Assembly: GCA_046719575.1 (NCBI GenBank)
Contig: JBDNCP010000002.1
Location: 2,689-66,688 of the forward strand
Length of the DNA: 64,000 nt
Reading direction: 5' to 3'
DNA from: Cyanobacteriota bacterium
GTDB taxonomy: Bacteria; Cyanobacteriota; Cyanobacteriia; Elainellales; Elainellaceae
Notes under the pieces: model-generated
The model's input: the letters and a program-made list of their open reading frames with translations, nothing else
Databases searched by the model: none
What the model was told of the DNA's origin: nothing
Program-made: the position numbers and the translations under genes
Shown here: in pieces, positions 1-64,000 of the stretch
How positions within the stretch are numbered: position 1 is the stretch's first letter
Layout: each line of letters opens with the position of its first letter

Positions 1-265
1 CAACCAAAAGACGGTCGATTTCTGCCTGCTTGAGGCTGGGCTGTCCGCCGCGCTTGCCTACGTTAATGCGCTGACAGGTTGCTGGCGCAAGTTCGAGCAA
101 TGCTGGAGAGACGAGTGCATCGTAGACTATGGCTTCAGCCCTTTCCAAGCGCGATCGCCCTTGCAAGGTGAGGTAATCTGGCAGCCCAGGACCTGCGCCG
201 ACGATAGACACAAACCCCATCGGCGCACGGTCGGGCTGAAAAACCGGGTGGGGGGCGATCGCCAT
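1..265 (-). CDS. cobA: Uroporphyrinogen-III C-methyltransferase, 5' part only; runs off the window edge
   Basis: Not in the ORF track. Manual translation from the ATG at 265 (GGAG upstream) gives MAIAPHPVFQPDRAPMGFVSIVGAGPGLPDYLTLQGRSRLERAEAIVYDALVSPALLELAPATCQRINVGKRGGQPSLKQAEIDRLLV. This has the CobA/CysG motifs VGAGPG, YD.LV and VGKRGG..S..Q.EI. Confidence 0.92.
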   Translation of the reverse strand, partial: MAIAPHPVFQPDRAPMGFVSIVGAGPGLPDYLTLQGRSRLERAEAIVYDALVSPALLELAPATCQRINVGKRGGQPSLKQAEIDRLLV

Positions 266-325
266 CAATCTCCACCTGAATGACACAGAAACTAGCTAAG
301 AAGATTCGCTAACGATTCGCCAAGG

Positions 326-2632
326 TTACTCCTGCGGAGTCTCCGAACCCATAATCTCGCGAGTCTTGTTGCGATCAACCTTCAGCACCAACACCCCCAA
401 TGGCGGCAAGCAAAGATCAATCGAATAAGGACGACCATGGAACGACCACTCATCGGCCCACTTTCCACCCAAGTTGCCCATGTTACTCCCGCCATATTCC
501 CGCGCATCGCTGTTAAACAATTCACGGTAAAAGCCAGGCTCTGGAACACCCACACGATAATGAGCGTGAGGCTGAGGCGTAAAGTTACAAACCGTAATTA
601 CATATTCCTCAGGCTCTTTGCCCTGGCGGATGAAAGATACAACACTATGGCGATTGTCGTTGCAATCGATCCACTCAAAACCATCATAGGAAAAGTCTTG
701 CGTATAGAGTGCTGGCTCACTCTTATAGAACTCATTGAGCTTGCTCACAAAATGCTTCAGCTTTTGGTGCGGTTCGTACTGCAACAAATGCCACTCCAAA
801 TCACCCCACACATTCCACTCATTCCACTGACCAAACTCATTGCTCATGAATAGGGTCTTTTTGCCTGGATGGGTGTACATATAGGTATACAAGCATCTCA
901 GGTTGGCGTATTTTTGCCATTCATCCCCTGGCATCTTGCCAATCATGGCGCTCTTTCCATGCACCACCTCATCATGGGAAAACGCCAGCATAAAATTCTC
1001 GCTGAAGGCGTACATGATGCTGAAGGTAATGTTGTTTTGGTGGAACTGGCGGAACCACGGGTCCATGTGGAAGTAGTCCAACATATCGTGCATCCAGCCC
1101 ATATTCCACTTCAGGTTAAATCCAAGCCCGCCAACGTAGGTCGGCCAAGACACCATCGGCCAAGTCGTGGATTCCTCTGCAATGCTGAGGATGCCAGGGA
1201 AGTAACTAAAAATAACGTGATTCATCTGGCGCAAAAAGTCTGCTGCCTCTATGTTTTCTCGACCGCCATACTGGTTTGCCACCCACTCCCCAGGCTTGCG
1301 CTGATAGTCGAGATACAGCATAGAGGCGACGGCATCAACCCGGATGCCGTCGATATGATACTTGTCGAACCAGAAGAGGGCATTGGCAACAAGGAAGTTG
1401 CGTACTTCATTGCGGGAGTAATTGAATACCAGCGTACCCCACTCCTTGTGTTCGCCCTTACGCGGATCGGCATGTTCATAGAGGTGTGTGCCGTCGAACA
1501 ATGCCAGGCCATGACCGTCCTTGGGAAAATGTCCAGGAACCCAATCCACGATGACACCGATACCATTCTGGTGGCACTGATCGATGAAATACATCAAGTC
1601 TTGGGGAGGGCCGTAGCGCGAGGTCGCAGCGTAATAGCCCGTGACTTGATATCCCCAAGATCCATCAAAGGGATGCTCGGCGATAGGCAGCAACTCAATG
1701 TGGGTGAAGCCCAGTTCTTTGACATAAGGAATGAGCTTATCGGCGAGTTCGCGATAGGTCAGGAAGCGTGCGCCCGGCTTGAGGTCGGCGACAATGACAG
1801 GTGGCTCTTCGGTGCCATCCGGGCGGATGTAGGGTTCGGCGGAGGAGGCGTGAAGCCAGGAACCTAAGTGGACTTCGTAGACCGAGATTGGCTGAGTTAG
1901 GGGATCAGTCTGGCGGCGCTTTTCAATCCAGTCTTGATCTTGCCATTCATAGGTTTCCAGGTCTGTCACGATAGAGGCGGTTTTGGGGCGGACTTCCTGG
2001 AAAAATCCATAGGGATCGGACTTTTCGTAAATGTGCCCCTCCTGGTTTTTGATTTCGTACTTGTAGTGAGTGCCCACGCCCAACCCTGGAATGAATAACT
2101 CCCAAATGCCATTGCCAATCCGACGCATTTGGTGCTTGCGTCCGTCCCACCAGTTGAAATCGCCCAGTACGGAGACATTTCGAGCGTTGGGTGCCCAAAC
2201 AGCAAAGTATACGCCTTTGACCCCATCAATCTCAGTGGGGTGTGCGCCAAGCTTCTCGTAGATCCGATGGTGATTTCCTTCGGCAAAGAGGTGGATATCG
2301 AAATCGGTCAGCAGAGGCGATCGGAAGGCGTAGGGGTCATAGGTGACGCGCTCATGCTCGCCCTCTTTGATGCGGAGTTGGTAGTTTGAGAGTTCTGCAC
2401 GATCTAGGATGCACTCAAAGAAGTGGGGATGGTGAGTGCTTTCCATTGGGTACTCGGTTCGCTCTTCGGGGCATACTACCCAGGCTGCGTCTGCGTTTGG
2501 CAGATAGGCACGAACGACCCAGACCGTTTTGTCGTCTTGTGTAATTTGGTGGGGGCCAAGCACCTCGAAGGGGTCGTGGTGCTGGTTCCAAACAATGCGA
2601 TTAACTTGGTCGGGCGCAACGGTCGATGACAT
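326..2632 (-). CDS. glgB: 1,4-alpha-glucan branching enzyme (GH13)
   Basis: Motifs [51 protein letters not shown]. Start moved to the MSSTVAP ATG at 2632. Confidence 0.98.
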
Positions 2633-3054
2633 GAAACTACCTGCCTGCAAGAGCAATCTAGACTAAGGGGCGGATGTAGCAAAACTCAACTTGACCTTAC
2701 TATACAGGTCGCTCTGTCTAGTTCATCTATCTATCCTGATGGAATTGGCTGATGCACAGTTATGCAGAATGCCAGGGGGCGATCGCCCCTATATATCGCC
2801 AGTACTGACAGATCATCTGCTAGTCAGCGTCATAACGATGACTAGCGGTAGGGGCCATCCTGCAAAGCTATCTGGCCCAATTCTCAAATACCAGCGCTTT
2901 GAGCAAGCCGTCAGTGGTCAGACATTAAAGAGACTAGGAGATTTTGTAAACAAAACACAATATTTGTTTATGTGACTGTAATAAACCGTAGCAAATTACG
3001 GCTCAAGTCTCAAATGATGTTTATTTCTTTGAAAGTGAAAAATCTGCTAGTAAA

Positions 3055-3238
3055 GTAGCGCGGCTGATTGACTGACAAAACCTGGGCATCAGGCGGTTGA
3101 AACCGCTGCTCCATCAACGAAGTCGGCCTTCGCCGACTCTCTACCCTTACCCAAACCCGCGTAGGCGGGTTTCGCCCGTGTAGGCGCGGCTTCTAGCCGC
3201 CAGCGGTAAATGTTTTGTCAGTCAACGAGGTAGCGCGG
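3055..3238. mobile_element. MITE (166 bp, 3064-3229) with 18-bp TIRs and a 9-bp target-site duplication
   Basis: TIR CTGATTGACTGACAAAAC (3064-3081) and GTTTTGTCAGTCAACGAG (3212-3229) match at 16/18. Both ends are flanked by GTAGCGCGG (3055-3063, 3230-3238). Non-coding interior with four short hairpins. Confidence 0.85.
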
Positions 3239-3437
3239 TGTCAACACTCAATCCCTTTCCCTCAACCTTTTTCTCTTGTTCAACCCCTTCATTAACTTAT
3301 CAAACTTATCAAATCAAACTTATCAAAGGTGCGATTGAGGTGCGGCTGAAGGCATGGGGGATTTCTTGCTGACGCTGCTAGAATCACTAGAATTACAGGT
3401 ATTTTTGCAAACCCTCTGATCCTCTGGATCGTTCGCT

Positions 3438-5378
3438 ATGCCAAATGTTGTTGATTCCGCGCCAGTGCTTGATGTTCGCAACTTGCAGGTGCAGTTCAAA
3501 ACCGAAGACCGGTTGAATATTGCAGTTGACGACATTTCGTTTCAGGTAAAGCCGGGGCAAACGCTGGGCATTGTGGGCGAGTCGGGGTCGGGCAAGTCGG
3601 TGACCTCGCTGGCGGTTATGGGGCTATTGCCGCGACCGGCGGGGCGGGTGACGGCGGGCGAGATCTGGTTTCGCGAATCGCCAGAGGGAGAACCCGTGAA
3701 CCTGCTGGCGCTGAGTGAGGAGCAGCGGCGACGGCTGCGCGGGGGCAAGATTTCGATGATTTTTCAGGAGCCGATGAGTTCGCTGAACCCGGTCTATACC
3801 TGTGGGTTTCAGCTTGTGGAGGCGATTCGGCAGCATACGGAGATTTCCGAAGCCGAGGCGCGGCGGCGGGCGATGGGGCTGCTGCAAGAGGTGCGGCTGT
3901 TGCCCAGCGATGCGGAACTGGAGCGGCGCGTGGTGGAAGACTGGCAAAAGCGTGTGCCTGCGGTGGGCCGACAGGGTGTGACAGAGCGAGAACTGAGCGA
4001 TCGCCAGATTCAGCAAGAGGTCATCCGCCAGAAGCAGGCGATGCTGGATCGCTATCCGCACGAACTTTCGGGTGGGCAGATTCAGCGGGTGATGATTGCG
4101 ATGGCGATTTCCTGTAATCCAGTGCTGCTGATTGCCGATGAGCCGACGACGGCGCTGGATGTGACGGTGCAGGCGACGATTCTGGGCTTGCTGCGAGAAC
4201 TGCGCGATCGCCGCAATATGTCCATTATTTTTATCACCCATGACTTGGGCATCATTGCCGAAATTGCTGACTCGGTGGCGGTGATGTATCGCGGCCGGGT
4301 GATGGAGATGGGCCCGGTGATGGACATTTTTTCTAACCCGCAGCATCCCTACACGCGGGGACTCTTGGCGTGTCGTCCGCAGCCCGATCGCCGCCTGCGC
4401 TTTTTGCCGACGGTGGCAGATTTTATGGAGGTGGAGACGGGGCCCGACGGGGCGATCGCCATTACCGAAAAGCCGATGGATTGGGAGCGTCAGCGCCAGT
4501 TGAGCGACGAGATTACCGAAGCCGAAAGCCAGGAGCGCCTGGCTGCCTTGCAAGGGCGATCGCCCCTCGTTTCTGTAGAAAACCTGGAAGTCGGCTTCCC
4601 GGTGCGCGGTTTGTTTGGCAAGACCCAGCGCTATCTGCTGGCGGTCAACGGCGTGTCGTTTCAGGTATATCCGGGTGAAACGCTGGGGCTGGTGGGCGAG
4701 TCGGGCTGTGGCAAATCTACCCTGTCGCGGGCGCTGCTGCGGCTGATTCCCACGATGGGCGGGCGGATTTTTTTTGACGGGCAAGACGTGACGCATTTGG
4801 AGCAGCGCCAACTCCGGCAACTCCGCCGCGATATGCAAATTATTTTCCAAGATCCCTTCAGCGCCCTCGACCCGCGCATCAGCATTGGCGCAGCCGTGCT
4901 GGAGCCGCTAAAGATTCACAATATTGGCAACGCCCGCAGCCGTCAGGAGCGCGTCGCCTACCTGCTGGAGCGCGTTGGGCTAGATCCACGCTGGAGCAAT
5001 CGCTATCCCCACGAGTTTTCCGGTGGGCAGCGGCAGCGCATCTGCATTGCCCGCGCTCTGGCGCTGAATCCGCGCTTTATTGTGTGCGATGAGTCGGTAT
5101 CGGCGCTGGATGTGTCGGTGCAGGCACAGGTGCTGAATTTGCTGAAAGAATTGCAGGAGGAATTCAAACTGACCTATATCTTTATTTCCCACGACCTCAG
5201 CGTGGTGAAATTTATGAGCGATCGCATTATGGTGATGAATCGCGGCCGCATTGAAGAAATTGGCCCGGCCGAGCAAATCTATCGCCAGCCGCAGCAGCCC
5301 TATACACGCCAGTTGATCGACGCAATTCCGGCGGGCACCCTCGACGCAATTCGCCAGCGGCAGGCCCAGCGCGGCTAG
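3438..5378 (+). CDS. ABC transporter ATP-binding protein with two fused ATPase domains (Opp/Dpp/Nik family)
   Basis: Two Walker A motifs ([16 protein letters not shown]), two signatures (LSGGQ, FSGGQ), Walker B motifs, and HPYT/QPYT oligopeptide-ABC C-terminal motifs. Confidence 0.95.
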
Positions 5379-5453
5379 GCTGATGGGACGAAGGGTTATG
5401 ATGGCGGGCTGAAGGTCGCTCTAGAGAAGGTTTGAGCGCAATTGAGCTGAACC

Positions 5454-5624
5454 CTAAAACGGCTCGTCCCACGGTTCTCCCAGCAGCCAGGAAAAGAGCA
5501 TGACACCGAGGGCGATCGCCAGCCACGCCGGCCAGTGGAACAAATGGTTGACCAATGCAATCGGAAAATAGACTATCGCTTGCACCAGCGCCAGCGTGAT
5601 GAAAAACGCAACCAGACCAATCAT
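5454..5624 (-). CDS. Small two-helix membrane protein (56 aa; 59 aa from GTG at 5633)
   Basis: Below the ORF-track cut-off. MIGLVAFFITLALVQAIVYFPIALVNHLFHWPAWLAIALGVMLFSWLLGEPWDEPF; AAGGAG upstream; fills the gap between two + strand genes. Confidence 0.6.
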   Translation of the reverse strand: MIGLVAFFITLALVQAIVYFPIALVNHLFHWPAWLAIALGVMLFSWLLGEPWDEPF

Positions 5625-5851
5625 AAAGGCCACGACTTGAGCGACTCCTTGGCAATGCGGGCAACCCTATGCTACCGCAGGGCGGTTGGGGCAAACGCTG
5701 CCTGCATTGCGCTGCTTCCTCGCTATGCTGGTAAAAAGTTAAAAAGTTGAGTGATAGAGGGGCCTGTGAAGCTCAGCCTCCTTTGCCGACATCGGCAATC
5801 TAAAGTCCCCAAAAAATCCAAAATTAGTATCGCCGAATCGCAACATCGGCT

Positions 5852-7549
5852 ATGAAAGGAAAGAAAGACATGAACCCAAAAAAGCCTAAGGGGAACGGTG
5901 CGGGCGCGTGGCTGTTGACCGGAGCGGCGATCGCCCTTGTGGCAGGCGGCGGGCTGGGCTACTGGCTGTCTCGTCAGCCCAAACCGGGCGCAGTCTCCGA
6001 TATACCCGCTGGGCTAGAAGCCGCTCCCCAGGATGCACTGCTGGCGCTGTCGGTGTCTACTCGTCCGGCCCAGTGGCGGCAACTGCGCGAATTTGGCACG
6101 CCCCAGACCCGCGCCCGACTGGATCAAGCGCTGGTAAACTGGCGCGATCGCCTGCTGACCTCCAAAGGCTATCGCTATAACCAAGACATTCAGCCCTGGG
6201 TGGGCGACGAGGTGACGCTGGTGCTGCTGGCTCCGGCGGCAGAAACCGAAAAACCGCCCGCCCTCTGGATATTGCCCATCGAAGATGCCGAAAAAGCGCA
6301 GCAAAGCCTGTCGCGGCTGGGGTCGGGCGCATCTGCCACCGCTCGCAGCCACACTCGCAGCCACAAGGGGATTGCCATTCGCACCCTGCCCGCAACCGAA
6401 GGGCAAACCCTCAGCGCGGCGGTGATAGAGGATCGACTGGTGCTGCTGTCAGACAATGCTCTGGCAATTGAACGGGCAATCGACACCTACCAAAGCGGTG
6501 AGGCGCTAACCCAGTTGCCAAATTATTCACTGGCACTGGCGCAAACCGCAGTGCCAGAACCCTTTGCGCGGCTGTATGTGAACGGGCCCCAGGCGAAGGC
6601 GATCGCCGCTGCGAATTCTATCCAGCCCGCACCGCTACTGGGGCTAACGCCCCTGCAAAATAATCAAGGCCTGGTCGCCAGTGCCCGCCTCACCGACGCT
6701 GGGGTGCAACTGCGCGGCTTTCACTGGCTACCAGCCGACAGTCAAAACCGCTATCGCGTGGTCAACAATGTGGAGGATTTGCCAAGGCTATTGCCAGACG
6801 ATGCGCTGATGGTGGTGTCGGGCAGCAGCTTCCAGCAGTTTTGGCAGGGCTATAGCCAGCAGGGCGGCGTGATCAATCCCCGCAATCCGCTCAATCCCAA
6901 CATGCTGCGCGAGGGACTGCTCAGCACAACGGGGCTAAACCTGGAAACGGAACTGGTGGACTGGATGAATGGCGAATTTGCGCTGGCGCTGCTGCCCCAG
7001 CCCGATGCTAGCGGGGCCCGCCGCCTGTCGCTGGCCTGGGTGGCAGAAACGAGCGATCGCCCCGCCGCAGAAGCCGCCCTTGCCAAGCTAGACGAGGTGA
7101 TGGGCAGCCGCTATCGGTTTCGCGTCACCCAAGCCGAGGTCGGCGGCCAACCCGTGGTGGGCTGGGCATCGCCCTTTGGCTCCATCAACGCGACCCACGG
7201 CTGGCTAAACAACAACACCGCCTTTTTGACCCTGGGCACAGGCACGCTCCCCAGCCTGCTGCCCCAGTCAGAAACGCCTCTGTCTACCGACCCAGACTTT
7301 TTGGCCGCCACCACGACCTCTCTGAACAATCAAAACGGGCAATTTTTTATCGATATTGAGCGATTGCTGACGAGCGACACCCCCTTTCCGCTGCCCAATC
7401 TGCCGAATGGGGCCGAGATTTTTTTAACAGGAATGCGATCGCTCGGCATTACCACTGCCATTGAGGGCGATCGCACGACTCGCTATGACCTAAACCTGAT
7501 CCTGCAAAAATCGACCGAACCCGTTGCGCCCCTGCCGCCGCCAGAGTGA
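5852..7549 (+). CDS. DUF3352-like cyanobacterial membrane-anchored protein
   Basis: N-terminal basic segment plus a TM helix. Motifs DIQPWVGDEVTLVLL and L.DWMNGEFALAL recall DUF3352 proteins (recognised from memory). Confidence 0.8.
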   Translation: MKGKKDMNPKKPKGNGAGAWLLTGAAIALVAGGGLGYWLSRQPKPGAVSDIPAGLEAAPQDALLALSVSTRPAQWRQLREFGTPQTRARLDQALVNWRDRLLTSKGYRYNQDIQPWVGDEVTLVLLAPAAETEKPPALWILPIEDAEKAQQSLSRLGSGASATARSHTRSHKGIAIRTLPATEGQTLSAAVIEDRLVLLSDNALAIERAIDTYQSGEALTQLPNYSLALAQTAVPEPFARLYVNGPQAKAIAAANSIQPAPLLGLTPLQNNQGLVASARLTDAGVQLRGFHWLPADSQNRYRVVNNVEDLPRLLPDDALMVVSGSSFQQFWQGYSQQGGVINPRNPLNPNMLREGLLSTTGLNLETELVDWMNGEFALALLPQPDASGARRLSLAWVAETSDRPAAEAALAKLDEVMGSRYRFRVTQAEVGGQPVVGWASPFGSINATHGWLNNNTAFLTLGTGTLPSLLPQSETPLSTDPDFLAATTTSLNNQNGQFFIDIERLLTSDTPFPLPNLPNGAEIFLTGMRSLGITTAIEGDRTTRYDLNLILQKSTEPVAPLPPPE

Positions 7550-7561
7550 GGGAGTCGCAAA

Positions 7562-7600
7562 CTTCGTTCTTCGTTTTTCGTTCTTCGTTTTTCGTTCTTC
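7562..7600. repeat. Heptamer tandem repeat (CTTCGTT/TTTCGTT), STRR-like
   Basis: cttcgttcttcgtttttcgttcttcgtttttcgttcttc lies between two convergent stop codons. Confidence 0.85.
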
Positions 7601-7604
7601 TCCC

Positions 7605-9794
7605 TTAAACCCTCGTATAAGCAGAATAGACTGCCTTTTCATTGACCCGCACCCGGTTCGCCACAATGCCCAAAACAGGCAGATTCGACACGCGGAAGGT
7701 TTCTAGCGCGTCGGACAATTGCTTGCGCTGAAGCTGGCCCAGGCTGGCGACGATCAGCGTACCGTTAGTGTAGGCGGCGACCACGCTGGAGTCTGCCAGA
7801 TTCAAAATCGGCGGCGTGTCGTAAATCACCAAGTCGAACAGGCCGGCGCACTGGCGGGCGACTTCCTGCATCCGGGGCGAGGTGAGCAGGCGGATGGGGT
7901 TGGGAGCCATCGAGCCAGCGGTGATGACATAGAGCGACGAGTCGGGCGATCGCCGTCGGATTACCTGCTTTAGCGATACGTCATTATCACTTAGCAAGTC
8001 CGTCAAGCCCAGATCATTCGGCACGCTCAGCCGCTCGTGCAGCGTCGGCCGCCGCAAATCGGCATCCACCAGCAGCACCCGCTGACCCAGCGAAGCCGCC
8101 GCCTGCGCCAGATACAGCGCCACGGTGGACTTGCCTTCCTCCGGCGTGGCGGAGCTAATGGTGAGCGATCGCAGCGGTTGCGACGCACTCAGCAAATTCA
8201 CCCGCGTCAGCAAGGACTGGAACGATTCCAGAAATAGCGGCGAGAGCTGCTGATCGGCAGTGAAAATAGCCGTTGGCTGGAGCGGAATCTGCCCCAGCAC
8301 AGGCAGCCGCGCCCCGGACTTTAGCTCGTCGGGCGCATGATAGCGGTCTGCCAGAATTTCGATCAGTAGCCCCACGCCAATGCCCAGCAGCGAACCCAGC
8401 AATGCAGCGAGCAATAAATATTGACTGACGTTAACGCTGGCGATGTTGGTTGGTTCACCGTTCGCGTCGCGGAGCAGGGTTGGTGGATTGATCAGTTCCC
8501 ACGGGGTTTGCTCTTGGGCTGCGTCGATTTGCAGCGCCTTTTGGCGGGCCGAAAACTCGGTCAAGATACCCGTGGCGATATTCAACTGCCGCTGGATTTC
8601 GTCATATTCGTTGGCGGCGGCGGGCAGGCTGCGGATCTGCTGCTGAATCTGGCTCTCGGACTGGGCGATCGCCCGATTGCGATCTTCCAACACGCGAATC
8701 TGGTCTTCGACCTTACCCAATACGCGCCGCGCCTCGCGGTTAATCAACTGCTGGATATTATCGCGCCGCTCTCGCAAATACTGCATGTCTGGGTTTAGGT
8801 CGGTCATGCGCGCGGCTTCGGTCGCCAGTTCTGCCTCGTACTGCTGAAACAGACCCAGCAGCGTTCCATATTCGGGGGCCTGGCTGAGAATGGCGACGGG
8901 ATCATTGGCGGCTAGGGCGGCGTAGCGCGATCGCGCTTCCACCAGGTTTGTGTTGGCGGCAAGCCGTTCCTGGCGCAATGTCCCCGACTGTTGAGTTAGC
9001 TGTGTGCCTTCCAGAGCTGGATCGATAAGAGTATTACTTTCTCGAAAGATTTGCAGCCGCGTCTGGAGATTATCGACCTGCGCTTGCAACGCCGGAATCT
9101 GATTATCAATGAACTGAACTGCTTGCCCAATGCTGGTTTGGCGCTGTTCCAGGGCATATTTCAAGTAATTGCCCGAAAGGTCTTCTAGCGCAGACAGCAC
9201 CACTGCCGGATCGTTGTCTTGATACGACACCCGAATAATTTTCGTGTTCTCGTCTCTGTTGCCGATGCGATTGCTGAGACGTTCTACGACGAGTCGCCGC
9301 TCCAAAATCTGTCGAGCAACTTCATCAGTCAATTCAGGGTTACGCGCCCGGAGGCGATCGACCAAGGGCTTGATTAGTTCAGGATTGCGAAGAATCCGAA
9401 TTTGAGTAGGATAGTCTAGCCGTGGCCGACTGACATCTGTACTACCCACTCCGTCAACTTGGGCGGCTGTCGTTTGGCGGCTAGCCTGGACATCGCTGGT
9501 GACTGGCTCTACCAATAAATCAAAACTGCCAATGTAAGAGGGCGGCGTGTTGCTTGCCTGGTTCAAGATGAGAAAAGTAGCGGCGGCGGTGGTGCTGGTC
9601 GCTATGCCCAGGATGATGGGAACCCGTCGCCGCAGCGCAGCAAAGACCCAGCCGATATTCCAGGATTCCTCTCCCGCAGTGCCGTTAATGGTGGACTGAT
9701 CGACAGTTTCTAGCCTGGCCAGAACGGGTTCTGACATAGACCAGCCCAAGTGCTGTGGGTTGAAATTGGATTGAGAGTTTGGTTCGCTTTTCAT
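7605..9794 (-). CDS. wzc: Polysaccharide co-polymerase / BY tyrosine kinase (Wzc/GumC family)
   Basis: Two TM helices around a coiled-coil periplasmic region, Walker A SATPEEGKST, LLVDADLRRP, Walker B VIYDTPP, C-terminal VYSAY. Start uncertain (9794 or 9738). Confidence 0.92.
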   Translation of the reverse strand: MKSEPNSQSNFNPQHLGWSMSEPVLARLETVDQSTINGTAGEESWNIGWVFAALRRRVPIILGIATSTTAAATFLILNQASNTPPSYIGSFDLLVEPVTSDVQASRQTTAAQVDGVGSTDVSRPRLDYPTQIRILRNPELIKPLVDRLRARNPELTDEVARQILERRLVVERLSNRIGNRDENTKIIRVSYQDNDPAVVLSALEDLSGNYLKYALEQRQTSIGQAVQFIDNQIPALQAQVDNLQTRLQIFRESNTLIDPALEGTQLTQQSGTLRQERLAANTNLVEARSRYAALAANDPVAILSQAPEYGTLLGLFQQYEAELATEAARMTDLNPDMQYLRERRDNIQQLINREARRVLGKVEDQIRVLEDRNRAIAQSESQIQQQIRSLPAAANEYDEIQRQLNIATGILTEFSARQKALQIDAAQEQTPWELINPPTLLRDANGEPTNIASVNVSQYLLLAALLGSLLGIGVGLLIEILADRYHAPDELKSGARLPVLGQIPLQPTAIFTADQQLSPLFLESFQSLLTRVNLLSASQPLRSLTISSATPEEGKSTVALYLAQAAASLGQRVLLVDADLRRPTLHERLSVPNDLGLTDLLSDNDVSLKQVIRRRSPDSSLYVITAGSMAPNPIRLLTSPRMQEVARQCAGLFDLVIYDTPPILNLADSSVVAAYTNGTLIVASLGQLQRKQLSDALETFRVSNLPVLGIVANRVRVNEKAVYSAYTRV

Positions 9795-10348
9795 AGGCTG
9801 CTGAGAATCTGTGGGCGGCTTGATAACGACCGTTCTAATCGCTGAGATGGGGTTCCCCAAATCGGTCGGTTGCTCAGACGATGGGAGTTCTGTTAAACAT
9901 TTACGCTTTTCCACATTTGGGCCCGGATTTTTACGGAAAGTAGAGTTGACGACAGGGGGCGATTTTGCTCTGGAGGAAGGGGCGATCGCCCACAATGACT
10001 CGCCAATCATCCCCCCATCCTCTACGAATCATCAGCAGGGCTGCACTCGGCAAAGCATTGCAAAAAGCACCCTCTGGACATTCAGACACTCGGACAGCCT
10101 AACCGCAGCCTTAGAAAATTTCCGAGTACTCCGGATTCCCACGAAGCCTTCATGAACTTGGATACAGAAGACTTCGAGTTCATATTGCATTTTGTTAACT
10201 TAGCTGCAAGATGCAGAAGGGCGATCGCACTGTGTGTTTTTCGGAAACTGCTGGCTTAAGTTGGAAAGCTGGTTTTAATGTCAGAGCTTTTAGATTAAAA
10301 CTGATACGCTGAAATCTCAAAGAGGATTGAAAACCGAACTATCTTCCT

Positions 10349-12145
10349 ATGCTGCAATACTTCAAGAAGATCTGGTTTATTTTAGGAAGTTCAAGGAAGC
10401 AGATCCCGCTGCTGTTTCTGGTTTTCACCGTTTCTTCACTCGCTGAAACTCTAGGAATCGGGATGCTTGGACCATTTTTTGCCATTGTCTCAGATCCACA
10501 AATTATTGAGCGAAATCCTATCTTGTTAGAAATATTTGGTGCTTTGAAAATCTCATCAACCAGAGGTATGATCATTTTCCTCTGCTTTTTTATAGCTATT
10601 TCTTTTATTCTAAAATCAGCACTCTACTTCTTTTCAAAGTTATACATTCTTAGGTTTAGTCATGCTCACAGAGCCAACATGATTCAAACTTTGAATCATG
10701 CCTATCTGAATAGTGATTACAGTTACTTCATTGCCAAAAACTCTTCAAGCTTAATTAAGAACATCACACTCGAAACGCAAGATTTCTGCTATAAGATTTT
10801 GCTTTCTTTGCTATATGGCATCTCAAACCTATTCATCCTAGTTTTCCTATTTGCCTTAATGGCGGCAACAGACTTGATGCTTTTAGTCGCAACCCTCTCT
10901 GCGCTGCTGCCTGTGGTATCGCTAATTTATTTCATGCGACATCGGCTAAAGCGCTGGGGGCGAAAGAGTTCAGAAGCGTTGCAAGGTATCATCAAGACGC
11001 TCAATCACGGGTTAGGTGGATTCAAAGAAACTCGCGTTATCGGATGTGCGCCCTACTTCGAAGCACAGATGGCTATTAATGCCAAACAATATGCTCAGGC
11101 AGCCTCCTTCGCCGCCAGTTTCGATATGTTGCCTCGAATTTTGATTGAAACGGTTTTAGTGGTATTTATCGTATCCTTTATCGCAATCTCACAGCTTTTT
11201 CTATCGCGTGGCACAGACTTGCTAATTTCTAGTCTCAGCGTGTTTGCAGTTGCCTCAATCCGGCTTCTACCTGCTGCTAGCCAGCTTATGTCTACCATTG
11301 GAAATCTGCAAAGCACTCGCCATGTTCCAGATATTTTATATGCTGACCTAAAGGAGATCGAACAGCGATTTCCTAATTCCAGCATTAGTACTCCAGATCT
11401 TAATGAAGATCTTAAGGAAGGATCTTTGAAGTATAAGGCTGTGATGAACTTTGAGCAGCAGATTCGGTTATCGAATGTAGTCTATCGCTACCCAAACTCT
11501 TTAGATCCGGCGATCGACGATGTGTCGTTGGAGATTCTTAAAGGAGAATCAATTGCGTTTATCGGAAAGTCTGGAGCAGGCAAAACGACACTAGTGGATA
11601 TTGTCTTAGGTTTGCTCACGCCTCAAAGTGGGGATATTACGGTAGATGGCATCTCGATCTACAAGGATCAGCGCGCCTGGCAAAATCTTGTAGGCTATAT
11701 TCCCCAATCCATTTTCCTGCTCGACGATACGGTGGAGCGCAATATTGCCTTTGGGGTTCCGGATCATCTGGTTGATCACGGTAAGTTAGAACAGGCGATT
11801 GCCGCTGCCCAGCTCGAAGAACTGGTTGTTCAACTCCCGAACGGTATCCATACGCGCATTGGAGAACGCGGCGTGATGCTCTCTGGCGGACAGCGACAGC
11901 GAATCGGCATTGCCAGAGCGCTTTACCATGAGCGAGAAGTGCTGGTGCTAGACGAAGCTACTTCCGCTTTAGATAACGAAACTGAAAAGAGAGTAAGTGA
12001 TGCAATTCGGACGTTATCAGGTAAGAAAACAGTGATCATTATTGCCCATCGTTTATCGACAGTAGAACATTGTGATCGAATTTACTTATTGAAGGATGGA
12101 AGAGTTTCAAAATCAGGAAAATATGAGGAAGTTGTTGCCTTTTAA
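10349..12145 (+). CDS. ABC exporter, fused permease and ATPase (MsbA/HepA/PglK-like, glycan export)
   Basis: N-terminal TM domain, [35 protein letters not shown]; first gene of the glycosyltransferase run. Confidence 0.93.
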   Translation: MLQYFKKIWFILGSSRKQIPLLFLVFTVSSLAETLGIGMLGPFFAIVSDPQIIERNPILLEIFGALKISSTRGMIIFLCFFIAISFILKSALYFFSKLYILRFSHAHRANMIQTLNHAYLNSDYSYFIAKNSSSLIKNITLETQDFCYKILLSLLYGISNLFILVFLFALMAATDLMLLVATLSALLPVVSLIYFMRHRLKRWGRKSSEALQGIIKTLNHGLGGFKETRVIGCAPYFEAQMAINAKQYAQAASFAASFDMLPRILIETVLVVFIVSFIAISQLFLSRGTDLLISSLSVFAVASIRLLPAASQLMSTIGNLQSTRHVPDILYADLKEIEQRFPNSSISTPDLNEDLKEGSLKYKAVMNFEQQIRLSNVVYRYPNSLDPAIDDVSLEILKGESIAFIGKSGAGKTTLVDIVLGLLTPQSGDITVDGISIYKDQRAWQNLVGYIPQSIFLLDDTVERNIAFGVPDHLVDHGKLEQAIAAAQLEELVVQLPNGIHTRIGERGVMLSGGQRQRIGIARALYHEREVLVLDEATSALDNETEKRVSDAIRTLSGKKTVIIIAHRLSTVEHCDRIYLLKDGRVSKSGKYEEVVAF

Positions 12146-12200
12146 GCATTGCAAAATTAACTTACCTGCTTGGAGATCGTAAACCTGAGATGACGGAGTT

Positions 12201-13373
12201 ATGAAGAAGTTAAGCAGCAACTCAAGTCAGTCCCTTGTTTTCTACAGCGCTGTGACTCAGTTTGATAATCTTGGCGATCTTTTAATTAATAGGATCTTGA
12301 TAGCAGAGTTGAGAAAATATGCACGTCTTGTGGTCAATGTTAATGGTGTTCCAGAATGGTACAAAGAAGAACTTGGCTTATTGCCGGGAGAAATAGTTGA
12401 GGAATCTAGAATAAAATTTCGAACACGCATTATTTTGGCGGGTATCAAGAGGCTGTCCGGCCTCAAGAAAAATACCTTTGCTATTATCAATCCTGGGCAT
12501 AGCTATGGCGACATGAAAATGCTAGGGGGAAGTTTCTTTAGGATTTTGATAAACTCGACCCTGATTTACTTATCTGGAGTTAGACGTTGTCGTTTTGGCT
12601 GTTCTATCGGGCCATTTTGGGGGGGTCGAGAGAGTTTAGAGAGATTGCAGGCTAAACTAATGTACTTTAACTCTGTGAGAGATAGCATATCAAAAAACTA
12701 TGCTGAAAGTATAGGGATTCAGAATACAGTATATTTCCCCGATTTGGCTTGGTTGATGGAAACAGAATATACACAAAAAAGACCATCGATCGAGTCTCGG
12801 GAATTTGTAATTTTTAGCTTTCGAGATTTAACCCCTGGTTTTTTGAATAAGCATCTGAACTCTCAGGAATATCAAAGAATATTGCTCTCCAAGCTAGATA
12901 AAATAGTGGATTATGTATCGATAAATTTATCAAAGAAAATTCTGATCTGTTATCAAGTCGATCGCGACAAGTCCATGTCGGATTTTTTATATGATCGGTA
13001 TAAAAACATATGCAAGATTGATTTCTTGGACTCCAGAGTGACTAGCAGAGATATGGAAAAAGTATATTCAAGTTCATGTCTTGTTTTTAGCAATAGATTG
13101 CATGTTCTGATGTTCTCTATGGCTTTTGGAGCCTTGCCTATTGCTGTCATTGATTCAGAAAAACACACTAAGATATCGGGAGTTTTTGCTGACTCTGGGA
13201 TGAAACCATTGCTACTAGATATCCATGATGAAGGTATATCTATAGAGAAAAAGCTAGATGATCTGGTTCAAAAGGAGATTCCGTTACTGAATATTAGGAT
13301 AGCTGAGTCTTATCGAAGAAATTCCATCATCGCTAGAGCTTTAGTTCAAAAGACCATCTTGGGATCAACTTAA
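12201..13373 (+). CDS. Polysaccharide pyruvyl transferase family protein
   Basis: N-terminal DNLGDLLIN, GCSIGPF and C-terminal SNRLHVLMFSMAFG motifs; AT-rich. Confidence 0.8.
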   Translation: MKKLSSNSSQSLVFYSAVTQFDNLGDLLINRILIAELRKYARLVVNVNGVPEWYKEELGLLPGEIVEESRIKFRTRIILAGIKRLSGLKKNTFAIINPGHSYGDMKMLGGSFFRILINSTLIYLSGVRRCRFGCSIGPFWGGRESLERLQAKLMYFNSVRDSISKNYAESIGIQNTVYFPDLAWLMETEYTQKRPSIESREFVIFSFRDLTPGFLNKHLNSQEYQRILLSKLDKIVDYVSINLSKKILICYQVDRDKSMSDFLYDRYKNICKIDFLDSRVTSRDMEKVYSSSCLVFSNRLHVLMFSMAFGALPIAVIDSEKHTKISGVFADSGMKPLLLDIHDEGISIEKKLDDLVQKEIPLLNIRIAESYRRNSIIARALVQKTILGST

Positions 13374-13428
13374 ATCATCTAAGCCTTGACTTACAGTAAT
13401 AGAAAACACTTCTGAGTCAATCGGGATT

Positions 13429-14355
13429 ATGAAAAAAGCTGTGGTACTTATTATATTTAACCGACCAGGTAAAACCTTGAAAGTGTTTGACAGGGTTTGT
13501 CAAGCTAAACCTGAAAAGCTTTTAGTAATTGCCGACGGTCCGAGGAGTAAGTTTCCTGATGATGTAGAGAAGTGTGCTGAAACACGAGCAATTATTGGTC
13601 GGGTTGACTGGGGTTGTGAAGTTCTCAAAAACTACTCTGATGATAATCTTGGCTGTGGAAAAAGGATTGCTTCTGGACTGGATTGGGTGTTTTCATTGGT
13701 TGATGAGGCAATTATTTTGGAGGATGATTGCCTGCCTCATCCAAGCTTCTTTCGATACTGTCAAGAGCTGCTTGACTACTATCGAGATGATGAAAGAGTT
13801 ATGTCTATCTGCGGCAAGAATGTCCAATTTGGTCGTGAGCGGACAGAGTTCAGCTATTACTTCTCTCGTTATAGCCATTGTTGGGGCTGGGCAACTTGGG
13901 CACGTGCCTGGAAGTTTTTTGACTATGATATGAAAACTTGGGAGGTTGCACAGTTAGAAAATTACTTAGTAGATATTCTCGATGACAATCGTGCTGTCGG
14001 GTACTGGACGCGAATCTTTCAGTCTACTTATGAGCGAAGATATCAGTCTGCTTCTTGGGCATATCGTTGGCTGTTATCTAGCTGGTTGCAGAGTGGTCTA
14101 AGTGTGTTGCCAAGTGTGAATCTGGTATCTAATATCGGCTTTGGCGAAGATGCAACGCATACCACTACAACGAGCGCTCAAAGTCAGTACGCTAATATGC
14201 AGACAAAAGCAATGCAGTTTCCTCTGAAGCATCCGCCTTATGTGATTCGCAATCGAAAAGCTGACCAGTTTGAACAGGATACTCTGTTTGATCCTAGTTT
14301 GATGACTCGTGCTAGAGCGAAGCTGTTACGAATGATTGGCAAAAGAATGATTTGA
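13429..14355 (+). CDS. GT-A fold glycosyltransferase (GT2-like)
   Basis: IIFNRP, IADGPR, NLGCGKRI, IILEDDCLP, HCWGWATW and NIGFG motifs. Confidence 0.88.
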   Translation: MKKAVVLIIFNRPGKTLKVFDRVCQAKPEKLLVIADGPRSKFPDDVEKCAETRAIIGRVDWGCEVLKNYSDDNLGCGKRIASGLDWVFSLVDEAIILEDDCLPHPSFFRYCQELLDYYRDDERVMSICGKNVQFGRERTEFSYYFSRYSHCWGWATWARAWKFFDYDMKTWEVAQLENYLVDILDDNRAVGYWTRIFQSTYERRYQSASWAYRWLLSSWLQSGLSVLPSVNLVSNIGFGEDATHTTTTSAQSQYANMQTKAMQFPLKHPPYVIRNRKADQFEQDTLFDPSLMTRARAKLLRMIGKRMI

Positions 14356-14449
14356 TTGAATGGATTCCTGGAATCATTTGATTTCTTGCTTTACTTAGGT
14401 TATTTAAGTTTTAGTCAAATTGTTTGCAGTCTATTCCTGGAAGTCCACC

Positions 14450-15376
14450 ATGTCACTTACGAAATTTTTAATTTCTCAGTCGCAAGAAATTAGACACTAC
14501 TACCAAGAGCATGGATACGTCATTGTTCGCGATGTTTTGAGTACGGAAAAGATTGATAGATTGCTAGAGCAGGTCGATCAAAAGAAGCGCGATCGCCTCT
14601 TTGTCTTCAATAGTCAGGATACTCACGTCCCCACACGTCCTCGCCTCACCGAAGCAGGCTTCATCGAAAACTCGATGCTGAATCCAGCAAACCTGAAACT
14701 AGCTCCTCGATTTTCAAAAATGGTAGAGCGCTGCTTGGTAGACGAAACTGTTGCAAAGATTTTGAGTTTACTATCAGGCGATACGCATCATGTGATGATG
14801 CAAAATATGTTTTTTGATAGGTCAACAGGCACAATTGAGCATCAAGATCACTACTATCTAGATGCTGATCCACCGGGTCGGATGATTGCCGCCTGGTATG
14901 CTCTGGAAGATATTCAAGAAGATGCGGGCTGTTTCTTTGTGTTGCCAGGTAGCCACAAGGGGCGTGTTATTGCCAGAGTGAATGGCCGAAGCTTTAGCGA
15001 TCACGAAACTTATCGCAAAGAGATCCTGGCGCTCATTAACAGCGCTGAATATCAATACAAATCCTTTCCCCTAGAAAAGGGCGATGTGCTGTTTTGGCAT
15101 CCATACACAGTTCATGGTGCATACAAAAACATTAACCCGCAGCATAGCCGCAAGTCTCTCACGGCTCATTTTTACCCAGCCCAACTTAAGCCGCTATATG
15201 CTGCCAAAGCACCCAAGCTTCACCCTTCGCTAAACCCGCATATTTTAATGACAGGAGGCGCGATCGCCCCCTACGTGGATAGCATCAAAATCTATCTGCG
15301 ATTTGTAACCAATGCAGTGCGCGGACGAGGGCCCGAAATGGTGATGCGCCGAGAAAACTATGAAGAGGCCATCTAA
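14450..15376 (+). CDS. Phytanoyl-CoA dioxygenase (PhyH) family Fe(II)/2-oxoglutarate oxygenase
   Basis: HQD (HxD) motif, AWYALED, VLPGSH and KGDVLFWHPYTVHG (distal His). Confidence 0.88.
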   Translation: MSLTKFLISQSQEIRHYYQEHGYVIVRDVLSTEKIDRLLEQVDQKKRDRLFVFNSQDTHVPTRPRLTEAGFIENSMLNPANLKLAPRFSKMVERCLVDETVAKILSLLSGDTHHVMMQNMFFDRSTGTIEHQDHYYLDADPPGRMIAAWYALEDIQEDAGCFFVLPGSHKGRVIARVNGRSFSDHETYRKEILALINSAEYQYKSFPLEKGDVLFWHPYTVHGAYKNINPQHSRKSLTAHFYPAQLKPLYAAKAPKLHPSLNPHILMTGGAIAPYVDSIKIYLRFVTNAVRGRGPEMVMRRENYEEAI

Positions 15377-15378
15377 GC

Positions 15379-16638
15379 ATGAAAATTCTCCACCTCAGCA
15401 CCTTTGACACAATTGGTGGAGCCGCGCGGGCCGCATACCGGGTGCATCAAGGGTTGCACGAAATCGGGGCAGATTCCTGGATGCTGGTGCAAAAAAGTGT
15501 GAGTGGCGATCGCACGGTATTAGCGCCGAAAACGTTCCTGGGACAAGTCGCAGGTCGCCTTCGTGCCGAAGTAGACAGTCTAGCGCTACGCCCCTATCCC
15601 CGTGTCAACAAGGCAGTCTTTGACATCCAGCGTGCGCCCAATCCTTTGCAGCACCGCATTCAGCAGATCAACCCAGATATTATTAACTTACACTGGGTTC
15701 TGAATAGCTACCTGCCAATTGAGGTTTTGCCGCGCTTCCAAAAGCCGATCGTCTGGACGCTGATGGATATGTGGCCCTTTACTGGAGGCTGCCACTACAC
15801 CCAGGAGTGCGAGCATTTTCAACAATCCTGCGGAACCTGTCCCCAACTAGGTAGCTCCAAATTCAATGATTTGTCTCATCGTATCTGGCAGCGCAAAGCC
15901 AAAGCGTGGAGCAATTTGAATCTGACTATAGTTGCTCCGACCCAATGGCTATCAGACTGCGCCCGCGCCAGCAGCCTATTCAAAGATTTGCGGATTGAGG
16001 TGATTCCCTTTTGCCTGGATACTCGGATTTACAAGCCGATTGACCGGCAGGCTGCCCGTGCTGCCCTCAACCTGCCGCTCGACAAAAAGCTCATCCTGTT
16101 TGGAGCAATCAGCGCGACTCAAGATCGGCGCAAAGGCTTCCATCTATTGCAGCCTGCACTACAGCAGCTTGCTCAGACTGAACTGCGTCAGCAGGCTGAA
16201 GTGGTGGTGTTTGGTTCCTCTAAGCCAGAGAGTCCGGTTGATTTGGGCTTCCCTGCTCATTATCTGGGGCATCTCAACGATGACGTTACATTGGCGTTGG
16301 CCTATTCTGCTGCGGATGTATTTGTCGCACCGTCGCTGCAAGAAGCCTTTGGACAGACTGCTTCTGAGGCGATGGCCTGCGGTACGCCAGTCGTCGCGTT
16401 TAAGGGGACAGGACTGGCAGACATTGTGGATCATCAGCATAATGGCTATCTGGCCAACCCGTTTGAGATTGAGGACTTGGCCCAGGGAATTCGCTGGATT
16501 TTGGGTCATACCGATTCGGAGCAATCGCTGCGACTTGCTGCCCGCCAAAAAGCTGAACAAGGCTTTGCACTAGAGTTACAAGCTCGTCGCTATCTGGATC
16601 TATATCAAGATTTACTGGCTCAAACGTCCCCTGCATAA
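15379..16638 (+). CDS. GT4 glycosyltransferase (WcaC-like)
   Basis: GGAARAA, DIINLHW, VWTLMDMW.FTGGCHY and EAFGQTASEAMACGTPVV motifs. Confidence 0.92.
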   Translation: MKILHLSTFDTIGGAARAAYRVHQGLHEIGADSWMLVQKSVSGDRTVLAPKTFLGQVAGRLRAEVDSLALRPYPRVNKAVFDIQRAPNPLQHRIQQINPDIINLHWVLNSYLPIEVLPRFQKPIVWTLMDMWPFTGGCHYTQECEHFQQSCGTCPQLGSSKFNDLSHRIWQRKAKAWSNLNLTIVAPTQWLSDCARASSLFKDLRIEVIPFCLDTRIYKPIDRQAARAALNLPLDKKLILFGAISATQDRRKGFHLLQPALQQLAQTELRQQAEVVVFGSSKPESPVDLGFPAHYLGHLNDDVTLALAYSAADVFVAPSLQEAFGQTASEAMACGTPVVAFKGTGLADIVDHQHNGYLANPFEIEDLAQGIRWILGHTDSEQSLRLAARQKAEQGFALELQARRYLDLYQDLLAQTSPA

Positions 16639-16649
16639 CGATACTTTCC

Positions 16650-17909
16650 ATGCAAACCCAATCCGCAGGCCCAGATTTCAGATTGGTCTGTTTTGACCTG
16701 TCGATCTATGGCCATCATCCGCACTATATTTTGCAACTGGGCAAGGGGTGGACAGCGCGATCGCCCTTGGGAAAGCTCTTTTTCGTGGTGTCACCCCGAT
16801 TCCTCACGGTTCATGCTGATGTGGTGCAGCAGTGCAGCCTGGATGCTTCGGTGCAGTTTGTGGCGATTACCGAAACTGAGCAGGTGGAGCTAAAGTCTCG
16901 CAGTTCTGGTATCGATCGCAATCTCCGCAACTTCCAGGAATGGCGCTTGTTTGCCAGATATGCTCAACTGCTGCAAGCTGACCATGCGCTGATGCTCTAT
17001 CTTGATACCTGCTTATTGCCAATGGCGGCTGGATTCTCTTTTCCCTGCCCCGTTTCAGGAATTTACTTTCGCCCTACATTCCACTACTACACCTTTAGCC
17101 CCCGCCCCCAAACCTGGGGCGATCGCCTGCAAGCCTGGCGCGATCGCCTGATTCTGGGTGCTGCGCTGCGACATCCCCAGTTTCGCACGCTGTTTTCCCT
17201 CGACCCGATTGCACCAGACCATATCACGCCGCCCGCCCATGTGAAGGTCTGTGCGCTGACCGATCCAGTCGATTTGTCTCAAAAGTCGGTCGGCTCTGGC
17301 GCAGAACTCCGCCAGCAGTTAGAAATTGAGGGCGATCGCACGGTATTTCTCCTGTTTGGCGCGCTGACATCCCGTAAAGGGATATATCCACTACTGGAAA
17401 GTTTGGAACTGCTGCCCGAAGAAACCTGCAAAAAAATTTGTCTGGTTTTATTGGGAGAAGCTAGTGCAAAAATGCAGCAATATATTGCAACTACTGCCGA
17501 ATCATTGCGCCAATGCAAATCGATTCAAATTTTAGAGCGTTATGAATTTGTGGAGGATGCTGTGCTGCATCAATACATCGAAATGGCAGATGTGGTGCTA
17601 GCGCTTTACCAAAAACACGTCGGTATGAGCGGTATTTTGATGCAAGCGGCGCTGCACAAAAAGCCTGTGTTGAGTTCCGATTATGGCTTGATGGGTGAAT
17701 TGGTGCGTCGCTATGAACTGGGACTGGCGATTGATTCTGAAAATCCAAGGGCGATCGCCACTAGTGTTGCTCGATACGTTTTGAAAGACCCGGCAATCAA
17801 CGTCAATCTTCAAAAGACACATGAACTAATAGCAAGTCATGCCTCGACAAAATTCTCCTCCTCGATCCTGAGTGAGTGCGTCAGCCAGGAGGTTTATGCA
17901 AAAGCCTAA
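16650..17909 (+). CDS. GT-B glycosyltransferase (GT4-like)
   Basis: GHH at the N-terminus, LLFGALTSRKG and SGIL..AA...KPVL motifs. Confidence 0.85.
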   Translation: MQTQSAGPDFRLVCFDLSIYGHHPHYILQLGKGWTARSPLGKLFFVVSPRFLTVHADVVQQCSLDASVQFVAITETEQVELKSRSSGIDRNLRNFQEWRLFARYAQLLQADHALMLYLDTCLLPMAAGFSFPCPVSGIYFRPTFHYYTFSPRPQTWGDRLQAWRDRLILGAALRHPQFRTLFSLDPIAPDHITPPAHVKVCALTDPVDLSQKSVGSGAELRQQLEIEGDRTVFLLFGALTSRKGIYPLLESLELLPEETCKKICLVLLGEASAKMQQYIATTAESLRQCKSIQILERYEFVEDAVLHQYIEMADVVLALYQKHVGMSGILMQAALHKKPVLSSDYGLMGELVRRYELGLAIDSENPRAIATSVARYVLKDPAINVNLQKTHELIASHASTKFSSSILSECVSQEVYAKA

Positions 17910-19074
17910 CTCCTCTAAAATTGCCTGGCTGTTGCCAACAGCCTGGTTTTATTGGCAGCCTGCTTTGAGTGAACTCACTCAACATTTTCCGCATACCAAG
18001 GTTTTTACAGGACTATTTCCAGGTTTTGCAAAAGGACTGGAAAATACTTTAGATATAGAGCTTGTCGGCAAGCAAAAAGTGGTGGCAGTTACGAAATCTG
18101 CTACCAGTTACGGCAATAATTTCACTTATCTTTCGCCCAAGATCTTGCCTCGGCTGTTTCAATATCGCCCTCAGGTCGTCTTCTCCAGTTCCTTTGGCAT
18201 CTGGACCCTGCTGGCGCTGCTGACCAAGTGGCTGGGCGGCTGGAAGGTTGTGATTGCCTACGAGGGCAGTTCGCCGGGGGTCGATTATCGAAACTCTCCG
18301 CTACGGCTGGGGCTGCGTCGGGCGATGGTATGGGTGGCTGATGCCTTTATTACCAACAGCCATGCTGGGCAAAAGTATTTGATTGACTGCCTGGGCGCTC
18401 CACCAGAACTGACGTTTGTGCAGCCTTACGAAGTGCCCGATTGCCGCTCTTTATCCGAAGTGAACGAAGCACTGGAATGGGTTGCGCCAGGGCAGCCGCT
18501 CCGCTTTTCAGACCTAAAGCGTCCGGTGTTCTTATTTGTGGGCAGTGTGGTGCCCCGCAAAGGGGTGGCGTGCCTGTTGGAGGCGTGCAAGCTATTAAAG
18601 AATGCGGGAAGTCGGGAATTTAGCGTGTTGCTGGTAGGCGATGGCCCACAGCGAGAAGATTTGCAGACCTTCACACAAAAGCATCAGTTAGAAAATTGCG
18701 TAATTTGGGTGGGGCGAGTGAGCTATGGCGACATGGGCTCCTATTTTCACCATGCGGATGTGTTTGTGCTGCCGACACTTGAAGACACCTGGGGCATGGT
18801 GGTGCTAGAAGCGATGCTGTTGGGTAAGGCTGTGTTGTGTTCCACAGGTGCAGGCGCGGCAGAACTGATGCTGGAGGGTGAAAATGGCTATCGCTTTCCT
18901 CCAGACAATCCACAAGTGTTGGCTGCCGCCATGCAGCGCCTGATTGAAAATCCCGATCAGCTTGCTGAGATGGGGCAGCGATCGCAGGACATCATGGCGC
19001 ACTACAGCCCTCAGAAGGCGGGAGAGTTTTTAAGTCGAGTTGCAGTTATGGTCATGGGAGGCGAATCAGCATGA
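17896..19074 (+). CDS. GT4 glycosyltransferase
   Basis: FVGSVVPRKG and EDTWGMVVLEAM (EX7E); AGGAGG RBS before 17896; overlaps the previous stop. Confidence 0.92.
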   Translation: MQKPNSSKIAWLLPTAWFYWQPALSELTQHFPHTKVFTGLFPGFAKGLENTLDIELVGKQKVVAVTKSATSYGNNFTYLSPKILPRLFQYRPQVVFSSSFGIWTLLALLTKWLGGWKVVIAYEGSSPGVDYRNSPLRLGLRRAMVWVADAFITNSHAGQKYLIDCLGAPPELTFVQPYEVPDCRSLSEVNEALEWVAPGQPLRFSDLKRPVFLFVGSVVPRKGVACLLEACKLLKNAGSREFSVLLVGDGPQREDLQTFTQKHQLENCVIWVGRVSYGDMGSYFHHADVFVLPTLEDTWGMVVLEAMLLGKAVLCSTGAGAAELMLEGENGYRFPPDNPQVLAAAMQRLIENPDQLAEMGQRSQDIMAHYSPQKAGEFLSRVAVMVMGGESA

Positions 19075-20300
19075 ACCAGCCTCTCTGCATTTTGCTGTCG
19101 GCCTATGCCTGTCGCCCCAACATGGGGTCGGAGCCCGGCGTAGGCTGGAATTTAGCGCGGGCGATCGCCCAGCATCACCCTGTCTGGGTACTCACTCGCG
19201 AAGACAACCGCCCGTTTATCGAAGCTGAACTTACTCAAAACCCATTTTCAAATCTTCAATTTATCTATTGTGATGTTCCCGGTGCAAAGTTTTGGAATCG
19301 CAGCACTAAAACTGTTCATTTACATCACTATCTCTGGCAGATCAGTGCTTATGCCACAGCAAGGCGCCTACTACCGCAAATGCGGTGGAATGTAATTCAC
19401 CACATTACATACGTTCGCTACTCTTCGCCCAGCTTCCTCAGTCTTTTGCCAGTGCCATTTGTCTGGGGCCCGGTTGGTGGTGGTGAAATGGCTCCCCCGG
19501 CTTTTTGGAAGGACTTTGACCTTCATGCGCGGATGTATGAAATGCTGCGCTGTCTGGCTCATCGAGTGGGAGAAGCAGACCCATTTACTCGCCTAACAGC
19601 GAGTCGCAGCGTTTTGGTGAGAGCGACTACAAAAGACACCGCTGAACGCCTTCAATTAATGGGCGCAAAGAATCTAGAGCTTTACTCAGAATCGGGACTT
19701 GCTCAAGAAGAAATTGCTACTCTTCGGGCAGTTTTGCCACCTACTTCTGATACCGTGCGGTTTATCAGTATGGCTCGACTGCTGCACTGGAAAGGTCTGC
19801 ATTTAGGCATTCGCGCTTTTGCCGAAACAAACTTATCCGACGCAGAATATTGGATTTTAGGCGAAGGACCAGAGCGCGATCGCCTGCAACAGCTTGCAGA
19901 AAATTTAGGTGTTGCAAAGCAGGTGAAGTTTTTGGGAAGGCTCTCGCGCCACGAAACACTAAATCGCCTCAGTGAAAGTCATGTTCTGCTGCATCCCAGT
20001 CTGCATGATTCTGGTGGTTGGGTCTGTCTAGAAGCAATGGCGTGTGGCCGCCCGGTCGTTTGCCTAGATTTGGGCGGGCCAGCCGTTCAAGTTACCGAAC
20101 AGACCGGATTCAAAATTACTGCCGAGTCACCGGGGCAAGTCGTCCAAGATTTGGCAAAGTCAATGGTGTTATTGGCTGAGGATGCAGAGCTGCGATCGCG
20201 TATGGGTCGAGCCGGGCAACAGCGAGTCCAAGAGTGTTTTTCCTGGGAGCAAAAAGTAAAGAGTTTGATACAGACCTATAAATCAGTCGCCAAGAATTAA
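19071..20300 (+). CDS. GT4 glycosyltransferase
   Basis: GSEPGVGW, RLLHWKG and HDSGGWVCLEAMACGRPVV; ATGA overlap with the previous gene. Confidence 0.92.
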   Translation: MNQPLCILLSAYACRPNMGSEPGVGWNLARAIAQHHPVWVLTREDNRPFIEAELTQNPFSNLQFIYCDVPGAKFWNRSTKTVHLHHYLWQISAYATARRLLPQMRWNVIHHITYVRYSSPSFLSLLPVPFVWGPVGGGEMAPPAFWKDFDLHARMYEMLRCLAHRVGEADPFTRLTASRSVLVRATTKDTAERLQLMGAKNLELYSESGLAQEEIATLRAVLPPTSDTVRFISMARLLHWKGLHLGIRAFAETNLSDAEYWILGEGPERDRLQQLAENLGVAKQVKFLGRLSRHETLNRLSESHVLLHPSLHDSGGWVCLEAMACGRPVVCLDLGGPAVQVTEQTGFKITAESPGQVVQDLAKSMVLLAEDAELRSRMGRAGQQRVQECFSWEQKVKSLIQTYKSVAKN

Positions 20301-20335
20301 TAGAAACCTTCTATCTCTTCAAAAGACAAAAAGTT

Positions 20336-21490
20336 ATGACCACTCAGAACATAGCCTACTTTACTGGCCGCCTGTTACCTGCCTCAGAAACTTTCATTCG
20401 CGCACAGGCAGAAAGTCTGAAAATATTTAATCCTTACTATATAGGTACGCGCTATGTTTCTGGATTGCCACTCCCAAAAGAAAAAACATTTGCAATTAAT
20501 TCAAGTAATTTTATCGGCTCTGCTCAAGAACTTATATTTAAACTGTCGGGGATTGCGCCACATCTTTTAAGGCATCTTAGAGAACTTGAAATATCACTGA
20601 TTCATGCACACTTTGGGGTATGTGGAGCGTTGGCTCTGCCTATCTCGAAGGTTTTGAAATTGCCATTAGTAGTCACTTTTTACGGACTAGATGCCACGAT
20701 GACAGATGAATATGCAAATCGTGAATCTATCAGCACAAGAGTCTACGTAAAAAGACGAGAATCCTTGAAGAAGTCGGCTTCTTTATTTATTGGAGTATCC
20801 GACTTTATCAGGGATCAATTAGTTGCTCAAGGCTTTCCATCCGAGAGAGTTATATCACACTACTATGGCGTAAACACAAAGGAGTTTTCTCCAGATTTAT
20901 CCATCGAGCGCGAACCAGTCGTGTTATTTGTAGGACGCTTCACAGAGAAAAAAGGTTGCGAGTATCTTATAAAGGCAATGGCATCAGTCCAGTCAGTTTT
21001 GCCTCACGTTAGCCTCATCTTGATTGGTGATGGAAGTGAAAGAGAGAAGCTTGAAAAAATGGCATCTCAATTATTAAGGCAGTACCAATTTCTTGGCTTT
21101 CAATCCTCTGATGTTGTAAAGCAGTGGATGAACCGTGCTTCGCTTCTTGCTGTACCTAGCATTACTGCATCCAATGGTGATTCAGAGGGTTTGCCCACCG
21201 TGGTTGTTGAGGCGCAGGCGATGGGGGTGCCTGTTATTGGTTCTAGACATGCAGGTATTCCGCAGGCAGTCATTCATGGAGAAACTGGGTTCTTAGCAGG
21301 AGAAAGAGACTGGAGGTCATTGAGTGAACTTATTATACTGGCTTTTCAAAATGAAGAGTTGTTGAGAAATCTTAGTTTTCAAGCTAGAGAGCATGTAGTC
21401 AAAAAATTTGATTTAAATAAGCAGACTGAGGCTCTGGAATCCATGTATGAGAATTTAATAGAGAAGTTTGAAAGTGTTAAAGCGAAATAA
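20336..21490 (+). CDS. GT4 glycosyltransferase (WcaL-like)
   Basis: SETFI, HAHFG, FVGRFTEKKG and EGLPTVVVEAQAMG motifs; AT-rich. Confidence 0.92.
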   Translation: MTTQNIAYFTGRLLPASETFIRAQAESLKIFNPYYIGTRYVSGLPLPKEKTFAINSSNFIGSAQELIFKLSGIAPHLLRHLRELEISLIHAHFGVCGALALPISKVLKLPLVVTFYGLDATMTDEYANRESISTRVYVKRRESLKKSASLFIGVSDFIRDQLVAQGFPSERVISHYYGVNTKEFSPDLSIEREPVVLFVGRFTEKKGCEYLIKAMASVQSVLPHVSLILIGDGSEREKLEKMASQLLRQYQFLGFQSSDVVKQWMNRASLLAVPSITASNGDSEGLPTVVVEAQAMGVPVIGSRHAGIPQAVIHGETGFLAGERDWRSLSELIILAFQNEELLRNLSFQAREHVVKKFDLNKQTEALESMYENLIEKFESVKAK

Positions 21491-21587
21491 ATTCTAGGTT
21501 GTCTTATTTCAGCGTTTAAAACTAACTCTATCATGCAGCAGGCTAAACCCCGAAAGCTCCGAAAATCTTCATTGTATATATTCGCTT

Positions 21588-22748
21588 ATGCATATTCTCA
21601 GTATTCACAATACCTATCAAATTCGTGGTGGCGAAGATGAATCCTGTGCTGCTGAGCAGCAACTCTTGCGGGAGCATGGGCATCAGGTAGATCTTTATGA
21701 AGAAAATAACAACCGTATCCAAACACTCAATTTAATACAAACTGCTCTCGAAACTGTTTGGTCGGCCGAATCCTATCAGGCTGTTCGCCAGCATCTTGCC
21801 CAGCACACCGTCGATGTCGTACATATCCAAAACTTTTTCCCACTTATTTCTCCCTCTGTCCATCACGCCGCCAAAGATGCAGGTGTCCCTGTGGTACAGA
21901 CGTTGCGAAACTATCGATTACTCTGTCCAAATGCGTTGTTTTTTCGAGCAGGTCGAGTTTGCGAAGATTGCATGGGCAAACCTATTCCTTATCCCGGCGT
22001 TTTGCATGGCTGCTATCGAGAGAGCCGAGCTGCTAGCGCAGTTGTGTCTGCAATGCTGGTTACCCATCGCTTACTAAAGACCTGGGTTCAAACGGTCGAT
22101 TGCTTTATCGCCCTCACAGAATTTGCCCGCCAAAAGTTCATCGAGGGCGGGCTACCGGCAGACAAAATCATCGTCAAACCCAACTTTGTCAATCCTGACC
22201 CTGGAATAGGCGACGGGCGGGGCGGTTATATGCTCTACGTAGGGCGACTATCCGTTGAGAAAGGACTAGATACACTGATCGAGGCGTGGCAGCGGCTGAA
22301 CCCGCCATTTCCACTGAAGATTGTAGGCGACGGCCCACTAGCGGATCTTGTAGAAACTGCCACTCGGCAGCAGCCCGCTATTGAGTGGCTAGGACGGCAG
22401 CCTATGCCAGCGGTTTATAAACTGATGGGTAATGCGACAGCCGTTATCTTTCCGTCTAAGTGGTATGAAACCTTTGGACGAGTCGCAGTAGAAGCTTTCG
22501 CCAAGGGAACACCTGTGATTGCGTCGAAGATTGGGGCGATCGCCGAAGTCGTTCAATCCGGCTACACTGGACGGCACTTTTGCCCTGGCGATCCGGACGA
22601 TCTGGCGCAACAGGTGAAGTGGGTATTGGACAACCCCGTCGCATGGCAGCAAATGCGCCAGAATGCTCGTGCTGAATTTTCAGCTAAATACACTGCTCAA
22701 GCGAATTATCAAATGCTAATAGATATTTACAGCAAGGTTCAACGATAA
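21588..22748 (+). CDS. GT4 glycosyltransferase
   Basis: YQIRGGED, NFFPLISPS, VGRLSVEKG and YETFGRVAVEAFAKGTPVI motifs. Confidence 0.92.
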   Translation: MHILSIHNTYQIRGGEDESCAAEQQLLREHGHQVDLYEENNNRIQTLNLIQTALETVWSAESYQAVRQHLAQHTVDVVHIQNFFPLISPSVHHAAKDAGVPVVQTLRNYRLLCPNALFFRAGRVCEDCMGKPIPYPGVLHGCYRESRAASAVVSAMLVTHRLLKTWVQTVDCFIALTEFARQKFIEGGLPADKIIVKPNFVNPDPGIGDGRGGYMLYVGRLSVEKGLDTLIEAWQRLNPPFPLKIVGDGPLADLVETATRQQPAIEWLGRQPMPAVYKLMGNATAVIFPSKWYETFGRVAVEAFAKGTPVIASKIGAIAEVVQSGYTGRHFCPGDPDDLAQQVKWVLDNPVAWQQMRQNARAEFSAKYTAQANYQMLIDIYSKVQR

Positions 22749-22814
22749 ACTAACCTGCGCCTCAGCACCTTAAAACTTCCCCCTATTGCTGGTCCTCTAA
22801 AGCTCTCGTGAAGC

Positions 22815-24179
22815 ATGAATCAAGCTGTAAATCTTTCGGTGCAACAACGCGGGCAACTGAGAATTCCTGCGTTAATTGTTTTTGCGTTTGCAACGGTATT
22901 TTTCCCTCGTATCCTGGAATCAGCAGGCGCACCAGCAGCGATTAACTTTCTTCACTTTGCAATTGTTCCTTTAGTTTTCGTGCTGACCTTTACCAAGGTT
23001 CGCAGCAAGGGCAGTCAGGGGATTTGGATCGCTCAACTACTACTTTTGGGTTTATTTGCTTTGTTGCTGAGCATGACTATCAGCGCCTTTTTGAATAAAG
23101 CAGGGCTGGTTAATCTGTTCATTGGCTATATGCTCTTAGCAGAGCCATTCTTGCTATTGGCGATCGTTGTTTACACGCCAATGACCCTTCGGAATGTCCG
23201 TTGGATGCGAAGCTGGATTTTAGTATTCGGCGTTAGCAATGTTTTATTGGCCTTAGCCCAAAATCTCTTGATTACAATTGGGTTACTCAGGGTGACTAGA
23301 ATGACTGTAAGCGATAACATTCAGGGCGTGTTTTATCTTTCTGGAGCGGGGCATGTTGTTTCAGCCTCCGTCTCTTTAACCTTCGGACTGTACTATTTCA
23401 CAAGCGCCAAAAATTCTCCGCTTTGGCTAAGAGCCACCGTTGTAATTGCCACAATCCTTCAGCTTTTGTTCGCTGATGCCAAGCAAACTCTGCTGGTCTT
23501 TTTGGCTGCCTGGGGAGTTTTGATTTTGGTTAAACTCACGGATATTAGAGTTGCAATTCAGTATATTATTAGCGGCATTTTGGCCTTCTATTCATTTCTC
23601 TGGGCCCTCAGAAACGTCCCCCTATTTGCTGCATTTAACGGCTGGATTCGACCTGGACTCTATGGCCCCGATGGTGATGCAACCGTTCTGAAGCTCAGCG
23701 GTTTTCCAATCATCGTCTCATCTTATGAAAACTCTTTGAACTGGCTGTGGGGACTGGGCCCAGGACATACAGTAGGGCGTTTGGGAGGCTGGCTGCTGAA
23801 AGAATATGCCTCATTGTTAAACCCGCTAGGAGCCACAACTCGTCCTGTCAGCTCAGAAGTTGGAAGAGTCTGGGGAGAGAGCTATCTAGATTCCAGCTTC
23901 TTCTCGCCGCTTTTCGGATGGATTGGGATTTGGGGAGATTTTGGCTTGTTGGGATTAGGAGTTTATCTATTTCTCTGGTGGGTGGTCTGGCATTTTCTGT
24001 GCCAGGACGATTTTTCTAAATTTACGGTGATTACGGTGTTTATATTCGGCTTTATCTTCACCCAGATGGAAGAACCTGGCTATATGCTGACTGTCACGAC
24101 TTTGATTGGATTGCGATGGCACGAGCTACAAGCTAAGGAAACGCCGCCTGCTCAACGAGTCTATTTACAGCTTTCCTGA
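22815..24179 (+). CDS. Polytopic membrane protein, likely Wzy-like polysaccharide polymerase
   Basis: About 10-12 hydrophobic segments and GLGPG in a late periplasmic loop; located at the end of the GT run. Confidence 0.65.
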   Translation: MNQAVNLSVQQRGQLRIPALIVFAFATVFFPRILESAGAPAAINFLHFAIVPLVFVLTFTKVRSKGSQGIWIAQLLLLGLFALLLSMTISAFLNKAGLVNLFIGYMLLAEPFLLLAIVVYTPMTLRNVRWMRSWILVFGVSNVLLALAQNLLITIGLLRVTRMTVSDNIQGVFYLSGAGHVVSASVSLTFGLYYFTSAKNSPLWLRATVVIATILQLLFADAKQTLLVFLAAWGVLILVKLTDIRVAIQYIISGILAFYSFLWALRNVPLFAAFNGWIRPGLYGPDGDATVLKLSGFPIIVSSYENSLNWLWGLGPGHTVGRLGGWLLKEYASLLNPLGATTRPVSSEVGRVWGESYLDSSFFSPLFGWIGIWGDFGLLGLGVYLFLWWVVWHFLCQDDFSKFTVITVFIFGFIFTQMEEPGYMLTVTTLIGLRWHELQAKETPPAQRVYLQLS

Positions 24180-24312
24180 TGAAATGATGGATCAGTGAAG
24201 TAGGTAAGTGTGATCTTTACACGATGGCTTCCTGGAGACATCTCCCTGGTTTAATGCTTTTGATGTGTGAATCGCTCCTTCTTTCCGAACAGACTTTCCG
24301 AACAGATATGCT

Positions 24313-25668
24313 ATGACCCAGGCAGCTACCCTTACGCTTGCGCTCCAGCCCGTTGCGGGGCGGCATGTGTTTGTTCCGCCAGAGCCTGCGCTTCAGTTGC
24401 GGCGTGCGGTGCAGCCGGAGCGTGGGGTTCTGGAGCGGCGGCTTGTAGATAGCAATCGAGAGAGCGATCGCCCCCTTTACCATCCTCCAGTTCCCGCAGT
24501 CGCGCCCCAGCCGGTTCGAGTTGCCGTGGGTGTGGCGATCGCCGCTACTGTGGGCACTACGCTTTACCAGAGCTACACGCCGCCGCTATACAAAAGCACG
24601 TTTGAACTGGTCCCCGTGGCGCAGCGATCGCAGACCAGCGGCACGTCCACAGCGACGACTGACGTTCGTCCAGAGGTAGATCAGGCGACGCTGATTCAGG
24701 TGTTGCGGAGTCAGCAGGTGTTGCTGCCGGCGGTGCGCGATTTGCGGGCGTATAACATTAACCTGAGTCCGGCGACGCTGGCGCAAAATCTGGAGATCGT
24801 GCCGCTGGCGGACGGGCGATTGGAGGTGCGCTATCGCCATCGCAACGAGCGCGTGGCGCAAATCGTGTCGCAGCAGCTTGCTCAGACTTATGTGGAGTAT
24901 GGCGATCGCTGTCGGCTGGATGCGTGCCATGCGCTGCAACAAGTCAGGGCAGATCTGACCGAGGCGACGGGTCAAGTGGCGCGGCTAGAGCAGGCGATCG
25001 CCCAGTTTCAGGCTCGCCCCGATGCCCAGAATCTGAGTCACCGCGCCGACACCCTAACCCGCCGCACCGCAGAATTCACCCGCTACCTGACGCAGACCGA
25101 GCAAGAGCTAAAGCTAGCGCAGCAGCGATATCAGGCGATTCAGACCCAGCTTGCATTCGCCGATGCCAATCGCATCTTGCAGCAGCAGGGCAATTATCAA
25201 GCATTGCTGCAAGCCCTGCACCAGACCGAAGGGCAAATTGCAACAACGCTTACCCAGGCGCAGCCCGACGCTCAAACCCTGCAAGCGCTCTATCAGCGCC
25301 ACCAACTCCTCAGCGGGCAGATGAATCAGCAAGTGGCGATCGCCCTAGAGCAGTTTCTACTGGCGCAATTCCTCGAACTAGCCGCCGACCCTACAATGCT
25401 GCCCCCTGCACTTTCGCAGGTCGAACAAGCCTTTGGACTGGCGCATCAGGTGAACTTACTCAGCGCTCGTCAAAGGGCGATCGCACCTGTTCACCAGTCC
25501 ATGCAGGCAGATAAGATAAGATTGGCAAAACTGCTGCAATATCAAACCCGACTGGAAACCCAACTGGTCGTGCAGCGGCGAATTCTGCAAGAAAGCCAGC
25601 AACAGCAAGCCCGACTCCAGCAGGAGATTTCCGAGCGTCGAGTCGTGTGGCGCTTAGTAGGCGCTTAA
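24313..25668 (+). CDS. GumC/Wzz-like coiled-coil chain-length protein without a kinase domain
   Basis: One N-terminal TM helix followed by PPLYKSTFELV..V and Q..T.IQVLRS. These parallel PPSYIGSFDLLVEPV and YPTQIRILRN in the Wzc at 7605. Long Q/A/L-rich coiled coil. Confidence 0.7.
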   Translation: MTQAATLTLALQPVAGRHVFVPPEPALQLRRAVQPERGVLERRLVDSNRESDRPLYHPPVPAVAPQPVRVAVGVAIAATVGTTLYQSYTPPLYKSTFELVPVAQRSQTSGTSTATTDVRPEVDQATLIQVLRSQQVLLPAVRDLRAYNINLSPATLAQNLEIVPLADGRLEVRYRHRNERVAQIVSQQLAQTYVEYGDRCRLDACHALQQVRADLTEATGQVARLEQAIAQFQARPDAQNLSHRADTLTRRTAEFTRYLTQTEQELKLAQQRYQAIQTQLAFADANRILQQQGNYQALLQALHQTEGQIATTLTQAQPDAQTLQALYQRHQLLSGQMNQQVAIALEQFLLAQFLELAADPTMLPPALSQVEQAFGLAHQVNLLSARQRAIAPVHQSMQADKIRLAKLLQYQTRLETQLVVQRRILQESQQQQARLQQEISERRVVWRLVGA

Positions 25669-25674
25669 GTTCAG

Positions 25675-25734
25675 TTTTGGATTTTGGATTTTCGTTCTTC
25701 GTTCTTCGTTCTTCGTTCTTCCCTCTTCCCCCTT
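25675..25734. repeat. Heptamer tandem repeats (TTTTGGA, then TTCGTTC, then TTCCCTC)
   Basis: ttttggattttggattttcgttcttcgttcttcgttcttcgttcttccctcttccccctt follows the stop at 25668. Confidence 0.8.
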
Positions 25735-25755
25735 CAACGCGATCGCCCAAAAAAA

Positions 25756-25788
25756 TGCCCAGCCCCTAAATTAATTAAGGACTGGGCA
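25756..25788 (-). terminator. Intrinsic terminator for csbD
   Basis: TGCCCAG.CC / GG.CTGGGCA stem followed by a U7 tract on the minus strand, 35 nt after the csbD stop. Confidence 0.7.
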
Positions 25789-25823
25789 CCCGGATATTTC
25801 AGAGGGCACGGAGCAGGACGCGA

Positions 25824-26006
25824 TTAGTCAATCGCCTTCTTCACTTCGTCCTTGATGTCCTCAGTGGTGTGGCGAGCCTTGGCTTCGGCCTGCTTGGCGC
25901 GACCTTCCACCTTGTCCTTGGGATCGCCCGTCACTTCACCGACGGCTTCTTGCACTTTACCTTCGATGTTTTTCGCAGTTGCTTTCACGCGATCTTCAAT
26001 ACTCAT
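25824..26006 (-). CDS. csbD: CsbD family stress protein
   Basis: MSIEDRVKATAKNIEGKVQEAVGEVTGDPKDKVEGRAKQAEAK; GAGG RBS upstream of 26006. Confidence 0.93.
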   Translation of the reverse strand: MSIEDRVKATAKNIEGKVQEAVGEVTGDPKDKVEGRAKQAEAKARHTTEDIKDEVKKAID

Positions 26007-26246
26007 GGTGTCGTACCTCGTTGTGCGGTTTAAACGTTTGATTTTGCCATTCATCCACGAACCACAGCGCCATTTAGCGGGCAGTTCAGCGGGCGAATTG
26101 GCGGTGAATCAATCGAACACTTTCACAATAAGCGTTTCGCCCAATGCTTCCATCCCTCACAGGGCGGGAGTCTTGAGGCATAGAGGTCTGCCTTGCGTTC
26201 TAGTCCGGTAGAGGGAAGCGAAAGTGAGGGGGTAGAGGAGGAGCAG

Positions 26247-26345
26247 GAAAACCGAAAACCGAAAACGGAGCCTCTTCGTTCTTCCCTCTTCGTTCTTCCC
26301 TCTTCGTTCTTCCCTCTTCGTTCTTTCCTCTTCCCTCTTCCCCCT
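26247..26345. repeat. Heptamer repeats (GAAAACC x3, then alternating CTTCGTT/CTTCCCT)
   Basis: Read directly from the intergenic sequence between csbD and the DMT gene. Confidence 0.8.
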
Positions 26346-26441
26346 CCCAAATCGCCTCTCGTGATACAGTTCAGTTTCGTTACAGAAGTACATAATGGTT
26401 ACAATTGGTTTAACATGACATAACTTTTGCGATCGCCCCTC

Positions 26442-27530
26442 ATGACTCAAGCTTCTACTCCGTCGAGAGCATCTGTGTCGCCGTTGCTGCTAATTGCGCC
26501 GTTTTTCCTGTGGGGTACGGCGATGGTGGCGATGAAGGGCGTGGTTCCTCAAACCACGCCGTTGTTTATGGCGGGGGTGCGGGTGCTGCCTGCGGGGCTG
26601 CTGATTTTGCTGGCGGCAGTGGCGATGGGGCGATCGCAGCCGAAGGGATGGAAAGCCTGGGGCTGGATTGCGCTGTTTGGGCTTGTGGATGCGGCGCTGT
26701 TTCAGGGTTTTTTGGCGGAAGGGCTGGTGCGGACGGGCGCGGGTCTGGGGTCGGTGATGATTGACTCGCAGCCGCTGGCGGTGGCGCTGATGGCGCGGTT
26801 TCTGTTTGGCGAGCGGGTGGGTGGCTTTGGCTGGCTGGGGCTGCTGTTTGGCGTGGTGGGCATCAGCCTGCTGGGGCTGCCAGAAGGCGTGATCCAGTCG
26901 GCGCTGCACGGCAACTTTTCGCCAGATCTGGGCGCAAACCTGCTGCATGACCTGTTCCAAAACGGGCAATGGTTGATGCTGATGGCGGCGCTGTCGATGG
27001 CAGTGGGCACAGTGATGATGGGCTACGTGTCGCGCTATGCTGACCCGGTGGCGGCGACGGGCTGGCACATGGTGCTGGGTGGCATTCCGCTGTTTGTCTT
27101 GTCGGCGCTGGGCGAAACGAACCAGTGGCAGCAGCTTGGCTGGGCAGACTGGATGGCGATGAGCTATTCCACGATTTTTGGCAGCGCGATCGCCTACGGA
27201 CTCTTCTTCTACTTTGCGGCCAGCGGCAACCTGACGAGCCTGAGTTCCCTAACGTTTCTTACGCCTGTGTTTGCGCTGCTGTTTGGCAACCTGTTCCTAT
27301 CTGAGGTGTTGAACCCGGTGCAGTGGGTCGGCGTGGGGCTAACGCTGGTGAGCATTTACCTAATCAATCAGCGCGAGGTGTTGGCGGCGAAGTTTCAGCC
27401 AGCGGTGGTGGAAAAGGCTGCTACGTCGTTGGCGGCAGAACTGGAGGCCGAGATTGAGGCTGAGATCGAAGCGGTGAATGAAAAGATTGCGGCTCATCGG
27501 CGATCGCGCCTAGAAGGAGCTAGGGATTAG
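26442..27530 (+). CDS. DMT/EamA family transporter
   Basis: Ten TM helices in two EamA repeats; LWGTAMVAMK and GLGSVMIDSQPL motifs. Confidence 0.92.
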   Translation: MTQASTPSRASVSPLLLIAPFFLWGTAMVAMKGVVPQTTPLFMAGVRVLPAGLLILLAAVAMGRSQPKGWKAWGWIALFGLVDAALFQGFLAEGLVRTGAGLGSVMIDSQPLAVALMARFLFGERVGGFGWLGLLFGVVGISLLGLPEGVIQSALHGNFSPDLGANLLHDLFQNGQWLMLMAALSMAVGTVMMGYVSRYADPVAATGWHMVLGGIPLFVLSALGETNQWQQLGWADWMAMSYSTIFGSAIAYGLFFYFAASGNLTSLSSLTFLTPVFALLFGNLFLSEVLNPVQWVGVGLTLVSIYLINQREVLAAKFQPAVVEKAATSLAAELEAEIEAEIEAVNEKIAAHRRSRLEGARD

Positions 27531-27644
27531 CGGGACGGATTCGGTGCGATGCTCCGGTTCTCCCGAAAGTCTGTTGACGTGGGTGGGAATTGTTAAGTAC
27601 GGTGAAGGGGTTCACGCAAGCTAAACCCTCGGAGCCATTCGACG

Positions 27645-28217
27645 ATGAAACTTCCGCCCAGGCTCAAGAAGCTGTTGGTGGCGCTGCTGTCCTTGGCGAT
27701 CGCCTATGCGGTGATGGCCTTTGCCTTCAAGCTCATCGGGCTAGAAAACGCCCACCTCTGGATCGAACGTGCTGGTGCCTGGGCCCCCCTCGTGTTTACC
27801 ATCATCTGCGCTGCCAGCCTGATTGCAGCGCCCCTCAGCGGCAGCTCAGTGTATATTGCAGGCGGAGCGCTGTTTGGCAAAGAAACCGCCTTCGTCTTGA
27901 GCTTTATTGCATCGCTGATCGGATGCAGCATTAATTACTGGATTTCCCGGCGTTACGGCCGTCGCGTCGCGGTGAGGCTCGTCGGCAAAGAAGACATCGA
28001 CGAACTAGATGCGTTTGTTGCTCGCCTGAAGGGGCATCACAGCGTACTTTACATGGCGCTGATTATGCTGCTGGGTCAGGATGTCGTAAGCTACGCCATT
28101 GGCCTCACCAAGATTGACTATTTCCACTTTGTGCTGGCGCTGGTTCCTGCCGCCGCCGTCCTCGTTGGCTTCTATATTTACGTTGGCACAAGCCTGCTCG
28201 AAGCCTTGATTGCCTAG
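27645..28217 (+). CDS. VTT/TVP38 (DedA-like, SNARE-associated) membrane protein
   Basis: AGGALFG..., GCSINYWISRRYG and DVVSYAIGLT patterns. Confidence 0.85.
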   Translation: MKLPPRLKKLLVALLSLAIAYAVMAFAFKLIGLENAHLWIERAGAWAPLVFTIICAASLIAAPLSGSSVYIAGGALFGKETAFVLSFIASLIGCSINYWISRRYGRRVAVRLVGKEDIDELDAFVARLKGHHSVLYMALIMLLGQDVVSYAIGLTKIDYFHFVLALVPAAAVLVGFYIYVGTSLLEALIA

Positions 28218-28302
28218 TGCATCGTCATAGCCTAGGTTTAGGATAAATCCCGTCATAGGAGCGAATAAGAGCGATAACTTGTCCTGCTTGACCTATCTAG
28301 AC

Positions 28303-30873
28303 TTACTGCACCACAAAGTTCACCAGCTTACCCGGCACAACGATTACTTTCTTGATAGTCTTGCCTTCGATATAGCGCTGCGCCAGTTCCGACTCGGTAG
28401 CCAGCGTTTCCAGCGTCTTGGAGTCGGCGGACGCAGGTACCTGAATGGTGCCCCGCGTTTTGCCCATAATCTGGATCACCAGCGGAATTTCATCCACCAC
28501 CAGCGCTTCTGGATCGGCCACGGGCCAAGCGTGGTGATGCACCGAATCGGTATGACCGAGCAGATGCCACAGCTCTTCGGCGATGTGCGGCGCAAAGGGA
28601 GCCAGTAGCGCCAGCAGCGTCTCGATGCCCTCGGCATAGACCGGAGAATCCTTGCAGGGGGCGTCACTCAGCGCGTTGCTCAGCTTCATCAACTCCGAAA
28701 CCGCTGTGTTGAACTGGTAGTCGCCCTCCAGGTCTTCGGTAATTTCCTTGATTGCTGTATGCACCGCCCGTCGCAAATCTTTTTCTGGCTTGGTGAGTTC
28801 GCCAGCACTTTGCAGCTTTACTTCTGATGCCTGAAATTCTGTCACCAAGCGCCAGACCCGGTTCAAAAAGCGGAACTGCCCTTCTACATCGGCATCATCC
28901 CACTCTAGATCTTTTTCCGGCGGCGCTTTGAACAAGATAAACATGCGGGCGGTGTCTGCGCCGTATTTCTCTAGCACGTCCTTCGGATCGATGCCGTTGT
29001 ATTTCGACTTCGACATTTTCTCGAACACGACCTCCAGCTTGTCGCCTGTAGCGGGGTCACGGGGATCGGACAGGTCGGCGATATCCGACGGCATAATGTA
29101 CTTGCCCGTCACCGGATTTTTGTAAGCCGCCGCTTGCACCATGCCCTGAGTGAGCAGGCGCTTGAAGGGTTCGTCGAAGTTGAGTAAGTGGCGATCGCGC
29201 AACACCTTGGTAAAGAACCGCGAGTACAACAAGTGCAAAATCGCGTGTTCAATACCGCCCACATACTGATCAACAGGCATCCAGTCATTCGTTTTAGCCG
29301 GATCGAACGCCGCGCCCTCGTTTCGCGCATCGGGATAGCGCAGAAAATACCACGACGAACAGATAAACGTGTCCATCGTGTCGGTTTCCCGCTTGGCGGG
29401 TTCGCCGCAAGTCGGGCAGGGCACATTCACCCAGTCTTCCAGCTTTGCCAGCGGCGACGGTCCGCGGCCCGAAAACTCCACCTGCTCCGGCAATTGCACC
29501 GGCAACTGGTCATCTGGCACAGGCACCGTGCCGCAACTGGGGCAATGCACCACCGGAATCGGGCAGCCCCAGTAGCGCTGCCGCGAAATCAGCCAGTCGC
29601 GCAGGCGATAGTTGACTGTACCTTTGCCCTTGCCGTTCTCCTCTAGCCACTTCACTGCCGCTTCTACGCTCTGCCCTGCGCCCTTGCCAGCGGGGATGCC
29701 GTCCAGCGGCCCAGAGTGAACCATCACACCCTCGCCTGCGTGCGCCACGGTCATGCTGTCGCCGTCCAGCGTCTCGCCCTCCGGCTGCACGACGACCTTT
29801 ACCTTCAGCCCAAACTTGCGGGCAAACTCAAAGTCGCGCTGGTCATGGGCGGGAACGGCCATGATCGCGCCCGTGCCATAACCCATCAGCACATAGTCGG
29901 CAATCCAGATGGGAATTGGTTCGCCGTTTACCGGGTTGATGGCATAGCTGCCCGTCCACACGCCCGTTTTCTCGCGGTCTTCCGCCGTGCGATCGATCTC
30001 GCTCTTGCCAGCAGCAGCGGTTTTGTAGGCTGCAACTTCGGCAGCTTGGGCCTCAGTCGTCAGCTTGTCCACCAGCGGATGCTCCGGCGACAGCACCATA
30101 AAGGTGGCTCCCCAGAGCGTGTCGGGGCGCGTCGTGTAAACCGTTAGGTCGTCACCCGCTTCCGTTTTGAACACAACCTCTGCGCCTGTGGATTTGCCAA
30201 TCCAGTTTTCCTGCATCAGGCGGACGCGCTCGGGCCAGCCGTCAAGCTGGTTCAGATCTTGCAATAACTGCTCGGCGTAGTCGGTAATTTTCAAAAACCA
30301 CTGCTTCAGCAGGCGACGTTCCACCTTTGCGCCCGATCGCCAGGATTTGCCCTCGCTATCGACCTGCTCATTTGCCAGCACGGTTTGGTCGATGGGGTCC
30401 CAGTTTACCGCTGCTTCTTTTTGGTAGGCCAGCCCTGCCTTGAGAAATTGCAGAAAAATCCACTGCGTCCATTTGTAGTAGTCGGGCGAGCAGGTGGTGA
30501 CTTCGCGGTTCCAGTCGTAGGACAGTCCCAGCCGTTTCAATTGGGCCCGCATTTGGGCGATGTTTTGATAGGTCCACTTGGCGGGGGCAACGCCGCGATC
30601 GATCGCCGCATTTTCCGCAGGCAAGCCAAAGGCATCCCAGCCCATCGGGTGCAGCACGCGGTAGCCCCGCATCCGCTGCACGCGGGCGATCACGTCGGTA
30701 ATCGTGTAGTTGCGGACGTGGCCCATGTGCAGGTTGCCCGACGGATAGGGAAACATGGACAGCGCATAAAACTTGGGCTTGCTGGGGTCTTCCAGCGTTT
30801 GGTCTAGCCCTTGCGCGTCCCAGGCGGCTTGCCACTTTTCCTCGATCTCAGCGGGGTTGTATCGGGACTCCAC
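28303..30873 (-). CDS. leuS: Leucine--tRNA ligase
   Basis: HMGH, CP1 editing domain ([18 protein letters not shown]), GGIEHA and KMSKS motifs. Confidence 0.99.
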
Positions 30874-31005
30874 GAACGCAACTCCTTGTTTATCTTGGTT
30901 TGCAGGGATGGGTAACGGAAAGTATTCTCCATTTTAAGCCTTAAACGCGGTCTGGATTGGGCGAGATTGCAAGGCAGAACCCTAGAGCGCGATCGCCCCT
31001 TCCCC

Positions 31006-31557
31006 CTATTGCTGCGCGAACTGATGCACAAATTCCCGCTGCGCCGCCACCGACAGCGCCCCCGATCGCACCGCCTGCACCGTGGCGATCGCCGCTTCTG
31101 GGCCATAGCCCAGCTTTACCAGGCAGGCGGCAGCCAGCGTGCCCGTGCGCCCACCCCCACCTCGACAGTGGATAGCCACCGTTTCGCCCGCCGCCACTGC
31201 CGCCAGCACTCGATCCACCAGCGCCGAGAAGTCGTCGAGCGAGGTCGGCAGCGCATCGTCTTCGATCGGCAAATTTTCCGTCGCTATGCCCAGTGCTTCT
31301 GCTTCTGGGAGCAGGGTCGAGATGCCCAAAGACTCTCGCTCCGCCTCATCCAGCAGGCACACCAGCCGATTTATGCGGTAATGCTCCTTGAGTCGTCGTA
31401 AGTCAACTTGCAAATCCCTTTGCCAGATGGCCTTGGCATCTTCATCACAGCGACCTGGAGCAATCATCAGACCAATCTGTCCGGGCTGCTGCAACTGCTC
31501 AGCGGTCAAAAAATCTACCATGAGGGGCAGCGATTCGGAGGTGTGGGTTGGTTTCAT
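31006..31557 (-). CDS. CX5R protein-tyrosine/dual-specificity phosphatase (CDKN3-like)
   Basis: [10 protein letters not shown] active-site loop. The ATG at 31557 overlaps the acr3 TGA (ATGA), implying translational coupling. Confidence 0.88.
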
Positions 31558-32708
31558 GGCAGTTTTTGGATACATCGAGGATCGGGTAGCGTTGCTTTTT
31601 CTGGCTCGCGTGGAAACCAGAACGCCGTGCGCTTGCAAACTTCTACTAGCATCAGCATGACGGGTACTTCAATCAGCACGCCCACTACGGTTGCCAAGGC
31701 TGCCCCAGAGTTCAGTCCAAAGAGGGTGACAGCAGTGGCGATCGCCACTTCAAAATGATTACTCGCGCCGATCAGCGCTGCCGGAGCCGCGTCTTCGTAA
31801 GCCAGCCCCAGCTTTTGCGCCGCCACATAGGAAATCAGAAAAATAAAGTTCGTCTGAAAAAACAGCGGCACCGAAATCAGCAAAATATGCAGCGGATTTT
31901 GCACGATCAGGTCGCCCTTGAACGCAAACAACAGTACCAGCGTCGTCAGCAGCGCCACCACCGCCATTGGGCTGAGATAGCGCAAAAACACCTGCTCAAA
32001 CCAGGCTTTCCCCTTGTGTCGCAAAATCCAGGTGCGCGACACCGCCCCCGCCAGCAGCGGCAGCCCCACATAAATCAGCACCGACAGCACTATCGTTTCC
32101 CAGGGCACTGAGAGCTGATTGGCTGCCAGTAGTAAGCGTCCTAGCGGCGCATACAGAAACAGCATGGCAAGGGAATTGATCGCCACCATCACCAGCGTCA
32201 ATCCTTGATTGCTGAAAGATAGATAGCCCCACATCAGTACCATTGCCGTGCAGGGCGCGATGCCCAGCAAAATGGCCCCAGCGATGTAGGAGTTGGCCAG
32301 CGCAATCTCGCTGCCCCGGATTACCTCTGTTCCAGTGATGAGCGGACGGAAGAGGTAGCCCAAAAAGAATTGGGCAAAGGCAACCATTGTGAACGGTTTA
32401 ATCAGCCAATTTACTAATAGCGTTAACAGCACTGGGCGCGGTGCAAGCACGGCCCGCTTTGCCTGCGAAAAATCAATTTTGACCATGATGGGATACATCA
32501 TGAAAAACAGACAGATAGCAATTGGAATGGAAACCTGATGCACACTCATACGGTCGAGGGCGATCGCCACGCCAGGAGCCAAGCGTCCCAGCGCAATGCC
32601 TGCCAAAATGCACAGAAACACCCATAGCGTTAGGTATCGCTCAAAAAAGCTGAGGTGTCCGCCTGCCTGCACGCGCTGAAGAGGGGACGGAGATTTATCA
32701 AATGACAT
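31554..32708 (-). CDS. acr3: ACR3 family arsenite efflux transporter
   Basis: [40 protein letters not shown] and [10 protein letters not shown] motifs. Confidence 0.97.
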
Positions 32709-32740
32709 AAACAATCACGGTAAGCGGAAGGCCGATCAAC

Positions 32741-32770
32741 AGATCGTGAAACGGGAGATCGTGAAACGGG
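32741..32770. repeat. 15-bp direct repeat x2 (AGATCGTGAAACGGG)
   Basis: Exact tandem duplication in the arsJ-acr3 spacer. Confidence 0.85.
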
Positions 32771-32823
32771 TGGCGGCAGTCGTCCAGCATCTCACGCAGT
32801 CTACATTCTAGCGATCGCCCTCC

Positions 32824-34080
32824 CTAGTCTCCATCGCCCCCTTTCCAGGCGACAGCAGGCATCGGCTTGGGGTCGGGCAGCCGCAACTCGATCAGCCAGG
32901 CCGCCAGCACAAACAGGCTCGACACCCAAAGACAGCCCACCAGCCCAAAAAGCTGGTAGATCAGCCCCGACAGCACGGTTCCCGCTAGCCGCCCGGCCGA
33001 GTTTGCCATGTAATAAAAACCCACGTTGAGCGCCACCTTGTCGTCATCGGTGAACGCCAACACAAGGTAGGAATGTACGGCTGAGTTGAAGGCAAAGATG
33101 ATGCCAAAGATCATCAGACCGATCACGATCACTGCATCTTGGGGGAGATTTGCAGTGAGTCCGAGGGCGATCGCCGCTGGAACGGCTGTCAGAAGCAGCG
33201 TCCAAAACTGAATTGTCGCAGCGCGGGGCGGCTGATTCCCATTAAAGCGACGCAGCAAAGATGGCGCGAGGAATTGAATCACCCCATAGCCGATCACCCA
33301 GCACGCCAGGAAACCACCCGCCTGAAAGAACGACCAGCCCAACACACTCCGCAGGAACACAGGCAGTCCCACGACAAACCACACGTCACGCGATCCGAAT
33401 AGAAAAAAACGTGCCAGCGACAGGATATTGATCTCGCGGCTTTTGGAAAAAAGCTGCGTAAATTTGACCTTGGATTTAATCTTGCCCATGCCGCTGGGCA
33501 GGAAAAATCCCGTCAGCAAGATCAGCGCCAGCCCTGCGGCCATGATCCAGAGCGATCGCTCAAACCCAAACAGCGACAGCAGCGCCGCCCCCAAGAAAAA
33601 GCCCACACCCTTCAGCGCATTCTTGGAACCCGTCAGCACTGCCACCCACTTGAACAGTGACGACTGCGCCTCCTGTGGGACGACTAGCCGAATCGCGCTT
33701 TTGGAACTCATCTTGGTCAGGTCTTTGGCGATGCCCGATAGCGCCTGCGACACCATTACATACAGCACCGCAAACCACTGCGCCCAGTCGCGGTTCAAAA
33801 ACGACAGCATCACTAGCGCCGCCACCTGGAGCGCAATTCCCGCATATAGCGTCACCTTCAGACCCAGTTGCGACCCGATCCACCCGCCCAAAAAATTGGT
33901 GACAATGCCAAAGATTTCGTAAAACAAAAACAGCGACGCAATCTCCAGCGGCGTGTAGCCAATCTCGTTGAAATAGAGCAGCACCAGCATCCGCAGCGCC
34001 CCATCCGTCAGCGTAAAGCCCCAGTAGGCCAGGGTGACGAGGGCGTAGTTTTTGAGGTTGGCGGTTTGGGTGGCAGTCAT
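32824..34080 (-). CDS. arsJ: Organoarsenical efflux MFS transporter ArsJ
   Basis: YWGFTLTDGALRMLVL, GIAKDLTKMSSKSAI, LTGSKNALKGVGFF and GFYYMANSAGRL motifs; adjacent to gap. Confidence 0.95.
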   Translation of the reverse strand: MTATQTANLKNYALVTLAYWGFTLTDGALRMLVLLYFNEIGYTPLEIASLFLFYEIFGIVTNFLGGWIGSQLGLKVTLYAGIALQVAALVMLSFLNRDWAQWFAVLYVMVSQALSGIAKDLTKMSSKSAIRLVVPQEAQSSLFKWVAVLTGSKNALKGVGFFLGAALLSLFGFERSLWIMAAGLALILLTGFFLPSGMGKIKSKVKFTQLFSKSREINILSLARFFLFGSRDVWFVVGLPVFLRSVLGWSFFQAGGFLACWVIGYGVIQFLAPSLLRRFNGNQPPRAATIQFWTLLLTAVPAAIALGLTANLPQDAVIVIGLMIFGIIFAFNSAVHSYLVLAFTDDDKVALNVGFYYMANSAGRLAGTVLSGLIYQLFGLVGCLWVSSLFVLAAWLIELRLPDPKPMPAVAWKGGDGD

Positions 34081-34082
34081 GA

Positions 34083-34121
34083 GGGTGGGTGGTAGGGTGG
34101 TAGGGTGGTGGGGTGGTGGGG
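34083..34121 (+). repeat. G-rich heptamer repeat (GGGTGGT[A/G]) with G-quadruplex-type G-runs
   Basis: gggtgggtggtagggtggtagggtggtggggtggtgggg, directly upstream of the arsJ ATG. Confidence 0.8.
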
Positions 34122-34145
34122 TAGCTTCATCGCTTCATCCCTACG

Positions 34146-35180
34146 TTACTTCCGCAAGACGGCCACCTTCCGCGCCAGTTCAGCCATCCGGTTCGCGTAG
34201 CCCCACTCGTTGTCATACCACGCTAGGATTTTGACCTGCGTGTCGTCGATGACCATTGTGGATAGCGCGTCAATGATGCTGGAGCGGGGATCATCTTTGT
34301 AGTCGATGGAGACCAGTGGTCGCTCCTCGTAACCGAGGATGCCTTGCAGTGGGGCAGTTTCGGAGGCGCTTTTGAGGAGATGGTTTACCTCTTCGACGGT
34401 GGTGGGGCGGGCGACTTCAAACACGCAGTCGGTAAGGGAGGCATTGAGCAGAGGGACGCGGACAGCGAGGCCGTTGAGCTTGCCTTTGAGTTCGGGATAG
34501 ATGAGGGCGATCGCCGTTGCGGAACCCGTCGTCGTCGGAATCAGCGACATCCCTGTGGCACGGGCGCGGCGCAAGTCTTTGTGGGGCGCGTCTACGATGG
34601 TCTGCGTGTTGGTGTGGTCGTGGACGGTGGTGATCACGCCGTGCTTAATGCCGATGCCTTCGTGGATCACCTTGACCACCGGGGCGAGGCAGTTCGTCGT
34701 GCAAGAGGCGGCCGTCAGCAGGCGATGCTCGGCGGGGTTATAAAGGTGGTCATTCACACCCATCACCACATTCAGCGCTCCCGTTTTCACCGGAGCCGCC
34801 ACGATCACCGTTTGCACGCCGCGCTTGAAATATGGCTCCAGCGTTTCCACCGTGCGAAACTTGCCCGATGCTTCTAGCACCAGATCCACGCCATACTCTT
34901 CCCAGGGCACCTCGCCAGGGCTGCTGTATTCGCTAAAGCTGAGGGATTGGTCGTTGATGCGAATTCGGTCATCCCCTTCCGCCGCTACCTCATGCCCCCA
35001 GCGCCCATGCACCGAGTCAAATTTCAGCAGATGCGCCGCGCACGCTGCCCCGCCTTTGACCTCGTTGATATGCACAAACTCCAGTTCTGACCACCCCCAG
35101 GCTGCCCGCAGTGCCAGTCGCCCAATTCGGCCAAAGCCGTTGATGCCAACTTTAATTGGGGAAGATTGCGTAATCGTCAT
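34146..35180 (-). CDS. gap: ArsJ-associated glyceraldehyde-3-phosphate dehydrogenase
   Basis: [10 protein letters not shown], catalytic [11 protein letters not shown] and WYDNEWGY motifs; immediately upstream of arsJ. Confidence 0.96.
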
Positions 35181-35304
35181 GCGGAGTAAGGGGTTGAAAA
35201 ATCGGGGAAGGGCAAAGTCTGGCTTGAAAGTGCCGCTTGAAAGATGAAGCGGACACAGCCTAGCTCTAAGACTAAAACTGTGCCCGCGTTTTGCCTATTG
35301 CTGC

Positions 35305-36426
35305 TTAGAAGGCGGCTTCTTTTTGCAGCAGGTCTTCTAGTTTCAGATTGGTGGGGGCTGTTCCAGCAAATACGGTGCCTACCTTACCCGTTTGGAAATG
35401 GGTCAGCGCAATGTTGTATAGCTCATCAGGCAGAGGCACATAGCCAACAACCTTTGACAAGAACCGACCGTTGTTGAGGTAATACTCTACGAACTCCTTG
35501 AGCTTGGGATTCTTTTCTACGGAGTCGGCGTTGACATAGATAAAGAGCGGCCGCGCCAGGGGTTGATAAATCCCTTCGCGAACCGCTTCTACGGAGGGTT
35601 CTACTGGGCCTGCGCCATTGTCGATTGCCACAGGACGCAGCAGCGTGCGACTTTCTTCAAAGTAAGCAAGACCAAAGTAGCCTAGTGCATTGGGATTGTT
35701 GCGAACGCCGCGCACTAGGTCATAGTCATTTTCACTGGCAGTATAGTCCTTGCGGCTGGCTCCAGTTTCACCCACGATTGCTTCGGTGAAGTAGTCAAAG
35801 GTGCCCGAATCGCTTCCTGCGCCGTAGAGTTCGAGGGGGCGATCGGGGAACGTCGAGCGCACTTGGTTCCAGCGCGTGATCCGACCTTCGGCACTGGGCT
35901 CCCAAATCTTTTTCAGTTCTGCAACGGTCAGCGAATCGACCCAGTTGTTGTCTCGGTGAACCGCGAGGGTGAGCGCGTCGTAGGCGACGGGTAGCTCATA
36001 ATAGCGAACGCCCGCGGACTTGCAAGCGTCCATTTCGCGCCGGTTGATGGGGCGAGAGGCGTTGTTAATATCCGTTTCGCCAGCGCAGAACCTGCGGAAG
36101 CCTGCTGAGGTGCCCGAAAACTCGACTTTGACTTCTGGATGATCTTTGCGCTCAAAGGCATATTCTTTGACGACTTCATCGGTAATGGGATAGACCGTGC
36201 TAGAGCCGTCGATGGTGATGGTTGCCTCAACTGGGGCAACAGGTTTGCCGGTCGTGTCAGTGGCAGCAGGCACACCCGGCGATTCAGTAATGACAGGTGG
36301 CGTGGGTACGCTGCACGCTGTGATAGTGAGGCCGGTGGCGATCGCCATCATTGAATATCGAGAATATCGAACTAGATAAGTCTGAACCTTGGAAAAATTG
36401 TTGAGTATTTGGATGATTGCTCTCAT
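35305..36426 (-). CDS. pstS: PstS family phosphate-binding lipoprotein
   Basis: Lipobox-like ITAC; [25 protein letters not shown] and LARPLFIY motifs. Confidence 0.93.
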
Positions 36427-36728
36427 GAATAGCCTCACTCCTGTATTGCATCCAGTCTCTGACTGACATTGACCCTTGTGAACACGATTGTCTAATCGGG
36501 TAGCCAGGAAACCTTTGTTGGCAGGAACACAGACGCTTTAAGTTTTGTTTATAGCGACCGTAAAAAATTGCAAAAATTTGTCTAAAATCACCATCTTGCT
36601 GGGTTAATAGCCCGTCTAAAACTTGTCTAGAATTTGCCTGAAAAATTAGCCAAAGCTATAGCGTTTGCCGACTCAGCGCATCTCCACTTAGCCCACTAAA
36701 CCAGTGGGTCGGGTTGAACCTGCTTCCT

Positions 36729-36770
36729 ACAGTCAGGCAAACACAGTCAGGCAAACACAGTCAGACAAAC
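36729..36770. repeat. 14-bp tandem repeat x3 (ACAGTCAGGCAAAC)
   Basis: Units at 36729, 36743 and 36757; the third has one mismatch. Confidence 0.9.
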
Positions 36771-36802
36771 TAAGAAATATTGATACATCAAGTAAAGTCG
36801 AT
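36769..36802. promoter_or_regulatory. Putative tandem ArsR operator (ATCAA-N6-TTGAT-like boxes)
   Basis: ACTAA-gaaata-TTGAT (36769-36784) and ATCAA-gtaaag-TCGAT (36787-36802), 18 bp apart. They resemble the ATCAAGTTTTTTTGATG repeats known from the Synechocystis ars promoter. Confidence 0.65.
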
Positions 36803-36962
36803 ACGTCAAGCGCCGATGTGGCCGACGACACAGAAACTTTCAACGATTTGTTAAGTTGTTAAGCTATTTGCTGAGCCTAGGCGCTGAGCTAAAAAACATT
36901 CCAGACAGCCACGTAGACAGTCACCCAGACAGCCACTATGATGCCGTTGGCTAACCCCACTG

Positions 36963-37283
36963 CTAGGCACAGGGACGACCCGGACGCGCCTGCCCGCAGC
37001 GGCGAAGGTCTGCCAAGAACTGCTCCAACAGTGCAAATTGGGGCAGATTTAGGCTGTAGTATATCCATCGCCCCTCTTGGCGTGCGATGACCAGCTCTGC
37101 CTCGCGCAGCGCCTTCAGATGAAACGACAGCTTAGACTGCGACACCCCCAGCACATCGCACAGATCGCACACGCACATTTCCTGAGTCCGCAGCGCGTCG
37201 ATCACTTGCAGCCGCAGCGGTTCTGACAGGGCGTGAAATCCGGCAAGGGTTTGAGCAGGGGTGAGGGCGATCGCTTCAGTCAT
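36963..37283 (-). CDS. arsR: ArsR/SmtB family transcriptional repressor
   Basis: FHALSEPLRLQVI, EMCVCDLC, SQSKLSFHLKAL and EGRWIYYSL motifs. Confidence 0.95.
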   Translation of the reverse strand: MTEAIALTPAQTLAGFHALSEPLRLQVIDALRTQEMCVCDLCDVLGVSQSKLSFHLKALREAELVIARQEGRWIYYSLNLPQFALLEQFLADLRRCGQARPGRPCA

Positions 37284-37780
37284 TCTGCCTGTTGAAAAAT
37301 CTATTGAAAAATCTTGTGTGCAATCTTGGGTAGGAACGAGCCGCCATGAGCAAGCCTCATGAGCAAGCATACGAACCAGCAGCGCCAGCTACCTGAGAAC
37401 TGCCACCAACTGACTGGCGCAATGCTCAAGTGTTTCCATTCTACGAGTCGTCTGGCAGCCGCGTCTCCAGACTCCGGTTTTGAGAGTCATTTAAGCGCTA
37501 TAAGTCTCTCGATATCAGGCTTTGGTCATTGCTGCCGACTCTCAAATTTCAGCCCGCACACAGAATAGATCTGCTAAGATGCAGATTCGCGGCATGATAT
37601 CCGGTCTGGGTGCCGCGCTGGGCAATTCTTTAACGCAACTGGCTTCAAAGTAGGTTGCAGACTCAAACTGGCTGGCTCAAAGCAGTTTGTCAGGAATCGG
37701 GCCTAACAATTGACCCTTTCTCGCTCTGCGGCAGGCCGGCGTTTCAAACGGCGCAGAGTGACCCTACTTCTGGAGTTTTA

Positions 37781-39193
37781 ATGTCCTTTTCTGAACTCGG
37801 ACTGACCGATGAAATCGTCCGCGCCGTAGCTGCACGCGGCTACACCACCCCTACCCCAATTCAGGCGAAAGCGATTCCCGCAGTGCTGGCTGGGCATGAC
37901 CTACTCGCCAGCGCCCAAACCGGAACTGGAAAAACCGCCGGATTCACCCTGCCGATTTTGCATTTGCTGGCGGCCGCGGGGCGCAGCGCCTCCCCCGGCA
38001 AGCCCATGCCTCGCGTTCCCGTGCGATCGCTCGTCCTCACGCCCACCCGTGAACTCGCCGCCCAGGTCGAAGAAAGCATCCGCGAATATGGCCAGTATTT
38101 GCCCCTGCGCTCTACCGTCGTCTACGGCGGCGTGGGAATGCAGCCCCAGGTGCAGCGGCTGCGCGGCCGCATCGATATTCTGGTGGCCACGCCAGGGCGA
38201 CTGCTGGATCATGTGCAGCAGGGTACGGTGGATTTGTCGCGGGTGGAAATCCTGGTGCTGGATGAAGCCGACCGGATGCTGGATATGGGTTTTTTGCCCG
38301 ATATTCGCCGTATTCTGGCACAGTTGCCCAAGCAGCGACAAAACCTATTGTTTTCCGCTACATTTTCCAGCGAAATCAAGAAACTCGCCAGTGGCTTGCT
38401 GCATAACCCTGTCACCATTGAAGTGGCACCGCCCAACGCCACCGCCGACTTGGTGGCGCAAAAGGTGTATCCCGTCGATCGCCATCAAAAGCGGCAACTG
38501 CTGACCCATTTGATCCAGCAAAACAACTGGTTTCAAGTCTTGGTCTTTACTCGCACCAAGCACGGTGCAGACCATCTGGTAAAGCATCTGAACAATCACC
38601 AAATTCCCGCCATGGCCATCCACGGCAACAAAAGCCAGTCTGCCCGCACCCGCGCCTTGGCTCAGTTCAAAGACGGCAGCCTGCAAGTGTTGGTGGCGAC
38701 GGACATCGCCTCTCGCGGCATCGACATCAGCGAACTGCCGCACGTGATTAACTTTGAGTTGCCCAACGTGCCGGAAGACTATGTGCATCGCATCGGGCGC
38801 ACGGGGCGGGCGGGCACCGAGGGCGAGGCAGCATCGCTGGTCTGCGTGGACGAGCTAAAGCTGCTGGCGGATATCGAAAAACTGATCCGGCGATCGCTCC
38901 CCCAGGAAGTCGTCCCCGGTTTTGAACCTGATCTCAACGCCAAGCCAGAACCCATCCCCAACGGGCGCAACCGTCAGTCTGGCGGGCGCGGGCGATCGGT
39001 TGGCGGGGCGGGCGGTGGGGCCTCGCGCCAGCATTCTGGGCATGGGCCGGGTCGTGCTGCTGCGAAAACGGCATCACCGGGCCGGGGCGATCGCCCCAAA
39101 CCCAGTAGTAAAACAGACAGCACTGACCCCGGCCGCCGCTCTCGTCCTGGCTCCACGGGTTCCCGTCGCTCTGCCCGCCGCCCCGCCAACTAG
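37781..39193 (+). CDS. DEAD-box RNA helicase (RhlE/CrhC-like)
   Basis: Q motif [26 protein letters not shown] and [10 protein letters not shown]; R/G/S-rich tail; GGAG RBS before 37781. Confidence 0.97.
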
Positions 39194-39232
39194 CACAGGA
39201 CTTACGCACCTGCGATGAATTTTTTGGATTTC

Positions 39233-39271
39233 GGACTATTTCTCGCGGGCGCAGCCCGCGAGAAATAGTCC
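39233..39271. terminator. Perfect 17-bp hairpin between convergent genes
   Basis: GGACTATTTCTCGCGGG-cgcag-CCCGCGAGAAATAGTCC; no adjoining U tract. Confidence 0.6.
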
Positions 39272-39317
39272 AACTGCGTAAGCCCTATAGCACCGAGATT
39301 GCCAGTCATTCAGGAGA

Positions 39318-40589
39318 TCATAAATAATTCAGCGGGTCAACGGGTTCGCCGTTTTTGCGGACTTCAAAATGCAGGTGCGGCCCGGTGGAAAAGCCTGTAG
39401 AGCCAACAGCGGCGATCGCCTCTCCCCGGCTCACTGCTTGCCCTTCAGACACATACACCCGGCTGGCATGGGCATAGAGCGTGGTAATACCGTTGCCGTG
39501 ATCCACGATTACCGATCGCCCGTAGCCGCCATACCAGCCGGAATAAATCACTACGCCGTTATTTGCGGCGCGGATGGGCGTGCCCGTCGGCGCACCAAAG
39601 TCGATGCCCGCGTGAAAGCGGCGATAGCCCAAAATCGGATGCACGCGGTAGCCAAAGCCGCTGGTCAGCCGTCCGTCGGCGGGAATGCTCATAATACCGT
39701 TGCCGCGAATCACAATCCGGCTGCGCGAGGCGGCGGCGAGGCGCTGGCGAATCAGGTTTGCCAGACTAGCGGAATCTCGCGCTAGCTGCTCCTCGGCTTC
39801 TTCTAGCGCCTGCTGATCTTGCTTGAGCCGAGTAATCAGCTCCTCTTGGGTTAAGGCTTGCTGCTGATATTCCGCTTTTTGAGACTGGAGTTCTTGAGTA
39901 AGCAGGGCGATCTCATTTTTCTGGCGCTCGACAGCGCGATGCCGAGCTACTAGCTCATCCGATTGTCGCTTGAGATCAACCAAAAACTGGTTATCTGCCT
40001 GATAAACTCGCCGGAGCTGGTAGCGCTTTTCTAAAAATTCGTTCAGGTTCTGGCTTTGCAGCAATACCGCCCAACCGCTGCTGTCTTTTTGCCGCTGCAA
40101 AAAACGGAGCCGCGCCACTGTGGCAAACTGCTGCTGCTGATAGCGCTCCTCTGCCTTTGCCAAATCTGCCTGGAGTTGTGCCAGGCGCGTGTTGGCATCT
40201 TTGAGCTTTTTCTCGTTTTGCTGAATCTGGGCCGTCGTGGTGTTGATGCGGTCCTCCAGAGCGTCGAGCTTCTGCTGAGCCGAGTTTTCCAGATTTTCTA
40301 GCTGGTTGCGTTGCTGGTTCAGGGTCGAGCGCTTTTGCTCAACCTGCTGCCGCTGCTGTCGGAGCGTGTCTATGGAAGGGGAGGCCTGGGCGATGAGCGC
40401 TGGTGGGGCGATCGCCCTCGATTGCAACCCCAATTGCGTGACTGATTGCGTGACTGATTGCGCGATCGCCCGCGTCCCCACACTCCCCAACAGCAGCACC
40501 AACAGCAGCAGCGCTAGCCCCGCAGAAGGGATGCCAGCGCGACGCTGCCAAAAGCGATTAAGACGATTCCAGACCCTCGATTGACCCAC
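39318..40589 (-). CDS. M23 metallopeptidase with a long coiled coil (EnvC/CwlO-like)
   Basis: Signal-like hydrophobic N-terminus, coiled coil, H.GIDFG and TGFSTGPHLHFEVR motifs. Start uncertain. Confidence 0.93.
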   Translation of the reverse strand: MGQSRVWNRLNRFWQRRAGIPSAGLALLLLVLLLGSVGTRAIAQSVTQSVTQLGLQSRAIAPPALIAQASPSIDTLRQQRQQVEQKRSTLNQQRNQLENLENSAQQKLDALEDRINTTTAQIQQNEKKLKDANTRLAQLQADLAKAEERYQQQQFATVARLRFLQRQKDSSGWAVLLQSQNLNEFLEKRYQLRRVYQADNQFLVDLKRQSDELVARHRAVERQKNEIALLTQELQSQKAEYQQQALTQEELITRLKQDQQALEEAEEQLARDSASLANLIRQRLAAASRSRIVIRGNGIMSIPADGRLTSGFGYRVHPILGYRRFHAGIDFGAPTGTPIRAANNGVVIYSGWYGGYGRSVIVDHGNGITTLYAHASRVYVSEGQAVSRGEAIAAVGSTGFSTGPHLHFEVRKNGEPVDPLNYL

Positions 40590-41149
40590 CGTAAGCTGTT
40601 TGTTTTAGAAAAGGATGCTCGAAACAGACTGACACCGCCGCTCAAGAGCAGCCACCATAGCGCTGACCCCAAAAACACACCCAGCACCGTAATACTTGCT
40701 GCCAGCGGGTCGCCACTAGAATTCGCCAACCCCAGCCCTGCAAACACCGCCGCAAAGGACATGATAGTTGCTGGATTAGTCAGCGTTAACAAAATTGTCG
40801 AAAGGTAGGCACCCCATAGCCCGATGTTGCGAATCTGGCTGTCTGTCCGAGCGGCCTCTGTCGCTGGCTGGGTGCGAAAAGTCTGCACACCCAGATAAAT
40901 CAGAAACAGGCCGCCGATCAGGCGAAACCATCCGGCTTGACCAATCAGGATAGCAGAGATCAGGGTCAATCCATACGCGGCGATCGCCCCATATATAGCG
41001 TCGGCAGTGGCCGCGCCCAGCCCCGACAGCAGTCCTGCCAGTTGCCCATACGCCAGCGTCCGTCGGATGCACAGCACACCAATCGGGCCAACCGGAGCAG
41101 CAATCGAGAACCCTATTAGTAGACCACGGGCGAAGAGGGAGGCGTTCAT
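40514..41149 (-). CDS. LysE/RhtB family amino-acid exporter
   Basis: IAAPVGPIG and LTLTNPATI motifs; downstream of an Lrp regulator. Confidence 0.92.
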   Translation of the reverse strand: MNASLFARGLLIGFSIAAPVGPIGVLCIRRTLAYGQLAGLLSGLGAATADAIYGAIAAYGLTLISAILIGQAGWFRLIGGLFLIYLGVQTFRTQPATEAARTDSQIRNIGLWGAYLSTILLTLTNPATIMSFAAVFAGLGLANSSGDPLAASITVLGVFLGSALWWLLLSGGVSLFRASFSKTNSLRWVNRGSGIVLIAFGSVALASLLRG

Positions 41150-41163
41150 GAGGGGGGGGAGGG

Positions 41164-41328
41164 AAAAAACGAAAAACGAAAAACGAAAAGAGAAAAGGGA
41201 AAGCGGGTATTGGTCAGGATTTCTTCGTTCTTCCGTCTTCGTTCTTCTGTCTTCGTTCTTCCGTCTTCGTTCTTCTGTCTTCGTTCTTCCGTCTTCGTTC
41301 TTCTATCTTCGTTCTTCCGCCTTCCCTC
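41164..41328. repeat. Oppositely oriented heptamer arrays (GAAAAAC x3; TTCTTCG/TTCTTCC about x14)
   Basis: These arrays fill most of the 181-bp lrp-lysE spacer. Confidence 0.9.
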
Positions 41329-41330
41329 CA

Positions 41331-41789
41331 TCACTCCCCAACGGGCAGCACGCTCGTCTCTTTTACGGTAGACAGCACGATCGTGGTGCGGGTGCGGAGG
41401 ATGCCAGGGAGGCTTTTGAGTTCATCACTGACGAGGCGTTCCAGGTCTTTGGTGTGCTGACAGCGGACTTTCAGCCAGTAGTCGTCGTCTCCGGCAATGT
41501 GGTGACATTCCTGCACTTCGGCAAGCTGGTGGACTTTTTCCAGGAATGGGGCGCGGTGTTCGGGGCGCTCTAGCGTAACGGCGATGAAGGCGGTGAGGTG
41601 GCAGCCCGCCGCTTCCGGATCGACCCGCGCCGTGTAGCCCAAAATTACGCCACGCTCCTCTAGCCGCCGGACGCGATCGCCCGCCGCTGGGGCCGACAGT
41701 TGCAGCACGGTCGCCAGCTCAGCCCAGGTCATGCGGCCGTTCTGCATCAAGTGCTGAATCACTTTTGAATCAATGTCGTCTAGGCTCAT
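41331..41789 (-). CDS. Lrp/AsnC family transcriptional regulator
   Basis: LDDID..., HTH, RVRRLEERGVILGY and ECHHIAGDDDYWLKV motifs. Confidence 0.95.
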   Translation of the reverse strand: MSLDDIDSKVIQHLMQNGRMTWAELATVLQLSAPAAGDRVRRLEERGVILGYTARVDPEAAGCHLTAFIAVTLERPEHRAPFLEKVHQLAEVQECHHIAGDDDYWLKVRCQHTKDLERLVSDELKSLPGILRTRTTIVLSTVKETSVLPVGE

Positions 41790-42136
41790 GAAGTTAATAT
41801 AGCAAGATTTTTTGGATCAAAACCTTTTTTTATTAGGTTTTTATGGCAAATAGTTTTGATGTCAGCGCGAAATTTTCCTGGTTGCCGTTTGCTTTCCCAC
41901 GCTGGGGAACTTGTCTGCGTCCGGCAACCGTCCTCTATAGCTGGAGACATCTGTTCTCCAAGCCTGGAAGGTTGGGGGGCTAGCCTTCCAGGCAAAAAAT
42001 TTGTACAACCTGAAGTTCGCTGGGCTAGAAGCTTGCAGCGCGTCTATGGCAAGACTTGTCGTTAGAATGAAAGAGCAATCGCTTCCGTTCTTTTTGCAAG
42101 AATTTCTCTATCCATTGCCCTTTCTAGCCTGCCGTC

Positions 42137-43012
42137 ATGTCTGCCAAAACCCAGCTTATCGGTCTGCAATCTGCCCACTTTCGCCACCCGCTTGACTTGC
42201 AAGCAACGCAGGCATTGCAGCAGCTTCCGGGGCTGGATCTGGCGATTCGCGGGCTGATGGGGCCAGTAGCGGAGCAGTTTTTTCAGCTTGAGAACCTGGC
42301 ATCGGGCATTTTGGTGAGCGATCGCCAACTCCCCCAGCTTCACGGGCTGTTGCTAGAGGCGTGCAAGATTCTCGATCTGGAGCCGCCCCAACTCTACGTG
42401 CGGCAAAACCCCACGCCCAACGCCTACACCTTTGCCATGCGCGGCAAGCAGCCCTTTGTGGTGATTCACACCTCACTGATTGACCTGCTCACACCAGAGG
42501 AAATTCAGGCGGTGATTGCCCACGAACTGGGACATCTAAAGTGCGAACACAGCGTTTATCTGACGATGGCGAATATTGCGGTGTTGGCGGCGGGGCAGTT
42601 GGGGCTGCCGCTGGGGCCGCTGGTGGCGCAGGGCTTGCAAGAGCGGCTGCTAGAGTGGGTGCGCTGTGCCGAGTTTACGTGCGATCGCGCTGCGCTGCTG
42701 GTGGCCCAAGATGCCCGCGTGGTGGCATCGGTGCTGATGAAGCTGACGGGCGGCTCTCCTGCCCTGGCCAGCCAGCTAAATCTGGACGCATTTTTGGAGC
42801 AGGCCCGCGCCTACGACGACCTCAGCCTCAGCGAAATGGGCAAAATGCTCCGCGAAACCCAGACCGCCCAGCGCACACATCCGGTTCCGGTACTGCGGGC
42901 CCGAGAAATCGATCGCTGGGCCAGCAGCCAAGAATATGAAAAGCTGTTGCATCAGCGCCCAATCCCGTATAATGAAAAAGCTAAATCTCAGGGCGGGTGG
43001 CGAAACTGGTAG
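42137..43012 (+). CDS. M48 family zinc metallopeptidase
   Basis: PNAYT, AVIAHELGH, EFTCDRAA and THP.P.LRA motifs. Confidence 0.93.
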   Translation: MSAKTQLIGLQSAHFRHPLDLQATQALQQLPGLDLAIRGLMGPVAEQFFQLENLASGILVSDRQLPQLHGLLLEACKILDLEPPQLYVRQNPTPNAYTFAMRGKQPFVVIHTSLIDLLTPEEIQAVIAHELGHLKCEHSVYLTMANIAVLAAGQLGLPLGPLVAQGLQERLLEWVRCAEFTCDRAALLVAQDARVVASVLMKLTGGSPALASQLNLDAFLEQARAYDDLSLSEMGKMLRETQTAQRTHPVPVLRAREIDRWASSQEYEKLLHQRPIPYNEKAKSQGGWRNW

Positions 43013-43072
43013 ACGCACCACACTCAAAATGTGGCACCTTCGGGTATGCGAGTTCGATTCTCGCCCCGCCCA
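42991..43072 (+). tRNA. trnL: tRNA-Leu(CAA)
   Basis: GGGCGGG/CCCGCCC acceptor stem, D loop with GGTAGAC, CT-CAA-AA anticodon loop, long variable arm, GTTCGA T loop; CCA not encoded. Confidence 0.97.
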
Positions 43073-43224
43073 TTTTCAAAAAGCTGGTTCGTTAGACGGC
43101 TTATCTTTACTCATTTTTGACTAGCCTGAGCGCGGCTCACGCGGCTTGGGCTTTTGAACTGCAAAATTTTCCCCGTCCTGATTCGATACACTGGAGGACA
43201 AGCGGTGAAATTTAAGGCTGACTC

Positions 43225-43452
43225 ATGGTTGACGCGCTGCCATCTTCGCCAAACCTGATCACGGATGTCTGGGTGTCCGCGACTTGGGAGATGTTTTTGG
43301 CAAGCGGCGATCGCCCAGAGGCTGAAAACGTCCAGCGCTATTACGATGCGGGCTGGGTGAGAAGCGAAACCATGCCCACGAAGTTAGCACATGGGCAAGA
43401 TAATTTGATCACGGGCGATCGCAGAAGAAGCGCTGTGCTGCGGCCAAGCTGA
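43225..43452 (+). pseudogene. Truncated Uma2/DUF820-like gene fragment
   Basis: TDVWVSATWEMFL...YYDAGWVRSETMP...HG resembles the N-terminus of one Uma2 subfamily, but the ORF ends after 75 aa without the PD-(D/E)xK core. Confidence 0.55.
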
Positions 43453-43556
43453 GGATCACAGTGCAGTGAATCGATGGCTGATGCGCCAGTTTCACGAAAT
43501 GGAACGCTCAACGGAACGCTAAGTGTAAGCTTGTAGAACGCCTGCGAGAAAGCGCT

Positions 43557-44150
43557 ATGACCCAAGCCAAGGCAAAGTTTGCGACCTTTGAAGAATACCT
43601 CGCCTATAGCGATGTAGCGCCGATGGAAGGGCGCTATGAGTTAATTGATGGGGAGTTGGTCGAGTTGCCACCAGAATCGAGGCTCAATAGCACAATCGCC
43701 GTGCGAATTTTGCTGGCCCTTATCGCGGCAGGAATTTCAGTTGATCTGGTTCATCCTGGAAAATGCGAGATTCAGGTACCCGTGCTGCAACCCAAAGACG
43801 CGGCCAATCGCTACCCCGATTTAGTGGTACTGCGCCCCGAACATCTGGCGCTGACCCAGCGACGGCTGACGATTACGCTGGAGATGCCGCCGCCGCGCCT
43901 GGTGGTGGAAGTGGTCAGCTCTGGCAAGCCCAACCGCGATCGCGATTATGTGCGAAAGCGGGCCCAGTACGCAGCGGTGGGCATTCCCGAATATTGGCTG
44001 ATCGACCCGGCAGCGCAGACGGTAGTGGTGCTGTCGCTAGAGGGGGCGGACTATCGAGAAGTCGGCACGTTTGGCGTGGGCGGGGCGATCGCCTCTGTCG
44101 AGTTTCCAGACCTGGCGATCGCCGTCGATCAGCTTTTTTCTCAAGACTAG
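43557..44150 (+). CDS. Uma2 (DUF820) restriction-endonuclease-fold protein
   Basis: TFEEYL, YELIDGEL, RYPDLVV, LVVEVVS and K..QYA..GIPEYWLIDP motifs. Confidence 0.95.
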   Translation: MTQAKAKFATFEEYLAYSDVAPMEGRYELIDGELVELPPESRLNSTIAVRILLALIAAGISVDLVHPGKCEIQVPVLQPKDAANRYPDLVVLRPEHLALTQRRLTITLEMPPPRLVVEVVSSGKPNRDRDYVRKRAQYAAVGIPEYWLIDPAAQTVVVLSLEGADYREVGTFGVGGAIASVEFPDLAIAVDQLFSQD

Positions 44151-44333
44151 GCGCTTTGAGAAAGGCGCTTTGAGAAAGGCGCTCTTGTCAGCGTTTGTTA
44201 ACTTATTTGGTGTCAATGGGCCGTAGTGGCTGAATTTTGTAAAAATGAATACAGAAATAGTTTTCTCTTTTCCTGCTTCCGGGAAAGGGGAAGGTTTTTG
44301 CGTCCTATGCTGCCTTAAGCCGGAGAACACACC

Positions 44334-44579
44334 ATGTCCTTTTACCCAACCGCTGCTGCACGCCCCACGGTGGCTCTGGAGCAGGCGATCGCCCAGGGCT
44401 GGAGTCCGGTTTGCCAAATCACCTACAACCGCGATGCGTGGGTAACGCTGCTGCAACCGCTCAGCGACTACAGCTTCAATGAGGCCAAGCTGCTGTGTGA
44501 GGACTTGTTGGGTCGGTGGGTGGCGTGGGTACCCGATCATGGCGAAGTCATTTTGGACAGGAGCGATTTTTACTGCTAG
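44334..44579 (+). CDS. Small hypothetical protein (81 aa)
   Basis: Clean ORF. The EAKLLCE...RWVAWVPDHGEVIL pattern recalls a small cyanobacterial family. Confidence 0.7.
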   Translation: MSFYPTAAARPTVALEQAIAQGWSPVCQITYNRDAWVTLLQPLSDYSFNEAKLLCEDLLGRWVAWVPDHGEVILDRSDFYC

Positions 44580-44653
44580 GGCGATCGCCGTTTTGGGGGA
44601 ACCGTTTGGCCTGGCAACGTGGACTGTTCTGAAAATTGGCGATGAATTGGGCA

Positions 44654-44890
44654 ATGAATAGCGATTCTGTGATCGACTGGGATGAAATGTTTGAGTATCT
44701 ACCGGGCACGGTGGTAGAACTCAAGGAAAAACCCGGCGCTGTGTATCAAATCGAATCCTACGAGGCGCTGATGGTGCCACCGATCTGGCTGGTGGGCGAC
44801 CCGCGTCCGCGCTATCCCAGCGATTTAAGGATCGTGTCGCGGCGAGAGATTCGGGTTTGCGAACTGGAGCTACAGCCGATGCTGGGGTAA
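44654..44890 (+). CDS. Small hypothetical protein (78 aa)
   Basis: MNSDSVIDWDEMFEYLPGTVVEL...PPIWLVGDPRPRYP; protein-like composition; follows the previous ORF. Confidence 0.7.
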   Translation: MNSDSVIDWDEMFEYLPGTVVELKEKPGAVYQIESYEALMVPPIWLVGDPRPRYPSDLRIVSRREIRVCELELQPMLG

Positions 44891-44940
44891 AACGCACGGC
44901 GCTCCGTTCAAAAAAATTTACATCTGAGGCTTGACGATGC

Positions 44941-45999
44941 CTACACTTCTACCAGTTCTGGTGAGGCTATCGGCAGGTCGCTCCAGTCATACTCAGACAG
45001 GCGGGCGATCGCCCAGTCCAGCAATTCTAGCCCCTGCTCCAGGTTTTCGATCACCGCTAGTTTGCCCCGCAGCACCGCCGCATCGGGAAACCCCTTGGCA
45101 TACCAGGTCATGTGCTTGCGGGCTTGCCGAATGCCGCGATCGCCCTTATATTCCCACAGCATTTCCAGATGGTCGCGGGCACACTGCATCCGCTCCACCG
45201 GGTTTGGTGGCCGGCGCAACTCGCCCGTTTTCAGGAAATGATCCACCTCGCCCACCAAAAAGGGGTAGCCCAGCGTGCCGCGTGAACACATCACGCCGTC
45301 TGCGCCCGTTTCTTCCAGACAGCGTACCGCCGCCTCCACCGAAAAAATATCGCCATTGGCAATCACGGGAATCGACAGCGCCGATTTTACCTTGCCAATC
45401 CACTCCCAGCGGGCAGCACCGTTGTAGCCCTGGGCGCGGGTGCGGCCGTGCAGCGTCAGCATTTGCGCGCCTGCGTCTTCCATGCGGCGGGCAAATTCCA
45501 CCGCGTTGATTTCTTGGTCGCTCCAGCCGATGCGCGTTTTGACGGTGACAGGCACATTGACTGCCTGCACCACCGAGCGCACAATTTCCGCCGCCAGTTC
45601 CGGTTGCCGCAGCAGGGAGGAACCGCCGCCGTTTTTGGTGATCTTGTTCACCGGACAGCCCATGTTGATGTCTACGGTGTCCGCGCCTTCATCCACAGCT
45701 TTTTGCGCGGCCTCTGCCAAAAAGTCTGGCCGACAGTCAAATAGCTGAATGCTAATGGGCCGCTCGGCGGGATCGACTTCCATAATCTTGGGAAGCTGTT
45801 TGACGTAGTGCAGCCCCGTCGCGTTCACCATTTCGGTATACATCATGGAGTCGGGCGCATATCGCCGCACCAGCCGCCGAAACACCAGATCCGTCACGCC
45901 CGACAGGGGCGACTGCAACACGCGGCTTTGCACCTCAAAGCTGCCGATTTTGAGCGGCGAGGCGAGGCGTTGCTTTAGCTCTGGTGATAGCGTAATCAT
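44941..45999 (-). CDS. dusB: tRNA-dihydrouridine synthase B
   Basis: DINMGCP, PVTVKTRIGW, LHGRTRAQ, IANGDI and RKHMTWY motifs. Confidence 0.95.
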   Translation of the reverse strand: MITLSPELKQRLASPLKIGSFEVQSRVLQSPLSGVTDLVFRRLVRRYAPDSMMYTEMVNATGLHYVKQLPKIMEVDPAERPISIQLFDCRPDFLAEAAQKAVDEGADTVDINMGCPVNKITKNGGGSSLLRQPELAAEIVRSVVQAVNVPVTVKTRIGWSDQEINAVEFARRMEDAGAQMLTLHGRTRAQGYNGAARWEWIGKVKSALSIPVIANGDIFSVEAAVRCLEETGADGVMCSRGTLGYPFLVGEVDHFLKTGELRRPPNPVERMQCARDHLEMLWEYKGDRGIRQARKHMTWYAKGFPDAAVLRGKLAVIENLEQGLELLDWAIARLSEYDWSDLPIASPELVEV

Positions 46000-46165
46000 G
46001 GGCAGTTGACGGACGGTTGACGAGCCGTTGAAAGAGCGTTTCACCTGGTGGGGGGCGATCGCTCAACTTTTCTCATTATGGCAGGTGAGGGGGAGGGGTC
46101 AGGCGTTTTGCCGGAATGGTGAGAAGAAGTGCTGTCCGAATGACCGTTCCCCACTGATCACAGCA

Positions 46166-46972
46166 TCACTCCTGCTGCTGCAAAACCCGAATCACATAGG
46201 GAAAGTAGCCATTGTTTCGGTGGGAGCCGATCCAGATTTCGTAGCGGCCGGGGAGCCATTGTCCGGCGATGCCAGGGTTGAGGCTGAGGTAGTTGTCGTT
46301 GCACCAGCTTCCGCCGGGCCCCCTAACGACCAGTGTGGTGTCTTCGGCGCTTTGCACCTGGAGGCTCAAAAACTCAAATGGAGCCGTGAGCGTCAGGATG
46401 TGGTCGGGCTGGGTGTCTACGAAGCCGAGACAGGGCCCCGTGGCGGTTTCGGGGCGGCCAGCCACGTCGCTGGCGGGAATAGGGCCGCCGCTGATGCCGC
46501 GGAGGGTTTTGGGTCTGGGATCTGCGCCAGGGGTGAGGGTGAGGTTTTCAAAAATCGGGCTGCCGCCAAACGCAGCGGGCGATCGCCGTTGGGTGCTGGA
46601 GGGAAACTGGGGCGCGGGGCTGGCGGCGGCTGGCGGCGGTTCGGCAGGTGTCGCAGGCTGTGTCTCAACTATCGGAGCTTCTATCACGGGGGCTTCTGTC
46701 GCCGGGGGTTCTGTCACTGGATTTTCTGTCACCGGAGGGTCAGCCGCTGGCGGCTCGGCGGTCGGCGCAGCGATCGCTGGCTCCGCTGCCTCCTCTTCCC
46801 TAGTGGGGAAGGGAACCGCAGGCTGCAACGGCGCCGACGGGGCTGGCTGAGCCTGGGCGATTCCCGCAGGGATGGCCTCACGAATCGCGCTGGGCGGGGA
46901 GACAGGAAGGGCGATCGCCAGCGGCAGCGCAGCACAGAGAAAAACCCGACGCAAGGTTGCAGAATGAGGCAT
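46166..46972 (-). CDS. Secreted protein with a Pro/Ala/Glu-rich linker and a C-terminal PPC-like beta domain
   Basis: Signal peptide, P.TE repeats, and PDHILTL...DTTLVVRGPGGSWCNDN...GRYEIWIGS. Confidence 0.75.
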   Translation of the reverse strand: MPHSATLRRVFLCAALPLAIALPVSPPSAIREAIPAGIAQAQPAPSAPLQPAVPFPTREEEAAEPAIAAPTAEPPAADPPVTENPVTEPPATEAPVIEAPIVETQPATPAEPPPAAASPAPQFPSSTQRRSPAAFGGSPIFENLTLTPGADPRPKTLRGISGGPIPASDVAGRPETATGPCLGFVDTQPDHILTLTAPFEFLSLQVQSAEDTTLVVRGPGGSWCNDNYLSLNPGIAGQWLPGRYEIWIGSHRNNGYFPYVIRVLQQQE

Positions 46973-47029
46973 GGCAATTTGAACCGTGAATTAGCAAACC
47001 GTCTAGGTGCTTTTGGAGCGAAGCAGAGA

Positions 47030-48487
47030 CTAGGCAGAGGCCGAGTTGGCGATCGCCAGCGCTTGCGTCAGGCGGGCTTTGTCGATCTGCCGCTGATGCA
47101 GCAGCAGCCAGGATTGCACTAGGTCTGGCCCTTGCAGGTCGCCCGTCAGCGCCGCCCGCAGCGACTTCATCACCACGCCCTTTTTCACACCCGCCGCTTG
47201 TACACCCTGCTGAATCACGTCTTGCACCGTGTCTGGTGTGACGGCGGTCGTCTCCAGCGCCGTCAAGATACCCTGAAGCGCCGTGCCCACGCTGGGCTGC
47301 TGGAGTTGCTGCGTCGCTGCATCCGTAAAGCCCACATCCGGCACAAACAGATAGCGAGTCATCTCCACTGCGTCGTTCAGCTTCACCAGGCTAGGGCCGA
47401 CGAGAGCGGCAATTTGCTCTAGCCAGGGGCGATCGCCCGTCGGGTCAAGCTCGTAACCTGCCGCCTGCCACAGGGGAATCAGCAGGTCGGTCAGCTCGTC
47501 TACAGGCTTGTGGTGAAGGTATTGGCTATTAATCCAGTTGAGCTTGTCCCAGTCAAACTTGGCTCCGGCTTTGTTGACCCGATCAAAGCTAAATTGTTTC
47601 GCGGCTTCTTCCAGCGTGAAGATTTCCGCCATACCTTCTGGTGGCGACCAGCCCAGCAGCGTCATGTAGTTGGCGATCGCCTCTGGCGTATAGCCCATGT
47701 CGCGAAAATCAGAAATTGAGGTCACACCGTCTCGTTTCGACAGCTTTGCGCCCGCCTGGTTCAAAATCAGCGGTGTATGCCCAAATTCGGGTACGGTCGC
47801 GCCTAGCGCCTCGTACAGCAAGATTTGCTTGGGCGTGTTGCCGATGTGGTCTTCGCCACGAATGACGTGGCTAATACCCATGTCGATGTCGTCCACCACC
47901 ACCACAAAGTTATAGAGCGGTGCGCCGATTTCCCCCGCTGCCGAAGCGCGGGCAATCACCATGTCGCCGCCCAAGTCGCGCCCTTTCCAAGTGACGGTGC
48001 CGCGCACCAGGTCATTCCAGGAGATTTCCCGGTCGTCGTCGATTTTGAACCGGATAACGGGCTGGCGACCCTCGGCTATGAAGGCGGCTTCCTGCTCCGG
48101 CGTTAAATCGCGGTGGCGGTTGTCATAGCGGGGTGCTTCGTTGCGAGCTTTTTGGGCTTCGCGCATCGCGTCCAGTTCTGCGGGCGTGTCGTAGGCGCGA
48201 TAAGCTAGCCCTTTGTCCAGCAGTTCTTGAATTTTTTGACGATATAGCTCGGTGCGCTGAGTTTGAAAGACCGGGCCTTCGTCCCAATTCAGCCCCAGCC
48301 ATTTCAGCCCGTCGAGGATATTTTCGGTAAATTCCGGGCGCGATCGCTCTAGGTCGGTGTCTTCAATCCGCAGCACAAACTGGCCGCCCTCATGACGGGC
48401 AAATAGCCAGTTAAACACGGCAGTACGAGCGGTGCCGATGTGGAGTTTTCCGGTGGGACTGGGCGCAATGCGAACGCGAACGGACAT
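47030..48487 (-). CDS. gltX: Glutamate--tRNA ligase
   Basis: [25 protein letters not shown] and KLSKR motifs. Confidence 0.99.
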
Positions 48488-48732
48488 GTTTTAGGGGTTA
48501 GGGGTGAAGGATTGGAGGTTCGGTGGGCGACCGGGGATGGCGTGAGGGAATTGACGGCGATCGCCTCAGCACCACCCGACGACGCGCAGCAAACCAACCT
48601 TAAAGATTCTAGCGATTCATGGAACCAGACACCGACTCGTTTACCAAACTCGTTTGGAGGAGTTTAGTGATCTGAGAGGAGTTTGGTGATATGAATTGAG
48701 TGCTTCACACAAGTTGCCTCAGGACACTGGGA

Positions 48733-48960
48733 ATGTCGAAATCTGAAACTCTGGATAAACGCTATCCGCATCTCAGCCGATTCCTGGCGATTCAAGGCTG
48801 GATAGAAATTGGCGCTGATGAGTACAGCACCTCCTTCGTTCGAGCGCTTGATCCCGGCGGCATGGTTTATGAAGGATAAGAGAGCTATGTCACGTTGGAT
48901 GACGCGCTGGCAGACTTGGATCAGGGCATAAAAGAGTGTATGAAGGAGCGTTGCATCTAG
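48733..48960 (+). pseudogene. Small hypothetical gene interrupted by an in-frame TAA at 48877
   Basis: Manual translation: MSKSETLDKRYPHLSRFLAIQGWIEIGADEYSTSFVRALDPGGMVYEG*ESYVTLDDALADLDQGIKECMKERCI*. The reading continues protein-like across the stop. Confidence 0.6.
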
Positions 48961-49054
48961 ACGCAAACCACTCCAGACCCCACACCTGATTCAACCTGAT
49001 CAACCGTTAGTCTGTTTTGCTTAATTCTTGCCTAATTTTTGCCTAATGTTAGAA

Positions 49055-49128
49055 CGGGACCGACGGGGCTCGAACCCGCAACTTCCGCCGTGACAGGGCG
49101 GTGCTCTAACCGATTGAACTACGGTCCC
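49055..49128 (-). tRNA. trnD: tRNA-Asp(GTC)
   Basis: GGGACCGTAGTTCAATCGGTTAGAGCACCGCCCTGTCACGGCGGAAGTTGCGGGTTCGAGCCCCGTCGGTCCCG folds as a canonical cloverleaf. Confidence 0.98.
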
Positions 49129-49265
49129 TTGTATTTGGTGCGCCCGTCGAAAGACGCAATCTCTATTGTGTAGATCTGAGAGCCTTTTGTCAAATGTTTT
49201 GAGAAACTTTTTTGTATTTGTAGACGCTGGGTAGACGCTGGCAGTTTAAGTTTAGCAGGAGCGCA

Positions 49266-51020
49266 CTAGTCCGGAAGCGCCTGGATTTCCTGCGCTTTTT
49301 CGGCAATGAACGCCACCAGCCAGTCTTTGACGCGGTGGGTGGCGCGGCAGTCGTCCTCGTTATAGCGCAGGATGGATTCGAGAAACACGCGATCGCCCGT
49401 TTGCAGCCATTGCGCGTACCAGAAAATCGACTGTGCCCCATTAGCATCGGCATCACGCCAGTTGAACCCCAGCCAGCGGGCGATCGCCTTCAGCGCATAG
49501 CTCTCGACGGGCAGCAGCGCCACCTGCGTCACCCAGTCGTGCAGGTCTACAAACCGCGTCAGTACGCTTTCGACCTGCTCTGGCGCAGCGCCAAACGCCT
49601 CTCCCAATCGGCGCACCGTCTGCACTTCGTAGGGGCAAAAATGAAAAATGGGCGCATCGGGATATCGCCCAAACAAGTCCATCAACTGGTTCCAGACGAG
49701 GCGCTCGTCTTCTGGCGTTTCGGCTAGCAGCGCATAAAACTGGTTGTGGCCCTGCGCCCGATCCACCACCAGCACGCCGTGCAGGTACACTACATTTTGC
49801 TCTGGAGCCGATTCAATATCAAAATACAGCTCGACCTCGGCCGTGGGCAAGCTGCGGTGCTTGACCAGATCCATCAGCGACCCGTGAGACAGAGACGGAT
49901 TCAGTAGCGCCTGCTGACTCAGCGTAGCCTGCGCCTGATGCACCAGCTTGTGAGCGACGCTGGGCCCAAAGCCAGGGAGCATTTCCAACTCTCGAACGGG
50001 CGTAGCCGCCAACGCCTCTAGCGTGGTGATCTGCATCTGCTTGAGGTAAACGTAGCGGCTGGGCGTAACACCAGGAAGGAGAGAAAGATGGCGATCGCTC
50101 GTCGCCAGCCCATAGCAAAAGCTATACCAGTGGCAGAGGTCGCAGCGGTTGTGGGCGATAAACACTTCTGGTTCGCGCTGATTGATCAGCATCTCAGCGC
50201 AGGCATAGAGAATTTCCTCCATGCGCGGCAGCAGGTCAACCAAATCCACCGCGTAGGGGCCGCGCTGCCGCAGCATCAGCCAGCTTGTGTCGCACCATGC
50301 CCCCTGCACCGCCGCCAGCACATAGGCATGAAACGCCGCCATCACCTGATAATCGAGCTTGGGACGCTTGCCCAGGCGAATATCCGTTGGCACGTAGATC
50401 CAGTCGCCAAAGAGGGATTCTCCTGGCTGCCGCACCAGCAAATCCGGGCAACTGACTAGCATCACGCCGTCGCGGTATTCCGTCAGCAGCACGCCGCGAG
50501 AAATGCGCTCGACACCCTGCTGCATCAGCGCCAGGGTCTTCTCCGCGCCCGCCGCCCAGTTCGAGCGGGGATAATCGGCTTCGTGAATCACGGCATCTTG
50601 CAAAATTTCGCGGCGGTGGGCCAGGCTGTCTTGCCGCAGCTTGAGCAAATAATCGCTGGGAGCATCGCAATGGTTCAGATCGCCATAGCGGTCGAGGTAG
50701 GCGCGGCGATGGCAGCGCTGAAAGCTAAACAGCAGTTCATCGGTGAGCCAGATGGTGTGCGGGCCCGGCGCGGCGCGAAATGCGGGATGTTCTCTCGGAG
50801 ACGGCAACACTGCCTGACCACTGTAGGGGTCTGGCGGGCGATCGCCCCCATATTGTGTTGCATAAGCTTCAGCGGAGTATCGAAGCCCCGCATCAGACTG
50901 ATCAAACTTGAGGATTTCAGGCACCGAAACCAGCGAGGCAGAGTATTCGCTCTCCGCCTCTGATCGTTCAAATCGCGGCGGATTAACGGACACACCCCTC
51001 CAGACTGAGTAGGCAGGCAT
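49266..51020 (-). CDS. TM0106 family RecB-like putative nuclease with a C-terminal RNase H-like domain
   Basis: FQRCHRRAYLD, PDLLVR, HCDLC-type Cys cluster (RCDLCHW), LYFDIES, YALK.IA.WLGF.WRD and YNEDDCRAT. The true start is probably downstream of the ORF start. Confidence 0.9.
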   Translation of the reverse strand: MPAYSVWRGVSVNPPRFERSEAESEYSASLVSVPEILKFDQSDAGLRYSAEAYATQYGGDRPPDPYSGQAVLPSPREHPAFRAAPGPHTIWLTDELLFSFQRCHRRAYLDRYGDLNHCDAPSDYLLKLRQDSLAHRREILQDAVIHEADYPRSNWAAGAEKTLALMQQGVERISRGVLLTEYRDGVMLVSCPDLLVRQPGESLFGDWIYVPTDIRLGKRPKLDYQVMAAFHAYVLAAVQGAWCDTSWLMLRQRGPYAVDLVDLLPRMEEILYACAEMLINQREPEVFIAHNRCDLCHWYSFCYGLATSDRHLSLLPGVTPSRYVYLKQMQITTLEALAATPVRELEMLPGFGPSVAHKLVHQAQATLSQQALLNPSLSHGSLMDLVKHRSLPTAEVELYFDIESAPEQNVVYLHGVLVVDRAQGHNQFYALLAETPEDERLVWNQLMDLFGRYPDAPIFHFCPYEVQTVRRLGEAFGAAPEQVESVLTRFVDLHDWVTQVALLPVESYALKAIARWLGFNWRDADANGAQSIFWYAQWLQTGDRVFLESILRYNEDDCRATHRVKDWLVAFIAEKAQEIQALPD

Positions 51021-51286
51021 CGGGTCGCTGCCTCAGTCTTGTGGAAACCTGGAGGTGGGTCGGTCGGCTCGGTAGCATCATGCAGGCAAGCGTTTTCCTA
51101 CTCCTTCATGACTCTACCTTGATCTGGAAAAATCTGCACGGGATTTGTGCAATTGGCAGCAGTTTGTCTTGCGGCGCTTGTCTTGCAGCGCCAAAGCAAA
51201 AGATGGGAACATCGGCAAAGGCATTGCAGAATCCCAACGCCCCACGCCGCTTTCAAATTCAAAATTCTCTAGCTGCTACGCTCGCC

Positions 51287-52279
51287 TCACCACTCGTCAG
51301 CGCGATAGAACCGATCCGCTAGATCGCCCACCTGTTCTCGAATAAACGCAATTTCCTCCGCCGAAAGCTTGTCCTTCCAGGTGTAGGCGTTGGCTTTGCC
51401 GTTGCGCTTCAGGGCAAGCAGCAACGGCTCTACCAAGGGATTTTTTTTGTCGGGATTTTTTTTGTCGGGATTTTTGTCGTCGCTGTAGTACGTGATTTCT
51501 CGCTGCACGTCGTCGCCGAAGTCCAGCCCCAATTGGTCAAAGATTTGCCGAAAGCCCTCCAGCGGCTCCAGCGACAGGTCTTCATGCCGCACAAACTGCC
51601 AGTGAGGAAACTGATCCTGGTAGGTGGCGATGCGATAGTGAATCAGCTTCCACAGCAGCGCCGCGTGTTCCAAAATCGAGCGCCCATGTCCACCACCCGG
51701 CACCTCGTCTCCGGCGATGAATTCCTCAATTTCTGCTGCGAAAGGATGCAAATGATCGCGCATCAGCAGCGGCTGGTCGAGAAAATGGCGGAAGTTGTGG
51801 AACCAGCCCGCTTTTTTCAAGCTGTAGGCAAAGGCAGCAGGGTGACGAATCATCACCACCACATCCATGTCGAACCGGGTCGCCAGCCAGTCGGCAGAAA
51901 AGAGGGCGATCGGGTCTTTGAGCAAGGGACGGCAGCCCGCTGCCCGACTTTTGACAAAAAAAGCGCGATCCTCTAAGACTTTGCGGCGATATTCGGCATC
52001 GTTCACCAGCTTCCAACTGGGGATTAGGTTGTATTGCAGCCGCACCGTTTTCTCAAAAAAGCGGCGATATTGGGCTTCGTTGTCGGCGCAGATGTATTGA
52101 AACCAGTAGTCCCACTGTGCGCCGCAAAAGCCCAGATTGTGATCCAGATGAAACGGCTCGTGAATATAGGCGACCTGGGGCGAAGCGCCAATCATCAGCC
52201 CCACCCAGGTTGAGCCAGAACGGTGGGAACCCGTTACCAGAATCGGTTTTGGAATGGGTTTTGGAAAGGCTCTGCCCAT
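51287..52279 (-). CDS. PAPS-dependent sulfotransferase
   Basis: 5'-PSB loop TGSHRSGSTW, LLKDP, 3'-PB IRHPAAFAYS and VRHEDL motifs. Confidence 0.88.
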   Translation of the reverse strand: MGRAFPKPIPKPILVTGSHRSGSTWVGLMIGASPQVAYIHEPFHLDHNLGFCGAQWDYWFQYICADNEAQYRRFFEKTVRLQYNLIPSWKLVNDAEYRRKVLEDRAFFVKSRAAGCRPLLKDPIALFSADWLATRFDMDVVVMIRHPAAFAYSLKKAGWFHNFRHFLDQPLLMRDHLHPFAAEIEEFIAGDEVPGGGHGRSILEHAALLWKLIHYRIATYQDQFPHWQFVRHEDLSLEPLEGFRQIFDQLGLDFGDDVQREITYYSDDKNPDKKNPDKKNPLVEPLLLALKRNGKANAYTWKDKLSAEEIAFIREQVGDLADRFYRADEW

Positions 52280-52300
52280 AGCGCTACGAACTGGCACGGG

Positions 52301-52894
52301 CTATTGCTCGATGGCGGAACGTCCCTGCCGCCCCAGCCGCACGATGACAAAGTGCCCAAAGTAAATCAGGTAAATAATCAGCCCCACAATGCCCAAAAAG
52401 CCCAGGAAGGGCGGGCGATAGTTGGCATGGAGAACGTCTTTGTAAATCAATGGAGCTTCGCGCCACACCTGACAAAAGGGCGTTTGGTAGCGGGTGTCGG
52501 AAAAGGCGCACTGCAAAAAAGGAAGCGTGGCGATCGCCCCTAGCGTGCTGTAGATCGTCAGCGCCCAGCGCCAGGTGGTGAACAAAAACTTCAGCGGGCT
52601 AGAGCGCTGGTCGTCGATTTCTTCGTTCAAGTCCACCCAAAACCACAGCCCGATGGGAATCAAAATCCGCGCTAAAAACGATGCCAAAAACCCGATCTTC
52701 AAGTCGCCAATGAGCAGATAAACCGTAACTGCCAGCAGGCTAGAGACGCGCCAATAAATAATCAGCAGCCGCTGGATGGCTTCTGCCTGCTTCACCGTCG
52801 CCCAGATTAGCAAGATCAGCGGCAACACGACGGCAAACAGCACCGCCAAGCGATAGTCCATCCAAACTAGAGAACGTAGAAGATCGGGAGACAT
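52301..52894 (-). CDS. DUF3177-like cyanobacterial membrane protein
   Basis: LVWMDYRLAV, IYWRVSSLL.VT, LWFWVDLNEEI and GRQGRSA motifs. Confidence 0.85.
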   Translation of the reverse strand: MSPDLLRSLVWMDYRLAVLFAVVLPLILLIWATVKQAEAIQRLLIIYWRVSSLLAVTVYLLIGDLKIGFLASFLARILIPIGLWFWVDLNEEIDDQRSSPLKFLFTTWRWALTIYSTLGAIATLPFLQCAFSDTRYQTPFCQVWREAPLIYKDVLHANYRPPFLGFLGIVGLIIYLIYFGHFVIVRLGRQGRSAIEQ

Positions 52895-53128
52895 GAATCC
52901 ACAAGATGAAAGTAACAAAGGCGCAGACTTGTGAATCCCCAGTTTCAAAACGGAGAATCACAGAGCCTTATCCAGTGTAAGACCTTACCGGAACTCGGCC
53001 CACAGATTTCTGCTACAGCTTTCACGCTGCACAAAAAATTCGGCTTTCACGCTGTGAAACTGTAGCAAACTGTAGCGCTGCCGATCCAGAGTGCCGCTAT
53101 AACAGCAGCCTAATTTTGCCAAGAAAAA

Positions 53129-53160
53129 TGCCTGACCTTATAAGCCCCCAAGGTCAGGCA
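53129..53160 (-). terminator. Intrinsic terminator-like hairpin
   Basis: TGCCTGACCTT / AAGGTCAGGCA 11-bp stem followed by TTTTTC on the minus strand. Confidence 0.6.
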
Positions 53161-53603
53161 GTTTACCTGTAAGGACGCCTTCTGAGCAGGAACCCTAACG
53201 ATTCAATTGCCCCCTAATCGCTAGCGTTCCGAATGCGTTCTCCAGAGTTACCCACATTCTGCAATTTCTTGAATTCAATTCCCCTGAGATTTTTACTGAA
53301 CTCTGGCGGGTCGTTTTGCAAAAAGGTCGCAGCGGATACGGGAATTTCCATTGACAAATTTATGACTTGTCGAGTAGCTGATTAGCTGTTTTCGGATTGT
53401 GCAGGCAGAAATGGGCTGCACGCGCTCAGGAGTCTGAAAATCTGAGCCGACCTGACCTTGTTCAGCAACTATTCTAGGCTGACAAATGCTAGGCTCGAAA
53501 AAATGCTGCTTGTCAGGGCATTTCTTGCCAGGGCATTTGATGGTCTGCATCAAGGCTTACGCTGCACTAGAGACTGACTGAGGGCGATCGCCACTGTTCA
53601 ACC

Positions 53604-54437
53604 ATGCTCACTCCCATCACCGAAGACGTTTTTAAGCAACTGATTCCTGCGGTCGCCACAGCACAGCAGTATCGCTACTATTGGGGCAAGTTTCAGGATG
53701 TGCTGAGTCGTGTGTTGATTTCGGTCGTGGGGGCGCTTTTGGGATTGGTGCTGCGGGCAATTTTGCCGCCCAATTTCTGGTTTGAAATTTTAGAATTCAG
53801 CGTGGCGATCATCGCAGGGTTGTACTGGCTATGGGGGCCGGCTTATCAGGCTGGTCGCCGCAATGCCGAATATCGCCGCTATCCCTATAGTGGCTTCTGG
53901 CAGGGCGAAGTGTCTGATGTCTACATTACGGAAGATCTGATCGGCACAGAGGAGCGGGTCAACAAGCAGGGCGAACTGATGATTGTGGAGAACCGGGAAC
54001 GACGACTAAACCTGGAGTTAGCCGATGAGGTGGGCTACCTAGGCAAGGTCAAGGTGCCGCTGATGCGCGACCATCGGGTCATTCGTCCGGGCGATCGCGC
54101 TCAACTCGTGGTCATTTCAAACCGCCCCGACCTCGACCCAATTTTGGAGCTATCCGACGTGTACATGGCGGACTATGGGCTGTGGGTCAGCGACTATCCC
54201 TACTTGAACCGGGAGGTGTTTGCAGAAGTCAGCAAGCAGTTGGGCCGCCGCACCAGCGAACCCGGCCCAAAGCGCCGCCGCGATCGCACCAGCGAGCCTG
54301 CTTACGACCCTGGTTTCTACGAAGCACCGCCGCGCCGCCCTGAGCGCCCTATCCGTCCCCGCCAAGCTGACAATCTGCGCCCGGAGCCGCCCCGCAGCCG
54401 CCCACCCAAACGCCGCACGCCCCGTCGCGAGTTTTGA
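53604..54437 (+). CDS. Cyanobacterial membrane protein of unknown function with an R/P-rich tail
   Basis: Two TM helices, ATAQQYRYYWG, ENRERRLNLEL and LWVSDYPYL motifs. Confidence 0.8.
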   Translation: MLTPITEDVFKQLIPAVATAQQYRYYWGKFQDVLSRVLISVVGALLGLVLRAILPPNFWFEILEFSVAIIAGLYWLWGPAYQAGRRNAEYRRYPYSGFWQGEVSDVYITEDLIGTEERVNKQGELMIVENRERRLNLELADEVGYLGKVKVPLMRDHRVIRPGDRAQLVVISNRPDLDPILELSDVYMADYGLWVSDYPYLNREVFAEVSKQLGRRTSEPGPKRRRDRTSEPAYDPGFYEAPPRRPERPIRPRQADNLRPEPPRSRPPKRRTPRREF

Positions 54438-54535
54438 TATTCGGTCTGAGCCATATTCTGAGCCATAAAACAAGGAGACTGCCTGGCTCTGGGCCAGGCA
54501 GCCCTCCTTCAGGGTTATGCAACCACAGCAGATGC

Positions 54536-54835
54536 TCAGGCGCTGCCTGTAAAGGCAACCTCTGGAAACTTGCTTTGCGCTTCGGCCATGGACTTTTTCT
54601 TGCCCTCTTCTTGCCAGTAGTTAATGACTTCCGTGGCTTTGTTGAGCAGTTCCACCCGGTCGGCTTCGGCAATCCAGTGCTTCGCCTCTAGCTCAGTCTT
54701 AAGCTGCTCCCACGCATCGTTGCGCGGCCAGAAGAAATAGGACGTAAGCGGACTGGTTCCCTTTCCGACGACTTGATCCACCGCCAGAGCCACGTTGTTA
54801 TCTAGCCAGAGAACCTTGAGAATAAACTTCGACAA
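54536..54835 (-). CDS. ycf65: 30S ribosomal protein PSRP-3 / Ycf65
   Basis: [44 protein letters not shown]; TTG start at 54835 after GGAGG. Confidence 0.95.
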
Positions 54836-54978
54836 TCGCACCTCCAGGACAGTCCGGGCTGCCTTCAAAAACTCTACAATCCTCTATAGTAAGTTACGAA
54901 CTAGCATAGTTGCCAGTGTTTTTTCAGTCTGTCCGAGTCAATTTTATTCTACGCAGACTATTTTCTAAGATTCTTCTT

Positions 54979-55776
54979 ATGCAGCAGGCGATCGCCATTC
55001 TGGTGTTTGATATTGACGGCGTAATCCGCGACGTGGGCAATTCCTATCGCCGTGCCCTAGCGGACACCGTCGAAGCCTTTACCGACGGTCGCTTTCGTCC
55101 CTCCCAGGCAGACATTGACCAGCTCAAAGCCGAAGGGCTTTGGAACAACGACTGGGAAGCGTCCCAAGAACTGATTTATCGCTACTACGAACAGCAGGGA
55201 ACGGGGCGATCGCAGCTTGGGCTGTCCTATGAAAAGGTTGTGGATTTCTTTCAGCGGCGCTATCGCGGGGCGATTCTAGACGATCCTGATCAGTGGGATG
55301 GCTACATCACGCAGGAGCCGCTGCTGGTCGATGCCGCCCATTTGCTTGATCTGCAAGCCAGCGCCCTTCCCTGGGGGTTCTTTAGCGGAGCAACGCGGGG
55401 ATCGGCGACCTACGTGTTGCAGCGCCGCTTGGGACTGCCCGACCCGATTCTGATTGCGATGGAAGATGCCCCCGGAAAGCCTAACCCGACGGGGTTGTTG
55501 CAAACCGTGGCGCAGATTGAAGCTCGGTTTAAGTTGTCTGGTCCGCTTCCAGTGGTGTATGTAGGCGACACCGTGGCGGATATGCAGACGGTGACAGCGG
55601 CAAAAGACGTGGCGGGCGATCGCCCCTGGATTGGCATTGGCGTGCTGCCGCCCCACGCCCAATCCCCTGCTGACTACGCCGCCGCCTACACCGATCAGCT
55701 CCACACCGCAGGCGCAGTCCGCGTGATAACCACGGTTCGAGAGCTAACGCCGTCCTACCTTGCCGAATTGCTCTAG
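54979..55776 (+). CDS. HAD-superfamily hydrolase (TIGR01548-like)
   Basis: FDIDGVIRDV, WNNDWEAS, GKPNPTGL and YVGDTVAD motifs. Confidence 0.9.
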   Translation: MQQAIAILVFDIDGVIRDVGNSYRRALADTVEAFTDGRFRPSQADIDQLKAEGLWNNDWEASQELIYRYYEQQGTGRSQLGLSYEKVVDFFQRRYRGAILDDPDQWDGYITQEPLLVDAAHLLDLQASALPWGFFSGATRGSATYVLQRRLGLPDPILIAMEDAPGKPNPTGLLQTVAQIEARFKLSGPLPVVYVGDTVADMQTVTAAKDVAGDRPWIGIGVLPPHAQSPADYAAAYTDQLHTAGAVRVITTVRELTPSYLAELL

Positions 55777-55778
55777 AC

Positions 55779-57065
55779 TCACGGGCATCTGGGATAGAGG
55801 GACTGGGTGGGTGTGCGGCGGGGACTCAGCACCAGCACCGAATCCATGAACTGTTTCAACTCTGCCTGCCGGGTCGATGAACTCACGCCTGCTTGCAGAT
55901 GTCGCAGCACCAGTTGGATAAAGCGGCGACTGGCGGCGATCGCTGCACGGGTCGGCGTGCTGCTCAGGTTAATATAATCGCGTGGATCGCCGAAGAAAAT
56001 CCGGCCATTGGGCTGACGCATGGGCATAACCCGATGCTCCTGCGGATAAGATAACCCCCCCAGTCCAAAATAGCGGATAAACCGGATGGCTCCCGCGCCG
56101 CCGTTCTCGCGCTCTGTATGGGCCGGAGAATAGGAATCCTGAATCAGGTGCAGCGCCTCGCCCAGCCATTCAAAGGCAGCCTCGCGGGTGGGAGCAGTCA
56201 TGATCCGCTGATAGATGGCGACAAGCTGCTGCCGTGCTTCGGCGAGGGACTCTTCTAGTGGTTGGCACTTGTGGCGGCGCAGCATGTGGCGGCGCTGTTG
56301 CGATGGCTTGAAGTGGTTTGTGATTTTCTCCAGATCCACTCGGCGCACGCCCCGATTCATAGCCCCCAGCTCAGCAGGAGTAATGGGCAGCCCCTTGGCA
56401 GCCTCCCGATTCAGAGTTTCATGTCCCGGCGGAATGCGGCGCTTAATGTCTTCTACCACAAACGGATCGGCTTCGCGCTCGGCGGCCATTTCTTGCAGCG
56501 TTTCTAGATACTGCTGCTGAATTCGACGATCAAATGAGCGTGGCGCAGCCGATTCAAATTTGGATTCACGCTCGAATTCAAACTCAGATTCAAACTCAGA
56601 TTCAAATCCCTGTTCAAATTCCCATTCAAATTCCAATGCCAGTTCCCATTCTGCTTCGCGCTGTTTCGGTGGAGACACTTGCACAACCGGAGGCAGCTTG
56701 TCTCCCGGATTCAGCGTCGTCACCAGCACAATCCGGTTGCCGTTCTCGCCGCCGGGCCGATAGAAAATCGGCACCCCCCGCACCACCGTCACGCGGGTAT
56801 TGTAGCCAGGACGGGTTTGACGATAGTGTTTGGCGGCGCGAAACTCGCGGACGAAGGTGCGCGGATCGAACCGCATACCACCAGAGGCAACCCGTTGCAA
56901 AAAGCGCTGGGTGAAATGGATCGTGGGCAAAAAGCCCTGGCGCTTGAGATAGGCGGCAAACCGCTGAGCGATGCTGCGTCCGGCTTGCCCCCGGCGGCCA
57001 AATTCATCTTCAAACTCCGGAGCGGCGGAGCCGTTCTGGAGCGCTTTAGTTGAAAACGAGTTCAT
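55779..57065 (-). CDS. Two-domain hypothetical protein: small basic N-terminal domain, E/F-rich linker, Zn-PLC/S1-P1-like C-terminal domain
   Basis: TIHFTQRFLQR; linker EWELALEFEWEFEQGFESEFESEFEFERES; then GHETL, VD, H and LGEALHLIQDSYSPAH. The ORF is well supported; domain calls are from motifs only. Confidence 0.7.
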   Translation of the reverse strand: MNSFSTKALQNGSAAPEFEDEFGRRGQAGRSIAQRFAAYLKRQGFLPTIHFTQRFLQRVASGGMRFDPRTFVREFRAAKHYRQTRPGYNTRVTVVRGVPIFYRPGGENGNRIVLVTTLNPGDKLPPVVQVSPPKQREAEWELALEFEWEFEQGFESEFESEFEFERESKFESAAPRSFDRRIQQQYLETLQEMAAEREADPFVVEDIKRRIPPGHETLNREAAKGLPITPAELGAMNRGVRRVDLEKITNHFKPSQQRRHMLRRHKCQPLEESLAEARQQLVAIYQRIMTAPTREAAFEWLGEALHLIQDSYSPAHTERENGGAGAIRFIRYFGLGGLSYPQEHRVMPMRQPNGRIFFGDPRDYINLSSTPTRAAIAASRRFIQLVLRHLQAGVSSSTRQAELKQFMDSVLVLSPRRTPTQSLYPRCP

Positions 57066-57091
57066 AGTTATCGAGGGGGAATGGGGTTGAT

Positions 57092-57200
57092 TTTGAATTT
57101 TAGGCTGGCGATTTTGGCTGGGTATTTTGGATCGGCGATTTTGGATTGCGATCGCTCAGTCTGTTTCAATCCACAATCCAAAATCTAGAATCCAAAATCG
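57092..57200. repeat. Degenerate ATTTTGG arrays facing CCAAAAT arrays around a HIP1 site
   Basis: gattttggctgg...attttggatcggcgattttggattgcgatcgc...aatccaaaatctagaatccaaaatcg. Confidence 0.7.
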
Positions 57201-57246
57201 AATCTCCAGCCCGATCGAAGCGGCGCATGACAAGGGCGATCGCCCT

Positions 57247-58371
57247 TTACCCTTGCCCTGCTCTGAGCGGCGTGACGTTGCCGTTGCGGCTGGCGTTGAT
57301 GGGGACGACGCGCTGGGTGTGCCCGCGAAACGCAATGCCCAGCACCTCGGCACTGGTCAGCCATTCTTCGGACACGTCGGCGATTTCGCGCAGCAGGGCT
57401 TCAAATTCCGCCCGCGAGCTGTTGAGGATATACTTTTGCGCCAGCCAGCGAATGATTGATCGCCCGGAGGTGGCCATGCGGTGTCGCTGGGAGGCGTTGA
57501 CCTGCTTGTTGAAGTAGCGCAGCATCACTTCTTCGGCCACGTCCCAGGCGTTGTCTGCGCCAAACAGCTTGCGAACGTCCTCGGCTCCCAGAATGCGGAA
57601 GGCTTCGTCCAGCAGTTGCAGCGTCTCAATGCGAAATACGTTAACGTGTCCGTAAGAATTCCACTTTAAGTTATTTCGTAGATCCAGCCCAGCGCGGCGC
57701 ACGGTGGCGATGCTGCCAAAGCTGGGATCGTAGGCGCGTTCGCGGATCACGTCGGAAATCCGCTTGTCGCGCCAGAAGGCGGCGACGCTGTTGATAAACT
57801 GCGTGAACATGCCGTGGAATTGGGCGTTTGGCTTGGCGCTGGGCATGGGCGGCGTGGTGGTGTAGCCAAACACGCGGCGGTAGGTCTGCATTCGGTTGCG
57901 TTCGGCATAGCGGAGGATGCTGCGGCGATCAAACCGATATAGCCCGTAAGCGCCTTCACCCGTCGAAAGGCGCACTGCGCCCGCGTCAAACAGTTCTTGC
58001 AGCTTGCGGATGGCGCGGAAGATGCCGACGGTTTCCATCTGGTAGAGATAGTAAAGATCGGCGACGGATAAGATGCGATCGCTCGCTACTTGTTCGTCAT
58101 AGTCTTCCACACCTTGCGGTAGGCGCGTTTCGTCGATGCCTTTGGCAGCATCCTTACCCAAGCCGATCAAGTCGGCCAGTCCGCCGTCGGCAGGCACGGG
58201 CGCAGCGGCATTGGCGGCGATCGCCTGCGCCAACATATCTTCAATCCGCTGGGTCAGCGCGTCCGCAAGCTGGGGATTTTGAATCAACTGCGGGCCGAGT
58301 TGATCGACCAGCGTTTCTTTTAGCGCGGCAATGCGGTCGAGTAAACTTTGGTTTTCTCCGGTGGTGGTCAT
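57247..58371 (-). CDS. Hypothetical protein (374 aa), mostly helical
   Basis: Long ORF with GAGGAG RBS and host-like codon usage; no family I recognise. Confidence 0.85.
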   Translation of the reverse strand: MTTTGENQSLLDRIAALKETLVDQLGPQLIQNPQLADALTQRIEDMLAQAIAANAAAPVPADGGLADLIGLGKDAAKGIDETRLPQGVEDYDEQVASDRILSVADLYYLYQMETVGIFRAIRKLQELFDAGAVRLSTGEGAYGLYRFDRRSILRYAERNRMQTYRRVFGYTTTPPMPSAKPNAQFHGMFTQFINSVAAFWRDKRISDVIRERAYDPSFGSIATVRRAGLDLRNNLKWNSYGHVNVFRIETLQLLDEAFRILGAEDVRKLFGADNAWDVAEEVMLRYFNKQVNASQRHRMATSGRSIIRWLAQKYILNSSRAEFEALLREIADVSEEWLTSAEVLGIAFRGHTQRVVPINASRNGNVTPLRAGQG

Positions 58372-58531
58372 GGGAATTTCTCCTCGAACAAGGGCTTAGT
58401 CAGGGGTTAGTGGGTTAAGGATTGCGTTTTGCCAGCCTAGATTTTGTAGGTTTTGGCTGTCGCGATCGACTTGGCTGGCGGTTTATTCTTACTGAGCAAT
58501 TCACCATTGCGTGTGCTGTGGTCGGAGATCA

Positions 58532-60241
58532 TCAATCGAGATCGTCGGGCGTGTCGCCAGAGGGCAATGTTACTTGCTCCGCCAGTTGGCGCACCTGATA
58601 AAGCTGGTAAGCCAAATCACGCAGCGCCCGAATCACGCCTTCGCGCCGGAACGCAGCATTGGGAATTGGGGTGTAGGTAGCAGCTTGGGTCAGCACCATG
58701 AGGCGATCGCTCGTCTCAGAAATCACCCGAATACCCAGCTTGCCGCCCGATTTTGCCAATATCGGCCCTTCCTCACTGGCGAATCGCCAGACCCAGTTCA
58801 GCAGCCCTTCCACGCTCATCGAATCTCCCAATTTAGCCGTTTCCGCAACTGGGTATCCAGTGCCATCCGGCAGTGGAAATGCAGGGCGGGGAACACCACA
58901 AGGCACTGCCATGTCCTTCTCTTCGGCCCTAGCGCGAGTGAAGTCGATGTAGACCGACAGCCGCTCCTCTGGCCCCAGGAAGAATAGCTCCATGATCCGG
59001 TAGACCTCCTGCACCGACTCGGCCACCACCGCCAGCGCCTGCGATAGCCGCACGAGCTGCGTGCCAATGTAGGCCCCAGCACTGGAATGCTGAGTATGCT
59101 TGTAGTCCACCCAACTCCGCCGCAGCGATTGCAAATAGTCTTTCAGCGTCAGGAAGTTGCTGTAGTTTTGCTCCTCTTCGACGGTGTTAATCTGTCCGCG
59201 TACCAGCCCAAAATATTCCGCCAGTTTCTTGAGCTGTCCGTCTGGGCGCTGATTGCTGCTGTCTAGGTCTTCGCCCAGCAACAGTTGGAACAAGTTATCC
59301 ACCCGCAAGATTCGCGGGCCGCCGCGTGCGCCCAGCTCTGCCAAAAGCTCCTGCATCTCGGTGCGAATGATAGAGCGGGTGGCTTCCATGTTTTCGCGGT
59401 CGGCGGATGGTTTCAGCGGGGTCAGTCCATTCAGCAACTGAATGCCGTCTTGAATTGCCGTTTTTGCCCGGTGATAGAGGCTGGCCTGCGCTCCGGTGAT
59501 GCCGCCGCCTAGGTCGGAGGCTCGGATGCTGACCGACTGCGGATTCCAGTCGTAGACCGTGCGCCCATCGACCTGGCGGGCGGTGAAGGTTTGCGTCAGC
59601 GTACTCACCAAAGTTTTGGGGTTATCCGTCCGCTGGGTATGCCCCAAAATGCTGCCCAGAGCGCTTTCCACTATGCCTTGCAGGTCGTCGCCAGTGGCAG
59701 GAGTGGAAACGGAAGTCATCCTGCCCGTCCGCTGGATTTGATCCAGACTGGGCAGCACATCTACGACTTGCAACTGTCCGGGTTGGTCTTTGGCGGGCTG
59801 AGCAGGAGGACGCTTGGATTGCTCAGGTTTCGACACTTCTAGCGCCACCAGTTCAATGGTGTAGGCCGTTGCCTGCCCGTCTCGCTTGACCGTATAGGGG
59901 GCAGGAACCTGTCCAACATCTTTAGCATCGGGCTTGTTGGGATCAGCCTTAGAAAACTGCTCTAGGGGAAAACTAGGCTGAACCTCCGTTTCTCCCAAAA
60001 ATTCACTGTCCCGAAAGAGTTTGAAATACACATCGGGTTCTGGTTCTGTTTCTCCCGGATCTTGGCGAAAGTCTTCCTTTGTAAAGGAGATTTCAAAGTA
60101 GCCCTGGGTATCTGTATGAGAAACACCGATGAGATCATCATATTGTCGATCTTTGTCGTGAAGTTCTACGCGGATGCGAGCTTCATATTGGCTTGGGTTT
60201 TTGATCACACGCCCGCGAAGCGTGTACCTGTCTCGTTTCAT
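58532..60241 (-). CDS. Hypothetical protein (569 aa) with an N-terminal transthyretin/prealbumin-like domain
   Basis: VELHDKD..YDDLIG..HTDTQGYFEISF...DF...E.EPDVYFKL pattern, then a P/Q linker and a helical body; AAGGAG RBS; starts 6 bp after the upstream stop. Confidence 0.8.
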   Translation of the reverse strand: MKRDRYTLRGRVIKNPSQYEARIRVELHDKDRQYDDLIGVSHTDTQGYFEISFTKEDFRQDPGETEPEPDVYFKLFRDSEFLGETEVQPSFPLEQFSKADPNKPDAKDVGQVPAPYTVKRDGQATAYTIELVALEVSKPEQSKRPPAQPAKDQPGQLQVVDVLPSLDQIQRTGRMTSVSTPATGDDLQGIVESALGSILGHTQRTDNPKTLVSTLTQTFTARQVDGRTVYDWNPQSVSIRASDLGGGITGAQASLYHRAKTAIQDGIQLLNGLTPLKPSADRENMEATRSIIRTEMQELLAELGARGGPRILRVDNLFQLLLGEDLDSSNQRPDGQLKKLAEYFGLVRGQINTVEEEQNYSNFLTLKDYLQSLRRSWVDYKHTQHSSAGAYIGTQLVRLSQALAVVAESVQEVYRIMELFFLGPEERLSVYIDFTRARAEEKDMAVPCGVPRPAFPLPDGTGYPVAETAKLGDSMSVEGLLNWVWRFASEEGPILAKSGGKLGIRVISETSDRLMVLTQAATYTPIPNAAFRREGVIRALRDLAYQLYQVRQLAEQVTLPSGDTPDDLD

Positions 60242-60247
60242 GCTGCG

Positions 60248-61624
60248 CTATCTCCTTGCTAAAGCTTTATAGAAGTTTTCAGTAATAAGTCCCGGCGCGG
60301 CCAGCCGTCGATCTAGCGCGTGGCGAGAGGCGCAGATCAGGAAGCGTTCGGGAATGATGCCCGGATCGTTGCCTTTGGCCAGCCGCTGCCCCGCTTCTTC
60401 GATGATTTGCTGGTGGTGCGGTTTGAAGCCGGTGACCTCTGCCAGCGATCGCCCGCCCAGTTCGCCATAAGGCGTGTAGCAAATCGTATCGACGACCAGC
60501 TTGTGGGCCCGATCGAAGGTTTGCAGCACGGCGGGTGGAATCGTACCCGCACGCGGATTGGGATACAGGCGCTTCCAGATGCGGTTGTAATAGTCCGCCA
60601 TTTGCGGAAAGCCCATCCGCCGCAATAGCTCCGTGCTGATGAACACGCGCAGGTAGGGCGTGGGATGGGGCGCACCGGGGTGAAAGAAGAGGGTGCTTTG
60701 GGGCGATCGCGAGGCAATGTCCATCAGCGAGGCGACGATGTAGGGGCCGCCCAGCAGCAGCCCCGACATATCCGCAAAGGTTTCGCTGTGCCATTTTGTC
60801 CACACGGCTGCCACATCCGGGGATAACCCCGCCTTCAGCAACCGATGGGCGATCGCCTTGGGCAGGGTTTGCCGCAGCCCCAGATCGGTCTGCAAGTTGT
60901 GGGCGACTTCGTGCAAAATCGCCCCCAGCGTCCAGGGATTCACCAGGCGGTGATAGGGCAGTTGGATCAGCGGAAACGGATTGAGCTGCTGGCTCAGCTT
61001 GGTCAGGGGAATGCCGCGCCGGAAGGTGGCGGGCGAAAACCCCGTCTTGACATAGGAGAAGGGCGGCGGAGCCGGGATCGACTTCGCCTTGCCCAGGCCC
61101 ATGTACACGTCCTGATAGCAGTCAAGCGCGATGCGATCGCACCCCAACAGCCAGGGCGCAAACTGGCTCTGCCGCTGCCCAAATAGCTCAAAGTAAAAGT
61201 CCCAGATTTGCTCGATCTTCCGCACCAGATCATGAGCCTGATCTTTGCGGGCGATCATCTGTTGCAGATGAGCCGTAGCGGGCTGGGCGATCGCCGCCTG
61301 AGTGCTGCCAGACACGGTTTTGGAGACACCCTGGAGGTGCGATCGCAATCGAGCAATAAGCTGGTTTACCGCGTCGATATGGGCATCGCTGGGGCTGGCC
61401 GCATCGGAGCCAAACTCACCCTGCCGGAAGGGGCGCAGCGCCGCTACATGGCGTGCCACGTTAATCGCCTGCGCCCGCAGCCAGGGGTCGAGGTTGGGCG
61501 GCTCCACAAAGCGGGCGATCGCCTGAGGCTCAGGCATGGTTTCCTGATATAGCTCGGCAAGCGCTAGCCGTGTTGCTCGATACGGGTCTATCCCGTTCTT
61601 TGATCCGTTCGTAAACCCATTCAT
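60248..61624 (-). CDS. Putative gluzincin-type zinc metallopeptidase (458 aa)
   Basis: ILHEVAH (aa 238-242), ETFAD about 40 aa later, then GGP and HP.PYLR; GGGAG RBS. Confidence 0.75.
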   Translation of the reverse strand: MNGFTNGSKNGIDPYRATRLALAELYQETMPEPQAIARFVEPPNLDPWLRAQAINVARHVAALRPFRQGEFGSDAASPSDAHIDAVNQLIARLRSHLQGVSKTVSGSTQAAIAQPATAHLQQMIARKDQAHDLVRKIEQIWDFYFELFGQRQSQFAPWLLGCDRIALDCYQDVYMGLGKAKSIPAPPPFSYVKTGFSPATFRRGIPLTKLSQQLNPFPLIQLPYHRLVNPWTLGAILHEVAHNLQTDLGLRQTLPKAIAHRLLKAGLSPDVAAVWTKWHSETFADMSGLLLGGPYIVASLMDIASRSPQSTLFFHPGAPHPTPYLRVFISTELLRRMGFPQMADYYNRIWKRLYPNPRAGTIPPAVLQTFDRAHKLVVDTICYTPYGELGGRSLAEVTGFKPHHQQIIEEAGQRLAKGNDPGIIPERFLICASRHALDRRLAAPGLITENFYKALARR

Positions 61625-61690
61625 GCCACAACTCCCGATTGCATTCCAATCAACTGCACGCGGATATCCTTAAACCCGCAAGGCTTTTGC

Positions 61691-62524
61691 CTATACGAAG
61701 GCCCGCTTGCGTGCGCTGCAACTGCACTGGCGGCTGTGAATCTGGCGCGATCGCTTCATCACAGCAGAGGCGCGGCGCGGATTGCCCAACACCTGCGCCA
61801 CATTGCCAGCCACCGTCCGCGCTGCTACGCGAGCGTTTACGGGCTGTCCTTTAGCGACGCGCTGCGCCAGGGTTGCCATGCTGCTGCGGGCGATCGTGGG
61901 GAAGGTGCGAACCAGCGGACGGGTCTGAGGGTTTTGGAGCAGCGCCCGACCGGCCTGAGCCAGAGGACGAATAACCTGGGGAACCACGCGAGAGATGACG
62001 GGTGCGGCTGCGCTGAGGCCCCGCGCCACCATTGGAATCAATGCGCCAATGAAGGCTTCGGCTTCGGCTTCGCTCTGGCTGTTGGCCGCCATGTGGGCCA
62101 GATGCTCAGCCATCACCTCATACTCGCTGGCCGGCGCGGTTTCAAATTCGGGCAGCACTTCAGGATGCTGCTCATATTCATACTCAAACTCGCCATCGCC
62201 CCCAAAGGCGCTGCCCAATCCCCGCAGCAGATTGCCAATAAAGGGATCGCCTTCGTATTCGCCTTCCAGTTCAAACTCGTTCAGGGGTGTTTCATACTCC
62301 ATCTCAAATTCGCGCTGGCCCCGGCGGCGACGGCGACGACGAAATAGCCCGCCGATTGCTTGAATGGCCATCGGTGCAGCCGCTTTAAGAATAGGAGCTA
62401 GCAAGGGCAAAAACTCTTCGCTCTCGTATTCGTACTCGTATGCGCGATCGCTTTCACCCAGAACGGCTGATTCAAATTCTGATTCCAGTTCTCGATCCAG
62501 GGTTTCAAGTTCGTACTGATACAT
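61691..62524 (-). CDS. Acidic/basic block protein B (277 aa) with E/Y/F-rich spacers and amphipathic segments
   Basis: AAGGAG RBS. Contains EYESEEFLPLLAPILK, R7, EYEGDPFIG and SEAEAEAFIG. The C-terminal half aligns with the gene at 62606. Confidence 0.88.
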   Translation of the reverse strand: MYQYELETLDRELESEFESAVLGESDRAYEYEYESEEFLPLLAPILKAAAPMAIQAIGGLFRRRRRRRGQREFEMEYETPLNEFELEGEYEGDPFIGNLLRGLGSAFGGDGEFEYEYEQHPEVLPEFETAPASEYEVMAEHLAHMAANSQSEAEAEAFIGALIPMVARGLSAAAPVISRVVPQVIRPLAQAGRALLQNPQTRPLVRTFPTIARSSMATLAQRVAKGQPVNARVAARTVAGNVAQVLGNPRRASAVMKRSRQIHSRQCSCSARKRAFV

Positions 62525-62605
62525 GAGTTAGGGTCTCCTTTTGCAGTGATGTTTGGTTGAAAGTCAAAAGTTGAAAATCGAAAATAGAACAAGACTCCAG
62601 TGCGA

Positions 62606-63481
62606 CTAGCCCCGTACTTTCTTGCGGGCAACTGGAGCAGGTTGGTTCACTTTCTGCGCGACTTTGGCAGAATTGGCGACAATTCGAGCAGCGGTCATGG
62701 GATTTTTGAGCGCTTTGCGGGTTTGGGCGGCCATCACCTGAGCCACGACCGGGCGGGTAATTGGCTTGCCCTGCGCGGCTTTCTGAGTCAACACTTGCCC
62801 CGTCCGCATAGCGACCGTCGGCAAAATTCGCACCAGCGGTCGAGTCGTCGGGTTTTGGCGTAGCCCCCGCGTCAGTTGGGCGCTGGCCTTAACGATCGCC
62901 GGAATTTGCTTTTGCACCGCAGCCGCTTTGGTCGGCAACACGCGAGTCACAGCAGCCCCCGCAAAGGCCTCGGCTTCGGCTTCGTTTTGGGCTTTGGCAG
63001 CAGCGCCGGCCAGCGCTTCGGCAACGGCTTCCATCTGCGGCGTGGCGACAGACTCAAACTCGCCCGCCCATTCCCCTTCAAACTCCATCTGTCCGGCCGT
63101 TTCATATTCAAATTCGTACTCGCTCTCGCGCATCATCTGTCCCAGCGCTGCGCCAAGCTGTGGCCCGCCAATGGCATTGCCGATCAGACGAGTGGCATGG
63201 GGAATCACTTTCGGTAGGATGGGTTTGAGCCGCCCAGCAAGACGGCGCACCGTACTCAAAAAGGCTTCACTTTCGTATTCGCCCTCATACTCACTTTCAT
63301 ATTCGCCTTCGTATTCACCTTCGCCCAGTCCGAGGGCATTCATTGCGCCGCCGATGAGTCCACCCAAGAATTCTTCGCCTTCGTATTCATGCTGAACTTC
63401 GTATTCATTTTGCAGGTCATATTCAAATTCGCTTTCAAACTCATTCGTGAGTTCCTGTTGCAGAGTTTCACCGTCCAACAT
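62606..63481 (-). CDS. Acidic/basic block protein A (291 aa), paralogue of the gene at 61691
   Basis: GGAG RBS. Contains EYEGEEFLGG, EYESEAFLST and NEAEAEAFAG. Shares QNP.TRPLVR..PT...G.P...NP with the paralogue. Confidence 0.88.
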   Translation of the reverse strand: MLDGETLQQELTNEFESEFEYDLQNEYEVQHEYEGEEFLGGLIGGAMNALGLGEGEYEGEYESEYEGEYESEAFLSTVRRLAGRLKPILPKVIPHATRLIGNAIGGPQLGAALGQMMRESEYEFEYETAGQMEFEGEWAGEFESVATPQMEAVAEALAGAAAKAQNEAEAEAFAGAAVTRVLPTKAAAVQKQIPAIVKASAQLTRGLRQNPTTRPLVRILPTVAMRTGQVLTQKAAQGKPITRPVVAQVMAAQTRKALKNPMTAARIVANSAKVAQKVNQPAPVARKKVRG

Positions 63482-63866
63482 TGCATCACTCCAATCGAAA
63501 TCAGTTCATCTCTAGCTATAACCCTGCAAAAACAAGTTGAATAGTCGCATTTTTAGATGACATCAGTTTGGATTCATTCAAATGAATGTCATTGATTTGT
63601 ATGACATCAAAAAATCCGCGGTTTCTACACAAAACTTCGCACAGGAGAGCAGGCGTAAAGATTGCCTACTGTTGCACTGTCAGTACCCGCTGGGGGAATG
63701 GCGATCGCCCTGTGAAATCGCTTAAATAAGAGCTATTCGACCAAAAGGGCAAGTCACGTTGAGCAACTTTGGTGTCTTGATAGAGGTCGGCTTATCTCAA
63801 AGATGGAGGCTAAGTTTCAGGGAATCTACATCAGTTCTGAGATTCTTTTCAGGCTTTTAAATAGAC

Positions 63867-64000
63867 ATGATTGATACCCAGAAAAGCAATAAACATGATT
63901 CAGATTCCTTTGATCTGAATCGACTTGAGCGGGACGTATTGACTCGCGTCCTCAGCCAGACAGCCGTATTTTGGAAGCCCATCAAGGTCTTTCAGGACGC
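63867..64000 (+). CDS. 5' end of an ORF divergent from the cluster, truncated by the window edge
   Basis: MIDTQKSNKHDSDSFDLNRLERDVLTRVLSQTAVFWKPIKVFQD is open to the window end. Confidence 0.45.
   Translation, partial: MIDTQKSNKHDSDSFDLNRLERDVLTRVLSQTAVFWKPIKVFQD

Follow-up and report, generated by a model that had tools for sequence, protein, structure and literature searches.

Bacterial gasdermin operons encode a cytoplasmic, membrane-damaging protein in a pro-form beside its own protease, and cleavage takes off the inhibitory part. In zymogen cascades and antimicrobial peptide precursors, such as the aureolysin/V8 pair and the antimicrobial polyproteins of animals, anionic pro-pieces silence a cationic peptide or an enzyme until a metalloprotease cuts before a hydrophobic residue. 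Trypsin-like proteases likewise require a precisely generated N-terminus, V8 protease being matured by aureolysin. Encapsulins are loaded by short terminal peptides common to otherwise unrelated enzymes. Phage holin-endolysin cassettes and lysis-dependent (type 10) secretion employ signal-less peptidoglycan-binding hydrolases that rely on the membrane lesion of a partner. Finally, some polymorphic toxin systems have a processing peptidase of their own (Zhang et al. 2012, PMC3482391; S8-PTS, Li, Tan & Zhang 2022, PMC9424270) and combine a constant N-terminal module with alternative C-terminal domains.

Here, we describe a computational analysis of a window of 64,000 nucleotides from a cyanobacterial genome, in which six genes, G1 to G6 (Table 1), constitute one copy of a conserved, undescribed gene cassette spanning at least three bacterial phyla. 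Gene-order counts from 89 related loci define the arrangement as GerE (divergent), A, B, G3, (X), G4, G5 and cargo, which is seen in Scytonema, Chloroflexales-type and Paraburkholderia loci and in 80 metagenome loci, the named hosts being Cyanobacteriota, Chloroflexota and Paraburkholderia. At least one A/B gene precedes G5 in 31 of 31 loci and A precedes B in 22 of 28; G3 lies upstream of G5 in 39 of 40 and G4 in 56 of 57, and the GerE gene adjoins the cassette in 27 of the 35 loci with room for one. The original prediction that these genes form a real module is thus borne out by co-inheritance and by an order conserved across phyla, and the peptidase and the two proteins then listed as unknown do co-occur with variable cargo bearing glutamate/aromatic linkers. 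The core proteins matched nothing in Pfam, NCBIfam, PADLOC, PHROGs or PDB, and no description of the cassette was found in the literature searched, in agreement with the earlier remark that it was not recognised as a named system.

The cassette resembles polymorphic toxin systems in effectors that pair a constant module (G6N) with varied C-terminal toxin or hydrolase domains, Ntox5 and GIY-YIG among them, in the strict linkage of a peptidase gene to the effectors, and in a patchy, transfer-prone distribution. It differs in having no signal peptide, known secretion-pathway domain or adjacent immunity gene at this locus and in a peptidase that is an unclassified gluzincin rather than an S8, HINT or PrsW protein, and those systems have no counterpart of its A, B, G4 and G5 proteins or of its glutamate-aromatic-glutamate (E-Phi-E) tag. 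The likeness to gasdermin operons is the pro-form and adjacent protease that we propose for the cassette; however, nothing with a gasdermin fold was detected, its protease is predicted to be a metallopeptidase instead of a caspase-like or trypsin-like enzyme, and multi-copy acid spacers, enzymatic cargo and two large core proteins are added. The signal-less peptidoglycan-binding hydrolases of related loci recall holin-endolysin and type 10 systems, but A and B lack transmembrane helices, phage relatives are absent, a protease and tags are involved, and the cargo at this locus is phospholipase-C-like, not an endolysin. Zymogens and antimicrobial precursors are secreted proteins without sequence relationship to those of the cassette, which all appear cytoplasmic, are encoded in one bacterial operon and include extra core proteins. 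As with encapsulins, tag-bearing enzymes are encoded beside a conserved partner, but the modelled helical core of G4 and G5 lack an HK97-like fold, and the tag, besides being polyanionic and repetitive, occurs internally too.

Table 1. Coordinates of the cassette and adjoining features within the window (a slash marks the end of an acid tract).
Feature	Coordinates	Strand	Length	Description
HAD hydrolase gene	54910-55776			convergent to G6; Pfam Hydrolase, E 1.5e-11
G6, cargo/effector	55779..57065	-	428 aa	N-terminal tag, G6N, linker, Zn-enzyme-like domain
G6 junction EREADP/F202	56460-56480			followed by zinc-PLC/P1/Het-C-like domain, aa 202-428
G6 E-Phi-E linker	56553-56657			aa 137-171
G6N basic domain				constant; aa about 24-136; pI 11.9
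G6 N-terminal tag EFEDEF	57000-57017			aa 17-22
G5-G6 spacer	57066..57246	-		13-bp and 7-bp tandem repeats (TRF rows 57097-57152, 57168-57199); predicted long imperfect hairpin
G5, core protein	57247..58371	-	374 aa	all-helical; best-conserved core member; many invariant arginines
G4, core protein	58532..60241	-	569 aa	beta-sandwich and helical core
G4 conserved helical core	58574-59686			aa about 186-556
G4 beta-sandwich	59822-60241			aa 1-140
G3, predicted gluzincin-type metallopeptidase	60248..61624	-	458 aa	
G3 ETFAD motif	60770-60784			aa 281-285
G3 HEVAH motif	60899-60913			aa 238-242
G2, B-type block protein	61691..62524	-	277 aa	G1 paralog
G1, A-type block protein	62606..63481	-	291 aa	three E-Phi-E acid tracts
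G1 acid-tract DNA repeats	63266-63323			12/24-bp repeats
Promoter/leader region of operon	63482..63866	-		three ATGACAT(CA) copies
ATGACAT(CA) repeats, putative operator	63557-63609			two direct, one inverted
GerE/LuxR-type regulator gene, 5' part	63867..64000	+	140 aa	divergent; extends to about 64289, past window; ORF L001 8556-8978; Pfam GerE, E 1e-17

An ORF check of the window reproduced the coordinates and layout reported earlier: the six co-oriented minus-strand genes occupy 55779-63481 with gaps, from G1 to G6, of 81, 66, 6, 160 and 181 bp, GGAG-type ribosome-binding sites precede G1-G5 and are lacking at G6, and 2 bp separate the stop codons of G6 and the HAD hydrolase gene. HIP1 sites number 13 across five of the six genes, G1 having none (15 counting two in the G5-G6 gap). 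Their density (1.9/kb in the cluster vs 2.0/kb genome-wide) and the GC content (0.577 vs 0.557) are close to genome values and are consistent with the long residence that HIP1 sites had suggested. Neither signal peptides, whose absence had been noted, nor transmembrane segments were found in the six proteins, the top Kyte-Doolittle 19-residue mean being 1.64, and the window contained no immunity gene or export route.

The acid tracts set three of the six proteins apart from the rest of the genome. The E-F-E/E-Y-E tracts first noticed in G1, G2 and G6 comprise 12, 10 and 6 E[FYW]E motifs, respectively, and among 38,264 ORFs (5.07 Mb) only these three have at least six, the maximum elsewhere being four, in one ORF of 5,848 aa. 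Tracts end in E-x-E-x-F (EGEEF, ESEAF, EAEAF, ESEEF) or E-x-D-P-F (EGDPF in G2, EADPF in G6), and 226 tracts in 75 A/B proteins give a junction consensus of E, then (A)F, then L/F/I. G1 and G2 are indeed paralogs, as had been proposed (35% identity over 244 aa, E 1e-28). In G1, for which Pfam, NCBIfam, PADLOC and PHROG searches gave no match, the tract ends EGEE/F38, ESEA/F74 and EAEA/F173 are each followed by a hydrophobic or cationic segment, and a basic domain without Asp or Glu (pI 12) forms the C-terminus (aa 173-291); G2 possesses the junctions ESEE/F38, EGDP/F95 and EAEA/F158, an R7 run and a basic C-terminal domain (aa 158-277). The strongest amphipathic window of G2, ISRVVPQVIRPLAQAGRA, has a muH of 0.77 (z about 2.9 vs shuffles), and G1 segments have an amphipathic moment no higher than shuffles give (z about 1.2).

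To judge from its sequence, G3 is the dedicated gluzincin-type peptidase of the cassette. It has no Pfam or PDB sequence match and belongs to a family of 1,511 representative clusters; of the residues in its HExxH plus ExxxD active-site pattern, H238, E239, H242 and D285 never vary among 40 relatives, down to 23% identity, and E281 almost never does.

G6 has two domains, as first described, but is not simply two toxins: the N-terminal domain is a constant module with varied effector fusions, being joined in relatives to PG_binding_1/3, VanY, Amidase_2, OmpA, GIY-YIG, Ntox5 or DUF4056. A PDB sequence search with the C-terminal domain gave no match, and Pfam Zn_dep_PLPC (PF00882) was matched weakly, below threshold, by 9 of 26 of its relatives, collinearly from profile position 2. 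Conserved in this domain are H215, D244, H260, H306, D310, H316 and E343/H344, which become H14, D43, H59, H105, D109, H115 and E142/H143 when F202 is counted as 1; the corresponding list for Bacillus cereus PC-PLC is Trp1, His14, Asp55, His69, His118, Asp122, His128, His142 and Glu146 (PMC10420013). The domain matches the zinc-PLC/P1-S1 nuclease/Het-C superfamily in His/Asp ligand order and spacing, and carries an aromatic residue 13 positions ahead of the first His, where the N-terminal residue of the family is a zinc ligand; it differs in having Phe first, not Trp, and a last acidic ligand that is not +4 from the last His. F202, directly after EREADP, appears to coincide with the first zinc-ligand position of the phospholipase C/P1 nuclease pattern, which provides a specific rationale for the originally predicted peptidase cut at the acidic linker.

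An N-terminal E-Phi-E tag is present in 25 of 64 cargo genes downstream of G5, versus 3 of 259 flanking background ORFs, and in two trypsin-like cargo proteins it stands immediately ahead of the I/V-I-G start. Cargo classes comprise peptidoglycan hydrolases or binders, proteases, a nuclease and Ntox5, as well as the zinc-phospholipase-C/P1-like domain of this locus; architectures include Trypsin+OmpA, Extensin-like_C+OmpA, OmpA and Peptidase_M15_3 fused to a B protein.

Most likely, the cassette's own protease and the E-Phi-E tag switch on membrane-active peptides and swappable envelope-attacking enzymes. We give an even chance to the fuller proposal of a self-contained pro-effector system, regulated at the level of transcription and licensed by its protease, that would breach bacterial envelopes. 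All proteins would start out as inert cytoplasmic pro-forms, in which the polyanionic tracts would mask neighbouring cationic or hydrophobic A/B segments and block the enzymes. Upon induction or a trigger, G3 would cleave at the tract end before a hydrophobic residue (between E and F, A and F, or P and F), a thermolysin-like P1' preference. G1 and G2 would thereby release peptides that begin with F-L/I and are Gly/Ala-rich or cationic, along with a polycationic tail of 120 aa, and these would disturb membranes. G6 would release a phospholipase-C/P1-like enzyme that now begins at F202, which would occupy the N-terminal zinc-ligand position of the family. The Arg-rich G5 and G4, with its swappable beta-sandwich or peptidoglycan-binding module, would probably read the tag and hold or aim the set. 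Within this pro-effector model we lean, tentatively, towards use against neighbouring bacteria, with some producer cells releasing the set by a kind of lysis; pure self-lysis comes second, possible but less probable.

Several points speak against the pro-effector reading: the shuffle-level amphipathicity of G1, the sub-threshold Pfam phospholipase C match, the lack of an immunity gene or export route in the window and of a PADLOC match, the lack of an assigned activity or a fold match for G4 and G5, which are the best-conserved members, and the tag of G5. The G5 protein ends in R-E-Phi-E-Phi-E-Phi in 45 of 87 relatives, none of these 45 being cyanobacterial, and about half of the non-cyanobacterial G5 proteins bear the tag at the extreme C-terminus. 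A tag in this position cannot serve as a pro-peptide and looks more like a docking signal.

Such a signal would suit an alternative already raised with the original prediction, which we consider unlikely though still viable, in which the tract is mainly an address and not a cleavage site: G5 and G4 would assemble into a multimeric carrier or a protein body on which A/B and cargo dock via their tags, G3 would be only a maturation protease, and the complex, once loaded and released, would bind targets via the variable domain of G4. It accommodates tags at cargo N-termini, within A/B and at the G5 C-terminus, as well as amidohydrolase partners of which some likewise terminate in EEEYKL or ESEYHL, and a tagged G5 is correlated with the occurrence of the small X protein (18/10/3/11). 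G5 has more than 3,291 homologs with 57-80% identity across phyla, as fits a structural assembly, and Arg accounts for 17 of the 100 invariant columns of its alignment. The extra domain of G4 is exchanged in relatives (PG_binding_1, CarboxypepD_reg, TIG, SdrD_B), at either end, or is absent, which supplies swappable adhesin-like or peptidoglycan-binding modules. However, the structure prediction called for in the original prediction yielded models of both proteins and no convincing fold match. In the AF2 model of G4 (pLDDT 77), the sandwich is similar to C2/transthyretin/Big domains, the core has no convincing match in PDB or BFVD (TM <= 0.14), and Pfam, PDB and fold searches with G5 found none; similarity to shell, capsid, tube or toxin-complex proteins was not detected, and viral contigs and PHROGs held no relatives. 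Nor does docking account for a tract that stops precisely where the catalytic N-terminus of G6 is predicted.

Just as improbable, in our estimate, is a self-lysis or abortive-infection module, in which the protease would be triggered inside the producer and holin-like A/B fragments, together with signal-less endolysin-like, lipase and nuclease cargo, would destroy their own cell. The cytoplasmic parts, the missing immunity gene and the dedicated protease agree with it, as do endolysin-type architectures in relatives (Amidase_2+PG_binding_1, VanY+PG_binding), the patchy occurrence in 5 of 301 cyanobacterial genomes (about 2% of those sampled), and a Paraburkholderia copy flanked by an IS on one side and DUF4062-NB-ARC-WD40 STAND genes on the other. 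This island context, however, comes from one genome only, and in the present genome the cluster is ameliorated and has housekeeping genes on its flanks. No sensor is recognisable, and the PADLOC screen gave nothing, which leaves the defence role raised originally unsupported; moreover, GerE control, several redundant effectors and long adhesin-like G4 arrays would be unusual for abortive infection.

The repetitive, precursor-like A/B proteins with their conserved junctions, the dedicated protease and LuxR-type regulator, and the M20 peptidase and amidohydrolase added in non-cyanobacterial cassettes would also fit a RiPP-like cluster, with A and B as multi-core precursors, G3 as leader/spacer protease, G4, G5 and X in tailoring or export, and GerE as pathway regulator; tracts on large folded enzymes (peptidoglycan hydrolases, proteases and the PLC-like G6), the conserved 120-aa basic domain of A/B and the absence of known RiPP enzyme or transporter domains make this very unlikely. 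Least probable of all is a housekeeping operon for cell-wall remodelling or peptide recycling with no conflict role, which would draw on the peptidoglycan theme of the cargo, the M20/amidohydrolase genes of many loci and the apparent long residence here, but which is at odds with the rarity among cyanobacterial genomes, the polymorphic toxin-type cargo domains (Ntox5, GIY-YIG, PLC-like) and enzymes that need a periplasmic site yet lack export signals.

The divergent GerE/LuxR gene was overlooked in the first reading of the locus. The repeats in the leader region between it and G1 are a candidate operator, and in two related loci (L006 and L008) a pair of ATGTCAT copies precedes the first gene by 54-99 bp. 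The G5-G6 spacer has a computed RNA fold of -54.5 kcal/mol (z -3.0), and the 5' arm of its hairpin is partially conserved in L006.

The six genes, named G1 to G6 in the order of transcription, are co-oriented at exactly the coordinates given in the original prediction, in the genome of a Thermoleptolyngbya-like cyanobacterium. The intergenic gaps are 81, 66, 6, 160 and 181 bp, GGAG-type ribosome binding sites precede G1 through G5 and none precedes G6, and the G6 stop codon lies 2 bp from that of a convergent HAD hydrolase gene. The block proteins G1 (A-type) and G2 (B-type) are indeed paralogous (35% identity, E 1e-28), and hydropathy revealed neither signal peptides nor transmembrane segments in any of the six proteins, with a hydrophobic N-terminus in none (0/6) and max KD19 values of 0.87 for G1 and 1.64 for G2. 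The density of HIP1 sites (1.9/kb versus 2.0/kb for the genome) and the GC content (0.577 versus 0.557) resemble those of the genome as a whole; the cluster was thus not acquired recently, which fits the long residence that had been proposed. The cluster is present in a single copy, with no second copy and no further tagged proteins in its own genome.

Positions of the genes and sequence elements described here, in the window unless a compared locus (L number) is named
Feature	Position	Strand	Length
G1, A-type block protein	62606-63481	minus	291 aa
G2, B-type block protein	61691-62524	minus	277 aa
G3, peptidase	60248-61624	minus	458 aa
G4, core protein	58532-60241	minus	569 aa
G5, core protein	57247-58371	minus	374 aa
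G6, cargo protein	55779-57065	minus	428 aa
GerE/LuxR regulator gene	start 63867		
ATGACAT repeats	63557-63609		
G5-G6 spacer	57066-57246		
ORF past the HAD gene	53604-54437	plus	277 aa
L091, complete cassette (Paraburkholderia sp. PGU19)	1529-20605		
L046, M20 and Amidohydro_2 genes	12534-14872		
L010, second cargo module	11173-12015		
L019, second cargo module	7956-8952		
L092, G5-like protein (Tolypothrix sp. PCC 7712 plasmid)	8110-9957		
L093, G5-like domains (Burkholderia pyrrocinia pBPJTT)	8245-10050; 13875-14870		

A divergent gene that the original prediction overlooked encodes a GerE/LuxR regulator with a C-terminal GerE helix-turn-helix (PF00196, E 1e-17, aa 78-129). Between this gene and the operon, 75-125 bp upstream of G1, the motif ATGACAT(CA) occurs three times, twice in direct and once in inverted orientation, and L006 and L008, two related loci, each have two ATGTCAT copies about as far upstream; the triple motif is a candidate operator. 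The spacer between G5 and G6 contains tandem repeats of 13 bp (x4.2) and 7 bp (x4.6) whose pairing gives a long but imperfect hairpin in the RNA (-54.5 kcal/mol, z -3.0); it may act in processing, stability or attenuation. Internal terminators and promoters in the cluster were no more numerous than in shuffled sequences, and a search of Rfam gave no real match. The ORF just past the HAD gene, whose product has a tail rich in Pro and Arg at its C-terminus, gave no match in Pfam and is, as far as tested, unrelated to the cluster.

Neighborhoods of distant homologs preserve a common order, in which A, B, the peptidase, G4, G5 and then variable genes follow one another, with a GerE gene that is divergent or, where it lies at the other end, convergent. 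This cassette was found in Scytonema, three metagenome/MAG contigs, Paraburkholderia sp. PGU19 and 80 metagenome loci. Counting among 89 loci only those with room for a given component, G4 lies upstream of G5 in 56/57, G3 is present in 39/40, at least one A/B gene in 31/31, two A/B genes in 26/31 and the GerE gene in 27/35; the order A then B is kept in 22 of 28. The named hosts belong to three phyla, Cyanobacteriota (many), Chloroflexota (Chloroflexales and Roseiflexaceae MAGs) and Pseudomonadota (Paraburkholderia), and the metagenome loci come mostly from soil, peat and rhizosphere, with hot-spring contigs as well. Five conserved families, none with a counterpart in Pfam, NCBIfam, PADLOC, PHROGs or the PDB, make up this single, tightly linked cassette, which spans at least three phyla. 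The rarity of the cassette in cyanobacteria (5/301 genomes, 4/133 genera), together with G5 identities of 57-80% between phyla, indicates horizontal spread under strong constraint. A phage origin was rejected, as there is no PHROG match and no relative among the viral contigs of IMG/VR.

The content of the cassette differs among clades. Outside the cyanobacteria a small helical protein of ~180 aa, X, is encoded between the peptidase and G4. The complete Paraburkholderia cassette, on a 2.38-Mb replicon, comprises A, B, G3, X, G4, G5, an M20 peptidase, an Amidohydro_2 protein and GerE; WD40-repeat genes flank it on both sides, the downstream one encoding a DUF4062-NB-ARC STAND protein, and an IS-type transposase gene flanks it too. 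A soil/peat clade (~27 loci among L021-L090, for example L046) likewise carries an M20-family peptidase (~480 aa) and an Amidohydro_2 protein (~290 aa) between G5 and GerE, and some of these amidohydrolases end in EEEYKL or ESEYHL.

Three of the six proteins carry Glu-aromatic-Glu (E-Phi-E) tracts. G1, G2 and G6 contain 12, 10 and 6 E[FYW]E motifs, respectively, whereas every other ORF in the 5.07-Mb genome has at most 4 (38,264 ORFs), an enrichment far beyond chance. The underlying DNA consists of tandem repeats of 6, 12 or 24 bp, and the tracts end, as had been described, in E-x-E-x-F or E-x-D-P-F; across 226 tracts of A/B proteins the junction consensus runs E, (A)F, L/F/I. In the A and B proteins, acid tracts alternate with Gly/Ala-rich or cationic segments, and the C-terminus is a conserved 120-aa domain with a pI of 12 and no acidic residues. 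The A protein of Paraburkholderia has E-L-H-E-L repeats in place of many E-Phi-E units. The amphipathicity of the A/B segments is only weakly above that of shuffled sequences, so these segments are no more than putative antimicrobial peptides.

The peptidase family, of 1,511 representative clusters, has H238, E239, H242 and D285 invariant and E281 at least 90% conserved among 40 relatives with identities down to 23%. The predicted arrangement, HExxH...ExxxD, is that of a gluzincin with the downstream Glu as the third zinc ligand. No described peptidase family was found for it: neither G3 nor 39 relatives matched Pfam, apart from one stray Zn_peptidase match (E 0.005), and G3 had no match in the PDB. 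Kinship with DUF4157, the eCIS metallopeptidase, was considered for its similar HExxHxxQ motif and rejected, as no profile match supported it.

The genes 3' of G5 are variable, and their products bear an N-terminal E-Phi-E tag in 25 of 64 cases, versus 3 of 259 flanking ORFs. The tagged cargo carries Trypsin plus OmpA domains, Extensin-like_C (LAS peptidase) plus OmpA and a hydrolase, OmpA, or a B protein fused to Peptidase_M15_3. From its N-terminus onward, G6 itself consists of a short tag (EFEDEF), the constant basic domain G6N (aa 24-136), an E-Phi-E linker, the junction EREADP-F and a C-terminal domain. In relatives G6N is fused to PLC-like, GIY-YIG, Ntox5, VanY, Amidase_2, OmpA, PG_binding_1/3, DUF4056 and DUF2380 domains. 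Polymorphic effectors are built in this way, and functions that concern peptidoglycan and membranes figure strongly here. Another N-terminal module (G-I-P-G-x-D-N-R-W-F-P-S...P-H-Y-H...S-G-H-F-F-Y-G) recurs in the cargo of L010 and L019, where its fusion partner is either OmpA or a basic tail of the A/B type; the module has no Pfam match of its own.

The C-terminal domain of G6 contains a putative ordered set of His/Asp ligands like that of the zinc-dependent phospholipase C/P1 nuclease/Het-C enzymes, and its family conserves the seven G6 positions from H215 to E343/H344 (second table). Nine of 26 relatives of this domain match Zn_dep_PLPC (PF00882), collinearly and below threshold (best E 4.9e-4, 20.5 bits versus a cut-off of 26.8); G6 itself matches only VWA7_N in Pfam (E 0.01-0.02), and a profile search of the domain against the PDB gave no match. 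In mature enzymes of the zinc-PLC/P1 family the N-terminal residue itself coordinates zinc, so that a cut directly after EREADP would both strip off the acid tract and make the active site complete. F202 would be that ligand, an assignment that presupposes cleavage, and the creation of the catalytic N-terminus of a PLC-like enzyme by cleavage between EREADP and F202 is a directly testable prediction. Additionally, two trypsin-like cargo proteins have the tag immediately before the I/V-I-G start. The trypsin-like family requires a precisely generated N-terminus.

Zinc ligands of B. cereus PC-PLC (PMC10420013) and putative equivalents in G6, numbered from F202 = 1 (G6 numbering in brackets)
Ligand	PC-PLC	G6
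1	Trp1	F1 (F202)
2	His14	H14 (H215)
3	Asp55	D43 (D244)
4	His69	H59 (H260)
5	His118	H105 (H306)
6	Asp122	D109 (D310)
7	His128	H115 (H316)
8	His142	E142/H143 (E343/H344)
9	Glu146	no acidic residue at +4

We give about even chances to the proposal that the cassette is a pro-effector system, licensed by its protease and directed against the envelope of bacteria. In the producer's cytoplasm, cationic peptides and enzymes would be held inactive by the acid tracts, which would also mark the sites of cleavage, and G3 would cut before the hydrophobic residue. The A/B fragments may then disturb membranes, and the cargo would next reach peptidoglycan or lipid, with expression under the control of the GerE protein. 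If this model is right, G3 would represent a new peptidase family with a simple, recognizable substrate signal, and the cassette would show a new means by which bacteria avoid harm from the lytic enzymes and cationic peptides in their cytoplasm and, possibly, a new way to release or aim them. As a pair, tag and peptidase might be used as a portable switch activated by proteolysis, and the cargo sets are an inventory of enzymes that degrade peptidoglycan and membranes.

In its logic the cassette resembles polymorphic toxins that are processed by a dedicated peptidase (PMC3482391; S8-PTS, PMC9424270), protease-activated gasdermins and holin-endolysin lysis. Like polymorphic toxins, G6 joins a constant N-terminal module to many alternative C-terminal toxin domains; unlike them, the six proteins have no secretion signal or trafficking domain (Pfam included), and where those systems place an immunity gene directly downstream of the toxin, G6 adjoins the convergent HAD gene, and no small gene recurs after the cargo in related loci. 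Gasdermin operons encode a gasdermin-fold pore former that ends in an inhibitory peptide, whereas here there is no Pfam match and the G4 and G5 models match no pore former (TM <= 0.17). Holin-endolysin cassettes have a small transmembrane protein and phage ancestry, and the cassette has neither (G1/G2 hydropathy, PHROGs, IMG/VR). The six proteins matched nothing above threshold in Pfam, NCBIfam, PADLOC or PHROGs, and no anti-phage defense family of PADLOC-DB 2.0 at E <= 1; PDB sequence and profile searches of G3, G4, G5 and G6 (also as G6N and G6C) returned chance matches only. No description of the cassette was found in the literature searched, and we class it as pro-toxin or polymorphic-effector logic built from protein families that are all undescribed.

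G4 is modeled as an N-terminal beta-sandwich (C2/transthyretin/Big-like) followed by a ~400-aa helical core (pLDDT 77); Foldseek against the PDB and BFVD gave no convincing match to the core, only generic beta-sandwich matches to the head. Its relatives may carry at either end, or lack, an extra module of PG_binding_1, CarboxypepD_reg/SdrD_B arrays or TIG repeats. G5 is modeled as all-helical (pLDDT 68); arginine occupies 17 of its 100 invariant columns. It has neither a sequence match in the PDB nor a fold match by Foldseek against it; matches to tripartite pore-formers were rejected (E > 2, TM about 0.14), as was paralogy of G4 and G5 (hhalign probability 0.2%). The ~155 retrievable G4 homologs and more than 3,291 G5 homologs are all annotated as hypothetical. 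In 45 of 87 relatives (seen in L004, L010 and L026-L090) G5 ends in R-E-Phi-E-Phi-E-Phi, for example AREFEFEV, AREYEYEY or QREYEFEY, and the tag thus also behaves as a docking signal. This tail correlates loosely with the presence of X; cyanobacterial loci have no X gene and their G5 proteins, including that of the window, no tail.

We also advance, tentatively and as less probable than the pro-effector model, the reading that G4 and G5, joined by X in the loci that encode it, are a novel machine for handling proteins. It would recognize Glu-aromatic-Glu as an address on proteins that lack a signal and would then package, export or aim enzymes that degrade the envelope and peptides that act on membranes, an arsenal whose members can be exchanged. 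If true, this would be an unrecognized delivery or secretion route common to cyanobacteria, Chloroflexota, Burkholderiaceae and many soil bacteria. A carrier or particle in which the tag serves as docking signal is a less probable but serious reading: the tagged G5 tails favor it, none of them cyanobacterial, but encapsulins and other nanocompartments have an HK97 or BMC shell, whereas G5 is all-alpha and G4 a beta-sandwich with a helical core, and neither model had capsid-like matches in the PDB or BFVD. Self-lysis, with the producer itself rather than a neighbor as victim, is about as probable as the carrier; the missing export signal and immunity gene and the STAND-gene neighborhood in Paraburkholderia favor it, and the polymorphic cargo and the adhesin-like modules of G4 favor attack on others.

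Finally, G5 is a member of a wider superfamily. G5-like proteins with 23-25% identity (E 1e-11 to 1e-19) are encoded in L092 and L093, in a different, wholly unannotated cassette free of E-Phi-E tags that contains an S8 peptidase, a PG-binding protein or 1,254-aa amidase and several paralogous Pro/Ala-tailed proteins, joined in Burkholderia pyrrocinia by a sigma-54 activator. Thus the pairing of a protease and cell-wall enzymes with a G5-like core recurs.

Follow-up and report, generated by a model that had tools for sequence, protein, structure and literature searches.

Which kind of enzyme is encoded directly downstream of two tract-bearing block proteins, A and B, in a cyanobacterial gene cluster, and are these proteins its substrates? 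The question is raised by an HExxH-containing reading frame near the end of the window, by which we mean the whole stretch of 64,000 nucleotides analysed here. A first, sequence-only reading of this DNA had proposed a dedicated gluzincin-type peptidase with a late M48-type motif, acting as maturase or trigger of the block proteins. The gene and the parts of its product on which the argument turns are as follows.

60248..61624, minus strand: HExxH peptidase gene; 458 aa, predicted soluble M48-like gluzincin of a family without annotation
61277..61624, minus strand: clade-specific N-terminal part, aa 1-116; residues 1-45 disordered, then helices 46-62 and 80-113; candidate partner-docking region
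61097..61276, minus strand: two long helices found family-wide, aa 117-176, with WDFF..QR and D163-xIAxDCY; enzyme core
60899..60913, minus strand: HEVAH, aa 238-242, on helix 234-247; two predicted zinc-ligand His and the predicted catalytic Glu
60770..60784, minus strand: ETFAD, aa 281-285, on helix 279-292; E281 predicted third zinc ligand, in an M48-type ExxAD context
60647..60667, minus strand: HPTPYLR, aa 320-326; the HPx4R 'active-site plug' motif of M48

The peptidase start codon (ATG) has a GGGAG Shine-Dalgarno sequence 7 nt on its 5' side. It lies 66 nt beyond the stop codon of block protein B, and the peptidase stop is followed after 6 nt by the start of the next gene, which encodes a 569-aa protein. 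The product has a net charge of +14 and no transmembrane segments (maximum KD19 value 1.40). Its AlphaFold2 model (pLDDT 93.8, pTM 0.88) is poorly ordered over residues 1-45, with pLDDT of 39-73 for residues 1-40, and continues with helices 46-62, 80-113, 117-152 and 156-175, strands 189-193, 199-201 and 219-223, and the HExxH helix 234-247. The overall succession of β-strands, HExxH helix, Glu-bearing helix and short helix with the HP-carrying loop is that of a zincin. All motifs of the first reading are present in the translated frame: HEVAH at nt 60913-60899, ETFAD about 40 residues on (it starts 39 residues past the second His of HEVAH), GGP at aa 292-294 and the late HP..YLR. The helical region of about 180 aa described in front of HEVAH is likewise borne out by the helices of the model.

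Conservation singles out the same residues. An alignment of 45 homologues (23-82% identity) shows no exchange at H238, E239, H242, D285, P321 or R326; E281 recurs in 44 sequences, A284 in 42 and H320 in 38, with Tyr in place of H320 in the other seven. Within the helices further upstream, R151 and D163 are invariant, and conservation reaches 90% or more at L159, A166 and C169. The family is large: clustering at 50% identity leaves 1511 representatives at E<=1e-3, and at 90% the clusters exceed 3000. Its members remain about 60% identical across some ten phyla. Among the long representatives, P0122, which joins an Amidase_2 domain to the HExxH part, was the only apparently genuine fusion; P0139, P0143, P0146 and P0192 were considered as substrate-peptidase fusions and rejected as frame-shifted high-GC gene calls.

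The order of the motifs points to family M48. Bryant et al. (PMC7950410) give H-E-x-x-H-x(30,140)-H-P-x(4)-R as the diagnostic M48 signature, and our reading frame fits this pattern with 77 residues between H242 and H320. In the host genome the pattern has 9 matches, 6 of them Pfam M48 proteins, and in the shuffled proteome 2. When Exx[AS]D is required between the two elements, 6 of 14,285 six-frame reading frames remain, namely five Pfam M48 genes and the peptidase frame, and the shuffled proteome yields none. By this specificity and by their conservation, HEVAH, ETFAD and HPTPYLR are beyond chance. Alignment of the family profile to 25 cyanobacterial M48 sequences with hhalign gave a probability of 70% (P 4e-5, score 46.0, 113 columns) with all three motifs in register, and cyanobacterial M48 proteins of related genomes carry E[FY]xAD at the position of ETFAD. 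In 30 column shuffles the probability did not exceed 0.2% and the score did not exceed 17.4; family M41 gave 4%, through HExxH only, and family M78 gave 34% over 94 columns. Hence, the gluzincin-type HExxH and the M48-type HP..xR named in the first reading are both supported, and the identification of the 458-aa protein as a zinc protease with the M48-family active-site signature is well supported by its sequence.

Direct searches found less. Pfam, NCBIfam, PADLOC, PHROG and the PDB (phmmer and hmmsearch) returned no sequence match for the peptidase. PF01435, the M48 profile, had no match at E<=1 to the peptidase or to any of the 45 family members, and a search of the whole genome with PF01435 found nine other places and not this reading frame. 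PF04228 was weakly matched by 5 of the 45 members (best E 0.0046). A fold or profile comparison had been proposed as a check on the enzyme class, and its two halves diverged: Foldseek found no significant neighbour of the AlphaFold2 model in the PDB or BFVD, where the best M48 entry was a Marseillevirus model at E 0.85, and the profile half gave the M48 alignment above. The relation to M48 therefore rests on the motifs and on one profile match of 70%.

The missing fold neighbour would also suit a protein that keeps a zinc site and is no peptidase, be it a metal-dependent hydrolase of some other type or a scaffold passing tract-bound proteins to the 569-aa protein and to a 374-aa protein of the same operon. 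Two thirds of the chain form a helical bundle, and the identity of about 60% between phyla exceeds what is usual for a simple processing enzyme, as might be expected of a component of a tight complex. However, inactive zincin homologues usually lose the residues that are retained here: E239 is invariant in all 45 homologues, and the two clades described below both retain the full M48 triad with R326. We regard a non-peptidase function as very improbable.

Which part of the N-terminal region could recognize partners is suggested by its distribution. Distant members align only from about residue 120-137 onward. Residues ~117-176 are conserved in the whole family, including a clade with other partners, and therefore belong to the enzyme core and not to a variable sensor. 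Residues 1-116 are absent or unalignable in that clade, which is associated with CHAT genes, and Q52, N55, R58, L63, F71, P78 and N87 are invariant within the alignment of the A/B-associated clade. Since only residues ~46-116 are specific to the latter clade, they alone are candidates for partner docking. The earlier suggestion that the helical region as a whole is a sensor or docking module thus fails for residues ~117-176 and survives, as a candidate docking role, for residues ~46-116.

The partners are encoded by the surrounding operon.

63867..64000, plus strand: divergent LuxR/GerE regulator gene, 5' part; product of 140 aa, continuing beyond the end of the window (L002:556-978)
62606..63481, minus strand: block protein A, 291 aa; paralogue of B, probable substrate; homologue in 80/82 loci
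61691..62524, minus strand: block protein B, 277 aa; probable substrate; in 79/82 loci its homologue immediately precedes the peptidase gene
58532..60241, minus strand: 569-aa protein; the C-terminal ~370 aa alone conserved across phyla, the N-terminal β-sandwich part variable
57247..58371, minus strand: 374-aa all-helical core protein, 55-93% identical across phyla
55779..57065, minus strand: 428-aa variable tail gene with the same Glu/aromatic tract at aa ~137-172; 7/82 loci

We surveyed 82 related loci. A/B-type genes precede the peptidase in all 80 that have an upstream flank, the two loci without them being those without that flank. Moreover, a peptidase relative of 33% identity, on a 2-kb contig, follows a gene for a 148-aa mini acidic/basic protein containing DAEDEFLGAL and RRLPTIVRTAT. 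The word 'dedicated' in the first reading thus holds as strict synteny. The gene order is identical in about ten phyla, and the cluster is patchy and accessory, being found in 13 of 201 cyanobacterial genomes and showing cross-phylum nesting in the tree. No cluster partner is matched in Pfam, NCBIfam, PADLOC, PHROGs or, by phmmer and hmmsearch, the PDB. The 374-aa protein, all-helical in its AlphaFold2 model (pLDDT 72), has no fold neighbour in the PDB, and in locus L009 the homologue of the 428-aa tail protein has a GIY-YIG end instead. This operon of six to nine genes, present in some ten bacterial phyla, is undescribed; we found in the literature no description of the tract-motif module or of a module of CHAT proteins with a metalloprotease.

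The divergent regulator gene offers another target. In a scheme of the ImmA/IrrE or CapP kind, the protease would answer a signal by cutting the LuxR/GerE protein or some other repressor; the operon would thereby be turned on, and A and B would not be substrates. The regulator (GerE, 63.9 bits) accompanies the cluster in 62 of the 82 loci, mostly divergently upstream, the profile alignment to M78, the ImmA/IrrE family, reached 34%, and modules of a metalloprotease with an HTH protein are known to control defence operons. However, the peptidase is not adjacent to the regulator and sits behind A and B, and the CHAT-linked clade has no adjoining GerE regulator. The protein also does not classify as M78 (ImmA/IrrE, PF06114): Pfam gives no match, and the regulator gene lies at a distance of two genes, in divergent orientation. 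The alignment to M48 is the stronger of the two and extends to HPx4R, a motif absent from M78. A small HTH protein would, in addition, not call for the clade-specific positive charge described next, which suits acidic tracts. Cleavage of the regulator thus appears quite unlikely to us, and we return to A and B as the probable substrates of the peptidase, as judged from sequence and gene order.

In block protein B, every (Glu-aromatic)n tract runs into a hydrophobic peptide that begins with Phe, and the chain ends in a basic C-terminal domain. EAEAEAF occupies aa 152-158 of B (nt 62051-62071) and aa 167-173 of A (nt 62963-62983), and EAEAEA[FM]xGA is the best conserved motif of A/B proteins. 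Among 5043 reading frames, those with Glu/aromatic tracts are confined to the cluster: about 117 upstream, 5 in tail genes and none elsewhere. Beyond the 494 tract ends, Phe takes position +1 or +2 in 52% of cases, compared with a background of 3.3%; the tract of the 428-aa protein does not end in an EEF[LF]G junction. The peptidases that accompany A/B proteins are of opposite charge. Net charges in this A/B-linked clade range from +7 to +77 (mean of +19 for the 12 closest), and the strand region 177-233 has a mean charge of +7, whereas the mean in the clade with other partners is about -8. A strongly basic peptidase fits an interaction with acidic Glu tracts. Instead of being cut, the conserved junctions could serve for the docking of the 569-aa or the 374-aa protein.

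Synteny and charge would suit a degrading enzyme as well as a maturing one. The peptidase could be a safeguard, comparable to an antitoxin, that keeps breaking down the A/B proteins or the tagged toxins of the tail genes, with harm arising when it is inhibited or outrun. An M20 dipeptidase is encoded downstream in 39 loci and an amidohydrolase in 31, which suggests full breakdown of the released peptides. Outside cyanobacteria the M20 dipeptidase is encoded in the operon, so the HExxH protein is not the sole peptidase there. However, the alternation of acidic tracts with hydrophobic or basic modules and the sharply conserved junctions make A and B resemble a proprotein with defined cut sites, not a bulk substrate, and the conserved HPx4R plug suggests an enzyme that is normally latent. 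We consider a safeguard role unlikely.

The reading that we favour, with a slight lean, is a soluble cytoplasmic zinc endopeptidase, regulated by a plug, that would process A and B at the junctions between tract and Phe. The interpretation of the first reading is supported in part. The data establish the gene, its conserved motifs with the M48-type signature, the strict synteny and the complementary charges; we infer zinc binding, proteolysis, the identity of the substrates, the positions of cleavage, latency and any role as a trigger. H238 and H242 of the HExxH helix would bind zinc together with E281 of the next-but-two helix, and E239 would be the catalytic base; the third zinc ligand of BepA is E201. 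H320 of the HPx4R loop may be a removable fourth ligand that keeps the enzyme latent, as in BepA, whose latent form has the His of the plug motif as its fourth zinc ligand (PMC7950410). Displacement of this plug by a substrate or partner would give the active enzyme. The peptidase would then be the dedicated processing enzyme of A and B, and probably also of tagged tail proteins such as the product of the gene at 55779. The Glu-aromatic tract, extended into a strand, would be bound by the strongly basic β-sheet side of the cleft, with cuts at EE|F-L/F and EAEAEA|F-I-G-A-L, and cleavage would part the acidic pro-regions from the hydrophobic and basic modules. Taken jointly with this role, the assignment of the large unannotated family as a remote relative or structural variant of M48 seems to us a little more probable than its negation.

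The distant, acidic clade widens the picture. In six of six contexts it pairs with two genes for CHAT caspase-like proteins, and this HExxH-CHAT-CHAT module has defence-island-like surroundings. The CHAT-clade partners were also considered as relatives of the 569-aa or 374-aa proteins and as carriers of acidic tracts; both were rejected, since there is neither resemblance nor tracts. More tentatively, and with clear doubt, the whole family might be a plug-regulated 'trigger protease' module of M48 design, used in at least two conflict or cell-fate systems. In the first, a portable (Glu-aromatic)n tract, read as a β-strand handle, would direct cleavage that frees hydrophobic and basic modules, both of A/B proproteins and of exchangeable tagged toxins, in the manner of a tag-directed proprotein convertase; in the second, the protease would act with the tandem CHAT pair in a metalloprotease-caspase cascade.

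Our results place an M48-type active site in what is probably a new soluble scaffold, and give testable chemistry to thousands of 'hypothetical proteins'. They also link the A/B operon, through its peptidase, to a second unnamed module. If the Glu-aromatic tract is indeed a tag read by a protease, it would be a new portable recognition principle.

Like M48 proteins (PF01435: BepA, HtpX, YcaL, LoiP, Ste24/ZMPSTE24 and Oma1), the peptidase has HExxH on the active-site helix, ExxAD with the predicted Glu ligand on a helix further along (a likeness at the motif level only), the HPx4R loop in the same spacing class (77 residues, with 30-140 published) and, where the chain passes from the HExxH helix to the Glu helix, a 'lid' segment that varies. 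Unlike M48 proteins, it is predicted to be soluble and cytoplasmic, with no transmembrane helices, signal peptide or TPR domain, and its N-terminal helical region is longer by about 130 residues, of which 60 belong to the family core. The spacing from HExxH to Glu is 43 residues, against 52-75 in the M48 proteins compared. Moreover, M48 enzymes serve envelope and membrane quality control, whereas this one sits in a dedicated operon.

The resemblance to gasdermin operons with CHAT, trypsin or subtilase proteases is an analogy only. In both, a protease gene adjoins genes of seemingly inhibited precursors and the distribution is patchy and accessory. However, the protease here is a metallopeptidase, two further core proteins are conserved, and Pfam and PADLOC found no gasdermin, known pore-former or catalogued effector among the six cluster proteins. 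Acidic spacers directly before Phe-led amphipathic or hydrophobic peptides also occur in amphibian brevinin and temporin precursors and in defensin propieces, and the mini A/B protein of locus L120 has a weak Pfam match to 'Frog antimicrobial peptide' at FLGALAGL (E 0.03). Unlike these precursors, A and B are bacterial, cytoplasmic and without signal peptides; their spacers are strict Glu-aromatic alternations, a large basic C-terminal domain is conserved, and processing is predicted by a zinc enzyme instead of a furin-type convertase. Finally, the FxSxx-COOH/HEXXH-motif systems (Haft; Kaur et al. 2020, PMC7159879) likewise set a zincin-like peptidase gene beside a predicted precursor gene in conflict-system neighbourhoods. 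They differ in that the six cluster proteins have no NCBIfam match and the cluster has no radical-SAM/SPASM gene; moreover, the precursors of those systems are small and fast-evolving, whereas the A/B precursors have 260-340 aa and are highly conserved.

The minus-strand ORF at 60248-61624 encodes 458 residues, and its translation placed the motifs of the sequence-only reading exactly where they had been reported:

aa 238-242 (nt 60913-60899), minus strand, HEVAH
aa 281-285, minus strand, ETFAD
aa 292-294, minus strand, GGP
aa 320-326, minus strand, HPTPYLR

The product, here called the HExxH protein, has a net charge of +14, no signal peptide and no hydrophobic segment of transmembrane quality (maximum KD19 1.40). 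Its gene has GGGAG 7 nt ahead of the ATG and is the third of a co-oriented row that begins with the genes of the paralogous block proteins A and B, which combine Glu-aromatic acidic tracts with a basic C-terminal domain:

62606-63481, minus strand, block protein A, first in the row
61691-62524, minus strand, block protein B, second in the row
60248-61624, minus strand, HExxH gene, third in the row
from about 63867, divergent, GerE/LuxR gene

The HExxH gene starts 66 nt past the end of the B gene, and only 6 nt separate its stop from the start of the following gene. Proteins of 569, 374 and 428 aa follow in this order, all co-oriented, and the flanking genes are ordinary: one side has genes for a HAD hydrolase, a DUF3177 protein and a sulfotransferase, the other a malate dehydrogenase gene.

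Curated libraries (Pfam, NCBIfam, PADLOC, PHROGs) do not recognise the HExxH protein, and PDB sequences gave only coiled-coil noise, whether queried with the protein or with its family profile. A word-indexed search gave more than 3000 homologue clusters, each titled 'hypothetical protein' and lacking any Pfam domain. HMMER, run exhaustively against 1.84 billion representatives, found 1511 proteins at E<=1e-3, 676 at 1e-10 and 95 at 1e-30. The window's genome holds a single member. Among 45 aligned full-length members (23-82% identity), R151, D163, P188, P223, H238, E239, H242, D285, P321, R326, W350 and A436 are invariant, E281 is retained in 44/45 and H320 in 38/45, with Tyr in the remaining 7. 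Because the motif columns are conserved over such diverse members, the motif set is, as judged from sequence, the conserved heart of a real protein family. The seven Tyr members form one subclade marked by 'GPNWGAYPT', and a Tyr at this HPx4R plug position is reminiscent of Tyr-switch zinc ligation in other metzincins.

We consider the HExxH protein very probably a zinc peptidase, in which H238, H242 and E281 would hold the zinc and E239 would act as catalytic base. H320, or Tyr in the one subclade, may hold the enzyme latent as a fourth ligand or plug, in a BepA-like manner. The retained ligand columns could also belong to a zinc-site scaffold without proteolysis, which we regard as very improbable; E239 is as invariant as the two histidines.

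In BepA the zinc ligands are H136 and H140 of HExxH, E201 and H246, the last within a conserved HPX4R 'active-site plug' present throughout PF01435, and H-E-x-x-H-x(30,140)-H-P-x(4)-R is the pattern identifying the M48 family (Bryant et al., PMC7950410). This supports the earlier remark that an HP..xR motif also follows in M48 enzymes. The HExxH ORF matches this pattern, with 77 residues from H242 to H320. In the same genome, 9 of 14,285 six-frame ORFs match (six Pfam M48 genes, the HExxH ORF and two short ORFs), compared with 2 in a shuffled proteome; when an intervening Exx[AS]D is demanded, five M48 genes and the HExxH ORF are left, and none in the shuffled proteome. Thirty M48 genes from the window's genome and twelve related genomes carry HE[IL]xH, E[FY]xAD 52-75 residues on and then THPxxxxR, the same triad as in the HExxH protein. 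One true Pfam M48 peptidase (76.7 bits) lies in the window itself at 42137-43012, 17 kb from the HExxH gene, and was used as a comparator only.

Aligned by hhalign with the 25 distinct M48 sequences, the family matched with a probability of 70% (P 4e-5) over 113 columns, each of the three motifs lying opposite its M48 counterpart. None of thirty column-shuffled alignments exceeded 0.2% (top score 17.4; real alignment 46.0), the reversed family alignment gave 0.1%, and FtsH-type M41 gave 4% over 15 HExxH-helix columns only. ImmA/IrrE-type M78 reached 34%, and a LuxR gene accompanies many of the related loci; an ImmA/IrrE-like protease acting on the LuxR regulator is nevertheless an improbable reading beside the M48 score. 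However, the PF01435 HMM does not match the HExxH protein, even in a whole-genome search that matched nine other places, the HExxH-to-Glu spacing is shorter than in M48, and the protein is soluble with a large additional helical part. On these counts membership of PF01435 was not adopted, and together with the motif and profile match they lead us to the label M48-like: the active-site design is shared, and the relation is probably one of remote homology.

An AlphaFold2 model from the 45-sequence alignment is a single body of very high confidence (pLDDT 93.8, pTM 0.88) with these elements:

aa 1-45, poorly ordered segment
aa 46-62, 80-113, 117-152 and 156-175, long helices
aa 189-193, 199-201 and 219-223, three short strands
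aa 234-247, helix bearing HExxH
aa 250-277, two helices
aa 279-292, helix bearing E281 and D285
between 279-292 and 323-336, short helix and loop with H320-P321
aa 323-336, helix with R326

In the model, the order of elements is that of zincins: sheet, active-site helix, Glu helix. However, Foldseek, the fold check proposed with the sequence-only reading, found nothing significant: the best PDB entries were helical proteins of no relation (E 0.27-0.7), and in BFVD a Marseillevirus 'Peptidase family M48' model stood at rank 10 (E 0.85).

The N-terminal helical region had been suggested as a possible sensor or docking module; one part of it remains a candidate for docking. Remote members align only from about residue 120-137 onward, and helices 117-176 hold the family-wide invariants R151 and D163 with the motifs WDFF..QR and DxIAxDCY, so that conservation assigns 117-176 to the enzyme core. 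Conservation of residues 46-116 is limited to the close clade (Q52, N55, R58, L63, F71, P78 and N87 invariant in its 12-sequence set), and this part could be partner-specific. Residues 1-45 are variable, with low model confidence.

A scan of one genome per species gave 369 relatives, and 80 of their loci (57-92% identity) were fetched. By record title these belong to Cyanobacteriota, Acidobacteriota, Chloroflexota/Thermomicrobiota, Actinomycetota, Planctomycetota, Pseudomonadota, Deinococcota, Dormibacterota and Binatota, with two Heliomicrobium-labelled bins; most are metagenome bins, and some phylum labels (e.g. Heliomicrobium) may be wrong. BLAST with the window's proteins over 82 loci gave:

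A-like, 80/82 loci
B-like, 79/82 loci
569-aa protein, conserved C-terminal ~370 aa, 72/82 loci
374-aa protein (55-93% identity), 72/82 loci
LuxR, 62/82 loci
428-aa tail protein, 7/82 loci

Both loci without A/B end just upstream of the peptidase, and identical gene order occurs on one Anaerolineae and one Blastocatellia contig. The module is an accessory one, carried by 13/201 sampled cyanobacterial genomes in 12/100 genera. Cyanobacteriota form a single clade of the protein tree, but well-supported branches break up Acidobacteriota at least 6 times, and other phyla fall among them. The 374-aa protein (57247-58371) equals the peptidase in conservation: identity across phyla is 55-61%, and 68 columns are invariant among 36 sequences. 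Its predicted all-helical model (pLDDT 72) has no PDB fold neighbour, which makes the protein a second dark component of the core.

The tail gene varies between loci. At 55779-57065 in the window it encodes the 428-aa protein, whose N-terminal domain is 69% identical over 134 aa to a homologue at L009:14538-15422 that ends in a GIY-YIG nuclease domain. Four cyanobacterial loci (L014, L016, L027, L029) have unrelated tail genes that also carry the Glu/aromatic tract; in L027 it takes the form of very long (EYEG)n runs.

Such tracts occur in about 117 upstream A/B genes and five downstream tail genes, and in no other of the 5043 ORFs of these loci. The best conserved A/B motif, EAEAEA[FM]xGA (>=90%), lies where the acidic half passes into the basic C-terminal domain (TRPxVRxxPTIxRRT...). 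Of 494 (E-x)n tract ends examined in 147 proteins, 22% have Phe at +1 and 30% at +2 (background 3.3%), usually as EE-F[LF], EA-F or EQ-F. On a 2-kb contig, the gene in front of a 33%-identical peptidase relative encodes a 148-aa product whose N-half is acidic and which contains DAEDEFLGALAGL and RRLPTIVRTAT; the pairing thus reaches well past the close clade. Peptidases of the A/B-linked clade have net charges of +7 to +77 (mean +19 for the 12 closest), with an average of +7 in the strand region 177-233 beside the active-site helix. Many zincins cut ahead of a hydrophobic P1' residue. Tracts, junctions, pairing and charge are compatible with a poly-Glu-binding enzyme that has this preference.

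We therefore somewhat favour A and B as substrates of the HExxH protein. The tract would dock as a beta-strand on the enzyme's basic face, along edge strand 219-223, and, more tentatively, cuts may fall at the tract-to-Phe junctions of A, B and perhaps the tagged tail proteins. Cleavage would free hydrophobic or basic modules from acidic pro-regions. If so, B aa 159-177, just past EAEAEAF, would become a new N-terminus; this stretch, IGALIPMVARGLSAAAPVI, is the most hydrophobic of the cluster (KD19 1.64). Its equivalent in a mini-protein of locus L120, FLGALAGL, weakly matches the Pfam 'Frog antimicrobial peptide' (E 0.03).

Outside cyanobacteria, 50 loci have a 178-aa helical gene directly after the peptidase (e.g. 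L003:11342-11878; likewise L005). Downstream of the 374-aa homologue stand an M20 dipeptidase gene (NF006053, 557 bits) in 39 loci and an Amidohydro_2 gene in 31 (L003:17048-19350; likewise L005), which suggests further breakdown of released peptides; where present, the dipeptidase would clear the acidic ones. A safeguard enzyme that degrades A and B instead of maturing them is an unlikely alternative, to be set beside these breakdown genes on one side and the conserved acidic/basic boundary on the other. A single metagenomic representative of 646 aa (P0122) joins an Amidase_2 domain (N-acetylmuramoyl-L-alanine amidase, 74.6 bits) to the front of an A/B-clade HExxH protein (57% identity), which hints at a cell-wall connection.

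The motif triad is also complete in members with 23-30% identity, but these belong to another, compact module and are acidic, not basic (average net charge about -8):

L116:10001-12911, HExxH-CHAT module
L117:9586-14466, HExxH-CHAT module
L118:10001-14394, HExxH-CHAT module
L152:6001-10589, HExxH-CHAT module
L153:6001-10503, HExxH-CHAT module
L154:4708-10410, HExxH-CHAT module

A CHAT gene of ~420 aa (496 aa in L116) directly follows the HExxH gene in 6/6 contexts, a second one of ~460-600 aa comes next in 5/6, and a PLD-type (PLDc_2) gene lies ahead in two. These loci hold no acidic-tract ORFs and nothing similar to the 569-aa or 374-aa proteins. Their neighbourhoods (TIR, PIN, trypsin, integrase, EAD2, baeRF and toxin-antitoxin genes) look like defence islands, and no PADLOC model covers the module. 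Taken with the A/B operon, this second setting shows the HExxH protein to be a module that accessory systems of the conflict type reuse; its reading as a regulated protease gains strength from this.

Literature searches found descriptions of neither the A/B operon nor the HExxH-CHAT module. The MPTase-plus-FxSxx system (Kaur et al., PMC7159879) belongs to a different family from the HExxH protein. Scaffold, operon and partner logic are undescribed, and the chemistry is of a known kind, that of a gluzincin with an M48-type site.

Follow-up and report, generated by a model that had tools for sequence, protein, structure and literature searches.

Two neighboring paralogous genes, A and B, stand at the head of a conserved bacterial operon and encode proteins in which period-2 tracts of glutamate and aromatic residues are followed, at a phenylalanine, by hydrophobic or cationic segments. 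The tracts may be removable pro-regions or tags whose cleavage frees membrane-active and polybasic modules, a reading to which we give a little less than an even chance (about 0.45). A and B look like protease-released membrane-active modules and not like frog-type precursors of antimicrobial peptides (AMPs), the likeness proposed in a first-pass annotation of the window, i.e., of the whole 64,000-nucleotide stretch of cyanobacterial DNA that was analyzed.

A (291 aa; 62606..63481, the first gene of the operon) and B (277 aa; 61691..62524) are ORFs for A-type and B-type paralogs that share 35% identity; all genes and segments of the cluster lie on the (-) strand. Both proteins have acidic N termini (MLDGETLQQELTNEFESEFE and MYQYELETLDRELESEFE) that lack a hydrophobic core, and each contains ~45 acidic and 40 basic residues segregated into blocks. 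A begins with a Glu/aromatic tract of net charge -14 (aa 1-37; 63371..63481), whose alternate-position Glu residues are kept in the family alignment, and its acidic residues obey a strict period of 2, with 26 pairs at lag 2 and a single pair at lag 1 and at lag 3. There follow the junction GEE/FLG (the slash marks the end of the acidic tract) with a neutral Gly/Leu-rich segment, FLGGLIGGAMNALGLG (aa 38-53; 63323..63370), a second acidic tract of EGEY repeats (aa 54-72; 63266..63322) encoded by a 12/24-bp tandem DNA repeat at 63266-63323, the junction SEA/FL with a cationic segment (+7) that is a candidate helix-Pro-helix (aa 73-118; 63128..63265), a third acidic/aromatic tract (aa 119-155; 63017..63127) and, finally, an invariant EAEAEA-x-x-GA motif leading into an acid-free polybasic C-terminal domain of charge +22 (aa 156-291; 62609..63016). 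B opens with a period-2 Glu/aromatic tract (aa 1-37; 62414..62524), whose MYQYELE start is kept among B homologs. It continues with the junction SEE/FLP, a hydrophobic Pro-containing block and an R7 run (aa 38-71; 62312..62413), then the junction GDP/FIGNLL and a short amphipathic Gly-rich segment (aa 94-109; 62198..62245), and it ends with HLAHMAA, SEAEAEA/FIGAL and an acid-free polybasic C-terminal domain of charge +20 (aa 141-277; 61694..62104). The six acid-to-Phe junctions quoted in the first-pass annotation are all present letter for letter in the two translations, and its placing of the FLPLL...R7G segment at nt 62413-62321 is correct (aa 38-68 of B).

All six junctions represent a single motif, E-x-E-[A/E]-F-[L/F/I]-G, whose conservation and high specificity, well above chance expectation, support the idea of removable pro-regions. 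In its strict form, E.E[AE]F[LFI]G, the motif has two matches in the 3.6 million residues of the six-frame ORFs of this genome, one in A (aa 38-53) and one in B (aa 141-277). Over the family, whose member sequences are related and hence do not represent independent events, there are 121 strict matches in the 49,011 residues of 157 members, an enrichment of ~4,000-fold over the genome background, and F, M, Y or W stands at +1 or +2 in 351 of the 391 acid-to-non-acid junctions (90%). F makes up 76% of these aromatic/Met anchors, while its background inside the segments is 2.2%; upstream, 92% of the junctions have E at -2, and A (42%) or E (33%) occupies -1, with K/R absent. Conservation of the junctions in homologs holds across phyla for four of the six, the DPF segment being restricted to cyanobacteria: DPF[IL] occurs in 15 of 27 cyanobacterial B-types, and in cyanobacterial B-types only. 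'EEFLG' is kept in 50-90% of 77 A-type proteins, and 'EEFFRRI...AAPxxGTAxGGP', the orthologous counterpart of A aa 73-118, is kept across phyla. The junction EAEAEA-F-x-GA probably lies within an uninterrupted helix that runs into the C-terminal domain, and it could therefore be a structural or docking element instead of a scissile site, which speaks against the pro-region idea.

The 12/24-bp tandem repeats that encode parts of the tracts, together with the variation of acidic tract length between homologs, might suggest that the junctions arose by accident and without function, as Glu-rich repeats expanded in two rapidly evolving orphan genes. The near-universal synteny of the genes, the conservation of motif and module order over at least eight phyla, and the motif counts given above have already refuted this explanation, whose residual chance is negligible. 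As to the chemistry of the tracts, Tyr sulfation of the EY tracts by the sulfotransferase encoded at 51287-52297 was rejected because orthologs freely replace Y by F or W. It is also disfavored by the neighborhoods of the Streptomyces and Chloroflexota loci, in which A orthologs are present and no sulfotransferase is called. Negative and positive charges correlate (r 0.55), mostly through an effect of protein length (partial r 0.14). A fine-tuned compensation of acid by base was thus rejected, and the largely length-driven balance counts against the tracts being pro-regions.

The modular succession of acidic tract and Phe-initiated hydrophobic or cationic segment is real across the family, and the segments had been described as amphipathic. 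This description applies to part of them: B2, the segment at aa 94-109 of B (p 0.001), and the start of the C-terminal domain of B are significantly amphipathic relative to shuffles (p <= 0.011), the first 40 residues of the C-terminal domain of B strongly so (z 3.7), and cationic segments of at least 25 aa reach a mean z of 2.3 family-wide. B1, the R7 segment, in contrast combines a hydrophobic block with a subsequent Arg run and is no amphipathic helix (p 0.53 relative to shuffles), and A1 to A3 reach only marginal values that vary with window length (p 0.04-0.24; p 0.085 for the cationic segment at aa 73-118, whose amphipathicity is significant over the family). That only some segments in the window are significantly amphipathic argues against a release of membrane-active modules. 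The best 19-residue Kyte-Doolittle means in A and B, 1.54-1.64, are borderline for the clear transmembrane helix that a holin or phage lysis protein would have, and fall in Pro-containing stretches (1.54 at aa 38-71 of B). On the other side, within a cluster whose effectors must cross a membrane and whose core proteins all lack a signal peptide, candidate membrane segments, hydrophobic or amphipathic, are confined to A and B, which argues for such a release.

In the reading closest to the first-pass annotation, A and B would be secreted AMP polyproteins similar to the precursors of temporin, brevinin or phylloseptin, whose released peptides are end products that hit competitors from outside. 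It would account for the conserved order of acidic tract and Phe-initiated segment, for the family-wide amphipathicity of the cationic segments and for the adjoining putative peptidase, and peptidoglycan-targeting companion effectors are compatible with bacterial antagonism. We nevertheless consider it quite improbable. Signal peptide, exporter and dibasic processing site are all absent, and neither a frog-peptide nor a bacteriocin family is matched in Pfam or NCBIfam; at the curated cut-offs of these collections, A and B match no model of a frog signal or propeptide. The proposed convergence with amphibian precursors is not upheld by these features. Moreover, the supposed cores are kept across phyla instead of diversifying, and about half of the short segments of the family (153 of 309) are uncharged Gly/Leu-rich stretches of at most 25 aa. 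The largest and best conserved 'product' is a polybasic domain of 120 aa, which is no peptide and does not resemble fast-evolving AMP cores. The R7 tail, likened to a cell-penetrating motif, is lineage-specific, as runs of at least four K/R occur in 13 of 27 cyanobacterial B-type proteins and in 0 of 53 elsewhere.

Frog AMP precursors of the temporin, brevinin and dermaseptin type do share with A and B an acidic pro-region that adjoins a hydrophobic or cationic peptide, often with Phe first. The dipeptide-repeat pro-region of bee promelittin and the EA spacers of yeast alpha-factor have a two-residue period, as the tracts of A and B do, and are removed stepwise by dipeptidyl peptidases. Unlike all of these, A and B have neither a signal peptide nor a Lys-Arg site; they are presumably cytoplasmic, multi-modular and encoded in an operon, they carry a folded-looking basic domain of 120 aa, and their tract also tags enzymes. 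A multi-core RiPP precursor (cyanobactin, microviridin or lanthipeptide) was rejected as well, as the segments are orthologously conserved and the acidic tracts vary in length; by Pfam, none of the RiPP maturation enzymes (PatA/G subtilases, YcaO, ATP-grasp, LanM, radical SAM) is found among the cluster proteins or their neighbors.

The C-terminal domain (~120 aa, +20 to +22, without a single acidic residue) has conserved Pro, Gly and Thr positions, and the invariant positions of the A/B domain are E13, E15, A16, E17, A18, G21, A22, P43 and P70. Its family counts 937 representatives at 50% identity, and it has no match in PDB or Pfam. The conservation of Pro, Thr and Gly is more suggestive of a specific fold or interface than of a generic lytic peptide, and this fold-like pattern weighs against the proposed release of modules. 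The charge of the domain would also suit binding of DNA, RNA or another polyanion, the Glu/aromatic tracts then acting as auto-inhibitory intramolecular mimics in a role unrelated to membranes; the presence of GIY-YIG nucleases among the effectors is in line with it. This alternative is very improbable, as no nucleic acid-binding fold or family is recognizable, the identifiable effectors are mostly peptidoglycan hydrolases or binders, and the hydrophobic Gly-rich segments and the junction motif are left unexplained.

The operon has the order A, B, HExxH protein (H), (183-aa helical protein), Ig-headed protein, 374-aa protein. This order recurs in ~80 examined loci from at least eight phyla, comprising Cyanobacteria, Acidobacteriota, Chloroflexota, Actinomycetota, Planctomycetota, Pseudomonadota, Deinococcota and Binatia; in 68 of 79 loci A comes before B, and the operon seems to have spread horizontally. 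B alone has 389 homologs at E <= 1e-3, every one labeled 'hypothetical', and no description of the cluster or of the tract was found in the literature searched. Scans of all six window proteins against Pfam, NCBIfam, PHROGs and PADLOC gave nothing above cut-off; a GASH match for A (E 0.008) and an Adeno_PX match for B (E 0.51) were discarded as compositional. Sequence and profile searches of PDB with H, the 374-, 569- and 428-aa proteins and the A/B C-terminal domain returned nothing meaningful, and scans for promoters and terminators showed no excess over chance. The H gene is present in 265 species genomes. Carriage on plasmids is rare.

H (458 aa; 60248..61624) is a putative gluzincin peptidase, with HEVAH at nt 60899-60913 and, downstream in the protein, ETFAD at nt 60770-60784; HExxH followed by ExxxD is the signature of thermolysin-type gluzincins. 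The five residues H238, E239, H242, E281 and D285 are invariant across 44 H sequences from several phyla, between which identity is 57-65%, and both motifs are also retained in a relative of only 27% identity. The conserved operon order and the invariant HExxH/ExxxD motifs in the protein encoded next to A and B argue for the tracts being cleavable. Thermolysin-type gluzincins favor Phe or Met in P1', and the Phe/Met-anchored junction fits this preference. The AlphaFold2 (AF2) model of H (pLDDT 80) is predicted to be all-alpha, with residues 189-227, the best conserved part ahead of HExxH, modeled at pLDDT < 50, and Foldseek comparison with PDB and viral fold libraries gave no match at E <= 0.001. 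This predicted all-alpha structure, which matched no known zincin fold, argues against the proposed cleavage. A phage origin of the system is unsupported, H having no match in 50,697 phage records.

The remaining core genes encode a 569-aa protein (58532..60241) with a variable transthyretin/Ig-like head and a conserved C-terminal domain of ~400 aa, and a 374-aa all-helical protein (57247..58371) that is 54-74% identical across phyla. The AF2 model of the latter (pLDDT 74) has no Foldseek match in PDB at E <= 0.001; rows for the alpha-pore formers SmhA and AhlB were discarded (E > 1, TM 0.17). In five loci and in the Chloroflexota locus L002, the ortholog of the 374-aa protein ends with a Glu/aromatic tag. 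Within the genome studied here the tract is confined to this cluster. Just three proteins genome-wide carry it over multiple windows, and one of them, a 428-aa candidate effector (55779..57065), has it at aa ~137-171 together with an EADPF junction. This junction echoes the DPF junction of B. The N-terminal domain of the 428-aa protein is common to homologs with other C-terminal domains. What we took to be a PLC/P1-nuclease-like His/Asp motif in it was rejected, as neither Pfam nor PDB gave confirmation.

In other loci, the tract lies at the N terminus of effectors with Peptidase_M15, M74, phage tail lysozyme, PG_binding, trypsin+OmpA or GIY-YIG domains, most of the identifiable ones being peptidoglycan hydrolases or binders. 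Such variable toxin domains (M15, M74, lysozyme, trypsin+OmpA, GIY-YIG) joined to a shared carrier part are characteristic of polymorphic toxins; a consistent small downstream ORF that could be an immunity gene was not found among the loci. The tract, which had been regarded as a spacer between lytic peptides, is thus a tag used throughout the system, on enzymes and some 374-aa proteins as well. B-types fused to Aspzincin_M35 or to PG_binding+OmpA also exist, as do A-B fusions, which shows that A and B function as a pair and that effectors can be attached to them.

In trypsin-like effectors that resemble glutamyl endopeptidases, the tract occupies the site of the zymogen propeptide of 1p3c, the glutamyl endopeptidase of Bacillus, and in two acidobacterial effectors it stops one residue short of the site that aligns with residue 2 of the crystallized chain 1p3c_A (VIG.D.R..V.NT). 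The effector L046 had no PDB alignment at E <= 1e-10 and was aligned pairwise to L049 instead. This position supports the pro-region idea, although the likeness concerns effectors of other genomes and not A or B, and the tract is unrelated to known S1 propeptides. The gene next downstream of the cluster is a convergent HAD hydrolase gene in the window and an M20 dipeptidase gene in many loci. In 35 non-cyanobacterial loci the M20 gene is found downstream in the same orientation, and of three members tested, two exceed the cut-off of the NF006053 'dipeptidase' equivalog. A syntenic dipeptidase is in keeping with tracts that can be reduced to dipeptides and thus with their removal, whereas the cyanobacterial clusters, including the present one, have no syntenic M20 gene, which speaks against it.

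If the tracts are indeed pro-regions, A and B would be two universal, paired head components, with swappable effectors coming after the core genes. The acidic tracts would hold the hydrophobic and polybasic modules, as well as the tagged enzymes, in a soluble and inactive state within the producing cell. The putative HExxH peptidase of the operon would cleave the junction such that Phe or Met occupies P1', and may also digest the tracts themselves. The freed peptides and the polycationic domain would then breach a membrane, possibly that of the producer itself or that of a neighbor, and let wall-degrading or nucleolytic effectors act, such that the whole would represent a protease-gated lysis or toxin-release module. 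The identity of 54-74% among core proteins across phyla is unusual for conflict systems and counts against this scheme. A more specific version, which we hold only tentatively and well short of even odds, is a protease-triggered toxin release that needs no ATPase, with A and B as its membrane-breaching arm. The tract would serve as a fully degradable 'safety catch' common to all pore-forming peptides and enzymes of the system, a gluzincin of novel fold would cut before each aromatic residue and between [A/E] and F of E-x-E-[A/E]-F-[L/F/I]-G, the M20 enzyme would clear the dipeptides, and the freed peptides would open a way through the membrane to peptidoglycan hydrolases, proteases or nucleases.

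Alternatively, A and B might remain uncleaved and form a scaffold, in which the Glu/aromatic tracts and the Arg-rich C-terminal domains, as complementary multivalent stickers, build a cytoplasmic particle or condensate, the tract recruits effectors and F-[L/F/I]-G serves for docking. The sticker contacts would be salt bridges and cation-pi interactions, and the docking partners the 374-aa, 569-aa or HExxH protein. We regard this as unlikely, if to be taken seriously, given that it accommodates the tag-like occurrence of the tract on effectors and some 374-aa core proteins, the block-wise segregation of the acidic and basic residues, the fold-like positions of the C-terminal domain, the very strong conservation of the core proteins, as is often the case for structural subunits, and a cluster without any ATPase or membrane protein. 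Peptides of alternating Phe and Glu also pair in beta-sheets with complementary Arg/Phe peptides (PMC5770463). A scaffold would leave unexplained the two peptidase genes of the conserved cluster, the tag at the exact position of the zymogen propeptide in trypsin-like effectors, and the fit of the junction to the P1' preference of gluzincins.

If the proposed release by cleavage is correct, the operon would represent a previously unnamed, widely transferred bacterial system, with five core families that have no described relatives or recognizable folds. It would provide a new device to keep membrane-active peptides and lytic enzymes inert, namely a digestible pro-region of alternating Glu and aromatic residues. 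It would also bring a novel family of peptidases, for which a candidate recognition motif is defined, and a compact logic of tagging and release that might serve again in the controlled activation of proteins.

The proposed logic, a membrane attacker held inert by an attached segment and released by an adjoining protease, is also that of protease-activated bacterial gasdermin operons. A and B match no gasdermin fold or family in Pfam or PADLOC, the enzyme here is a putative metallopeptidase instead of a caspase-like protease or subtilase, sensor domains of the NACHT, TPR or similar kind are missing, and the core is far more conserved across phyla. Encapsulin loading peptides, N-terminal packaging signals of contractile injection systems and T6SS markers likewise mark unrelated effectors with a shared sequence, and effectors here are separate tagged genes or fusions to a core component, as in those systems. 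The present cluster differs in that it encodes neither a shell, sheath or tube nor an ATPase or membrane component, and its tag is a long polyanionic tract of period 2. VMAP/FtsH ternary conflict systems combine a zincin-like metallopeptidase with a small, rapidly diverging substrate protein, one class of these peptides being 'acidic' (PMC7159879). Here, too, a dedicated, putatively zincin-like peptidase adjoins its presumed small substrates, but the families are others, there are no vWA, MoxR or FtsH partners, and the presumed substrates are conserved, paired and multi-modular.

Genes A (62606-63481, minus strand, 291 aa) and B (61691-62524, minus strand, 277 aa) code for paralogous proteins that share 35% identity across approximately 240 residues. 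The window stretch is present in hot-spring metagenomes, and copies of B with 96-98% identity are found in Thermoleptolyngbya and Leptothermofonsia genomes, which indicates that the host is a thermophilic filamentous cyanobacterium; the GC content of the cluster is that of the flanking DNA. In both proteins, acidic tracts alternate with acid-free segments. Within the tracts, each of which has a net charge of -10 to -14, acidic residues occur at a strict period of 2 (in A, 26 acid-acid pairs at lag 2 as against 1 at lag 1 and 1 at lag 3), and the positions between them are occupied by F, Y, W or small residues. The acid-free segments are of two kinds, some short, almost uncharged and rich in Gly and Leu (FLGGLIGGAMNALGLG, FIGNLLRGLGSAFGG), others longer and cationic, such as FLSTVRRLAGRLKPILPKV..., with a charge of +7. 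At the C terminus of A and B is a 120-aa domain that has zero acidic residues, carries a charge of +20 to +22, and belongs to a family that comprises 937 clusters at 50% identity. Tandem DNA repeats of 12/24 bp encode part of the tract sequence, at 63266-63323 in A and at 56551-56651 in the gene for a 428-aa protein of the same operon, P428. Slippage can thus alter tract length, and the repeats account for the differences in tract length among homologues.

The genes downstream of B on the minus strand code for H, a 458-aa HExxH protein (66-bp gap after B), P569, which has 569 aa and a transthyretin-like head (6-bp gap after H), the 374-aa protein P374, and P428 (55779-57065). The 181-bp spacer between the last two harbors tandem 13-mer and heptamer (AATCCAA) repeats (57097-57199), which may be of the cyanobacterial STRR type. 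The same gene order was first met in one Streptomyces and one Chloroflexota locus, and H was detected in 265 species when one genome per species was scanned. The best 80 loci are distributed among Cyanobacteria, Acidobacteriota, Chloroflexota, Actinomycetota, Planctomycetota, Pseudomonadota, Deinococcales and Binatia. Almost all of them have the order A, B, H, a 183-aa helical protein that is missing from cyanobacterial loci, P569, P374, with A before B in 68 of 79 loci, and between phyla H is 57-65% and P374 54-74% identical. The core proteins gave zero matches in Pfam, NCBIfam, PHROGs, PADLOC and PDB sequences. The AlphaFold models of H and P374 are all-helical (pLDDT 80 and 74, respectively) and have no Foldseek match in the PDB at E <= 0.001, and that of H has none among viral models either. 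P569 combines a conserved C-terminal domain with a highly variable N-terminal head, whose domains differ by member (CarboxypepD_reg, SdrD_B, SpaA, PKD, TIG). The cluster is devoid of signal peptides, transporters and ATPases, and no consistent immunity gene was seen.

The first-pass annotation regarded A and B as multi-core antimicrobial peptide (AMP) precursors with acidic masking spacers. The six acid-to-Phe junction strings that it listed (A1-A3 and B1-B3, numbered from the N terminus) are all found in the translations, and the FLPLL...R7G segment (B1) does lie at nt 62413-62321. Junctions, counted as an acidic tract followed by an acid-free run of at least 10 residues, were analyzed in a set of 157 A/B-type proteins drawn from the window and 80 related loci. 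F, M, Y or W occupies the first or second position in 351 of 391 transitions, the anchor being F in 76% and M in 16%, and F represents only 2.2% of the other segment residues. When anchored, all junction classes are covered by a single logo, E-x-E-x-E-[A/E]-F-[L/F/I]-G-x-[L/I], with G at +2 in 66%. The strict motif E.E[AE]F[LFI]G has 2 matches, 1 in A and 1 in B, in the 3.6 million residues of whole-genome six-frame ORFs and 121 in the 49,011 residues of the A/B family, whose sequences are related, so that motif and junction counts are non-independent events.

The junction motif is kept in cyanobacterial and non-cyanobacterial lineages alike. Conservation is family-wide for 4/6 junctions (A1, A2, B1, and the EAEAEA-F/M-x-GA of both proteins), whereas GDP/FIGNLL (B2) occurs only in cyanobacterial B-types, as does the poly-Arg (R7) tail, which is indeed present in B. 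The amphipathic character attributed to the segments holds in part: compared with shuffles, it is significant for B2 and the start of the C-terminal domain of B, marginal for A1-A3, and absent from B1. Family-wide, the cationic segments are amphipathic (mean z 2.3; 67% exceed 1.64). The A/B architecture would function like that of acidic-propiece AMP precursors, as had been proposed, and like that of protease-gated pore-formers such as bacterial gasdermins, but defining features of both families are lacking. Secretion of A and B as AMP polyproteins, the literal form of the proposal, appears quite unlikely because both export signal and dibasic site are absent, the 'cores' show conservation where diversification would be expected, and the 120-aa domain is the dominant conserved element.

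H is a putative peptidase. Among 44 sequences, its residues H238, E239, H242, E281 and D285 do not vary, and the HExxH...ExxxD arrangement defines the thermolysin-type gluzincins. Of the part of H that is N-terminal of HExxH, the best-conserved stretch is poorly modelled by AlphaFold. A 27%-identical relative on plasmid pBq66S1MBa of Bradyrhizobium quebecense (L086, 7743-9164) has kept both the HExxH and the ExxxD motif. Its neighbors are phospholipase D-like and patatin genes on one side and two CHAT-domain protease genes on the other, and an S8 peptidase is encoded close by. This setting is conflict-system-like and suggests that there is a wider peptidase family with ties to conflict-type loci. 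Thermolysin-type enzymes prefer a hydrophobic P1' residue, a preference that the Phe/Met anchor right after the acids would suit.

In this genome, only A, B and P428 have acid/aromatic tracts with several windows, and three single-window matches elsewhere are chance-like. In P428, a short PEFEDEF tract near the N terminus is followed by a basic domain of ~120 aa, a long E/F/W tract (aa ~137-171), EADPF and a C-terminal domain. Homologues with other C-terminal domains, such as GIY-YIG in locus L007, share the basic domain with P428, whose layout resembles that of a polymorphic effector. The His/Asp pattern HLIQDSYSPAH of P428 is reminiscent of PLC/P1-nuclease sites; this assignment was dropped, Pfam and PDB searches having given nothing in its favor.

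In other loci, the tract is N-terminal on the products of genes directly after P374, which harbor PG_binding and Peptidase_M74, Peptidase_M15 and phage tail lysozyme, trypsin and OmpA, or GIY-YIG domains, and it is also found on extra A/B-like proteins. Some P374 orthologues end in a short Glu/aromatic tag such as ECEFEEECEFEEECEFEV (L002:7020-8210, L032, L035, L040, L045, L046); P374 of the window has no such C-terminal tag. Some B-type proteins are fused to a C-terminal Aspzincin_M35-like domain or to PG_binding_1 and OmpA-like domains, and natural A-B fusions with two C-domains exist (metagenomic relatives P0148, P0238, P0170 and P0186 comprise A-B fusions and B-types with extra domains). 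The tract is a system-wide tag that marks swappable effectors in addition to A and B, which argues against its being a spacer particular to lytic peptides. In the main rival explanation, which we hold to be rather unlikely, A and B would remain uncut and form a multivalent acidic/basic scaffold to which tagged effectors are recruited, with the F-L-G motif as docking site.

The most economical reading, which we favor tentatively (probability of roughly 0.45), treats A and B as a pair of core components and their acidic tracts as tags or pro-regions. The operon peptidase would cleave the two proteins and so set free the Gly/Leu-rich peptides, the cationic amphipathic peptides and the polybasic domain, and the system might kill either the producer, by abortive-infection-like lysis, or its neighbors, by toxin release. 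We infer this mechanism wholly from sequence and synteny. The A/B segments are the sole membrane-candidate parts of the cluster, and the effectors are mostly wall-directed.

Signs that the tract might be a removable pro-region come from two acidobacterial trypsin-like effectors, whose tracts end in ...AERE/VIGRDTRV and ...AEPE/IIGPDTRV. A PDB search aligned V73 of the former with residue 2 of the crystallised glutamyl endopeptidase chain 1p3c_A, and the tract therefore sits at the position of an S1-zymogen propeptide. S1 enzymes of that type require a free mature N terminus for activity. In 35 non-cyanobacterial loci (L001, L030-L083), a co-directional M20 gene is located downstream of P374 or of the effector, with a variable effector slot between P374 and the M20 gene; the latter is absent from cyanobacterial loci, including the window. 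Of the three M20 members tested, two exceed the curated NCBIfam cut-off for the 'dipeptidase' equivalog NF006053, and the Streptomyces member scores below it. If the period-2 tract were cut ahead of every aromatic residue, dipeptides would result; this may link the tract to the M20 gene.

Full-text literature searches turned up no published account of the cluster or the tract, and we rate the finding, with a mechanism proposed from the genes and their order, as categorically new relative to described families. Tyrosine sulfation of the EY tracts by a sulfotransferase encoded 3.5 kb past the cluster (51287-52297, minus strand) was considered and rejected: orthologues swap Y for F or W, and no sulfotransferase was called near the Streptomyces and Chloroflexota loci. 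In some Nostocales, extra cluster genes (L025:11556-13205, L025:13540-15036 and L027:11350-13002) encode extreme versions, in which long (EYEG)n tracts precede basic repeats rich in Arg, Ala and Pro, dozens in number, with RRPAPAA and AARKAAS units.

What the first reader, a model, noticed from the sequence alone, without database searches (positions are those of the whole stretch)
61691..62965. Paralogous ~120-aa C-terminal domains with no acidic residues
Seen: from the last EAEAEAF motif to the end, protein A (aa 173-291) and protein B (aa 158-277) contain no Asp or Glu, about 20 Arg/Lys each and very few aromatics. They align well (LRQNPTTRPLVRILPTVA vs LLQNPQTRPLVRTFPTIA; AQGKPITRPVV vs AKGQPVNARVA; ALKNP vs VLGNP). 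Their N-terminal halves are highly acidic and rich in Tyr/Phe. Inference: this charge-block layout could give intramolecular autoinhibition of a membrane- or nucleic-acid-binding helical domain, or drive coacervation into a condensate or coat.
Basis: partly seen in the sequence, partly recalled or inferred. Interest (0 to 1): 0.7.

Follow-up and report, generated by a model that had tools for sequence, protein, structure and literature searches.

The report
Acid-tagged basic helical protein pair
Two neighbouring genes encode an ancient pair of proteins with a strongly positively charged helical core of unknown fold, interrupted by floppy glutamate/aromatic stretches; they head a widespread bacterial operon that no database annotates and that is probably a switchable toxin or effector module.

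Summary
After the last EAEAEAF, protein A (118 aa) and protein B (119 aa) have no Asp or Glu, 22 and 20 Lys/Arg, and 0 and 2 aromatics. They are 35% identical (E 3e-34).

- **Family-wide trait:** a profile of the domain finds 869 representative protein clusters. All are unannotated.
- **Domain boundary:** AlphaFold2 (pTM 0.71) folds residues 70-120 and 147-280 of A into one ten-helix unit at pLDDT 90-98. The glutamate/aromatic tracts are disordered insertions.
- **No known relative:** there is no match in Pfam, NCBIfam, PADLOC, PHROGs, PDB or BFVD.
- **Ancient pair:** A-type and B-type form two clades, each spanning several phyla, always in the order A then B.
- **Operon:** they head a conserved operon with a GerE regulator, an invariant HExxH protein, two unknown core proteins and variable cargo. 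The same acidic tag marks the cargo.
- **Charges:** acidic and basic residue counts co-scale across the family (r 0.84), and 94% of members are net negative.

Best reading (about 35%): polycationic helical pro-proteins are masked in cis by their acidic tags. Tag removal would unmask them, probably to attack membranes. A scaffold, carrier or nucleic-acid role remains possible. Nothing functional has been tested.

The parts
62606..63481 (-). Gene A (291 aa), the A-type member of the pair and first gene of the operon.
   Evidence: ORF. It has 391 homologues at E<=1e-3, all 'hypothetical' and without a Pfam domain. The A-type clade has 99/96 support and always holds the first gene.
61691..62524 (-). 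Gene B (277 aa), the B-type member of the pair and second gene of the operon.
   Evidence: ORF. It is 35% identical to A. The B-type clade has 99/96 support.
62609..62962 (-). Acid-free basic C-terminal region of A (aa 174-291), helices 5b-10 of the predicted fold.
   Evidence: 0 D/E and 22 K/R. pLDDT is 94-98 up to about aa 280. A profile of this region finds 869 representative clusters.
61694..62050 (-). Acid-free basic C-terminal region of B (aa 159-277).
   Evidence: 0 D/E and 20 K/R. The domain profile matches it at E 6.9e-39 in the window's own genome.
62963..63043 (-). Helical segment of A (aa 147-173) that ends in EAEAEAF. It belongs to the fold and is not a spacer.
   Evidence: DSSP helices 148-163 and 167-181, with pLDDT 96-98.
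63128..63265 (-). Basic block 1 of A (aa 73-118). It is predicted to pack with the C-terminal region.
   Evidence: Helices 71-85, 89-105 and 107-119 with pLDDT 90-97. Nearly invariant columns in the family are F74, P87, L89, A93, A96, V100, A103, G106, P107 and G110.
63371..63472 (-). Acidic Glu/aromatic tract 1 of A (aa 4-37).
   Evidence: Mean pLDDT of the 10-residue blocks is 42-54. It is picked up by the tag scan.
63266..63325 (-). Acidic Glu/aromatic tract 2 of A (aa 53-72). It ends in the conserved junction E-S-E-A-F-L.
   Evidence: pLDDT is below 50. The junction motif comes from 287 junctions.
63044..63127 (-). Acidic Glu/aromatic tract 3 of A (aa 119-146), a disordered insertion between two parts of the fold.
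   Evidence: pLDDT is below 50 for aa 123-146, flanked by segments above 90.
63326..63370 (-). Short Gly-rich hydrophobic peptide of A (FLGGLIGGAMNALGL) between tracts 1 and 2.
   Evidence: Read from the sequence. Helix 42-49 is predicted at low confidence. The family consensus is FLGxxxRGxGxLLGxG.
62117..62521 (-). N-terminal part of B (aa 2-136): three acidic tracts (aa 2-37, 71-93, 109-136) alternating with a basic block (aa 38-70, containing RRRRRRR) and a Gly-rich peptide (aa 94-108).
   Evidence: Read from the sequence. Picked up by the tag scan.
61694..61729 (-). C-terminal tail of B carrying a CSC motif.
   Evidence: Read from the sequence. B-type relatives often end in CxC or Cys-rich tails.
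60248..61624 (-). Gene C (458 aa), the conserved HExxH protein and candidate tag-processing enzyme.
   Evidence: H238, E239, H242, E281 and D285 are invariant. It is 54-92% identical across phyla. The AF2 model has pTM 0.80 and is all-alpha, with no fold match.
58532..60241 (-). Gene D (569 aa): a variable N-terminal beta-sandwich-like head and a conserved C-terminal body.
   Evidence: Weak TTR-52 hit. The body is conserved in all loci. No family or PDB match.
57247..58371 (-). Gene E (374 aa), the most conserved core protein.
   Evidence: 55-78% identical across phyla. Some orthologues end in an EYEFEYE-type tag. No family or PDB match.
55779..57065 (-). Gene F (428 aa), a lineage-variable cargo protein that carries the same Glu/aromatic tag (aa ~137-172).
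   Evidence: Sequence. Picked up by the tag scans. Found only in the cyanobacterial loci.
63867..64000 (+). Start of the divergently transcribed GerE/LuxR-type regulator (140 aa). It runs past the window end.
   Evidence: Contig C112 66555-66977. Orthologues annotated GerE lie upstream in other phyla.

Best explanation
A and B are an obligate pair of cytoplasmic pro-proteins.

- **Architecture:** each has a compact, ~185-residue, strongly polycationic all-helical core of a new fold. It is made from two sequence blocks. Three disordered poly(Glu-aromatic) tracts, one N-terminal and one inserted in a loop, interrupt it.
- **Proposed masking (inferred):** the tracts over-compensate the positive charge of the core. 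This would keep the protein soluble and inert.
- **Proposed tag role (inferred):** the tracts also act as the operon's shared tag. The tag sits at module boundaries and termini of the variable enzyme cargo.
- **Proposed activation (inferred):** on a signal, the operon's conserved HExxH protein removes or cuts the tags. Outside cyanobacteria an M20 exopeptidase may help. The bare cationic helical cores would then bind a polyanionic target.
- **Proposed target (inferred):** the inner face of the cell membrane is the most likely target. This would give the signal-less cell-wall and lipid-degrading cargo access to the envelope.
- **Overall:** this would be a protease-gated lysis or killing module.

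Shown here: composition, paralogy, family breadth, predicted fold, tag distribution, synteny and charge co-scaling. Inferred: masking, cleavage, the target and the outcome.
For: - Composition and paralogy are confirmed.
- The family-wide acid-free basic region is seen in homologues and loci and in 869 representative clusters.
- AF2 of A gives pTM 0.71. The core is at pLDDT 90-98 and the tags are below 50.
- The core is net +18. The disordered part has 0 K/R and 31 D/E.
- K+R against D+E gives r 0.84, partial r 0.50. 94% of members are net negative.
- In this genome the Glu/aromatic tags rank highest in A, B and F. In 38 loci they occur almost only in A/B-type genes and in downstream cargo genes. 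They also end some E orthologues.
- The junction E-[GS]-E-[EA]-F-[FL]-G is conserved over 287 junctions.
- Gene C has invariant HExxH and ExxAD motifs.
- An M20 peptidase lies downstream in 16 loci.
- Cargo and fusions include GH25+PG_binding_1, Peptidase_M23, PG_binding_1+OmpA-like and an Aspzincin-like domain.
- No cluster protein has a transmembrane segment or an evident signal peptide. B has the most hydrophobic stretch.
- The distribution is patchy (1 of 79 cyanobacterial genera), yet the core genes are 55-65% identical across phyla. This fits a mobile conflict module.
Against: - No cleavage, toxicity or membrane binding has been observed.
- AF2 places EAEAEAF inside a confident helix, and the internal tag inside the fold. 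Cutting there would nick a folded domain rather than release a peptide.
- No helix of A is apolar (mean hydrophobicity about 0; max KD19 0.87). There is no colicin-like hairpin.
- Conserved positions in the domain are Pro, Gly and Thr at helix ends. This argues for a defined fold or partner rather than a simple lytic amphipath.
- Gene C gave no structural match to any peptidase. Its model lacks the beta-sheet of zincins, so its protease activity rests on motifs only.
- C-terminal tags on E orthologues cannot be linkers. They suggest a docking role.
Confidence: 0.35

Rival explanations
1. Scaffold or hub model. The polycationic A/B core is the receptor for the Glu/aromatic tags. A/B, probably as a heteromer, would gather tagged cargo and tagged E through charge-complementary, multivalent contacts. 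The result would be a complex, particle or condensate that D and E deploy. The HExxH protein would trim or release it.
For: - Tags are multivalent, with three per A/B. They also sit at the termini of cargo and of some E orthologues, where they can only be docking elements.
- The only strongly basic, acid-free surfaces in the operon are A and B.
- Acidic and basic counts co-scale.
- A and B are the first genes of the operon. This position is sometimes taken to indicate abundant products, which is my own general knowledge.
- Synthetic FEFEFEFE-type peptides co-assemble with cationic partners (papers listed, for example PMC5770463).
Against: - AF2 does not dock A's own tags on its core.
- A/B are net negative overall, so self-neutralised.
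- No oligomer prediction was possible.
- Conserved residues are structural rather than forming an obvious binding groove.
Confidence: 0.25
2. Carrier or leader model. The conserved tag-plus-helical module is a trafficking or recognition domain, like the N-terminal part of polymorphic toxins or a long RiPP leader. The payload would be the variable C-terminal extension: Cys-rich tails or enzyme domains. It would be released by the HExxH protein.
For: - B-type relatives often end in CxC or Cys-rich, knot-like tails, or are fused to PG_binding_1+OmpA-like or Aspzincin-like domains.
- A-type relatives carry a further tag plus an extra module after the basic region.
- The layout is a conserved N-terminal part with a hypervariable C-terminal end.
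Against: - In this window A ends right after the basic region, and B has only a 12-residue tail.
- Most family members have no extension.
- No NHLP, Nif11 or other leader model matched, and no modification enzyme or exporter was recognised.
- No cluster protein has a transmembrane segment.
Confidence: 0.15
3. Nucleic-acid binder. The acid-free, Arg/Lys-rich helical core binds DNA or RNA, for example to condense or block the nucleoid or phage DNA. The acidic tracts would act as an autoinhibitory nucleic-acid mimic, as the acidic tail of HMGB1 does.
For: - Total absence of acidic residues with 17-30 K/R per ~118 aa. A-type cores outside cyanobacteria are extremely Arg-rich.
- The system is cytoplasmic.
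- The positions of basic residues vary while the overall charge is kept.
Against: - No HTH, HU, histone, Lsr2 or other DNA-binding family or fold was detected.
- The associated cargo is mostly envelope-directed.
- There is no nucleic-acid-related gene in the core.
Confidence: 0.1
4. The composition has no special function. A and B would be ordinary structural proteins whose charge blocks carry no regulatory meaning.
For: No functional data exist. Low-complexity tracts can evolve neutrally.
Against: - The tag architecture, junction motif and acid-free core are conserved across at least six phyla and 869 representative clusters.
- The same tag is reused on unrelated cargo.
- The paralogue pair is ancient and its gene order is fixed.
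Confidence: 0.05

Closest known systems
Protease-gated bacterial gasdermin operons
   Same: In both, an accessory operon encodes a cell-killing protein held inactive by part of its own chain, next to a dedicated protease. Both have a patchy, horizontally spread distribution.
   Different: - The A/B core is all-alpha and has no Foldseek match, so it lacks the gasdermin fold.
- The masking element is a set of poly(Glu-aromatic) tracts, not a short C-terminal peptide.
- The putative protease is an HExxH protein of unknown fold, not a caspase-like or subtilase enzyme.
- Pore formation has not been shown.
Antimicrobial-peptide and toxin precursors with anionic pro-pieces (defensins, cathelicidins, frog dermaseptins, promelittin with EAEA-type spacers); recalled from general knowledge
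   Same: An acidic pro-region neutralises a cationic membrane-active part until proteolysis. Both have EAEA-like spacers and F-L/I starts after the spacer.
   Different: - The known precursors are eukaryotic, secreted through a signal peptide, and give mature peptides of 10-60 aa.
- Here there is no signal peptide.
- The cationic part is a confidently folded ~185-aa domain built from two blocks.
- The acidic part is strictly Glu/aromatic.
Polymorphic toxin systems with releasing peptidases
   Same: A conserved N-terminal module, variable C-terminal or neighbouring toxin and enzyme modules, and an associated peptidase.
   Different: There is no recognised secretion or trafficking domain, no immunity gene, and no match to any toxin-system family. 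The shared element is an acidic tag found on separate proteins.
Autoinhibited basic helical bundles, such as the vinculin tail (binds acidic lipids, masked by the head) and the HMGB1 acidic tail
   Same: A basic helical module that binds polyanions is masked intramolecularly.
   Different: Vinculin-tail chains appear only at noise level (E 2.5-4.7, TM about 0.15-0.20). There is no homology, and the context is bacterial and operon-encoded.
Designed charge-complementary co-assembling peptides (FEFEFEFE with RFRFR; CATCH tags)
   Same: Alternating Glu/aromatic strands that pair with cationic partners (papers listed).
   Different: These are synthetic materials. No natural tag system of this kind was found in the paper library.

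Membership tests
Any curated protein family (Pfam, NCBIfam, PADLOC, PHROGs), for A and B | A significant profile match at or above the curated cut-off. | tested here: not met
   Only sub-threshold noise was found: GASH at 15.8 bits against a cut-off of 27, and Adeno_PX at E 0.51. NCBIfam, PADLOC and PHROGs gave 0 hits. The 46 C-domains scanned one by one gave nothing consistent.
Any solved or viral predicted fold, for the A core | A Foldseek match with E<=0.001, or TM>0.5. | tested here: not met
   Best PDB hit E 1.8, TM<=0.24. Best BFVD hit E 0.27. The PDB sequence-profile search gave E>=0.32.
Colicin-type pore-forming domain | A ten-helix bundle enclosing an apolar helical hairpin. | tested here: not met
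   1col_A matches only at E 3.8, TM 0.15-0.20. No apolar hairpin: max KD19 is 0.87 in A, and 1.64 in B with an Arg inside the stretch. Mean hydrophobicity of the helices is about 0.
Holins | At least one transmembrane helix. | tested here: not met
   No 19-residue window reaches typical transmembrane hydrophobicity without a charged residue.
Gasdermin-protease systems | A gasdermin fold (twisted beta-sheet core) in the effector. | tested here: not met
   The model of A is entirely helical and no gasdermin appears among the hits.
Gasdermin-protease systems | Activation by cleavage by the neighbouring protease. | not testable with these tools
   This needs a biochemical cleavage assay.
Zincin / gluzincin metallopeptidase (gene C) | An HExxH motif plus a downstream third-ligand Glu. 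| tested here: met
   H238, E239, H242, E281 and D285 are invariant in 46 sequences from at least five phyla.
Zincin / gluzincin metallopeptidase (gene C) | The zincin fold: an active-site helix beneath a substrate-binding beta-sheet, with structural similarity to known peptidases. | tested here: inconclusive
   The AF2 model (pTM 0.80) is all-alpha. The very conserved aa 186-225, just upstream of HExxH, are unmodelled (pLDDT<50). No peptidase scores better than E 5 in Foldseek. Pfam Zn_peptidase matched one member at E 0.2.
Anionic-propiece antimicrobial-peptide precursors | A signal peptide and a short (<60 aa) cationic mature peptide. | tested here: not met
   No signal peptide is evident from the N-terminal sequence. 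The cationic blocks fold together into a ~185-aa domain.
Cargo of a contractile injection system (eCIS / T6SS) | Sheath and tube genes present in the genome or locus. | tested here: not met
   PF04984 is absent from the 99%-complete own genome. A sheath gene is adjacent in only 1 of the 4 loci whose gene calls and Pfam hits were listed. The Streptomyces effectors Sco4256-58 are a different kind of protein: single transmembrane domain, with a ricin-type domain in Sco4257/58.
RiPP precursors with long leaders (NHLP / Nif11) | A leader-family model match, plus a modification enzyme or exporter in the cluster. | tested here: not met
   NCBIfam and Pfam gave no match for A or B. No recognisable maturase or transporter is present in the operon.
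Nucleoid-associated or histone-like proteins | A known DNA-binding fold or family. | tested here: not met
   No family or fold match was found. Actual DNA binding cannot be tested here.

The most novel reading that the evidence does not exclude
The A/B pair, the Glu/aromatic tag and the all-alpha HExxH protein would define a previously unrecognised, ATP-independent type of bacterial effector system, spread across phyla.

- Polycationic helical proteins of a new fold are kept inert by their own poly(Glu-aromatic) tracts.
- The same tract serves as a universal address or cleavage tag on interchangeable wall-, lipid- and protein-degrading enzymes.
- A dedicated new metallopeptidase strips the tags. 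This triggers membrane attack and lysis, either as suicide defence or as bacteriocin-like release.
Probability: 0.3. Interest if true: 0.85.

Novelty: categorically new. Interest (0 to 1): 0.66.

Why it matters
- **Breadth:** the domain belongs to a family of at least 869 representative clusters (50% identity). The neighbouring HExxH protein has at least 3071 clusters. They occur in Cyanobacteriota, Acidobacteriota, Actinomycetota, Chloroflexota, Planctomycetota and a Bacillota-labelled MAG.
- **No annotation:** none of its core proteins has a name, a Pfam family or a known fold.
- **If the gated-toxin reading is right:** this would be a new way for bacteria to store and release a membrane-active protein together with enzyme cargo. 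It would also provide a natural, portable acidic tag and a matching processing enzyme.
- **If the scaffold reading is right:** it would be a natural example of charge-complementary tag assembly.
- **Testability:** either way, the pair is a clean, small and testable entry point to an unannotated system.

Tried and rejected
- **Database searches.** Pfam, NCBIfam, PADLOC and PHROGs scans of all six operon proteins, and of alignments of C, D, E and the A/B domain, gave nothing significant.
- **PDB sequence-profile searches.** Profiles of C, E, D and the A/B domain gave nothing significant.
- **Link to contractile injection systems.** One Streptomyces locus has a sheath gene about 2.4 kb beyond the cluster. 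However, the published CIS effectors Sco4256-58 are unrelated transmembrane proteins (ricin-type domains in Sco4257/58), and this genome has no sheath gene. Rejected.
- **'Multi-core antimicrobial-peptide precursor' reading.** Weakened, because basic block 1 and the C-terminal region fold together at pLDDT above 90, and EAEAEAF lies inside a helix. The short Gly-rich peptides between tags remain possible released products.
- **Classical holin or colicin-like pore.** Rejected on hydrophobicity.
- **Literature.** Searches for the motifs and for descriptive terms found only synthetic-peptide papers.
- **Promoter and terminator scan.** It showed nothing above shuffled expectation.
Full report
**1. 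What is there.**
On the minus strand lie two ORFs: A (62606..63481, 291 aa) and B (61691..62524, 277 aa).
- After the last EAEAEAF, A has 118 residues with no Asp or Glu, 22 Lys/Arg and no aromatic residue.
- B has 119 residues with no Asp or Glu, 20 Lys/Arg and two Phe.
- The parts before that motif hold 39 and 38 acidic residues, and 18 and 20 aromatic residues.
- BLASTP of A against B gives 35% identity, E 3e-34, and includes the quoted motifs.

**2. Is it more than chance?**
- D+E makes up 10.8% of the genome's long ORFs.
- Acid-free runs of at least 100 aa occur in 60 of 2893 ORFs. Most of these are membrane-like, with 3-7% K/R. Only about six, A and B among them, have at least 15% K/R.
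- When ORFs are ranked by how well they split into one strongly negative and one strongly positive block, A and B are 4th and 6th of 3842. They are the shortest proteins in the top twelve listed.
- The property is inherited. Of 120 homologues, most have a C-terminal acid-free run of 100-145 residues with 23-34 K/R and 0-2 aromatics. The 64 C-regions taken from 38 loci usually have 0-4 acidic residues.

**3. The family.**
- A has 391 homologues at E<=1e-3 among the candidates scored. All are 'hypothetical' and none has a Pfam domain.
- A 46-sequence profile of the C-region (alignment A4) was searched against 1.84 billion representative proteins. It found 869 clusters at E<=1e-3 and 643 at E<=1e-10. 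Nearly all are 200-400 aa with the region near the C-terminus.
- The window's own genome has only A and B.
- A sample of 151 genomes of the same phylum has the region in one genus of 79. The distribution is therefore patchy.
- A maximum-likelihood tree of the C-regions splits into two clades with 99/96 support. One holds the first gene of each locus (A-type) and the other the second gene (B-type). Each spans Cyanobacteriota, Acidobacteriota and Actinomycetota, plus the loci (Streptomyces, Caldilineaceae, Pyrinomonadaceae) and a Bacillota-labelled MAG.
- The pair is therefore ancient and its order is fixed. Of 32 loci with enough upstream sequence, 28 have at least two such genes.

**4. Structure.**
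AlphaFold2 with an 89-sequence alignment gives mean pLDDT 77.9 and pTM 0.71.
- Residues 70-120 and 147-280 have pLDDT 90-98 and form ten helices.
- Residues 18-69 and 123-146, the Glu/aromatic tracts, are below 50.
- The motif EAEAEAF is the N-terminal part of helix 167-181. That fold also uses the basic block at aa 73-118, which is as conserved as the tail (nearly invariant F74, P87, L89, A93, A96, V100, A103, G106, P107, G110).
- The confidently folded part (185 aa) carries 26 K/R and 8 D/E. The disordered part (95 aa) carries 0 K/R, 31 D/E and 16 aromatics.
- Foldseek finds nothing: best PDB hit E 1.8 with TM<=0.24, best BFVD hit E 0.27. Vinculin-tail and colicin A chains appear only at noise level.
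- The helices are moderately amphipathic (muH 0.2-0.6) and not apolar (mean hydrophobicity about 0).
- The positions conserved in the domain are mostly Pro, Gly and Thr at helix ends, plus the T-R-P motif. Basic positions keep their charge rather than their identity.

**5. The tags.**
- The acidic tracts alternate Glu with Tyr, Phe or Trp. They end in a conserved junction, E-[GS]-E-[EA]-F-[FL]-G-x-[IL], seen over 287 junctions.
- In this genome the top-scoring hits for such tracts are A, B and the last gene of the operon, F.
- In 38 loci the tracts occur almost only in A/B-type genes and in variable genes downstream of the core.
- They also form the extreme C-terminus of some orthologues of core protein E.
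- K+R and D+E counts correlate across 120 homologues (r 0.84; 0.50 after removing length). 94% of members are net negative, with a median of -11.

**6. Genomic setting.**
- The operon in this window reads A, B, C (458 aa), D (569 aa), E (374 aa), F (428 aa). A GerE/LuxR-type regulator is transcribed divergently, upstream of A.
- The same order is found in Streptomyces, Caldilineaceae and Pyrinomonadaceae, and in 34 further genomes.
- C and E are 54-65% identical to the orthologues in other phyla.
- Outside cyanobacteria, a ~185-aa helical protein lies between C and D (19 loci). An M20 peptidase lies downstream in 16 loci.
- Cargo and fusions include GH25+PG_binding_1 and Peptidase_M23 genes with short N-terminal acidic tags. 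There is also a family member fused to PG_binding_1 plus an OmpA-like region (its short contig gives no gene context), and a B-type protein fused to an Aspzincin-like domain that sits in the B position of its locus.
- No protein of the operon has a transmembrane segment or an evident signal peptide.
- None matches PADLOC or PHROGs.

**7. The putative protease.**
- C keeps H238, E239, H242, E281 and D285 invariant in 46 sequences. This is the HExxH...ExxAD arrangement of gluzincins, and I recall that M48-type enzymes use it.
- Its AlphaFold2 model (pTM 0.80) is all-alpha. The most conserved stretch, aa 186-225, is left unmodelled, and the model matches no peptidase or anything else in the PDB.
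- Enzyme activity is therefore inferred from motifs only.

**8. Interpretation.**
The data fit a protein whose polycationic folded core is accompanied by an excess of flexible negative charge in cis. They also fit an operon that uses the same acidic tract as a shared label. I rank four readings.
- **Masked membrane-active pro-protein, about 35%.** The tags mask the core until they are removed by C, with M20 help in other phyla. The core then attacks the membrane from inside and lets signal-less envelope-degrading cargo reach its substrate.
- **Tag receptor or scaffold, about 25%.** The core is the receptor that assembles tagged proteins.
- **Carrier or leader, about 15%.** The module carries variable C-terminal payloads.
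- **Nucleic-acid binder, about 10%.**

They remain open, and neither is shown.

Three points count against a simple lytic peptide:
- the core is a confident globular fold;
- EAEAEAF is inside a helix;
- no helix is apolar.

A link to contractile injection systems was considered and rejected.

**9. Novelty.**
No curated family, solved structure, viral predicted structure or paper in the library matches A, B or the core proteins. Earlier notes of this scan had met the same operon in other genomes and reached a similar 'tagged effector operon' idea. I treated these as leads only.

- the discontinuous fold;
- the size of the family;
- the ancient A/B split;
- the charge co-scaling;
- the junction motif;
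- the failure of C to match any peptidase fold.

Noticed in passing
window 61694-61729 (B tail); relatives P0145, P0200, P0257, P0205, P0157: B ends in QCSCSARKRAFV. Many B-type relatives end in CxC, CCxxC or CGCCCC motifs, or in a ~45-residue Cys-rich tail that looks like a knot (C..GC.K..DPDTG...C....C.G.C....W.CCC). This suggests metal binding or a disulfide-rich payload.
   Followed up: partly
P0173 (L041); P0179 (L042:1737-3212): The A/B module occurs fused to PG_binding_1 plus an OmpA-like region, and to an Aspzincin_M35-like domain. In L042 the fusion protein sits in the B position, between an A-type gene and a gene C orthologue.
   Followed up: partly
L001:18370-19869, L023:14795-16189 and 14 further loci: An M20-family peptidase gene follows the core operon in 16 non-cyanobacterial loci. 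It is absent from the cyanobacterial version, including this window. An amidohydrolase-like gene recurs in 7 loci.
   Followed up: partly
L002:13295-13846, L004:13648-14205, L022:7428-7985 (19 loci): A ~185-aa helical protein ending in NIGQQ...GVT lies between genes C and D outside cyanobacteria. In this window C and D are only 6 bp apart and this gene is missing.
   Followed up: partly
Orthologues of window 57247-58371 (L002, L022, L023, L026, L027, L032): Several orthologues of core protein E end in EYEFEAEYER, EYEFEYELEV, EFEMEY or EFELEEEFEV. The tag can therefore sit at an extreme C-terminus, where it cannot be a linker.
   Followed up: partly
window 60950-61069 (gene C, aa 186-225): The most conserved stretch of the HExxH protein (PAPPPFSY.RTGFSPATFRRGIPL..L...NPFPLIQLPYHR) lies just upstream of HExxH. 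It is the part AlphaFold2 cannot place (pLDDT<50). It could be a substrate-binding or plug element.
   Followed up: no
window 63326-63370 (A aa 38-52) and 62201-62245 (B aa 94-108): Short Gly-rich hydrophobic peptides with GxxxG spacing (FLGGLIGGAMNALGL; PFIGNLLRGLGSAFG) are each bracketed by two acidic tracts. They could be released as small glycine-zipper-like peptides if the tags are cut.
   Followed up: no
L009:13834-14499, L018:7183-8259, L020:16540-18036, L022:12402-13256 and others: A recurring cargo family with a conserved N-terminal 'DGYTLRL...LKQTGL' domain, followed by Glu/aromatic tags, appears in 9 loci. It has no Pfam match.
   Followed up: partly
L001:20666-20954: In Streptomyces sp. 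CA-249302 a phage-sheath gene starts about 2.4 kb beyond the operon. The window's own genome has no sheath gene and the other loci whose gene calls were listed show none nearby, so this is probably coincidence.
   Followed up: yes
Genome contig C42:11633-12211 (-): Another ORF of this genome has a DYEYEYDEMDGQEYQ tract. It is the only tag-like hit outside the operon with E/Y alternation, and was not examined further.
   Followed up: no
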